Shown: positions 1 through 32,000 of the stretch, piece after piece
How the letters are laid out: every line of letters begins with the position of its first letter
How positions within the stretch are numbered: the first letter of the stretch is position 1
Origin: Chthonomonas calidirosea T49
GTDB lineage: Bacteria; Armatimonadota; Chthonomonadetes; Chthonomonadales; Chthonomonadaceae
Length of the DNA: 32,000 bases
Reading direction: 5' to 3'
NCBI RefSeq assembly: GCF_000427095.1
Contig: NC_021487.1
Coordinates: forward strand, 1,629,146 to 1,661,145
Made by a program: the position numbers and the translations under genes
Notes under the pieces: generated by a model
Database searches by the model: none
Told to the model about the DNA's origin: nothing
Seen by the model: the letters and a program-made list of their open reading frames with translations, nothing else

Positions 1-2
1 GC

Positions 3-1799
3 GGGCGCCTTCTCCCAGAGGTAGACGGCATCTGCCCAGCGTGTATCCATCGGGGTCGCACCCTACGCCGTGTGGCCAGCTACCTCCGTCCCTACCGTCT
101 GCAGGCGGTGGGCCTTGCCCTGCTTGGGGTTCTTACCACCACACTGAATCTCGTGCCGCCCAAGCTTCAAGCGCTCATCATTGACCATGTGTTCAGCACC
201 CACCGCAACTACACCTTTCTGCTTGAGATGGCCGGCATCTGGCTTGGGGTCGTTGTGGCGGCCACGTTCGTGCAGATCCTCAATGGCCGTCTCATCGCCT
301 ATCTTGCGGGGCATATCGCCGCTGATCTGCGCGCTGCCGTCTACCGCGCCGTCGAGTTCCTGCAGGTAAGCTACTTCGACAAGAAACAGGTGGGAGCTAT
401 CGTTAGCCGCATCACACAAGACACCGATCGCATCTGGGGGTTTTTGGTGGATGGCATGCCCTTCCTGATCGCCAACGCGCTCATGCTGCTGGGCATCGCC
501 TGCGTGCTGCTTTGGATTAACTGGCGCCTCACTCTCGCCATTTTAGCCCCGATGCCGATTGTGGTCATCCTAAGTGCCGTCTTTTGGAAGCCGATCAGCC
601 AGATGTTCTTTCGCGTAGGGCAAAAATGGGCGCGCTTCCATACGCACCTCAACGAGTCGATCTCCGGTATTCGCATCGTAAAAGCATTCACCCGTGAAAA
701 CACCGAGTTCGCCAAATTTCAGGCGTGCAACAGAGAGCTCCGCGATGCAGGTATACAGGCCGATACCCGCTGGTACACCGTGTTCGGCGCGATGACGTTC
801 TTCATCGCCTCCGGTGGCTTGATCAACTGGGTTTACGGGGGCTGGATGGTCTATCGCGGACAGATGTCACTGGGCAACTTCGTGATGGTGAACTCCCTGT
901 TGGGGCTCGTTTATGGCCCACTCATGTGGTTTGGCGACCTTAATCAGTGGTTTACACGCGCCATGGCAGGAGCAGAGCGCATCTTTGAGGTGATAGATGC
1001 CGAGCCTGAACCGCATGCGCGCGGTGGCATTCGCCATGCGATCGTGGGCGAGGTGGCATTCTGCGATGTGCGCTTCGGTTACGATAAGTCGAACCCGGTG
1101 CTAAAAGGGCTTACCTTCACCGCGAAGCCGGGCGAGATGATCGGCCTAGTGGGCAAATCGGGCGCCGGCAAATCTACCACCATCAATCTCATCTGCCGTT
1201 TTTACGAGCCGGATGCGGGCGTCATCCGCATAGATGGCATAGACTATCGGGAGATCGCCCTGGAAGATCTTAGGCGCCAAATTGGCATCGTTCCCCAAGA
1301 GCCTTTTCTCTTCCACGGCACCATCGCCGAAAACATCTCTTATGGACGCCCAGATGCCCGTTTTGAAGAGATCGTGGAGGCCGCAAAGGCGGCTAACGCC
1401 CATCAATTCATTCTCGCCAAACCGGACGGCTACGACACCGTGATAGGAGAGCGAGGAACCAAGCTCTCCGGTGGTGAGAGGCAGCGCATCGCCATCGCCC
1501 GCGCGATCCTGCACGACCCTCGTATCCTCATCCTCGATGAGGCCACCTCCTCTGTGGATGTGGAGACAGAAAAGCAGATTCAAGAGGCCCTACAGCGTTT
1601 GGTGAAAGGTCGCACAACCTTTGCCATCGCTCATCGTCTCTCCACGCTGCGAAACGCCGATCGGCTCATCGTACTGGAAAAAGGCGAGATCGTTGAAACG
1701 GGCACACACGCCGAGCTGATGGAGCGCCAGGGCGTGTTCTATAACCTCGTGCAGACGCAGTCTCAAGTAACTCAAATCATCGAGATCGGCACAGTATAG
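3..1799 (+). CDS. ABC exporter, fused permease and ATP-binding domains (5' end outside window)
   Basis: TM region followed by Walker A (GKSGAGKS), LSGGERQRIAIARA signature, ILDEATSSVD Walker B and AHRLS H-loop. The frame stays open upstream of the listed start to base 3 (GRLLPEVDGICPACIHRGRTLRRVASYLRPYR), so the true start is off-window. Confidence 0.95.
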   Translation, partial: GRLLPEVDGICPACIHRGRTLRRVASYLRPYRLQAVGLALLGVLTTTLNLVPPKLQALIIDHVFSTHRNYTFLLEMAGIWLGVVVAATFVQILNGRLIAYLAGHIAADLRAAVYRAVEFLQVSYFDKKQVGAIVSRITQDTDRIWGFLVDGMPFLIANALMLLGIACVLLWINWRLTLAILAPMPIVVILSAVFWKPISQMFFRVGQKWARFHTHLNESISGIRIVKAFTRENTEFAKFQACNRELRDAGIQADTRWYTVFGAMTFFIASGGLINWVYGGWMVYRGQMSLGNFVMVNSLLGLVYGPLMWFGDLNQWFTRAMAGAERIFEVIDAEPEPHARGGIRHAIVGEVAFCDVRFGYDKSNPVLKGLTFTAKPGEMIGLVGKSGAGKSTTINLICRFYEPDAGVIRIDGIDYREIALEDLRRQIGIVPQEPFLFHGTIAENISYGRPDARFEEIVEAAKAANAHQFILAKPDGYDTVIGERGTKLSGGERQRIAIARAILHDPRILILDEATSSVDVETEKQIQEALQRLVKGRTTFAIAHRLSTLRNADRLIVLEKGEIVETGTHAELMERQGVFYNLVQTQSQVTQIIEIGTV

Positions 1800-1808
1800 G
1801 AGGCCGTA

Positions 1809-2297
1809 ATGGAACACGAACCCCCAAAGGTTGCGAACCTCAGACTGTTTTACGCTCCCGCTGACCAGCTTCGGCTTACCGTGGATGAGGAGCGCTCCTA
1901 CCTCACCGTGAAACCGGTATGGGCGGCACCCCTTTCGCATCCGGGGCGCTATCTCTGTCTCCTTGATGCGAGAGGAGAGGAGATCGTCATGATCGAAAAC
2001 CCGCGTGACCTACCGCCCGATTCTTGGCAGGCCGTGCAGATGGAGCTACGAAGGCGCTACCTTACCGCCTTTGTGAAATGCATTCTCAACGTGCGCGTGG
2101 AGTATGGAGCTACCTACTGGTCGGTTCATACAGATCGCGGAGAGCGCGAGTTCGTGACTCAGAGTCTGCAGGAGAACGTGCACTGGTTCTCCCCAACACA
2201 TCTGCAACTCATAGATGTGGACGGCAACCGCTTTGAAATACCCGATATCCGTGCTCTTGACCTTCGTAGCCAGATGCTGCTAGAGAGCGTGCTCTAG
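1809..2297 (+). CDS. DUF1854-family protein, partner of the upstream ABC exporter
   Basis: Conserved-looking pattern: L.V.GV.AAPLSHPGRYLCLLDARGEEIVMI..., WSVHTDRGEREFV, DVDGNRFEIPDIRALDLRSQMLLESVL. It starts 9 bp after the ABC gene. Confidence 0.75.
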   Translation: MEHEPPKVANLRLFYAPADQLRLTVDEERSYLTVKPVWAAPLSHPGRYLCLLDARGEEIVMIENPRDLPPDSWQAVQMELRRRYLTAFVKCILNVRVEYGATYWSVHTDRGEREFVTQSLQENVHWFSPTHLQLIDVDGNRFEIPDIRALDLRSQMLLESVL

Positions 2298-4813
2298 CTC
2301 TGCACACTTCTGCCATGGAGGGCACGAAGCGCACACAGCACAATCGGCACGAGCTCCGCAGTGGGTGGCAAGGTATTGGCTTTGTCAAGAAAGTCGAGAA
2401 GCACACGCTTTTCCGATTTTACATGGGATTTTGAGAGGTGGCGCGGCGCAGCAAGAAGTAGGGCAAGCGCGGTCGCATTCTCGTTGTGAAGCAAGGCGGC
2501 CTCAATGTCGGCAATGGGAAAGTTTCGCGGCAGCTCGGAGATCACCTTCAGCAGCGCCCCTTCCCCTTCACGCTCCGCATACGACAGCAGGCCGTAGACG
2601 CAATCCCCTATCCCCAACAGACGCCCAACGGCATGGGCTACCTGCCGACGTGCCACGGGAGAGGGAAGGCGCGCAAGCTGCTTGGCAAGTGCAAATGTCG
2701 CTCCCGTATCTGTTAACCGCACGAGCGCATCGGCAAGAATAGGAATGAGCGATGGCTCCGTATCTGGCTGTTCGAGCAGGGAGCGGAGGAGAGGAAGCGC
2801 GCTTTTTTCCCCTATATCTCCCAAAGCGCGTACAATAGCCCTTCGCAACGGGTGCCCAACGGGCAATCGCTTAAACCGTTCGCTCAAAGGCTGCACGGCT
2901 TTTGAAGCGCCTGCTTCGCCCAAAGCGAACGTAAGGGCTTCGAGTCGCTGACCATCCTCTTCCGTTGAGAAGAGACGAATAAGCGCATCAACCGCATCGG
3001 CCCCGCCCAACTTACCGAGCGCACGCACCAACGCGAAGCGATCGCTTTCGGAAAGCGCCTCTTGGGGGCCCTTCAACAGCGTGATCAGGGCCTGATTGGC
3101 GCGCCTATCTCCAAGCTTCCCTAAAGCCCTAGCGATCTCCCCAACAATATCGGTGCCGGTATCTTCAAGCGCCTTTAAAAGCAGATCCACAGCGCTTGTA
3201 TCTGCCGTCTCCCCCAAAGCCCGAGCGGCCTCGGCACGTACCGCTCGGCTGGGATCGCTTAAAGCTCTCCCTAGCTCCTCTATGGCGAGATGACTGCCTT
3301 TTTCCGTGAGCCCTTCGGCCGCTCGTCTCCGAGCCTCCTCCTCGGCCGCCCTTTGTAACGTACGAATATAGCGCCATTGGCGTAAACCAGAGCGGCCTAG
3401 ATCTTGAAGCACTTTTGTGGTCGAAACGGCCCCCTTATCTTCCAAAGAGCGCAGAAAAGGTAGCGCGGCTAGACGCATGACGGCTGCCAAGGCAAAAAGA
3501 AGATGATAGTTAATGATGGACAGGCCGAACAGCGAGATATGAACGCCAGCAAGCATCTGCAGAAGAATACCACCCACCATAGGGGCGATACCACCGATAA
3601 GGCCTGTAACTGCAGAGAGCGTGGCAGCATAGGTGGCCGTGCGTTGCGGTGGACTGCAGGCTATAATGAGATTGAACTGCGTCAGCCCGACCCCTGCCCA
3701 AAACAGACCACTGCCTAAGCTGTTGAATAACAGCAGAATAAGCGACAAAACGAGGTGATGAGGACTTGTGGGTATCCAAAAGAAGGGTAAGGTGAAAACG
3801 CCCACAACGTTCAAAACCAAAATCGGCTTGTTGCCAAACCGATCGGCCAAAAACCCCCATAAAGGCATCCCCAACATATTGCTGACCCCTACCACGGCAG
3901 CGAGTATCTGCATCCAAACATAGTTCAGACGGAGTATCTGCAGACCGTAGGCCGTAAAAAAAGGGGCGGCCACGAACTGACCAATGCAGAACACCGCGCT
4001 AAATAGCAGCAGCGCACGAAAGTTTGGATCGGCAAACGGAGCCCGATAGTGGTCTAGAAAACTTTGTCGTGACGCTTCCCCTTGGGTCGTAGCGGAAGAG
4101 GGCGTCGGCTCCGGCTGACGTAGAATCAGCACAAGAGAGAGCACAGCGCCCAATAGGCCTGCCGCAAAAACCACCGCAAAACCCATTGCTGGTTGCCGTC
4201 GGCTATGCACCATATAGTCGAGAAACCAGGCGGCCAACATGCCAACCAGCATGCCAACAAAACCAGCCACCATGTTGCGCCGCCCAAAATAACGGCCTCG
4301 ATGATCGGGCGGAACAAGGTCGGACATCCAAGAAGTCCAGGCAGGTTGAGGCATACTTGTAAGGATGGAAGAGAGCGTAAAAAGCAACAGAAAACCCACT
4401 AGTGCCAACGACCTTGGCAAGAAGAAGGGCAGAAGCAGAATGGGCAGCCAAAGCATGCGCCCATAAAAAGAGCACCAGGCCACAAACGGCTTACGGGCGC
4501 TTTTCTGCTCGGCCCAGTAGGCTGCAATCGGTTGGGTAAGAGCCGCTAAGGTGGGAATAGCGCTTAGAAGGCCGATGGCAAAACTGTCTGCATGAAGCCA
4601 AAGAGCAAAACCTGTGAGAAAGGCGCCACCGGTAAGCGTGATCCAGACCGTGGCCGCTGCCCCCTCCCAAATAGATATCTGCAGCCCTTGCAGCACCTCC
4701 CAACGGTTCAGGGAACGCGCGTTGGAGCTCTCTGCCTTTTGCTCGTGTTGCGTTTGAGTGCTCTCCATTCCTCCTAAAATCCGGCGAAATAGAGGTGTGG
4801 CATCGTATGCCAT
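2294..4813 (-). CDS. MFS transporter with C-terminal HEAT/PBS-lyase-like repeat domain (fusion)
   Basis: About 430 aa of MFS-type TM helices (e.g. GRYFGRRNMVAGFVGMLVGML, LPLWGFLADRFGNKPILVL), then repeated ALSDPSRAVRAEAARALGETADTSAVDLLLKAL-type units. The start may be internal at 4768 (MESTQ...). Confidence 0.85.
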   Translation of the reverse strand: MAYDATPLFRRILGGMESTQTQHEQKAESSNARSLNRWEVLQGLQISIWEGAAATVWITLTGGAFLTGFALWLHADSFAIGLLSAIPTLAALTQPIAAYWAEQKSARKPFVAWCSFYGRMLWLPILLLPFFLPRSLALVGFLLLFTLSSILTSMPQPAWTSWMSDLVPPDHRGRYFGRRNMVAGFVGMLVGMLAAWFLDYMVHSRRQPAMGFAVVFAAGLLGAVLSLVLILRQPEPTPSSATTQGEASRQSFLDHYRAPFADPNFRALLLFSAVFCIGQFVAAPFFTAYGLQILRLNYVWMQILAAVVGVSNMLGMPLWGFLADRFGNKPILVLNVVGVFTLPFFWIPTSPHHLVLSLILLLFNSLGSGLFWAGVGLTQFNLIIACSPPQRTATYAATLSAVTGLIGGIAPMVGGILLQMLAGVHISLFGLSIINYHLLFALAAVMRLAALPFLRSLEDKGAVSTTKVLQDLGRSGLRQWRYIRTLQRAAEEEARRRAAEGLTEKGSHLAIEELGRALSDPSRAVRAEAARALGETADTSAVDLLLKALEDTGTDIVGEIARALGKLGDRRANQALITLLKGPQEALSESDRFALVRALGKLGGADAVDALIRLFSTEEDGQRLEALTFALGEAGASKAVQPLSERFKRLPVGHPLRRAIVRALGDIGEKSALPLLRSLLEQPDTEPSLIPILADALVRLTDTGATFALAKQLARLPSPVARRQVAHAVGRLLGIGDCVYGLLSYAEREGEGALLKVISELPRNFPIADIEAALLHNENATALALLLAAPRHLSKSHVKSEKRVLLDFLDKANTLPPTAELVPIVLCALRALHGRSVQS

Positions 4814-4876
4814 CGTCCACCGGCAACTATGTTACCTTGAAGGAAGCCTATTGCCGCCTCCCTTTTTAAGGGGTAA

Positions 4877-6934
4877 ATGCAGGATTCGCCCGAGAAGATG
4901 AAGAAAAAAGTTTTCAGAAACCTTATTGACAAAGGAGTTGCAGAGGAAATGACCGTCGAAACGATAGGCGGTACCGCAGGATGGCAGCTCGACTACGCCT
5001 TTCCTCCTCCGCCGGAGTTCGCACGCCAAGCTAATATACGTGACCCAGAGATCTACGACCGCGCTGCAGCGGACTTCGAGAAGTTTTGGGCCGATTTCGC
5101 TGCAGAGCTGGACTGGATGCAGCCGTGGCACCGCATTCTTGAATGGAACCCGCCTCACGCCAAATGGTTCTTGGGTGGCAAGCTCAACGTGAGTGTCAAC
5201 TGCGTAGACAGACACCTCAAAACACATCCCGATAAAGTCGCCATTTTGTGGGAGGGCGAGCCAGGCGATATGAGAACGCTTACCTTTCGACAGCTGCATA
5301 AGGAGGTGAACCAGTTCGCAGCGGCCTTGCATTCTATAGGGGTGTCCAAAGGCGATCGGGTGACCATCTACATGCCGATGGTTCCTGAAGCCGTCATCGC
5401 CATGCTGGCTTGTACCCGCATAGGTGCAATGCACTCCGTGGTCTTCGGCGGCTTTTCGGCCGATAGCCTGCGCGAGCGCACCAACGATTGCGGTGCCAAA
5501 GTGGTGCTGACAGCCGATGGCTATTGGCGGCGCGGCAATATCGTGCCCCTGAAAAAGACAACTGACGAGGCTCTCACCGGTTGTCCAACTGTTGAGAAGG
5601 TCGTTGTGTTGCGCCGTATTGGCGAACAGGCCTCGATTACCATGCAGCCTGGCCGTGATATTTGGTGGCATGAGCTGGTGGCCTCTGCGCCTGCAGAGTA
5701 TCCTCCTGAGCCCATGGACTCGGAAGACCCTCTCTACGTGCTCTACACTTCCGGCAGCACCGGAAAGCCGAAAGGCATCTTGCACACGACTGGCGGCTAC
5801 CTTACCGGGGTGTATGCCACCACGAAAATGGTTTTTGACCTTAAACCCAACGACATCTACTGGTGCACGGCGGATGTAGGTTGGGTAACAGGGCATTCCT
5901 ACGTGGTCTATGGGCCGCTGGCCAATGGGGCTACCGTTGTTATGTACGAGGGATCGCCCGACTGGTCACGCGATGGCAAACCGTGCCAAGATCGCTTTTG
6001 GGACATCATCGAGAGGCATAAAGTAACTATTCTCTACACGGCACCAACCCTTATCCGTGCCTCTATGAAGTGGGGCGAGGAGCCACCCGCTCGTCACGAC
6101 CTCTCTAGCCTGCGGTTGCTTGGCACGGTCGGCGAGCCGATTAACCCAGAAGCGTGGCTTTGGTACCATAAAAACATCGGACACGAGCGCTGTCCCATTG
6201 TGGACACTTGGTGGCAAACCGAAACCGGCGCGATTATGATCTCGCCTCTGCCCGGCATCACCACCACGCGTCCGGGCAGTGCCACTAAGCCGCTCCCCGG
6301 CATCTTTGCCGACGTGGTGGACGAGCAGGGTAACTCCTTGCCACCAGGGCAGAAGGGCATTCTTGTGATTACAAAGCCCTGGCCTTCCATGCTGCGCACG
6401 CTCTGGGGCGACGACGAGCGCTATAAACAGGTCTATTGGTCGCGCTATCCCGGCCGGTACTTCCCCGGCGACGGCGCCATGCGCGATGCCGATGGCAACT
6501 TTTGGCTGCTCGGCCGAGTAGACGACATCCTGCTGGTGGCCGGCCATAACATCTCCACCATGGAGATGGAAAGCGTGCTAGTGGAGCACCCGGCGGTTGC
6601 GGAAGCAGCCGTCATCGGAAAAGCCCACGAGATAAAAGGCCAAGCGCCCGTAGCCTTTGTCATTGTGCGCCAACAATATGCTCCTCAGGATGCCGCGGCA
6701 GCAGAGAGGCTACGACAAGAGCTGAAGGAGTTTGTCGCTAAGAAACTAGGGGCTATCTGCCGACCCGACGATGTGATCTTAACCGCCGATCTTCCAAAAA
6801 CGCGCTCCGGCAAAATCATGCGGCGCCTTCTACGCGACATCGCCGAAGGACGTGTGCTTGGTGACACGACGACATTGGCCGATCCTACGGTTGTAGCAAA
6901 TCTGCGCAAAAAGTACGAGGGGACGGAAGCCTAA
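4877..6934 (+). CDS. acs: Acetyl-CoA synthetase (acetate--CoA ligase)
   Basis: [37 protein letters not shown] and C-terminal [17 protein letters not shown] acetylation-type motif. An alternative start is MKKKVF at 4898. Confidence 0.95.
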
Positions 6935-7025
6935 GCGAATCGTTCGCCTTCATCCGCGATGTCTCAAAAGCAGACAAGAGATAGCCAAAAATTTGCTTTT
7001 GAGTGGACGCGAGAGGAGCGAGATC

Positions 7026-8429
7026 GTGAGTTGGGCATCGTCGGAAGCGCGGCGGCTTGAAGGCGATAGGCTACAAGCGCAGGGGCAATACGAGCAGGCT
7101 CTAGCATGCTATCAGCAAGCGATAGCCCTAGAGCCTGCCAACATCTATGCGCTGAACAACATGGCCGTTCTCTTGGTAGAGCACAACGGTGCGCAGGATG
7201 CCGAGGAGATTTGTCGTCGTGCCCTCTCGATGCGAGGTGACCTAGCTGAACTGCACTACAACCTAGGACGTGCACTGGCCAAGCAAGAACGCTTCCATGA
7301 AGCCATCGCTGCCTATGAACATGCGCTAGACCTTGCCCCTAACATGGCCGAGGCCTATAACATGCTCGGCAACGCGTGGCGCGCTTTGGGCATCATTGAT
7401 AAGGCGGAGCACTGCTATCGGCAAGCGGTTTCTCTGAAGCCAGAATCGGCCGAGTTTCGGGTAAATAGAGGGCTTACCGCTCTTTTACAAGGTCGTTATG
7501 AGGAGGGCTTCGCCGATTTTGAGCGCCGCTTTGCGCTAGCTGCCGTTCATCTTCCCCCTCTCCCGCGGGGTCGCCCATGGCATGGCGAACCGCTTAGAGG
7601 ACGTACGCTATTGGTGCGATTTGAAGGAGGCTTCGGCGATACCCTCCACTTCCTGCGCTATCTTACGCCCATAAGAGCTGCAGGTGCGCGCGTGCTGCTG
7701 GAATGCCAGCCGGAGCTAGCTCGCCTACTGAGTTGGTGCGCCGATGCCGATGCTGTGATTTCCGCCGTGCGCCCCAATCCACCTTCCGAGCCATTCGATT
7801 TTCATGTCTCTCTGCTCAGCCTCCCCTATCATCTCTGGAAAACCCATGGGTCGCTCTCACAGTCCGTGCCCTACATTAAAGCGCCGCCCAAACTCGAGCG
7901 CGTCTGGCGAGAAAAACTCACTCAGAAAAGCGACGGGCTGCGCGTTGGGGTGGTTTGGGCAGGAAACCCATACTATCCCAACGACAAAAAGCGTTCGTGT
8001 CCCATCGAGCGGTTTTCATCGCTCTTTGAGGTCGCTGAGGCCGCATTCTACAGCCTACAAAAAGGAGGGGCTAGCGAGTACGCACAACCCATTCTCCGCC
8101 AATGGGGGGTACAAGACCTCTCGCAGGAACTGCGCGATTTTGCCGATACGGCGGCGGCCATCGCTGCGCTCGACCTCGTGATCAGTGTGGATACCGCGGT
8201 AGCCCATTTGGCGGGCGCCATGGGAAAGCCGGTTTGGGTGTTGTTGCCCTTCTCTCCCGATTGGCGCTGGGGCATGACAGGAGGAACCACCGTTTGGTAC
8301 CCTTCTATGCGCCTCTTTCGCCAGACTCAAAGAGACGATTGGCAGGGCGTTCTAGAGCAGGTTGCAGACCAGCTGCGAGCCGATCTCAAAAGCAAGGACG
8401 GCCTTAGGCCAACTTCGGCAGCGCCATAA
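7026..8429 (+). CDS. TPR protein with C-terminal glycosyltransferase family 9-like domain
   Basis: TPR units (YEQALACYQQAIALEPANIYALNNMAVLL...) followed by LLVRFEGGFGDTLHFLRYLTPIRAAGARV and ISVDTAVAHLAGAMGKPVWVLLPFSPDWRW. The ORF track starts at TTG 6993, but GTG at 7026 has GAGGAG 7 nt upstream. Confidence 0.85.
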   Translation: MSWASSEARRLEGDRLQAQGQYEQALACYQQAIALEPANIYALNNMAVLLVEHNGAQDAEEICRRALSMRGDLAELHYNLGRALAKQERFHEAIAAYEHALDLAPNMAEAYNMLGNAWRALGIIDKAEHCYRQAVSLKPESAEFRVNRGLTALLQGRYEEGFADFERRFALAAVHLPPLPRGRPWHGEPLRGRTLLVRFEGGFGDTLHFLRYLTPIRAAGARVLLECQPELARLLSWCADADAVISAVRPNPPSEPFDFHVSLLSLPYHLWKTHGSLSQSVPYIKAPPKLERVWREKLTQKSDGLRVGVVWAGNPYYPNDKKRSCPIERFSSLFEVAEAAFYSLQKGGASEYAQPILRQWGVQDLSQELRDFADTAAAIAALDLVISVDTAVAHLAGAMGKPVWVLLPFSPDWRWGMTGGTTVWYPSMRLFRQTQRDDWQGVLEQVADQLRADLKSKDGLRPTSAAP

Positions 8430-8937
8430 AGAAAGAGGCTATCGTTTTCGCGTCCTCTATCTCCCCCCGCAGAATCCGTTGATGCAGGTCCTCTATAGGA
8501 ACGAGGACAAGCTGAAGGCGCTCATCATGGTCTGCGTGTGCCTCTCCAACGGCCAGTTCCGTTGCTAAAAAAGCGTGGATTTTCTCCGATGAGTAGCCAG
8601 GGGCCACATAAAAAGCGCCCAGAAACAGCAGGTTTCCCGCTCGGTAGCCCGTCTCTTCCTCCAGTTCACGCGCAGCGGCCTCCTCAATTGGCTCGCCGCT
8701 CTCTAATGTGCCGGCAGGGGCCTCTAACAACACCTTGCCCGCCGGCAGACGAAACTGCCTCACCAGCAGCACATGCCCATCCTTCACGGGCACAATGCAC
8801 ACCGCGCCTCGATGCTCCACGATCTCCCGATGCGACACGGTGCCATCGGCCAAACGCACCTTATCTACGCGTAGATGCAGGATGCGTCCCCGAAATATCT
8901 CCTCGGAGGCAATGACCTCTTCTTTCAGTTCTTCCAT
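8404..8937 (-). CDS. Nudix hydrolase, ADP-ribose pyrophosphatase-like
   Basis: Nudix box: GTLESGEPIEEAAARELEEETG. Confidence 0.93.
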   Translation of the reverse strand: MEELKEEVIASEEIFRGRILHLRVDKVRLADGTVSHREIVEHRGAVCIVPVKDGHVLLVRQFRLPAGKVLLEAPAGTLESGEPIEEAAARELEEETGYRAGNLLFLGAFYVAPGYSSEKIHAFLATELAVGEAHADHDERLQLVLVPIEDLHQRILRGEIEDAKTIASFFMALPKLA

Positions 8938-8950
8938 TCTGTTCTCTCAC

Positions 8951-10333
8951 CTATCTTTTTCTTAGCGATTTCCCTCCGATCAAGCCCATCAAGGCTTCGG
9001 CCAAGAGCACCGCATCGTGGCGCACCACATCGGTCTCGCTGATGAAAGCGCCTACAACCGGCCGATAGCCCTCTGCCTTTAGCCGATCGGTATCCGGTTC
9101 CACCAAAACGGATCCGGCACGCCGATACTTCTCCAATAGTCTCGGCTCTGGCACGGCATTGTTCACAACGACATAGGTGAACAGGCGCGGCCCCACATGT
9201 ATCTCAAGAGCGCGCACGTGGTCGCAGGCAGAAAAGCCGTCGGTTTCGCCCGGCTGGGTCATCACATTACAGACGTAGGCCTTCTGCGCCTGAGATCGTC
9301 GGATGGCTTCGGGAATGCCGGGCACCAACAGGTTAGGCAGAATGCTTGTAAAGAGGCTTCCGGGGCCTAACACGATGAGGTCGGCCTCGGCAATGGCATC
9401 TAAAGCCTCCTCTACTGGACAGATCTTATCGTTTGGATCGAGCGGAACGAGGGCGACCCGTTTAATACGCAGGGGCGACTCGACGATGGTGGTTTCTCCT
9501 TCTAAGATCGAACCATCTTCCATCTCTGCCCGTAGTTTTACCGGTGTTACCGTGGAGGGTAACACGCGCCCTCGAATGTTCAAAACACGGCTCGTCTCCT
9601 GCACGGCGCGCTCAAAATCGCCGTTATTGATGGCACACATGGCCGCTATCAACAGATTGCCAAAAGCGTGATCGCGCAGCCCCTCAGCGTACTCTCCCTT
9701 GGGCACACCGTCTCCGTTAGCGGGCAGCCGTTCACTACCCATGCTCGCGCGAAAGCGAAACTGGAACAGCTCTGTCATCTGCGGTTCGGCATCCGCCAGC
9801 GCCACCAGGCAGTTGCGAATATCGCCGGGCGGTAAAATGTTCAGCTGGCGCCGGAGCTTTCCGGAAGAGCCCCCATCGTCGGCCACAGTTACAATGGCCG
9901 TGATATTGCTGGTATAGCGCTTGAGACCGCGTAAGAGCGTCGAAAGCCCTGTCCCTCCGCCAATCACCACGACGCGCTTTCCCTGCGCTAACTTGCGGCG
10001 TGTGTAAACCACATCTACCAGACCGCCGCGCGCGATCTCTGGGTCGAGCGCGCTCATCAACGACTGAATAAGCTTACCTAAAGCGAAAAGACAGAGCACA
10101 CCGCCCAACAGAAAGAGACACAATCCGAACAACCCTGGGCGTATGCCCGCATGCAGATGCTGGATGATCCACTGAGCAAGTCGAAGAATAAGGGGTGGGC
10201 GACCACGATGGGCTTGCAGCATGATAGCAGCCCCTAGCAGGAAAAGAATAAGACCAATGAACCCCAAAGCGATCCAGCGCTTAACGTGCATGCCGGGGTA
10301 GAGCCATTTCCAAAGAGGAGAGCGTCGGTTCAT
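8951..10333 (-). CDS. yvcK: YvcK/CofD-like protein (gluconeogenesis/UDP-GlcNAc-binding family) with N-terminal membrane segments
   Basis: VVVIGGGTGLSTLLRGLKRYTSNITAIVTVADDGGSSGKLRRQ..PPGDIRNCLVALAD; LIVLGPGSLFTSILPNLLVPGI; GETDGFSACDHVRALE. Two hydrophobic segments lie in the first ~90 aa. It sits next to rapZ. Confidence 0.93.
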   Translation of the reverse strand: MNRRSPLWKWLYPGMHVKRWIALGFIGLILFLLGAAIMLQAHRGRPPLILRLAQWIIQHLHAGIRPGLFGLCLFLLGGVLCLFALGKLIQSLMSALDPEIARGGLVDVVYTRRKLAQGKRVVVIGGGTGLSTLLRGLKRYTSNITAIVTVADDGGSSGKLRRQLNILPPGDIRNCLVALADAEPQMTELFQFRFRASMGSERLPANGDGVPKGEYAEGLRDHAFGNLLIAAMCAINNGDFERAVQETSRVLNIRGRVLPSTVTPVKLRAEMEDGSILEGETTIVESPLRIKRVALVPLDPNDKICPVEEALDAIAEADLIVLGPGSLFTSILPNLLVPGIPEAIRRSQAQKAYVCNVMTQPGETDGFSACDHVRALEIHVGPRLFTYVVVNNAVPEPRLLEKYRRAGSVLVEPDTDRLKAEGYRPVVGAFISETDVVRHDAVLLAEALMGLIGGKSLRKR

Positions 10334-10336
10334 CGT

Positions 10337-11242
10337 TCAGGCCTCCTTGCCATCGGGCGGTTCGGGCAGATCGCGATGGCGCACAGCAACGTGCGCACCT
10401 CGCCCTCGTAGATGCTCGGCTAGCGCTTCGGCTAACACCACCGAACGATGTTTACCTCCGGTGCAGCCTATGGCGATGGTGAGGTAGGCTTTCCCCTCCG
10501 CCTCATATTCAGGAAGAGTGTAATCAATGAGGGCCTCCATCTTCTCCAGTAGCGGCTTAGCCCTCGGATCGGAAAACACAAACTGCTTTACAACGTCGTC
10601 ACGTCCATCATGGGTTTGCAGCTCCGGCACATAATGCGGGTTACAGAGAAACCGTACGTCAAACACGAGGTCAGCGTCCACTGGAATGCCGTACTTATAG
10701 CCAAAAGAAAGCACCACGATCTGCAGGCCCGCCGTTTCCACATCGCCCCACATGTCTTGCAGCTGCCGACGCAGCGCGGTTGGGGTGAGCGTGGTAGTGT
10801 CCACAACGCGGTCGGCCATCGCCCGAACATCCTCTAGGAGAGCACGTTCAGCCTGAATGGCCTCTTCGATACTCTGTATATGTGGATACGCCAAAGGGTG
10901 ATAGAACGGATGCGGCCTTCGGCTCTCCTTGAAACGGGCGATGAGCACATGGTCTTCTGTGTCCAGAAAGAGCACCTTCACGGAATGGCCCTGGTCACGC
11001 AAGAGTTGCACATAAGGTTCAAACGACCCAATGGCCTCATGAATACGCGCATCTATCACAACAGCAACCTTTGCAAAACCGTTTTCCAAGCAGAACGCCG
11101 CCAGGTTCGGCAGCAAAGCAGGCGGCAGGTTGTCCACAGTAAAGTAGCCGCTATCCTCAAAGCCATGTAGAGCTGTCGTTTTCCCGGAGCCGGAGATCCC
11201 CGAGATCACCACAAGATGAAGTTGAGTTTGTCTATCGTTCAT
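10337..11242 (-). CDS. rapZ: RNase adapter RapZ (YvcJ-like P-loop nucleotide-binding protein)
   Basis: VVISGISGSGKTTALHGFEDSGYFTVDNLPP, FLDTEDHVLIARFKESRRPHP, FSFGYKYGIPVDADLVFDVRFLCNPHYV, IAIGCTGGKHRSVVLAE. Confidence 0.96.
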   Translation of the reverse strand: MNDRQTQLHLVVISGISGSGKTTALHGFEDSGYFTVDNLPPALLPNLAAFCLENGFAKVAVVIDARIHEAIGSFEPYVQLLRDQGHSVKVLFLDTEDHVLIARFKESRRPHPFYHPLAYPHIQSIEEAIQAERALLEDVRAMADRVVDTTTLTPTALRRQLQDMWGDVETAGLQIVVLSFGYKYGIPVDADLVFDVRFLCNPHYVPELQTHDGRDDVVKQFVFSDPRAKPLLEKMEALIDYTLPEYEAEGKAYLTIAIGCTGGKHRSVVLAEALAEHLRGRGAHVAVRHRDLPEPPDGKEA

Positions 11243-12105
11243 GGTCGTGCTACCAAGTACAGCTTACTGCCGGGGCGCAACCCCAGCGTTTTTGCCGCAT
11301 CTCCTTCTCGAATCGCCAGCTCCAGACGCCCTCCACTCCCTCTATAAGCCAACAAGCAGCCCACTTCCACATCGGAAAAAGTGCGCACCAGTGGCGCCTC
11401 ACCTTCCCCACATCTCACATACAGATGAGCTTCTTCTATGCCCCTATCGGCTATCCAGCGCTGCAACGTCTCTTCATCCAAATTGGTAATGAGATTTCCA
11501 AAACGATCCACATACAGCACGGTAAGCTCTAGAGCGGAACGACCTTGCGTATCTGTAAAGGCAGATGGCATCGGTACCTCCAACAGCTGCAAGGGGAGCA
11601 AAGCGCTCTCACCAACCTTCCAAACTGGGCCGATGGCCTCCAGCGGCAGTCCCTGCGCGAGGTGGGCCGCAAGAGGCGCAAAAATATCACGGCCATGAAA
11701 GGTCGCGCTTATGCGAGGCAACACATAGGCGCCTCCTCTACTAGCGCTCCATTTCGCCACTTTTAGCGGACGTTGCTTACGGATCGGCAGCGTCAGCAGG
11801 CCATTATCCGGGGCTACTAAGCGCGCAACCTCCGTTTCAACCACACAAATCTCCCTTTGGCTGCCCACACCGGGGTCCACCACAGCCACATACACCGTGC
11901 CGGCAGGGAAGTAGGGCAGAGCGGCCTCTAAGCGCGCACTCCCCTCTAGTACAGCTTGCGGAGTTACCTCATGGGTGAGATCAACGATCTGTGCCTGAGG
12001 GGCTATCGAGAGAATAACCCCCTTCATAACGCCCACATAGGTATCTCGTGTTCCGAAATCGGTTAATAGCGCAATCAGCGGAGGTTGTCTTGGTGTGAAC
12101 CCCAT
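11239..12105 (-). CDS. SAM hydroxide adenosyltransferase / DUF62 family (fluorinase-like fold)
   Basis: LIALLTDFGTRDTYVGVMKGVILSIAP, IVDLTHEV, YFPAGTVYVAVVDPGVGS, APDNGLLT, GRDIFAPLAAHLA, YVDRFGNLITNL. It overlaps the rapZ start by 4 bp (ATGA). Confidence 0.93.
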   Translation of the reverse strand: MGFTPRQPPLIALLTDFGTRDTYVGVMKGVILSIAPQAQIVDLTHEVTPQAVLEGSARLEAALPYFPAGTVYVAVVDPGVGSQREICVVETEVARLVAPDNGLLTLPIRKQRPLKVAKWSASRGGAYVLPRISATFHGRDIFAPLAAHLAQGLPLEAIGPVWKVGESALLPLQLLEVPMPSAFTDTQGRSALELTVLYVDRFGNLITNLDEETLQRWIADRGIEEAHLYVRCGEGEAPLVRTFSDVEVGCLLAYRGSGGRLELAIREGDAAKTLGLRPGSKLYLVARP

Positions 12106-12329
12106 CGTCTTTCCTAGCCTTTAGGTCTCCATTTCCATTGTACCAGCATCGTGAGCCTTCGCGGCCTCTTCATACGACACCATCTTCGAGTTTGCACGAA
12201 CGGACAGTCGAGGTGAAGCGTATTTTGAGTAAGGGCATAAAAACCACACTACCGTGCTGCAGTGGTTGCTTTTGCCCCGCAACTAGGGTAGAATGGAAGC
12301 GGTTGTGGGCGATTGAAGGAACGGTATCA

Positions 12330-13436
12330 ATGGCTGAAATAAGTAAAGAGCAGATCTTAGAGGCGTTACGCGCAGTGGAAGACCCCGATCTCCACCGAGA
12401 CATCGTGACGCTTGGCTTTGTGAAAGACGTTCGGGTATGCGGCGGAAATGTTGCCCTTCGCATTGAGCTAACGACACCGGCTTGTCCGGTAAAAGACATG
12501 TTGAAGTTGCAGGTTGAAAAGCAGGTGCGTGCCCTCCCCGGTGTCGAGCAAGTGAACATCGAGATGACAGCCCAAGTGCGCTCTCGCCCCAACCCCGGAG
12601 AGCTTATTCCCAAAGTACGCCACGTGATCGCTGTAGCCAGCGGTAAAGGGGGGGTAGGCAAGAGCACCGTGGCCGCCAACATCGCCATCGCACTCGCCAA
12701 GACCGGTGCGAAAGTGGGTTTGCTCGACGCCGACATCTACGGTCCCTCTTTGCCAACCATGATGGGTGTGCGACAACGTCCCCTGATGAAAGAGACGCCG
12801 GCAGGTCCCAAGATCGTGCCTGTGCAAGCGCATGGCGTTTTGGTGATGTCGCTCGGCTTTCTCTTGGAGCCAGATAAGGCGGTAGTGTGGCGCGGGCCGA
12901 TGGTGGCCAGCGCGGTGCGGCAGATGCTCGGCGACGTGTTGTGGGGTGAACAAGACTACCTCGTTGTAGACCTTCCGCCCGGAACAGGCGATGCTCCGTT
13001 GAGTTTGGCGCAGCTCGTCCCTTTATCCGGTGTGCTTGTGGTCATGACCCCTCAATTGGTGGCACAAGAGATCGCCAACAAAAGCGTAGCCATGTTCCGC
13101 ATGCTTTCTCAAAATCGCGAACGACCTATCCCCATTCTTGGAGTCGTAGAGAACATGAGCGGTGGGCCTTTTGGCTCGGGCGGTGCTGAAGTGGCAGCCA
13201 AACAGCTCGGAGTTCCCTTCCTCGGCCGTATTCCGCTCGATGCTGCTATCTGTGCCGGCGGCGATTCGGGCGTGCCGGTGGTCATCGGTGCCCCCGAATC
13301 GGAAGCGGCCTGCGCCTTCTATAAAATCGCCTCCTCTTTGGCCGCGCAGGTTAGCATTCTGCAGTATGCCCAAGACATTGAAGCGGCCACTGGTGACCGC
13401 ACAGATTCGCAGCAGAGCATGACAACCGAAACATAG
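12330..13436 (+). CDS. apbC: Mrp/NBP35/ApbC family Fe-S carrier ATPase
   Basis: N-terminal MIP18/DUF59-like domain (ALRAVEDPDLHRDIVTLGFVKDV) plus GKGGVGKSTVAANIAIALAKTGAKVGLLDADIYGPSLPTMMG. ATG at 12330 has GAAGGA upstream. The ORF track extends further 5', but the conserved protein begins here. Confidence 0.93.
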   Translation: MAEISKEQILEALRAVEDPDLHRDIVTLGFVKDVRVCGGNVALRIELTTPACPVKDMLKLQVEKQVRALPGVEQVNIEMTAQVRSRPNPGELIPKVRHVIAVASGKGGVGKSTVAANIAIALAKTGAKVGLLDADIYGPSLPTMMGVRQRPLMKETPAGPKIVPVQAHGVLVMSLGFLLEPDKAVVWRGPMVASAVRQMLGDVLWGEQDYLVVDLPPGTGDAPLSLAQLVPLSGVLVVMTPQLVAQEIANKSVAMFRMLSQNRERPIPILGVVENMSGGPFGSGGAEVAAKQLGVPFLGRIPLDAAICAGGDSGVPVVIGAPESEAACAFYKIASSLAAQVSILQYAQDIEAATGDRTDSQQSMTTET

Positions 13437-13496
13437 CCGTCGCGCAAAGGCGCGGCGGCCAGCGTCGCGCCCAAAAACCATGCTTCCCAACTTTTT

Positions 13497-13538
13497 CGAG
13501 GGGCCGACGCAGCGATGCGAAGGCTCCTCGAACTTTTT
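13497..13538 (+). terminator. Terminator- or attenuator-like hairpin between the apbC and aminotransferase genes
   Basis: CGAGGGGCC (13497-13505) pairs with GGCTCCTCG (13522-13530). An inner CGCA-GCGA-TGCG stem (13508-13519) has a GNRA-type tetraloop. It is followed by AACTTTTT. Confidence 0.65.
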
Positions 13539-13626
13539 AGAGGCTTTGTACGAAAAAATTGCTCTGCTTTCCAACAATTTGAAAGAGAGTGCACCGACAT
13601 GCAACCATCGGAGAAAGGATAACAGC

Positions 13627-14946
13627 ATGACAAAAACGAAAGACATCCTTGCCCTCAACGAAGAGGGTTTGTTAGCAGAGGTGCTCGGATACGAAACCAA
13701 GGAGGTTGCCAAAGAGGCCCACGGCGCCGAGATAGATACCTATGCAGGGCATCATCTTATAGATTTTACAGCGGGCATTGCCGTGCATGCATGTGGGCAC
13801 ACGCACCCCGAAATCGCGCGGGCCATTAGCGCCCAAACCCATCGGGTACTTCATGTGTCGGATACCATGCGTCATGCCCCTCAGCTGGAGCTTGCCGACT
13901 GGATGCGCCGCCTTCTCAATCGCCTGCTTCCCGGCCCCTCACCTTGGACGTTTCTTTTCATGAACAGCGGCAGCGAGTCCATTGATGCTGCCGCCAAGCT
14001 TGCGCTGAAGGTGACCAAGCGTAGCGAGTTTCTCGCATTTGCCGGCGCGTTTCATGGTCGTACCCTCTTTGCCACCGCGCTCTCCTACTCCAAAATGGCC
14101 CATCGCACTCCCTATATGGGGCTACTCTCCTCACTTCGCGAACATATCTTTCATCTACCTGCACCACGATGTCAAAGCTGTTTCATCGGCCAAAAACGTG
14201 CCTGCTGCTGCCTCGAATCGCTTGAACAGCTACTGGAGGAGCGTAAAGAACGGATCGCCGCCCTCTTCTTTGAACCTCTCCAAGGCGAAGGCGGCTACGT
14301 GCCCCTAGACCCTCGCATGGCACAACAGATGCAAGCGCTTTTGCGCAAGCACCATGTGCTGCTGATAGCCGATGAGATTCAGACCGGTTGGGGTCGCACA
14401 GGAAAGTGGTTTGGTTTGGAGCATTTAGGGGTAGAGCCCGATATCCTCGTTTTCGGTAAGGCCGTAGGTGGAGGGTTACCTTTGGCCGGCTTGGCCGCAC
14501 GCAAGACGCTAATGGATCAATGGGAGCCTGGCGAGCACGGAACCACCTTCGGAGGCAACCCAGTGGCCTGCGCGGCTGGTTTGGCTACCCTGCGCATCAT
14601 CGAGCGCGAGGGTCTGGTGGAGCGCGCTGCAAAACTCGGAGGGGCCGTTCAACAGCGTCTTCGCCCCTTCGTCGGTGCTTACGGGGTGGCTGATGTGCGC
14701 GGCTGGGGCCTTATGATAGGAATCGAGTTCCGCGACGCACAGGGGCAACCGGCCTACGCACGTTGTGAGCAGATCAAGCAGAGGGCGCGGGAAAAAGGTC
14801 TCCTGTTACTTACCTGTGGTGCACGCATAGGAGATCCGTCCGTAGATAATGCCACTCTGCGCCTCATCCCACCGCTGAACATCCCGGAGGAGACGCTTTG
14901 GAGGGGTCTGGACATCCTGCTTGAGGTTATTCGCGAGACGGCTTAG
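13627..14946 (+). CDS. Class III pyridoxal-phosphate aminotransferase (aspartate aminotransferase family, GabT/ArgD-like)
   Basis: GRTLFATALS, LIADEIQTGWGRTGKWFGLEH, PDILVFGKAVGGGLPLAG, TTFGGNPVACAAGLA. ATG 13627 is preceded by GGAGAAAGG, and the upstream ORF extension overlaps a terminator-like hairpin. Confidence 0.92.
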   Translation: MTKTKDILALNEEGLLAEVLGYETKEVAKEAHGAEIDTYAGHHLIDFTAGIAVHACGHTHPEIARAISAQTHRVLHVSDTMRHAPQLELADWMRRLLNRLLPGPSPWTFLFMNSGSESIDAAAKLALKVTKRSEFLAFAGAFHGRTLFATALSYSKMAHRTPYMGLLSSLREHIFHLPAPRCQSCFIGQKRACCCLESLEQLLEERKERIAALFFEPLQGEGGYVPLDPRMAQQMQALLRKHHVLLIADEIQTGWGRTGKWFGLEHLGVEPDILVFGKAVGGGLPLAGLAARKTLMDQWEPGEHGTTFGGNPVACAAGLATLRIIEREGLVERAAKLGGAVQQRLRPFVGAYGVADVRGWGLMIGIEFRDAQGQPAYARCEQIKQRAREKGLLLLTCGARIGDPSVDNATLRLIPPLNIPEETLWRGLDILLEVIRETA

Positions 14947-15715
14947 AGGTTGCCGGTCGGCGAGCGACATAGAATAGCCTATCGGAGTAGGGTGCCGGCG
15001 GACGCAATGTGTAGGCATGATAGACAGCGATCTGGTCAAAACCGGCTTGAGTAAGAAAAGCGCGCACCTCCTGCTCCCGATAGGCATATTGCCAATGTAC
15101 CTCCTCGAAGACTTTCTGAGAGCCATCGGGCGCTCGCCAGATGAAATGCATATCCACCCGGCAGAGCCTCTTTTCGGGGAAGTAGGTACTTCGCCAATCA
15201 TAGAGCAGCGGTTCATCGCTTCCGAGATTGTTCTGATCGAAAAAACGATTCTCTAACGCATATTCGGTGTTAAGGTCAAAAATAAACAGCCCTCCCGCAG
15301 CCAGGTGGTTTGCCACCCGTTGAAAGGCCTGTGCAAGACGTTTCGGTTCAATAATGTAGTTAAGACTATCAAAAAGGCTCACACAGAGCTCGAAGGGGGC
15401 CTCGGGAAGATCAAGCTCAGCGGCATCCTGTACATAGTAGCGAATGGGGAGTTGACGCTGTGCGGCCTTACGCTTTGCCTCCTCGATCATCGCAGGGCTA
15501 ATATCTACCCCGACTACCTCCATCCCCATCGCGTGGAGCTGCTCGGCGACATTGCCCGTGCCGCAAGCGAGGTCGAGGGCCCGCTTCGGGTGTGCTTGGC
15601 GCTCTTGAAGGAGCCGTTGCAGATAGCGTGCCCACTCTTCATAGGGTACCCCTTGCATAAGGGTATCGTAAAGAGGGGCAAGCGGCTGGAAGGCGCTCTG
15701 TTTACTCATCGGCAT
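14927..15715 (-). CDS. Class I SAM-dependent methyltransferase
   Basis: ALDLACGTGNVAEQLHAMGMEVVGVDISPAMIEEAKRKA; LFDSLNYI; LAAGGLFIFDLNT. Confidence 0.88.
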   Translation of the reverse strand: MPMSKQSAFQPLAPLYDTLMQGVPYEEWARYLQRLLQERQAHPKRALDLACGTGNVAEQLHAMGMEVVGVDISPAMIEEAKRKAAQRQLPIRYYVQDAAELDLPEAPFELCVSLFDSLNYIIEPKRLAQAFQRVANHLAAGGLFIFDLNTEYALENRFFDQNNLGSDEPLLYDWRSTYFPEKRLCRVDMHFIWRAPDGSQKVFEEVHWQYAYREQEVRAFLTQAGFDQIAVYHAYTLRPPAPYSDRLFYVARRPATSKPSRE

Positions 15716-15733
15716 GGACTTTGGGTGGCCCTA

Positions 15734-17434
15734 CTAAGGCATAGCCGTCGCCGGTGGCGGTGGGTAGAGCGTCGCAAGGTTAAGAAACGGCACGGCGTCG
15801 TAACCCGTTCTCCGAAACAGCAACTCGATTGTTGGCAGAGGATCTAGTGGCAGCTGCAGGTTCATTGTTGGAGGAGCTGTTTTCGTTGCAAGTTCAAAAA
15901 GGCGCTGTGCCTCTGCCGCGTTCTTTTGAGCTAGATAGTAGGCCGAGAAAGCCAATAACACATCTGGAGCGGCGGGCATATCCGCATTCAATTTGGAAAG
16001 AATGATGAAAGCTTTTTGCGGCTGCGCCAGCTCGGTAAGCAGAAGGGCCTTGAGAATGAAAGCGCTCGGACACTTTGGATCGCTCTGCAGAGCTAAATCG
16101 CAAAGGTCTACTCCCATATTGAACAGGTGTTCTTTAAGCTGCAAGGCCTTGCGCACCCCATAATCGAGATAGGGACCTGGCTGGAAGGGAGCCAAAGAAA
16201 GCGCATTGGCGCTCGCTCTATCCGCAATGCCCAAGTCTGGTGAGGTCATCGCCAGCAAGTAGGTGGCATCTCCCGATTCGGGCAGCATAGAGGCCGCCTT
16301 CTGCGCGAGATCGTTGGCCTCGCGACGATTTCCAAGCTGCAGGTTTGCCCATGAGGCCACGATCAGCTCTGCAGCCGAGGGCTGATCCATGTCGGGTTTT
16401 AGGAGGGTTAAAGCGCGTTCGGGATAGTGCAAGCGCACGAGTAATAGGCCAGCCACCGCATGCGATACCGCATCTGCACGATGCTCGATCTCCAGTATTT
16501 TCAATAAGCTGGATGCCTCCCGGTACTGTTCCGTGTAAATATAGGCCAATGCAAGACGGTTCACCGCTTCAACGGGGGCTTTATCGCCGGAGGCAAGCGG
16601 TTTATAGGTGTCTACGGCCTCTTGATAGTGCCCTGCATTTAGCAGAGCATCGCCTAGAGCTAGTGGAGTGCTGGTCTTGTTGGCACGCACGGCCTCCACA
16701 GCGAGATCGGCAGCCTTGTGCTGAAGCGCAAGAGCCGCTCGAATTTCATCTACGGCGTGCTGCTCATCCGCCCCTGTAGCGAGAGCGATCCGCATGCGAT
16801 AGGAGGCAAGATCTAACATCGCCTCACTGCTGCTGTCAATATTTTTCAGACCGGCCAAAAGTTGTTCTGCTTTCTCATAGTCTCCTGTCTGCGCGTAGAT
16901 CTTAGCGAGCACACGTGCCGCTAACACGTTATTCGGGTCGGCTTTCAGGGCGCGTCGGCTATAGCGACGGGCAGTATCGAGGTCGCCGCCGGTTAAAGCC
17001 TGGTCGGCCTTTTGGGCCAACGCCGTAGCGCCCTCATCTAAATGGTTGTCAATAACGAGCTGCAGCGTGGCCGAGGCCGTATTACCGTCAATATCCGTTG
17101 CAGTGACTTTTAAGGTATGAGGCCCCTCTTTATCGGGAATGGTGTCCCAAAGAAACTCGTAAGGCACGCTCGTCGCTTTCGCTCTCTCCTGCCCATCCAC
17201 GTAAAAGTCCACCTCTGTGATCAGATTAGGACTAGACACATGGGCCACAATGCGCGTGACATCGCTGATATGGTCACCATCTTTAAGGTCAAAAGTTATC
17301 TTGATGTCGGCCTTGGCCCCTGTCAACGACGCAAACAGGAGAAAAAGACCGGCCAGCAGATGCCCCCAAAGCGCAACCGCACGGCGGCCTGGTCTGGAAG
17401 CAGCTCTAAAAACCGTTTGTGAGCACATTCTCAT
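15734..17434 (-). CDS. Secreted or periplasmic Ig-like domain plus TPR repeat protein
   Basis: Signal peptide-like N-terminus (LLAGLFLLFASLTGAKA/DI), Ig-like segment (VDFYVDGQERAKATSVPYEFLWDT..EGPHTLKVTATDIDGNTASATLQLVI), then many TPR units. Confidence 0.75.
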   Translation of the reverse strand: MRMCSQTVFRAASRPGRRAVALWGHLLAGLFLLFASLTGAKADIKITFDLKDGDHISDVTRIVAHVSSPNLITEVDFYVDGQERAKATSVPYEFLWDTIPDKEGPHTLKVTATDIDGNTASATLQLVIDNHLDEGATALAQKADQALTGGDLDTARRYSRRALKADPNNVLAARVLAKIYAQTGDYEKAEQLLAGLKNIDSSSEAMLDLASYRMRIALATGADEQHAVDEIRAALALQHKAADLAVEAVRANKTSTPLALGDALLNAGHYQEAVDTYKPLASGDKAPVEAVNRLALAYIYTEQYREASSLLKILEIEHRADAVSHAVAGLLLVRLHYPERALTLLKPDMDQPSAAELIVASWANLQLGNRREANDLAQKAASMLPESGDATYLLAMTSPDLGIADRASANALSLAPFQPGPYLDYGVRKALQLKEHLFNMGVDLCDLALQSDPKCPSAFILKALLLTELAQPQKAFIILSKLNADMPAAPDVLLAFSAYYLAQKNAAEAQRLFELATKTAPPTMNLQLPLDPLPTIELLFRRTGYDAVPFLNLATLYPPPPATAMP

Positions 17435-17458
17435 TGTTCTCCTAAAAACTCGTAAAGG

Positions 17459-18745
17459 TCACTGCGTATTGAGGCCTAACGTTACCCGTATGGGCCCTCC
17501 GCCCGCAGTATAGATCACCTCCGCCGGGTAGTCGTCTGGGGGAGTGAGGGATGCCTGCAAAACACGCAGCGTGAAGTTTGCCACGACCGCCTGCCCTGGA
17601 GCAAGATTGGGAAAGACGGCAGCGTCGGCAGGGTTACACTGCAAATTGGCCGGCAGCTTGTCGAGGAGCATACCCAGCTTCACCAAAGCGATGGTGTGCA
17701 GGCCTCCGTTGGAGAGGGTCAACTGAACCTGATAGCCTTGATTTTGATTCATAGGGTCCTGAGCGAGGAGTGGCAGCACGGTCATGTCGGGTGCTATTCC
17801 GAGCAAAACGGTTCCGATGATGGAGAGGTGGTCGGCGACACGACCAAGCGCATCCTCAAGTGTCTTTCCTAAATCTGCCGGTACAACATGGTCTATGCGA
17901 TAGTTTCGACACAAGCTTTGCGCCTGCCCGACGATAAGAGAAGCGGCCTTAAGGCTTTGAATGCACTCCTCCGAATCGGAGGCATTCAAAAGCCGATGAT
18001 AGTCCGCAGAGCCTTCATAGAGGATGTGACGCAGGCGATCGGCAGCGCTTCGCCTCTGCTTTGCAAACTGATGCAACGCTTCGAGCGTATCTGAAAGCGC
18101 CTGAAGCAGCGCGCTTCTTTCGTCTGTAAAGCGGTAGAGGGCAAGCTCGCCTGGCGCGAGACGATCGCGTTTCTCCACGATGCCGGCTCGCTTTAAAATC
18201 ACTCCCTGAAACCAGTGCAGGTCAAGCCCCGGTGGGCTCTGCACGGCGATGGTGCGAAGGGCTACCTGCGGTGAGATGATCGTTGAGAGGCTCTCGATCC
18301 GATAGATACCTGCTGACAAGGAGGTGCTCAGTTGGAGGTCTATCGGTTGTGTTGAGGTGTTTTGAACAAAGACCCCTAACCCCTCGGCAGTGACGGCAGC
18401 ATAGGCTACGAGGCCGGGCGTCACCGAATCGGAGTTTAGGTGGATGGCCACAGGAGTACCATCCAAACGCCCCCATTCCCACCACATCTGACGGTTACGG
18501 AACGCACTAGGAACCTGTTCAAGGCTGGCCTTAATAAGCTGAAGACGATTGGGGTCTGCTGTCAGCACCTGAGTGGGGTTCACGGTGATTTGCACATTGA
18601 CAGGGGCGACAAAGTCGGGCGTTTGTGCGGTGATTTGAGATTGAGTGCCCAACAACGCGACCACCATTCCTCCCGCAAGAGAGACGCTAACCAGGGTATA
18701 GAGCCATCGCCTATTTTTTGGGAGGAGGAAAAAGTTACCGTTCAT
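17459..18745 (-). CDS. Hypothetical secreted or membrane-anchored protein
   Basis: Complete ORF with an N-terminal hydrophobic signal or anchor (WLYTLVSVSLAGGMVVALLGTQSQITAQ). It is coupled to DUF951 by an ATGA overlap. I recognise no family. Confidence 0.75.
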   Translation of the reverse strand: MNGNFFLLPKNRRWLYTLVSVSLAGGMVVALLGTQSQITAQTPDFVAPVNVQITVNPTQVLTADPNRLQLIKASLEQVPSAFRNRQMWWEWGRLDGTPVAIHLNSDSVTPGLVAYAAVTAEGLGVFVQNTSTQPIDLQLSTSLSAGIYRIESLSTIISPQVALRTIAVQSPPGLDLHWFQGVILKRAGIVEKRDRLAPGELALYRFTDERSALLQALSDTLEALHQFAKQRRSAADRLRHILYEGSADYHRLLNASDSEECIQSLKAASLIVGQAQSLCRNYRIDHVVPADLGKTLEDALGRVADHLSIIGTVLLGIAPDMTVLPLLAQDPMNQNQGYQVQLTLSNGGLHTIALVKLGMLLDKLPANLQCNPADAAVFPNLAPGQAVVANFTLRVLQASLTPPDDYPAEVIYTAGGGPIRVTLGLNTQ

Positions 18746-18966
18746 TGTCCCTTCCCTCTCACCGACGCATCCTCATCGGGGCTGAGCACCTTCCGAATAC
18801 GCCGTTCGAACTCCTCGCGCGGCAGCATCACACGTCGCCTACAGCGCATGCAGACGGCGGCGATATCGGCCCCCACGTATGTTACCGTCCACAGATCGCC
18901 TCCGCAGGGATGTTTTTTCCGCAGTTGAACGGTCATACCCACCTTAATAGGAATGCATTCGGGCAT
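18742..18966 (-). CDS. DUF951-family small protein
   Basis: 74 aa: VQLRKKHPCGGDLWTVTYVGADIAAVCMRCRRRVMLPREEFERRIRKVL, a DUF951-like pattern with C..C pairs. Confidence 0.8.
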   Translation of the reverse strand: MPECIPIKVGMTVQLRKKHPCGGDLWTVTYVGADIAAVCMRCRRRVMLPREEFERRIRKVLSPDEDASVRGKGQ

Positions 18967-19014
18967 AGAAGCCCTCCTTAGGCTTCTCCTCTAGGTTGGG
19001 CCGGGTGTTGCTCA

Positions 19015-20157
19015 TTAAGCCCTGTTTGCAAGCAAAGGAGACCCCTCTGGCACACCTAGCGGTAAAAGTTGGTACTGTGTGGTGCGACGCATCGGTTCGT
19101 AACCTGCAGCCCGAATCAAGCGCTCTATCTCCTCAATCGGCAGGGTAAACACGCAGCCGGCAGCCGAGACCACATTCTCTTCCATCATGGTGCTGCCGAA
19201 ATCGTTGAGGCCATAGCGCAGCGCGATCTGGGCGATCTTCGGCCCTTGGGTAACCCATGAGGCCTGCATATGGGGCACATTATCGAGCATAAGCCGTGAG
19301 ACGGCCACCGTACGCAGATAGTCGAAGGCGGAAGCACGCTCCATCGGCAGCTCCGTTCCCTCCGGTTGGAACGACCAAGGAATAAAAGCCGTAAAGCCCC
19401 CCGTTTCATCTTGCAGCTCACGTACACGCAGCAGATGCTCAATGCGATCCTCATAGGTCTCTACCGAGCCGTACATCATAGTGGCCGTCGTGCGTAGGCC
19501 GGCTTTATGAGCCTCCCGCATACAGTTTATCCACTCGTCCGCCGTGTCCTTATAGGGCGCAATGATCTCACGCACGCGATCGGTCAGGATCTCGGCTCCG
19601 CCTCCCGGCACACTATCGAGCCCTGCGGCTTTAAGCCGTTGAAAGAGCTCAGCAAGAGAGATTTTGCTAATTTTCGCGATATAGATAAGCTCGGCGGGAG
19701 AGAAAGCATGTATGATCACACCATAGGCACCAAAACGCGCCTTAATACTGGCTAAGAGATCTTCGTACCACTCTAGTTTCAGCTTTGGGTTGAGCCCACC
19801 CTGCATGAGGATTTCGATGCCACCTAAATCCACCATCTGCTGGATTTTCTCGAAAATCTGCTCTTTCGTAAGCACGTACCCCTCTTCATGACCAGGTACC
19901 CTATAGAAGGCACAGAACTTGCAACGAACCCAACAGACGTTGGTGTAGTTGATATTGCGTCCGACGATGTAGGTAACGATATGATTGGTGGCGGGATGCA
20001 GGCGCTCACGAACCACGTTGGCTAGATGAGCGAGTTCGGGCAGACAGGGATAGTGGAAAAGCCAAAGGCCTTCCTCTGCCGTCAGACGCTCTCCAGCGTA
20101 GACCTTATCGGCAATGTGCTCTATAGAAAGAGGCGCGATGGATTGCAGGGTTGGCAT
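19015..20157 (-). CDS. mqnC: Cyclic dehypoxanthinyl futalosine synthase (radical SAM, menaquinone futalosine pathway)
   Basis: RNINYTNVCWVRCKFCAFYRVPGHEEGYVLTKEQIFEKI, LMQGGLNPKLKLEWYEDLLASIK, TTATMMYGSVETYEDRIEHL, FTAFIPWSFQPEGTEL. Confidence 0.93.
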   Translation of the reverse strand: MPTLQSIAPLSIEHIADKVYAGERLTAEEGLWLFHYPCLPELAHLANVVRERLHPATNHIVTYIVGRNINYTNVCWVRCKFCAFYRVPGHEEGYVLTKEQIFEKIQQMVDLGGIEILMQGGLNPKLKLEWYEDLLASIKARFGAYGVIIHAFSPAELIYIAKISKISLAELFQRLKAAGLDSVPGGGAEILTDRVREIIAPYKDTADEWINCMREAHKAGLRTTATMMYGSVETYEDRIEHLLRVRELQDETGGFTAFIPWSFQPEGTELPMERASAFDYLRTVAVSRLMLDNVPHMQASWVTQGPKIAQIALRYGLNDFGSTMMEENVVSAAGCVFTLPIEEIERLIRAAGYEPMRRTTQYQLLPLGVPEGSPLLANRA

Positions 20158-20288
20158 GAAACAAACTCCATGATATCGCTAACAGCTCATTATACCCGCT
20201 AAACCCAACGAGCCCTGCATGCCTCGCGGATAACGCCTTCGTGACCACAGCCCATACCCAGACGTAATAGTAAACAGGAGGTGCGGCC

Positions 20289-20627
20289 TTGAGCGATCTA
20301 CACTTTCATCATATAGCGGTTGAGGTACCCCATATCGCTGAGGCAGTGGAATGGTACAAAAATACTCTGCCCAACGTGCGGGTGCTCTATCAAGATGCAA
20401 CTTGGGCTTTTATTGAAGTGGGTGGGGTGAAGATAGCTTTTGTTCTTCCCTCCCAACATCCTTCGCATATTGCTTGGCGTGTTGGAGATGAGACGTTGGA
20501 GCAACTAGCACAGCGGTTCGGTGCTACCATAAAAACGCACCGTGACGGCTCCCGCAGCTTCTATCTTAAAGCCCCTGGTGGCTTTCACATCGAGATCATC
20601 TCTATGGATGAGAGCTCCTTAAAATAG
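20289..20627 (+). CDS. VOC/glyoxalase superfamily protein
   Basis: MSDLHFHHIAVEVPHIAEAVEWYKNTL...HIAWRVGDETLEQLAQRFGA...SRSFYLKAPGGFHIEIIS. TTG start with AGGAGGTG about 5 nt upstream. Confidence 0.85.
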   Translation: MSDLHFHHIAVEVPHIAEAVEWYKNTLPNVRVLYQDATWAFIEVGGVKIAFVLPSQHPSHIAWRVGDETLEQLAQRFGATIKTHRDGSRSFYLKAPGGFHIEIISMDESSLK

Positions 20628-20871
20628 CCTCTCCGTTGCGACGTCTATAGGAAGTAGAGGCGATCCGGTAGTTCGCCTCTAACCATTTCTCCCGGAAAGC
20701 TCCCATTTGAAGCGGCACTCGCTCGGTGAGCGCCATCGTCTCAACAAGCATAAAGGGCTTGCTTGAGCCCTGCCTCCCTTGGTTACCGACTGCAAGATGG
20801 AGTAGGCTAGATGAGGTGCGAACCCACTTCGCCACTTCAATCGATTGACCTCGACTCAACAGACAGCCCTG

Positions 20872-21777
20872 CTAGCGATTCTCTTTCATTACCTGTAGAA
20901 GGGCAGTGCTGGCCTCGAAAAGCTGCTTCGTTTGAGCTTTCATCTGCTCCCACTGCTCGGGGGTGCAGTTAAGCCATTCCTGCACATCGGGGTGGAGGGC
21001 ATGGGGCTGCGTATGTTCTGAAGCCACATAGCCGCACTCCCAAGCCAAAATATCGCCGGCATGTACCGCCGCCACGAGATCGAAGTTCTCACTTCTCAGG
21101 GAGGGACGGTGGTGCTCACCGATCATGGCCACGAGGTGTGATGGAAAGTTCCAGTGCTCGGCAATGCGACGTCCGACCGTGAGATGGTCAATCCCTAAGA
21201 CCATGCTCTCCGCCTCGTCCGAGGTCTTCTTCTCCCTAGCGGCAAAGGCCATGGTAACTGCATACTGAACGGGAAAATAGCTGTCCAAATACAGCGCCCC
21301 AATGTCGTGTAGCAATCCGCCGATGAAGCTCTCTTCCTTGGCGTTGCGCGTGCGGGGCAGACGTTGTTGAGCTATAATACAGGAGGCCACCGCAGCGGCG
21401 ACCGAATGCTCCCAAAAGGCTGTACGGTTTAGGCCATAGGGCATAGATTTATGATTGAGTTGTCCAAAGGCGGAAACGCCTAGCACCAGGTTCCGCACCG
21501 TGTTATAACCCAAAATGACTACGGCGTGGGTTAGCGTGCTGATCCGTTTCGGAAAACCGTAGTAGGCCGAATTCACAATGCGCAGAATCTTCGAAGCCAA
21601 CCCCTGATCCATAGAGATGAGCCGGTTCAGCTCCTCGGCCGACGAATTCGGATCGTTTACAGTTTGTAGAATCTTGCTGACTACCGCCGGCAGGGGCGGC
21701 AGATCGGAGAGTTTTTTCTCCAGTGTCTGTTGAAAGACGTTGCGATCAATACGTACGGATTTAATTTCAGGCGGCAT
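20872..21777 (-). CDS. HDOD domain protein
   Basis: LPPLPAVVSKILQTVNDPNSSAEELNRLISMDQGLASKILRIVNSAYYGFPKRISTLTHAVVILGYNTVRNLVLG; GGLLHDIG. Confidence 0.93.
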   Translation of the reverse strand: MPPEIKSVRIDRNVFQQTLEKKLSDLPPLPAVVSKILQTVNDPNSSAEELNRLISMDQGLASKILRIVNSAYYGFPKRISTLTHAVVILGYNTVRNLVLGVSAFGQLNHKSMPYGLNRTAFWEHSVAAAVASCIIAQQRLPRTRNAKEESFIGGLLHDIGALYLDSYFPVQYAVTMAFAAREKKTSDEAESMVLGIDHLTVGRRIAEHWNFPSHLVAMIGEHHRPSLRSENFDLVAAVHAGDILAWECGYVASEHTQPHALHPDVQEWLNCTPEQWEQMKAQTKQLFEASTALLQVMKENR

Positions 21778-23944
21778 GTGCTTTCACTCCTCTCTGATGG
21801 TTAGCAAGGTTCAGAATGCCCTCAACGTCAAGAATAAGGGCCATGCGTCCATCCCCTAAAATGGTGGCGCCGGACACTCCTTGAACATCTCCAATGAACT
21901 TGCCAAGCGTTTTTATCACGATCTCTTGTTCCCCGATAAAGCGGTCCACAATGAGACCGATCCGATCGCGTTCCAAACCCACGACAACCACATTCAAAGC
22001 TTGCTTCTCCGGTTTGTGCTTGCATTCCGATCTCACAACGGCAAGGGTTTTGTTGGATTGAGCTGTATGAGCGGGCAGAAGGTTTTGAAGATGAGCCAGA
22101 CGCAACGTCTCCCCACGCAGGAGAATGGTAGGCTGGCGACGCACCGAGCGCACGTTTTGGAGGTCAACTCGCAGGGTTTCAGCTACCGAGTTGAGCGGGA
22201 TAGCATACACGGCCTCTCCTACGCGCACCAATAGGCTGCGGATAATGGCTAAAGTAAGCGGCAGGCGGATGCAGAAGCGTGTGCCTTTGCCCACCCAGCT
22301 TTCGATGTCTATGGTGGCTCCTAGGCGCTGTAGATTGCTGCGTACGATGTCCATACCTACCCCTCGACCCGATACATCCGATACCTGCTGCGCGGTGGAA
22401 AAGCCGGGGGTAAAGATGAGAGCGATGGCCTCGCGATCGGAGAGGCGCTGAGCGGCCTCGCGAGACATCAGCCCTTTTTGAACGGCAGCCTCGCGCATCT
22501 TGGTGGGGTCTATGCCGCGGCCATCGTCCTCTACTTCTATAATAATGTGGTTCTCTTGATGTCGAGCGCGCAACCATACCGTACCAGCGCGGGGTTTCCC
22601 TAATCGCTCTCGTTCTTCTGGCGGCTCGATGCCGTGGTCAACGCTGTTGCGCAGCATGTGAATGAGGGGGTCTCCGATGGCTTCAATGACGGAGCGATCG
22701 AGCTCGGTCTCTTTGCCTTCGATCTCGAACTGAAACTCTTTGTTGAGACGCTTGGCAAGGTCGCGCATCATCCGTGGAAAGCGGTTGAACACATTCTCGA
22801 TCGGCAGCATGCGCGCTTTCATCACCTCATCTTGGAGCTGATCGGTGATGCGGGCAATATGTATGGCGACCTCCTGGAGATGCTCCATCGTGGCATCGTT
22901 CCCTAGCTGATGCTCGATTTGAGCGCAGAGTTGGGCAATACGCGTGCGGTCAATGACAAGCTCCCCGATGAGGTTCATCAGGTTATCTAGACGGTTTACA
23001 TCTACCCGAATGGTCTGAGGTTGAGGGGCTGATGTTGTTTGTTGGCCTTTCTCTTTTGACAGCTCTTCCTTAGAAGCCGCTTGGACCTCTGTTTCATGAA
23101 GGCCTGTGGGCTCTACGTTCGCGGCTGTTTGCGGCTTCGTAGAGGCTGGCGGCATCCATGGCACTATGTTTACACCGACCACTTCGCTAATGCGCTCCAC
23201 TTCAGCGCGCAGCTTTTCCACAGGTTGAGTCGTGGCAACAAGAACGGTGAAGCTTGTCCCAAAGCGTTCTTCCTCCAAAGCGGCTTCATCTGGCCAGGTA
23301 TGTAAGACCGCTCCCACAGCCTCCAGCCCTTGCAGTACCATCAGCGCCCTTACCGACTTCAACATGGAGTCGGGGGCGAGAGAAACGTCTATACGATAGA
23401 GCGCATGGCCGGTGGCAAGCGCTTGTTGGCACGCCTCCAAGGTGCTTTCGGAAAGAGCGAGCTCCTCCCCTTCGGTGGTTTGGGAGGGAGAGGCGTTCAT
23501 AGTAGGGTCTTGGCAATGGGCCACAGCGCGCAGTTGGGCTGTGAGCGCCGATGTCTCATGCTGTGTTGTTCCCGTATCGGCTATCTCGATCAGCATGACT
23601 TTGAGGGCGTCAAGCCCTTGAAAGAGCACATCAACGAGCTCAGGTGTCACCTCGATTTGCCGGTTTCTCAGCAGATCGAAGAGGTCTTCCATCGCGTGCG
23701 TCAGATCGCCCATGGCCTGATAGCCCATAGCACGCGCCGCGCCTTTCAGGGTATGTGCGGCCCGAAATATCTCCTGCAGCAGCTCCGATGAGGCCTCCTG
23801 CTCAAGTTTTAGGATGTCCTGTTCCAAAAGCTCGATCTGCTCGTTGGCCTCCTGCAGGAACACCTGAAGAAACGAACGCATCTCCTCGTTCATCACAGAG
23901 CTTCTTTCCTTACTATGGGCATTATCGTTACCGTCCGCTGACAT
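21767..23944 (-). CDS. cheA: Chemotaxis histidine kinase CheA
   Basis: Hpt (IFRAAHTLKGAARAMG), dimerisation domain (RLDNLMNLIGELVI), H/N box (DPLIHMLRNSVDHGIE), G boxes (VEDDGRGI; DVSGRGVGMDIVRSNLQRLGA) and C-terminal CheW-like domain. There is no receiver domain. An alternative start is MNEEM at 23893. Confidence 0.95.
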   Translation of the reverse strand: MSADGNDNAHSKERSSVMNEEMRSFLQVFLQEANEQIELLEQDILKLEQEASSELLQEIFRAAHTLKGAARAMGYQAMGDLTHAMEDLFDLLRNRQIEVTPELVDVLFQGLDALKVMLIEIADTGTTQHETSALTAQLRAVAHCQDPTMNASPSQTTEGEELALSESTLEACQQALATGHALYRIDVSLAPDSMLKSVRALMVLQGLEAVGAVLHTWPDEAALEEERFGTSFTVLVATTQPVEKLRAEVERISEVVGVNIVPWMPPASTKPQTAANVEPTGLHETEVQAASKEELSKEKGQQTTSAPQPQTIRVDVNRLDNLMNLIGELVIDRTRIAQLCAQIEHQLGNDATMEHLQEVAIHIARITDQLQDEVMKARMLPIENVFNRFPRMMRDLAKRLNKEFQFEIEGKETELDRSVIEAIGDPLIHMLRNSVDHGIEPPEERERLGKPRAGTVWLRARHQENHIIIEVEDDGRGIDPTKMREAAVQKGLMSREAAQRLSDREAIALIFTPGFSTAQQVSDVSGRGVGMDIVRSNLQRLGATIDIESWVGKGTRFCIRLPLTLAIIRSLLVRVGEAVYAIPLNSVAETLRVDLQNVRSVRRQPTILLRGETLRLAHLQNLLPAHTAQSNKTLAVVRSECKHKPEKQALNVVVVGLERDRIGLIVDRFIGEQEIVIKTLGKFIGDVQGVSGATILGDGRMALILDVEGILNLANHQRGVKAHAA

Positions 23945-24416
23945 CGGAGGGCTTCAGCACGGCCTCCACATTGAGGAGGATGATCAGCTCGTCCTGGTGC
24001 TTTCCGACGCCTAGAACAAACTCTGAATCCACCGTCTCGACCATCTCGGCAGGCTTCTCGATGAGGGTTTCCGAGAGTCTCAAAACCCCCACGACGCTAT
24101 CTACCTCAAGCCCCACGAGGCTGCCGTCATAGTTCACAACGATAACGCGCTGGCTCGAAGCCGACGTCCTTGCTTCCGCCGCTGGCTCTTCCGCTTCGGG
24201 GAGCCCTAAACGACGTCGCAGGTTAACGATCGGCACAATTTTGCCGCGTAGATTGATGATCCCCTTTAAGTCTTCGGCCGATCGGGGAACGTGGGTAACC
24301 TCTTGAGGCCGAATGATCTCATTGATCGCGGCAATTTCGATGCCGTAGGTCTCTCTGGCAAGGCGAAAGGCAACGAGTTGCAGCTCGCGTTCCGCCGCTT
24401 CGGTCGTAGGTGCCAA
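23928..24416 (-). CDS. cheW: CheW adaptor
   Basis: LVAFRLARETYGIEIAAINEIIRPQEVTHVPRSAEDLKGIINLRGKIVPIVNLRRRLGL. Confidence 0.94.
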   Translation of the reverse strand: MAPTTEAAERELQLVAFRLARETYGIEIAAINEIIRPQEVTHVPRSAEDLKGIINLRGKIVPIVNLRRRLGLPEAEEPAAEARTSASSQRVIVVNYDGSLVGLEVDSVVGVLRLSETLIEKPAEMVETVDSEFVLGVGKHQDELIILLNVEAVLKPSDVSGR

Positions 24417-24649
24417 AGTTATCTTAACCCCCTTATCTCATGGCAATTGCGAAGCTATTTTCGGTAAGAATAAGAGGGAGCTTTAGCATTTTAGGAGGGC
24501 GTGATAGCCAAGTTGGGAAGAAAAGCACAATCGTTTGCGCAAAAGGGAGCTGGGAACGATTCTCGACAGCAAGCCTATCAGGGGAAGTAAACGACCACTG
24601 CTTTACAGTTCTCTTTCGCACCGTGCCCCCAGACCAAACAGGTGCGAAC

Positions 24650-24677
24650 GTAGGGGCGCAGAGACCTGTGCCCCTAC
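24650..24677 (-). terminator. Hairpin overlapping the trmFO stop codon (terminator-like or repeat element)
   Basis: GTAGGGGCGCAG / CTGTGCCCCTAC arms, 12 bp with one G-U, 4-nt loop. The right arm covers the TAG stop at 24674-24676. Confidence 0.45.
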
Positions 24678-26074
24678 TTCCAGTCGGCCTCGATCTGTTG
24701 GGCGAACGCAGAGATAGCCTCAAGGGCGCGCTCTGCTTTTAGACGCGCCTTTTCTCGTTTATCGCGCACCGTGAGGCCTTGCAGTTCGGGCACAAGCCCC
24801 CAGTTGGCGTTCATCGGGGCAAAATGTTTGGGGTCGGCCTCCACTAGATAGTGGCAAAGGGCGCCCAACACGGTTATTTTGGGTGGCACGGCGGGCGGTA
24901 AACCTTTCAGCCATCGTAGGGCATTGATGCCGGCGATCATCCCGATAGCTGCCGACTCCAGGTAGCCTTCCACGCCCGTGATCTGGCCGGCCAAGAAGAT
25001 TCCGGGATGCTTTCTCAGTTCAGCGTGTGCCGTAAGCACCAGCGGTGCGTTTACATAGGTGTTACGGTGCATCACGCCATAGCGCACGAACTCAGCGTTC
25101 TCAAGGCCAGGGATCATTCGAAAGATGCGCTTCTGCTCGCCCCATTTCAAGCGCGTTTGAAACCCCACCATCCCCCAAAGGGTGCCCTCCCGATTCTCCT
25201 GCCGCAACTGCACCACCGCGTAGGGGCGCTTTCCAGTGCGTGGGTCTATCAACCCTATTGGCTTCATGGGGCCGTAGAGAAGGGTTCGAGGTCCGCGCCG
25301 TGCCAACTCTTCAATAGGCACACACATTTCAAAGAACACCATCTTTTGTGCCGGCTCCGCCTGTTCAAAATCGTGCAGAGGGGCCAACTCCGCATGGCAA
25401 AGCGCCTCCCAGAAGGCCATATACTCTTCTTTGGTAAGGGGACAGTTCAGGTAGTCTGCGCTTATCGCCGTCTCGGTTGCGCATTCGGCAGTGGCTTCGC
25501 CACCCACCCCTTCTTGCCTGGCGCCGCGCCCTCGCCGCGAGGCGCGAAATAGGCGGCTCCAATCCAGGCTTTCGCCAAGCACGGTGGGGGCGACCGCGTC
25601 GTAAAACGAGAGGGCGGTGTTGTCCGTAAGCTGCTTCAGCTCCTGTGCCAGCGCATCCGAGGTAAGCGGACCGGTGGCGAGAATGAGGGGGCGCGCCTCA
25701 GGGAGTTGCGTTACCTCCTCTCGAATCACGGTGATGTTTGGATGGCTCTCGATGGCCGCGGTAACGTCACATGCAAACCGTTCACGGTCTACCGCCAAGG
25801 CCTCTCCAGCCGGCACCGCATGGCGCTGAGCGATAGGCAGAATGAGGGAGCCGAGTCGACGCATCTCCTCCTTTAAAACGCCACTCGCGTTGGTCAGCAA
25901 CGTGGATTTAAAAGAGTTAGAGCATACCAGCTCGGCTAGGTTCGCCGTACGGTGCACCGGCGTCTGACGTTTGGGACGCATTTCGTAAAGGTGCACTTTT
26001 GCACCACGCTGTGCACACGCCCACGCAGCTTCTACTCCGGCAAAACCGCCACCGACAACGGTTATCGTCTCCAT
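24674..26074 (-). CDS. trmFO: Methylenetetrahydrofolate--tRNA-(uracil-5-)-methyltransferase TrmFO
   Basis: METITVVGGGFAGVEAAWACAQRGAKVHLYEMRP..TPVHRTANLAELVCSNSFKS, LGSLILPIAQRHAVPAGEALAVDRE, DYLNCPLTKEEY, GQITGVEGYLESAAIGMIAG, APMNANWGL. ATG at 26074 is the natural start. Confidence 0.95.
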   Translation of the reverse strand: METITVVGGGFAGVEAAWACAQRGAKVHLYEMRPKRQTPVHRTANLAELVCSNSFKSTLLTNASGVLKEEMRRLGSLILPIAQRHAVPAGEALAVDRERFACDVTAAIESHPNITVIREEVTQLPEARPLILATGPLTSDALAQELKQLTDNTALSFYDAVAPTVLGESLDWSRLFRASRRGRGARQEGVGGEATAECATETAISADYLNCPLTKEEYMAFWEALCHAELAPLHDFEQAEPAQKMVFFEMCVPIEELARRGPRTLLYGPMKPIGLIDPRTGKRPYAVVQLRQENREGTLWGMVGFQTRLKWGEQKRIFRMIPGLENAEFVRYGVMHRNTYVNAPLVLTAHAELRKHPGIFLAGQITGVEGYLESAAIGMIAGINALRWLKGLPPAVPPKITVLGALCHYLVEADPKHFAPMNANWGLVPELQGLTVRDKREKARLKAERALEAISAFAQQIEADWK

Positions 26075-26180
26075 TTTCTGTTGCGCTCCGCTTTCGCAGC
26101 ACCTGGGGTGATTCTTGTTTCCACTCTTGCCTGTTGAGCGAAGAGGGCACCCCAACCAAGCTACAACCCCTATGATACCC

Positions 26181-26207
26181 TACCCTTCTCCTTTCAGGAG
26201 AAGGGTA
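26181..26207. repeat. Perfect 12-bp inverted repeat with 3-nt loop
   Basis: TACCCTTCTCCT-TTC-AGGAGAAGGGTA in the trmFO/GH25 intergenic region. Confidence 0.7.
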
Positions 26208-26288
26208 AGGAGATGGAGCCGTTATACGCTTACGCAAGCTGACATCCTACATTCTCCATCTGCTATTCGCCATTCCCTTGAATTGACG

Positions 26289-26324
26289 AAGGCGTCGGGC
26301 TTAACATCGCAACACCGACGCCTT
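26289..26324 (-). terminator. 3'-end hairpin of the capsid/lysis cassette
   Basis: AAGGCGTCGG (26289-26298) / CCGACGCCTT (26315-26324), perfect 10 bp, directly after the GH25 TAA. No long T-run follows on the minus strand. Confidence 0.5.
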
Positions 26325-27023
26325 TTAGACCTGAGGGGGATGGAATGAGTTAGCAGGCAAGCGAATGCAAGCCGGAATAGGAATACCGAACAGCCCACAT
26401 AGAGCTCGAATATCCTCACCGTGAAAACGATCCCGATCGGTCTCTTTCACCGAGGGGATGCCGGGAACGGTTCCTCGAGGAGTATACTGCCAAAACGTCC
26501 ACTTTTGCCAGCCCTTGGGCAATCGTGGGTTGGGCTGCCCCGTGTAGTGAGCCACCCAAAGCGGATGCCCAGAATAGGCATCCGTGCCGTCCATCCACTC
26601 GTCCCAAAAGGCGGGGCTTGTGTAGATGATGGGCAGCTTACCTATCATGGTGCGCGCCGTGATAAGAAACATGGAGACAGCAAACTGCAGGCGCGCTTTG
26701 CCAATGCGTTGGGCGCCCTCAAGGTCTTCCAAATCGAGAGCGATGGGCAGATCTCGGGCGGGGTCGTAACCGGCACGACGGGCTGTGCGGATGCAGAACT
26801 CGGCTTGCCAACCACCTGGCTCATCGCAACGGAAGTAGTGATATACTCCGCGCACTATCCCCACAGAACGCATGCCGGAGAGGTTCCTTTCTAAATAGGG
26901 GTCAACAATGCTTGTCCCTTCGGTGGCTTTACAAAAAGCGAACCCGATCCCCCCACACTCCACCTGCTCCCAGTCAATGCCGTTGTCGTCGTGACTTATG
27001 TCTACTCCTTCTAGCAACGCCAT
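26325..27023 (-). CDS. GH25 family lysozyme (endolysin-like muramidase)
   Basis: GVDISHDDNGIDWEQVECGGIGFAFCKATEGTSIVDPYLERNLSGMRSVGIVRGVYHYFRC; LPIALDLED; PIIYTSPAFW; LWVAHYTGQPNPRLPKGWQKWTFWQYTPRGTVPGI. AAGGAG is immediately adjacent to ATG 27023, so a TTG at 27017 may be used. Confidence 0.93.
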   Translation of the reverse strand: MALLEGVDISHDDNGIDWEQVECGGIGFAFCKATEGTSIVDPYLERNLSGMRSVGIVRGVYHYFRCDEPGGWQAEFCIRTARRAGYDPARDLPIALDLEDLEGAQRIGKARLQFAVSMFLITARTMIGKLPIIYTSPAFWDEWMDGTDAYSGHPLWVAHYTGQPNPRLPKGWQKWTFWQYTPRGTVPGIPSVKETDRDRFHGEDIRALCGLFGIPIPACIRLPANSFHPPQV

Positions 27024-27136
27024 CTCCTTAAAAACGTTCTCTCTGCCTCTTCGTTACAGAAAACCTTGCAAAACCTCCCTTATCCGTTAGACAGAGAGAA
27101 AGGCAGAAAAAGCTCCGAAATTCCCTTCCAAAAATG

Positions 27137-27217
27137 CTAGTTTTTTCGGCTACAAAAGGGAAAACTAGAGAGTTTACTTGCCCGCCGATGCATCTTAGGC
27201 ATTGGCGGGCAAGTAAA
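27137..27217 (-). promoter_or_regulatory. Tandem hairpins between the small membrane protein gene and the lysozyme gene
   Basis: TTTACTTGCCCGCCGATGC (27173-27191) / GCATTGGCGGGCAAGTAAA (27199-27217), 19 bp with one G-U. Second: CTAGTTTTTTC (27137-27147) / GGGAAAACTAG (27158-27168). Confidence 0.6.
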
Positions 27218-27219
27218 AG

Positions 27220-27474
27220 CTAGGAATTGGAATTAGATGAGCCTTCTAACTTCTGAGCGGTACGTTGAATAGCTCCGTCGGCCCAGGTCTGAATCTGTTG
27301 CGCCAATACCGGAATCACCTTCTGCAGCTCCTCCTGAACCAGCGGACGCACCGCATCGGGCACAACTTTGCTTTTGATCTTAAGCTGGTCAGCCCGAATG
27401 GTTAACATCCGATGCAACACTCCACCCAAAAACCCCAACGTGAGGGGTACAAGGTGCGATAAAAAACTGCCCAT
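27220..27474 (-). CDS. Small membrane protein, holin-like
   Basis: 84 aa with one N-terminal hydrophobic segment (FLSHLVPLTLGFLGGVL) and a soluble helical tail. It lies next to the lysozyme gene. Confidence 0.5.
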   Translation of the reverse strand: MGSFLSHLVPLTLGFLGGVLHRMLTIRADQLKIKSKVVPDAVRPLVQEELQKVIPVLAQQIQTWADGAIQRTAQKLEGSSNSNS

Positions 27475-27593
27475 AGTTTTTGCGCGCAGAAACCGCCGAC
27501 CTAACTAGAGGGTGCGGTTTGCGGGCGCTTTTCTCCTTTCCTTTTCGTTTTGACGGTCGGTGAAGAACCTCATTTCGGCAATGGGCACGCCGC

Positions 27594-27872
27594 TTAAAAC
27601 GCTTGGTAGCGCCCGCTGCGTCTTCGATAGCGAATGGCGATATCTAGCTTCTCCTCGATGCGCGCGAGGCGGGCATTCAGTTCCGAAAGCGTCTGATCGC
27701 GCTGCTCGTTACGCGCCTGCTCAGCCCGCATTTCGCTCTGAACTCCACCAACGCGCTCCTCCAACAGGGCAAGCCGATTGGCCTGACGAATCAACGTGGC
27801 AACGGCCGCTCCGATCCCACTGATCAACGAAACTGTGGCCATAGCCACCGTTATTGGCTCTGTGCTGGTCAT
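27594..27872 (-). CDS. Small membrane/coiled-coil protein, holin- or XhlA-like
   Basis: N-terminal hydrophobic segment followed by a heptad-rich coiled coil (RLALLEERVGGVQSEMRAEQARNEQRDQTLSELNARLARIEEKLDIAI). The family assignment is inference. Confidence 0.55.
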   Translation of the reverse strand: MTSTEPITVAMATVSLISGIGAAVATLIRQANRLALLEERVGGVQSEMRAEQARNEQRDQTLSELNARLARIEEKLDIAIRYRRRSGRYQAF

Positions 27873-27893
27873 CTTCTCTCCCCTTTGTGCACC

Positions 27894-28154
27894 TCAATAC
27901 AGCCCAATAAGGAGCGCACCGTTTGTGCTGGAGCCAGTCGCCCACACCTGCTGAACGGCAATAGGGTTATAGCCTTTTATAAAAGGGATGGTGAGCTGGT
28001 CTCCGCCCAGCGTGGTGACATGAAGCGTGCAATCGGCGCTCACCAAAATCCCACGAGCATAAGGAACACCGCTCACGCTGGCTGCCACCAGCTGGGTGTC
28101 GCTGGGCGCGATAAGCCAGGCGCGCTGGGCTGGGTTTGCAGGAGGAATATTCAT
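27894..28154 (-). CDS. Small phage/GTA protein resembling the Rcc01079-type spike base family
   Basis: 86 aa pattern: PSDTQLVAASVSGVPYARGILVSADCTLHVTTLGGDQLTIPFIKGYNPIAVQQVWATGSSTNGALLIGLY. The terminal 'V.ATG(T/S)T....I.LY' motif is typical of that family. Confidence 0.5.
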   Translation of the reverse strand: MNIPPANPAQRAWLIAPSDTQLVAASVSGVPYARGILVSADCTLHVTTLGGDQLTIPFIKGYNPIAVQQVWATGSSTNGALLIGLY

Positions 28155-28483
28155 CTGCGCCCTCCTTGTTTGCCCCCTGTACCACTCCTTAACGAGCCCG
28201 CCAGCACCTGCTTTTCCAAAGCATCTACCCGGCCTTTAAGCCGCTCCCACTCCCTCGCCATCTCCTCAAACGTAGGCAACCGTCGCTCGCTGCCGTCCGG
28301 AAAAGCTGCGGGGAAGGGGGCAAGCTTAGGGTCTTCCGGCCCTGCAACGGTCTGCACCTCCAACATCGGTTCAGCGCAAACGGCCTCACTTATCTGCGAA
28401 ACCAACAGCCATTTTTGGCAGGGGTACAGCACCCCCTCCACACGAAAGCCCCGCCCTTGTCCTCGACATCGCACAGCATACAT
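28151..28483 (-). CDS. Hypothetical small phage-cassette protein with C-terminal coiled coil
   Basis: 110 aa, ATGA overlap with the next gene, two Cys near the N-terminus, and FEEMAREWERLKGRVDALEKQVL helix. Confidence 0.55.
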   Translation of the reverse strand: MYAVRCRGQGRGFRVEGVLYPCQKWLLVSQISEAVCAEPMLEVQTVAGPEDPKLAPFPAAFPDGSERRLPTFEEMAREWERLKGRVDALEKQVLAGSLRSGTGGKQGGRR

Positions 28484-28507
28484 CTCTCCTCCCCTCCTTC
28501 CAAAAAG

Positions 28508-29437
28508 CTATGCGGTGGCATTGGAACCGTAAGCAAGCTGCCAAAGTCCATAGCCCTGCACGTAGCGCCCCCGCACGGTGAAATGGTAGCGCTCGCGAAT
28601 GCGGGCCTCCGGCATGTCCATGTCGGTTTCGAGCGTGATCGGCACGTCGCTGCGATTCTGGATAACAATGGGTTTCACCTCGCGACTGCAGTCCAGCAAG
28701 AACCATTGATAGCCTGAAATGTAGGGATTGATCACCAGCTTATAGCGGCCATTAAAGTAGTTGCGATAGGGGGTAGAGGGCACCCCAGCCGTGCCCACCT
28801 CGCCAGGCTGGTACACGATGTCCTGAGCCACAAGGTTCCATGCGCGCCGCGCCAACAGCGGCCCCACCACCAATGTGTCGGGCACCACATGCATCGGAAT
28901 GCCCTTGTCATCTACAAAGCTCATCATCGCGGTTGCGGCGGCCTCTAAAGACGCATCGCTGAGAGGCGCGGTGGTGATGTTGCTCTGAATAGGGCTGCTT
29001 CCTTCCTGATGATTCGCATTGAAGAAGTACTGCCCATCATAGCAAAGCTGCGAAAACCCAGCTACCAACCCCTGAAACGCCAGCTGATTCCAGTGCCGCA
29101 CCGGCTCCTGAGCCAGCTCCCGAACCCGAAGCATGATCAGGCCGTACTGATCGTCCTCGATCATGCGCCTATCAATCACCAAAGCACCCTTGTAGAGAAT
29201 ATCGGCCAGCTGATAGGTATCTTCTCGAAGCGCCTGCTCTTTTATCTCATCGGCAAACGGCTGCATAACCGCTCCACGACCAAGCCAGGCGTAACGCTGA
29301 ATGGGCAGGGTCGTCGGCAGCTCCGTGGCGATCTGGCGCCAATCCGCCTTTTCGTTGGCCTCCAAATAGGCGTTGTTAAACTCCGTTTTGATCCCCGCCT
29401 GCGTTAACAAAAGCAGGTCGGATGTCACAATGGCCAT
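28508..29437 (-). CDS. Mu-like phage major capsid (head subunit gpT-like) protein
   Basis: Length 309 aa. Sequence features: RYAWLGRGAVMQPFADEIKEQALREDTYQLADILYKGALVIDRRMIEDDQYGLIMLRVRELAQEPVRHWNQLAFQGLVAGF, CYDGQYFFNANHQEG, DTLVVGPLLARRAWNLV. The pattern is that of Mu gpT-type HK97-fold capsids. Confidence 0.8.
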   Translation of the reverse strand: MAIVTSDLLLLTQAGIKTEFNNAYLEANEKADWRQIATELPTTLPIQRYAWLGRGAVMQPFADEIKEQALREDTYQLADILYKGALVIDRRMIEDDQYGLIMLRVRELAQEPVRHWNQLAFQGLVAGFSQLCYDGQYFFNANHQEGSSPIQSNITTAPLSDASLEAAATAMMSFVDDKGIPMHVVPDTLVVGPLLARRAWNLVAQDIVYQPGEVGTAGVPSTPYRNYFNGRYKLVINPYISGYQWFLLDCSREVKPIVIQNRSDVPITLETDMDMPEARIRERYHFTVRGRYVQGYGLWQLAYGSNATA

Positions 29438-29499
29438 ATCGTTTCACTCCTTCAAAAGTCCATCCAATGCAACAAGCAACTTAACAGGAGAGATTGCCT

Positions 29500-29931
29500 C
29501 TAGCGAACCGCGACATCAATGCGAATGCGAACGTCGTTCGCATCCTCCACCCCAACCACATAGCCCACCAACGTGTTTGGGTTGGAGCCGTTGGTGGCGT
29601 TTGTCGTCAGCGTCTGATCGTCGAGCGCGTAGATGGCATCTCCTACCAAATTTTGTGAGGCAGAGGACAGCGCGAACACATAGGTGCCCGTCTTCTGTAC
29701 GCGAATGCTCTGTGCCCCCGCTGGTCCTCCGCTGTTATCTATGGTCTCGTACGCGACGCCCAAAAAGTTATCGGCGGTAACTGCCGCACCCGCCCTTGCT
29801 GGGTAGGCGTATCCGTCGGCATTATAAGCCACCACCAACGTTCCCTTGTTGATGCGCACCGCGCCCATTTTGTAGGCCACGATCTGCCCCGGTTTCCTTT
29901 GAGCCTCGCGCGGCCCTGTAGATGCTGCCAT
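29500..29931 (-). CDS. Capsid decoration/stabilisation-like protein (DUF2190-like)
   Basis: VAYKMGAVRINKGTLVVAYNADGYAYPARAGAAVTADNFLGVAYETIDNSGGPAGAQSIRVQKTGTYVFAL..., between the protease and capsid genes. Confidence 0.6.
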   Translation of the reverse strand: MAASTGPREAQRKPGQIVAYKMGAVRINKGTLVVAYNADGYAYPARAGAAVTADNFLGVAYETIDNSGGPAGAQSIRVQKTGTYVFALSSASQNLVGDAIYALDDQTLTTNATNGSNPNTLVGYVVGVEDANDVRIRIDVAVR

Positions 29932-29965
29932 CCTAAACGTCTCCTCTTGTTAAAAATCGTGCTCT

Positions 29966-31441
29966 CTATTCTCTCGCCGCTAACAGGTTCTCCGCAAACG
30001 CCTCCTGTTTCTCCGGCGTGGTAAACCCCATCTTAATGGCCATGGCTCGCTGCGCTTCCGATAGCCGTTCCCAAGCGCTGGTTGCTCCCCGCTCTTCAGC
30101 GGGGCCTGGAAGGAGGCAGGGTGCTGACACTCGCCGGCCTCCACCCGCAGCCTCCACACCAAACCTTGCATCGGCCTCCAGATTCCAGGCGAGCGCTTTG
30201 GCTCTCACAACCTCGATCGGCTCGAAATCCACCTGCGCGCCTATGGTCGTTCCGCTCTCCGCGCCATAAAGACGTATGGCCGCTCTTTTTGCCTCTGCCC
30301 GTGCCTCCTCAAGTGCACCGAGGCCGAGCTTCGCCATCTCTAGCCGATGTCGCAAGTCTGACGCTGAAACGATGCCGTGCTCCTGCAACAGCTGCACAAC
30401 CGCGCTGTCGAGCTCACTAACAGCCTCTATCGGCTGTGTCGTCTCCTCTCCAAGAACCCCATCGCTATCCAACAAGGCCTCCTCCATCTCCAAAACGGCC
30501 TCTAGCTGCTTCGCAGGCTCCTCCGCCTTCGCCATCACCTCCTGCCCTCGCCGCAAAGCGGAGAGAATCTGCCGCACTCCCTCTTTCCAATGCATGGACA
30601 TCTCGCTCCTTTCTCCATCCCTTCTATCCATCCGTTGCCGCACCTGCGCGCGGGCGCGTAAACGTTTCAACGCCTCCTCAAACGAAAGCACCTCATCCAC
30701 CAACCCCACCTGCACAGCCTGATGCCCTACAAAAAGCCCTCCGCGCGCGACCTGCTGCAGCTGCTGCTCAGTAAGAGCCCGTCGCTGCCGCACAAAGCGG
30801 GTAAATATCGCTCCCACCGTGCCCACATAACGCTCCAAATAGCGCACATCGGCAGGTAGAAGCGGCTGACCTGGCGCTCCTACCCGCTTGCGTGGGCCGG
30901 TAGCAACCGCATGCACCCGCAAGCCAGCCCGCTCTAACGCGCGACTGCTGTCGGTAACCACCAACAAAGCCCCTACCCCTCCCACCGTCGCCGTTGGGTT
31001 ACAGTAGATGGCATCGGCAGCACAAGCGATCCAGTAGGCCGCACTACACCCGATATCTTCGATGTAGGCCGCTAAAGGCTTACGCCGCGCGAATTGACAG
31101 AGGGCCATCGCCAGGTCATGCGTGCCCGCCACTTGCCCTCCCGGCGAATCGATGCGCAGCAGAAGAGCTCTCACTTTCGGATCGCTGAACGCTTGGCCTA
31201 CCGCAAAACGCGCCCAACGCGTGGAACATCCTCCCTCCACCACCTGCTTCGTTAACCGACCCACCAGATTGAGCACCGCAACGCCATCCTCAAGCACTTG
31301 AAAACCTGGCCCAGTCTCCAGCAAACCAGCCCTCTGTTCCTCGGGTAGCGTTGCCTGCAACACCCGCGGCTCGGAGGCAGCCGCCTCCGCATGGGGTTCC
31401 AACGCCCACAGGGCATCCTCCGTTAACCAACCGTTTCCCAT
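29966..31441 (-). CDS. S49 (SppA/ClpP-like) capsid maturation protease with long C-terminal, probably scaffold-like, region
   Basis: ALLLRIDSPGGQVAGTHDLAMAL, AAYIEDIGCSAAYWIACAADAIYCNPTATVGGVGALLVVTDSSRALERAGLRVHAVATGPRKRVGAPGQPL; C-terminal helical region of ~200 aa. ATG 31441 has AGGTG 8 nt upstream. The ORF track starts at GTG 31450. Confidence 0.88.
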   Translation of the reverse strand: MGNGWLTEDALWALEPHAEAAASEPRVLQATLPEEQRAGLLETGPGFQVLEDGVAVLNLVGRLTKQVVEGGCSTRWARFAVGQAFSDPKVRALLLRIDSPGGQVAGTHDLAMALCQFARRKPLAAYIEDIGCSAAYWIACAADAIYCNPTATVGGVGALLVVTDSSRALERAGLRVHAVATGPRKRVGAPGQPLLPADVRYLERYVGTVGAIFTRFVRQRRALTEQQLQQVARGGLFVGHQAVQVGLVDEVLSFEEALKRLRARAQVRQRMDRRDGERSEMSMHWKEGVRQILSALRRGQEVMAKAEEPAKQLEAVLEMEEALLDSDGVLGEETTQPIEAVSELDSAVVQLLQEHGIVSASDLRHRLEMAKLGLGALEEARAEAKRAAIRLYGAESGTTIGAQVDFEPIEVVRAKALAWNLEADARFGVEAAGGGRRVSAPCLLPGPAEERGATSAWERLSEAQRAMAIKMGFTTPEKQEAFAENLLAARE

Positions 31442-31502
31442 GATTTTCACCTATCGCTTTTAAGAAATAGCGAGATCGCTAATTCCCATTTCATAAGCAT
31501 TC

Positions 31503-31544
31503 GGCGCAGGAGACTCTTGCTGAAAGGCAAGAGAAGAATGCGCC
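31503..31544 (-). promoter_or_regulatory. Two-tier hairpin in the leader of the capsid cassette
   Basis: Outer GGCGCA (31503-31508) / TGCGCC (31539-31544), 5x5 internal loop, inner CTCTTGC (31514-31520) / GCAAGAG (31527-31533), 6-nt loop. It lies 62-103 nt upstream of ATG 31441. Confidence 0.45.
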
Positions 31545-32000
31545 TTCCATCTTTTCCTTTGCCTAAAAAAGTGCTTTCCTGACAACGATCAAATTGACTG
31601 TGCAGGTCACGTAAGGCACCGAATGCCGCGTACTAGAAAAGCCGCTTCCTTCACTACCCCAGCTGCCCAGATCGTCGAGACGGTTGAGGCATCAGAAAAT
31701 GCCCTAACCCTGCGGCGAACACCAACTTCGCAAGCACCAATAGAGAGGGTGAGCATGATATCGAGAAGGTGAATTCTCCTTGCTAGCAGCATGGGAATCA
31801 TGCTTAGCCGCTATTAGAGAGCCACGCGGCACAGCAAGTCGTTGGACGATCTGTGATGAAGATTCACCGTCGGGTCTTTGTCAACGTTTTAGCTGAGCGT
31901 AGTTCATCCAAGCACTTACGGTCTCTAAAGCTAGAGATAAAAACCGGTAATTTTTCAATCGATCTGTCGTTCTGTTCTAAGGTATCTTGCCTTAACGAGT

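Follow-up and report, generated by a model that had tools for sequence, protein, structure and literature searches.

A tail-less, phage-derived head and lysis island in the chromosome of Chthonomonas calidirosea

The head block of phage lambda runs from the small and large terminase genes (TerS and TerL) through the portal, an S49 protease with a nested scaffold and a decoration protein to the major capsid protein. Retention of DNA in tailed-phage heads usually requires adaptor and stopper proteins. RcGTA of Rhodobacter capsulatus has both a neck, consisting of adaptor, stopper and terminator, and a DNA-delivering tail (PMC7296036, PMC5026251). The TIFN prophages of Lactococcus lactis are tail-defective residents that are reported to release tail-less, DNA-containing heads (PMC8752148, PMC6154921). 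cf-PICIs are ~10-14 kb long and lack tail genes, although TerS, TerL, portal, protease and capsid are all self-encoded; their capsids are completed with helper tails, and the elements carry an integrase, regulator, primase-replicase and head-tail adaptor/connector, have no holins and are mobile (PMC10085698; bioRxiv 10.1101/2025.02.11.637232).

The stretch analysed here, the window, is 32 kb of the C. calidirosea chromosome. This hot-spring bacterium carries a siphovirus-derived island of ~10.3 kb, and eight genes of the window form its right-hand two thirds, the remainder of the window consisting of housekeeping genes. Genes past base 32000 were read from C. calidirosea GCA_001458035.1 (locus L001; window x = 39438 - L001 x) and are given would-be window positions.

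24674-26155: trmFO, next after the GH25 gene
26325..27023, minus strand: GH25 muramidase (endolysin), 232 aa (PF01183 8.7e-40, residues 7-189; phrog_291 4e-28)
27173..27217, minus strand: strong, conserved hairpin that immediately follows the holin-like gene, with GH25 ~150-200 nt downstream
27220..27474, minus strand: single-pass membrane protein, 84 aa, probable holin (hydrophobic segment at residues 8-26)
27594..27872, minus strand: membrane protein, 92 aa, candidate holin, antiholin or spanin-like lysis accessory (N-terminal hydrophobic segment, then coiled coil)
27894..28154, minus strand: capsid spike base protein, RcGTA Rcc01079 family, 86 aa (NCBIfam NF048002, 33.4 bits, cut-off 28)
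28151..28483, minus strand: 110-aa protein with no assigned role, adjoining the capsid and spike base genes here and in relatives
28508..29437, minus strand: major capsid protein (MCP), Mu gpT-like, HK97-fold family, 309 aa (PF10124 2.3e-51; phrog_371 4e-55)
29500..29931, minus strand: capsid cement/decoration protein, 143 aa (PF09956 24.2 bits, cut-off 24; phrog_1731 1.3e-21)
29966..31450, minus strand: prohead protease, S49/SppA type, 491-494 aa (PF01343 3.7e-32; phrog_53 1.1e-52; TIGR00706 5.6e-37)
31442..32000: C. calidirosea-specific non-coding spacer of 560 bp, preceding the protease gene
would-be 32002-33028, opposite strand: pAdhesive_15 gene (adhesin-like), separating portal from protease
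would-be 33081-34577: portal (phrog_3753 8e-19)
would-be 34540-36024: large terminase, TerL (phrog_38 2.4e-76)
would-be 35717-36442: putative small terminase, TerS

The island thus reads putative TerS, TerL, portal, the opposite-strand adhesin-like gene, protease/scaffold, cement protein, MCP, 110-aa protein and spike base, followed by the two small membrane proteins, the hairpin and the GH25 endolysin. Host genes border it: one flank has glycerate kinase and a secreted Big_7 protein, the other trmFO. No tRNA was found at these boundaries, and the only flanking repeat is 11 bp, of which ~0.01-0.1 are expected by chance. Searches of the island found no integrase, regulator, replication (primase-replicase), neck or tail genes. 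The surviving genes are full length and all catalytic motifs are intact. An earlier note on this DNA had described eight co-oriented minus-strand genes followed by trmFO as a self-contained capsid and lysis cassette without packaging or tail genes. The reading frames and gene identifications, that of the spike base included, proved right and are backed by family matches, and the absence of tail genes holds for the C. calidirosea island. The apparent lack of packaging genes was a window-edge artefact, because the window ended too soon: portal, TerL and putative TerS lie 1.1-4.4 kb past base 32000 (would-be 33081-36442). By the note's own reckoning, a complete terminase-portal-head block just right of base 32000 with tail genes elsewhere in the element would make this an ordinary or decaying prophage; the first half is borne out, as terminase and portal are indeed there, but the island has no tail genes.

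The portal is 58-67% identical to the portals of relatives, and TerL shows both Walker motifs, PPQVGKS for A and LLIIDD for B, as well as the nuclease aspartates. The TerS candidate shares 40% identity with the ORF upstream of TerL at locus L007, and its frame overlaps TerL by 308 nt. Where C. calidirosea has the 560-bp spacer, a sister Chthonomonas species has only 47 bp. The spacer has no relevant Rfam match, no promoter-like site on the minus strand and a fold z of -1.47, which does not bear out the structured leader proposed for it previously.

Within the head genes, the protease carries a C-terminal scaffold-like extension of ~200 aa and an S49-type motif, GCSAAYWIA, visible in the translation; with the sister-species protein it shares 82% identity (dN/dS 0.15). 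The cement gene sits between the protease and capsid genes in every relative examined (dN/dS 0.044). The MCP is identical across all C. calidirosea contigs found, and 98% of its amino acids are the same in the sister species (dN/dS 0.015). The 110-aa protein has no Pfam, PHROG or NCBIfam match, with homologues at loci L019, L003, L004, L020 and L181 (dN/dS 0.11). For the spike base (dN/dS 0.047), a profile of six homologues, all six matching phrog_12296, gave a near-full-length match to PDB 6TB9 ('Head spike base Rcc01079', E 5.5e-5). No adaptor or stopper (head-tail connector) protein was identified in the island, the 110-aa protein possibly excepted.

In both small membrane proteins a single hydrophobic segment at the N-terminus precedes helical or coiled-coil sequence. 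In the 92-aa protein hydropathy reaches a maximum of 1.95 at residues 7-25, and homologues occupy the same position at L007 and L003. At L003 (72 aa), L007 (98 aa) and L019 a homologue of the 84-aa protein lies directly upstream of the GH25 gene, and it keeps this place when GH25 is at a different location; the role of the 84-aa protein is assigned from position and topology because it has no family match. The earlier note had labelled both proteins holin-like; the holin and Rz-like spanin PHROG matches, seen for the 92-aa protein, are weak (E 0.01-0.05). The minimum free energy of the hairpin is -32 to -35 kcal/mol in the two C. calidirosea strains, with z from -8 to -10; the sister-species hairpin reaches -26 kcal/mol, with z -5.8. 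Its stem shows compensatory pair differences between the strains and against the sister species, and its loop is inverted between the strains. It is a candidate terminator or attenuator that may set endolysin expression apart from the head operon. The endolysin itself shows the motifs DISHDDNGIDW and ALDLE, has no signal sequence and gives a dN/dS of 0.10.

The sister species (L019) is colinear with C. calidirosea from glycerate kinase through GH25 at 82% nucleotide identity and shares the left junction. Directly after GH25, however, it has a GDSL/SASA esterase, c20, 108, c37 and a Phage_tube_2 tail tube, and with these neck and tail genes in place the island can no longer be called self-contained. 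The neck/tail module comprises c20, 108, c37, the tail tube, 228, 70, 225 and a ~900-aa protein, and is found in three further lineages in varying arrangement; the loci with this set are L003, L175, L177 and L007. At L004, L010, L020 and L095, which are phage-like relatives, c20 follows closely on the MCP and the p86/p110 homologues. GH25 homology between the two species stops 49 nt short of the stop codon, at about window position 26374; beyond 'GIP(I/V)P' the C-terminal tails diverge. Since homology ends in the last GH25 codons, C. calidirosea probably lost the module by deletion, as judged from one breakpoint. Identity to the L007 lineage is only ~30% for TerL versus 78% for the MCP, which points to module exchange typical of active phages and argues against pure vertical descent.

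The earlier note had proposed checking synteny and dN/dS in related genomes, and this check shows an island common to the sister species, with dN/dS from 0.015 (MCP) to 0.35 (TerS) and portal and terminase among the most constrained genes (0.07-0.09), although these between-species values average both branches and could largely reflect the time before the tail deletion. Synonymous divergence of the island from the sister species (dS 0.3-1.2) resembles that of the host flank genes (0.55-0.63). Within C. calidirosea we observed 32 synonymous and 12 nonsynonymous differences and no indels in ~8 kb of coding sequence, giving a pN/pS of 0.12 (p = 2e-11 against neutrality) compared with 0.22 in the host flanks; this test covers 44 substitutions between two strains, both tail-less. 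Over the same interval the inserted adhesin-like gene gained two frameshifts. Derived amino-acid changes number 43 on the tail-less branch versus 47 on the tailed branch, so the tail-less branch shows no acceleration. The surviving island genes are not decaying and are under purifying selection, in keeping with the earlier argument that intact frames speak against simple decay.

We consider it about an even chance that this is a tail-less phage-derived island, vertically inherited and selectively maintained, which still produces heads filled with DNA and brings about cell lysis. On expression, heads would assemble, be matured by the protease and be decorated with cement and spike proteins; terminase and portal would fill them with DNA, and lysis of the producer cell by holin and GH25 would release particles without tails. 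Two findings weigh against this reading: no adaptor or stopper, such as tailed-phage heads usually require to retain DNA, was identified unless the 110-aa protein is one, and TerL and the MCP differ in their closeness to the L007 lineage. The island would then be an old element of domesticated or GTA-like status, not a freshly decaying prophage.

It is possible instead, though we think it rather unlikely, that the island is an inert remnant whose tail and early genes were recently deleted, leaving functionless head and lysis genes that have had too little time to decay. The sister-species tail module missing beyond the breakpoint in the GH25 3' end, the lack of an integrase or regulator, the interruption of the head operon by the 560-bp spacer and a host-type gene, and the extension of the TerS frame into TerL would all fit such a remnant. 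The strains are also only 0.65% diverged, and therefore sample little time. Yet the within-species excess of synonymous change arose in a tail-less species, the neighbouring adhesin-like gene broke twice while the island genes did not, amino-acid change was not accelerated and every catalytic motif has survived. The eroded prophage of the earlier note holds as history, the tail module having been lost, but not as a description of the island today, in which constraint on the remaining genes persists.

A complete GTA-like or prophage system with its neck and tail genes dispersed in the chromosome, and tailed particles still made, seems to us improbable. Modules are split and shuffled in related genomes: L177 has a tail-only block beside a phytoene-synthase-like gene of the host, at L003 head and tail genes occur without TerL or portal, and at L007 the portal lies ~5 kb downstream of the head genes; the C. 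calidirosea genome has been described as 'seemingly disorganized' (PMC4959169), and RcGTA is itself multilocus (PMC5026251). Against this, the 32-kb window and ~10 kb past its edge hold no neck or tail homologue, and searches with the sister-species tail tube and one other tail-tube query recovered relatives with identities as low as 37% and nothing from C. calidirosea, in a database that contains C. calidirosea proteins and returns its capsid protein by name. We find still less probable a capsid-forming satellite that makes its own heads, packages itself and borrows helper-phage tails. An island encoding TerS, TerL, portal, protease and capsid and no tail follows cf-PICI logic (PMC10085698; bioRxiv 10.1101/2025.02.11.637232), but it falls outside the cf-PICI definition: the search for an integrase, an AlpA/MerR-type regulator and a primase-replicase found none of them, a head-tail adaptor/connector was not identified either, and holin-like and endolysin genes are present where the cfPICI model counts holin profiles as forbidden components. 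Besides the short flanking repeat, the syntenic position and host-like divergence in two species argue against current mobility. A domesticated, encapsulin-like shell of capsid and protease without DNA packaging, as raised in the earlier note and suggested by a window that alone shows only shell and lysis genes, is very hard to credit, as portal and terminase adjoin the head genes and are conserved. Encapsulin systems are not known to have portal, terminase, S49 protease/scaffold or cement proteins.

The tail-less, maintained island that we favour shares with the lambda-type head block its gene order and families from TerS through the HK97-fold capsid protein. It differs in that portal and protease are separated by the spacer and an opposite-strand host-type gene, a lysis cassette stands where neck and tail genes would be, and tail, integration and regulatory genes are missing. 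Like the L. lactis TIFN prophages it is tail-defective and persists in its host, but those prophages are otherwise complete and release particles without obvious lysis, whereas the island is stripped to packaging, head and lysis genes. It resembles a cf-PICI in length, in its own TerS, TerL, portal, protease and capsid and in lacking a tail; integrase, regulator, primase-replicase, adaptor/connector, absence of holins and mobility are cf-PICI features that it does not share. Unlike RcGTA, it has no neck or tail, its capsid, protease and terminase come from different families, and its lysis genes lie inside the cluster. The likeness to GTAs lies in the lack of integrase, replication and regulatory genes, in host-like divergence and in purifying selection. 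As in RcGTA (PMC7296036, PMC5026251), the structural cluster starts at the terminase beside host genes, and the head spike base Rcc01079 is one homologous component common to both.

Translation of the window returned eight minus-strand open reading frames at the positions where the earlier note, made from the sequence alone, had drawn a capsid and lysis cassette, and family matches bore out its labels for the S49 protease, cement protein, capsid protein, GH25 lysozyme and the neighbouring trmFO. The protease is of the S49 type with a long C-terminal extension (PF01343, 3.7e-32) and the major capsid protein (MCP) is Mu gpT-like (PF10124, 2.3e-51; PF25209, 1.5e-11), giving the maturation protease/scaffold and HK97-fold MCP of a tailed-phage head module. 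A 110-aa protein had no match across the libraries scanned (Pfam, PHROG, NCBIfam). Four public C. calidirosea contigs encode an MCP identical to that of the window, one of them being the 3.44-Mb CDLG01000001.1 (GCA_001458035.1). Locus L001 takes in the island and extends ~10 kb past the window edge (window x = 39438 - L001 x).

The 86-aa protein, previously described as spike-base-like, is indeed a member of the Rcc01079 family, scoring 33.4 bits against NCBIfam NF048002 (cut-off 28). A profile built from six homologues matches the head spike base of RcGTA (PDB 6TB9, E 5.5e-5) over nearly its full length, with profile positions 4-80 aligned to residues 10-81 of 84. The RcGTA spike base forms pentamers at the capsid vertices (PMC7296036). 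AlphaFold2, run on the single 86-aa sequence, gave a model too poor to use (pLDDT 40), and the identity rests on the sequence profiles. The six homologues also match phrog_12296, labelled 'tail fiber protein', a label we rejected because NCBIfam and the PDB favour a spike base.

At the end of the cassette the GH25 muramidase (PF01183, 9e-40) has its catalytic domain right at the start and carries no secretion signal; trmFO follows. Each of the two holin-like proteins has one N-terminal hydrophobic segment with helical sequence after it, and their family matches are weak. The family of one of them, an 84-aa single-pass protein, adjoins the GH25 gene in all relatives compared, even where GH25 has been relocated, and the muramidase and its adjoining small membrane protein together form a holin-endolysin cassette, holin activity being predicted. 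A hairpin sits within this region:

Window 27173-27217 (L001 12221-12265), minus strand: hairpin with a stem of ~19 bp, directly 3' of a holin-like gene

The hairpin lies ~150-200 nt upstream of GH25; its fold z is -5.8 in the sister species and -8 to -10 in two C. calidirosea strains. Stem differences among the two strains and the sister species are compensatory pairs, and one strain has the loop as the reverse complement of the other's. A role as terminator or attenuator is possible, by which endolysin expression would be uncoupled from the head operon.

The earlier note had described this cassette as free of packaging genes, which proved to be an artefact of the window edge, as the portal, TerL and a putative TerS lie just past base 32000. 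Of the genes for which it had proposed extending the flank, terminase and portal are therefore present, and integrase and tail were not found. The extension holds four features, the portal and the following three:

L001 2996-3721, outside the window: putative TerS, a 241-aa ORF that overlaps the TerL start
L001 3414-4898, outside the window: TerL, a 494-aa ORF
L001 6410-7436 (would-be window 32002-33028), plus strand of the window, opposite to the island: pAdhesive_15 gene

TerL matches phrog_38 (2.4e-76) and PF17289 (3e-6), and its 494-aa ORF shows Walker A, Walker B and the nuclease aspartates, so that both ATPase and nuclease are represented. An automated 410-aa call was rejected, as its start lies past Walker A and the 494-aa ORF matches phrog_38 from residue 33. 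The portal, also outside the window (phrog_3753, 8.4e-19), is 58-67% identical to relatives' portals located between TerL and protease. We assign the 241-aa ORF as a putative small terminase, since it shares 40% identity with the ORF that precedes TerL in a related element. It reads 308 nt into TerL in another frame with a low-complexity tail, alike in both species; the homologue in the related locus L007 is 159 aa.

Inserted between portal and protease, the pAdhesive_15 gene encodes an ice-binding-like adhesin whose C-terminus is PEP-CTERM-like. In the window's strain it is broken by frameshifts from two single-base insertions; the second C. calidirosea strain and the sister species have intact copies of 350 and 381 aa, respectively. 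The frameshifts could be genuine pseudogenisation or assembly errors. The packaging genes give way to genes for a secreted protein with a Big_7 domain, glycerate kinase and a DNA polymerase of family B. Upstream of the protease, both C. calidirosea strains carry a non-coding, lower-GC spacer of ~480-560 bp (window 31442-32000), at whose place the sister species has 47 bp only. The structured leader once proposed here was dropped: the fold is unremarkable (z -1.47), there is no relevant Rfam match and no minus-strand promoter-like site. In the Rfam search (E <= 1) of 24000-32000 the sole match, sub-threshold, was to whalefall-1 within GH25; scanning for sigma-70 sites and terminators gave nothing above shuffle expectation, and the spacer has no repeat copy among the sequences compared.

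The island spans ~10.3 kb between flanking host genes, the remainder of the window being housekeeping. The absence of tail genes stood up to a wider search. Using tblastn with 17 neck, tail and post-GH25 proteins of relatives we obtained no match in the window or L001, Pfam and PHROG scans of the window genes gave no tail family, and no neck adaptor, stopper or connector gene was identified in the island. Searches with tail-tube queries of a database in which C. calidirosea proteins are indexed recovered relatives down to 37% identity and no C. calidirosea homologue. Neither between the border genes nor within ~10 kb on either side did we find integrase or transposase, repressor or regulator, or replication genes. 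The locus lacks, in other words, both the neck and tail and the integrase, repressor and replication functions of a complete (inducible) prophage. There is no tRNA gene at the borders, and a single flanking repeat was found:

Window 26307-26317 and L001 2876-2886, in the two border intergenic regions: 11-bp direct repeat CGGTGTTGCGA

Around 0.01-0.1 such matches are expected by chance, and the right-hand copy falls inside a terminator-like hairpin after GH25; the repeat hints weakly at an old attachment site.

Capsid homologues of 56-79% identity occur in Chthonomonadaceae, other Armatimonadota MAGs and viral contigs. In the phage-like loci L004, L010, L020 and L095 a conserved protein of ~280 aa, c20, is encoded shortly downstream of the capsid gene, after homologues of the spike base and the 110-aa protein in loci where such could be detected, and ahead of more structural genes; in L004 a tape-measure domain protein stands at the end of the stretch examined. 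Most telling is L019, from a Chthonomonas sp. MAG, which shares the left junction with C. calidirosea; its contig NZ_DATGKU010000240.1 has the same sequence as Ga0209061_1002296. Colinearity with C. calidirosea, at ~82% nucleotide identity, extends from the 3' part of the glycerate kinase gene via the Big_7 gene across the whole island. Past GH25, the next genes in L019 encode a GDSL/SASA esterase, c20, a 108-aa protein, c37 and a Phage_tube_2 tail tube of 412 aa. Homology between the two species stops 49 nt short of the GH25 stop codon, and the C-terminal tails of the enzymes are unrelated. The neck and tail set (c20, 108, c37, tube, 228, 70, 225 and ~900 aa) is also conserved in L003, L175 and L177, and its presence in three further lineages suggests that the module was ancestral and has been lost by C. 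calidirosea.

The elements of Chthonomonadaceae relatives are shuffled. L177 (3790-11615) has a tail-only block beside a phytoene-synthase-like host gene, L003 (6082-19762) has lysis, head and tail genes with no TerL or portal, and in L007 (4076-18676) the portal sits ~5 kb downstream of the head genes and the element is interspersed with glycosyltransferase and FlgT-like genes on the opposite strand. The tail block of L175 is interrupted by methyltransferase and acyltransferase genes, and in L019 an acyltransferase gene follows the tube gene. L019 also has, at 1341-2137, an intergenic region of ~800 bp between Big_7 and TerS in which a ~100-bp repeat occurs twice; this region is 166 bp in C. 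calidirosea.

Synteny and dN/dS were among the checks that the earlier note had proposed. The island is colinear in the sister species, its eleven genes are of near-equal length in C. calidirosea and L019, and dN/dS for this pair, which represents two species and one compared junction (the left), ranges from 0.015 to 0.35.

dN/dS of island genes, C. calidirosea against the sister species (L019)
MCP: 0.015
Cement: 0.044
Spike base: 0.047
Portal: 0.073
TerL: 0.089
GH25: 0.10
110-aa protein: 0.11
Protease: 0.15
92-aa protein: 0.23
TerS: 0.35

Values of dS are 0.3-1.2 in the island against 0.55 and 0.63 in two host flank genes, which fits co-divergence of the island with its host. When polarised with outgroups, derived amino-acid changes number 43 on the tail-less branch and 47 on the tailed one. 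Two strains of C. calidirosea, neither with a tail at the locus, differ at 0.65% of positions, and between them the island genes show 32 synonymous and 12 nonsynonymous differences and 0 indels. The resulting pN/pS is 0.12 (p = 2e-11 against the neutral expectation; two strains, a small sample), compared with 0.22 in the host flanks. Over the same strain interval the adhesin-like gene has acquired two frameshifts. The low pN/pS and lack of indels in the island genes reject, on this small sample, neutral decay since the common ancestor of the strains.

A second, distant capsid module emerged from a capsid scan of Armatimonadota-labelled genomes, which gave 162 confirmed matches, with 80 loci retained. 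Most of the retained loci (L005, L013, L014, L012, L022-L094) carry this module, whose MCP is 41-45% identical to that of the window:

L083 8773-10936 (flanks 12065-17565): example of the second capsid module

Its core comprises a protease of ~290 aa (phrog_976), a cement protein of ~140 aa (phrog_1731) and an MCP of ~310 aa; three loci have in addition a Mu-type portal, a VanY/M15 endolysin and five small proteins. TerL and portal lie nearby in varying positions, and the loci inspected had no tail gene that could be recognised within 10 kb. In four Fimbriimonadaceae-labelled genomes the module adjoins rseP, dxr, lysA and a class-I tRNA synthetase gene; identity across these genomes is 45-70% for host proteins and 65-69% for the MCPs, a pattern that suggests long vertical inheritance.

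Taken together, the data support well the view that the island derives from a siphovirus-type element and, tail-less, has kept the packaging, head and lysis modules, that it is old enough to be shared with a sister species at the same site, and that it is still under constraint. Upon expression, the genes would be predicted to give protease-matured heads decorated with cement and spikes, which would be filled via terminase and portal and freed by holin/GH25 lysis. Several observations count against functional particles. Adaptor and stopper genes were not identified, a host-type gene and the spacer divide the head operon, and TerL is only ~30% identical between this lineage and L007 where the capsid is 78% identical, a contrast that points to phage-like module exchange in deeper history. 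It is conceivable, if doubtful, that the island is an inert remnant that was recently truncated, a reading opposed by the rejection of neutral decay between the strains. That the system is instead dispersed, with tail genes elsewhere in the genome, has precedent in the split modules of related genomes; we consider it unlikely given that tail-tube searches sensitive enough to reach distant relatives returned nothing from C. calidirosea. A satellite resembling the cf-PICIs is very improbable, as the island fails their definition on integrase, regulator, primase and adaptors and possesses lysis genes. The genes also speak against the encapsulin-analogous shell raised in the earlier note. An encapsulin-type compartment is an HK97-fold shell that has no portal, terminase or maturation protease; the island carries all three, as portal, TerL and S49 protease, under constraint, and a packaging-free protein shell is scarcely credible.

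A bolder proposal, which we offer tentatively and think rather improbable, is that Armatimonadota maintain domesticated phage-head systems and that the island is a working head-only agent serving its host. Programmed lysis of a subpopulation would then release terminase-filled, spike-decorated, tail-less capsids; examples of their possible use are decoys and, in geothermal soil, DNA carriers stable to heat and acid. This domestication reading deserves attention mainly because of the conserved synteny of the second module at deep divergence. If functional, the island would be a selectively maintained set of phage-derived packaging, head and lysis genes with no DNA-delivery organelle, a state between gene transfer agent (GTA), capsid-forming satellite and cryptic prophage, and would raise the question of what role a tail-less, DNA-filled capsid plays for its host. 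If not, it is a well-preserved prophage remnant and a caution on absence calls at a window edge. The tailed sister island, the split head and tail modules of relatives and the phylum-wide syntenic capsid module also form a natural experiment that could show how phage structural modules become domesticated and dismantled.

Full-text literature searches returned no paper relevantly linking GTAs with Armatimonadetes or Armatimonadota, and the 2016 paper on four C. calidirosea isolates (PMC4959169) mentions no prophage. Among known systems, cf-PICIs are defined by an integrase, an AlpA/MerR-type regulator and a primase-replicase (PMC10085698), none of which is in the island. They also have a head-tail adaptor or connector and lack holin and tail, whereas the island has no identified adaptor or connector and encodes two holin-like genes and an endolysin. 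The predicted phenotype is most like that of tail-defective lactococcal prophages, which release tail-less heads (PMC8752148). In status the island most resembles a GTA. It is a terminase-first structural cluster with no replication, integration or regulation genes of its own; it abuts host genes, and its vertical inheritance and purifying selection are seen across two species and one junction. It differs in having at its locus no neck and tail, which define the DNA-delivering GTA particle (PMC7296036), and it has in common with RcGTA the Rcc01079 spike base.
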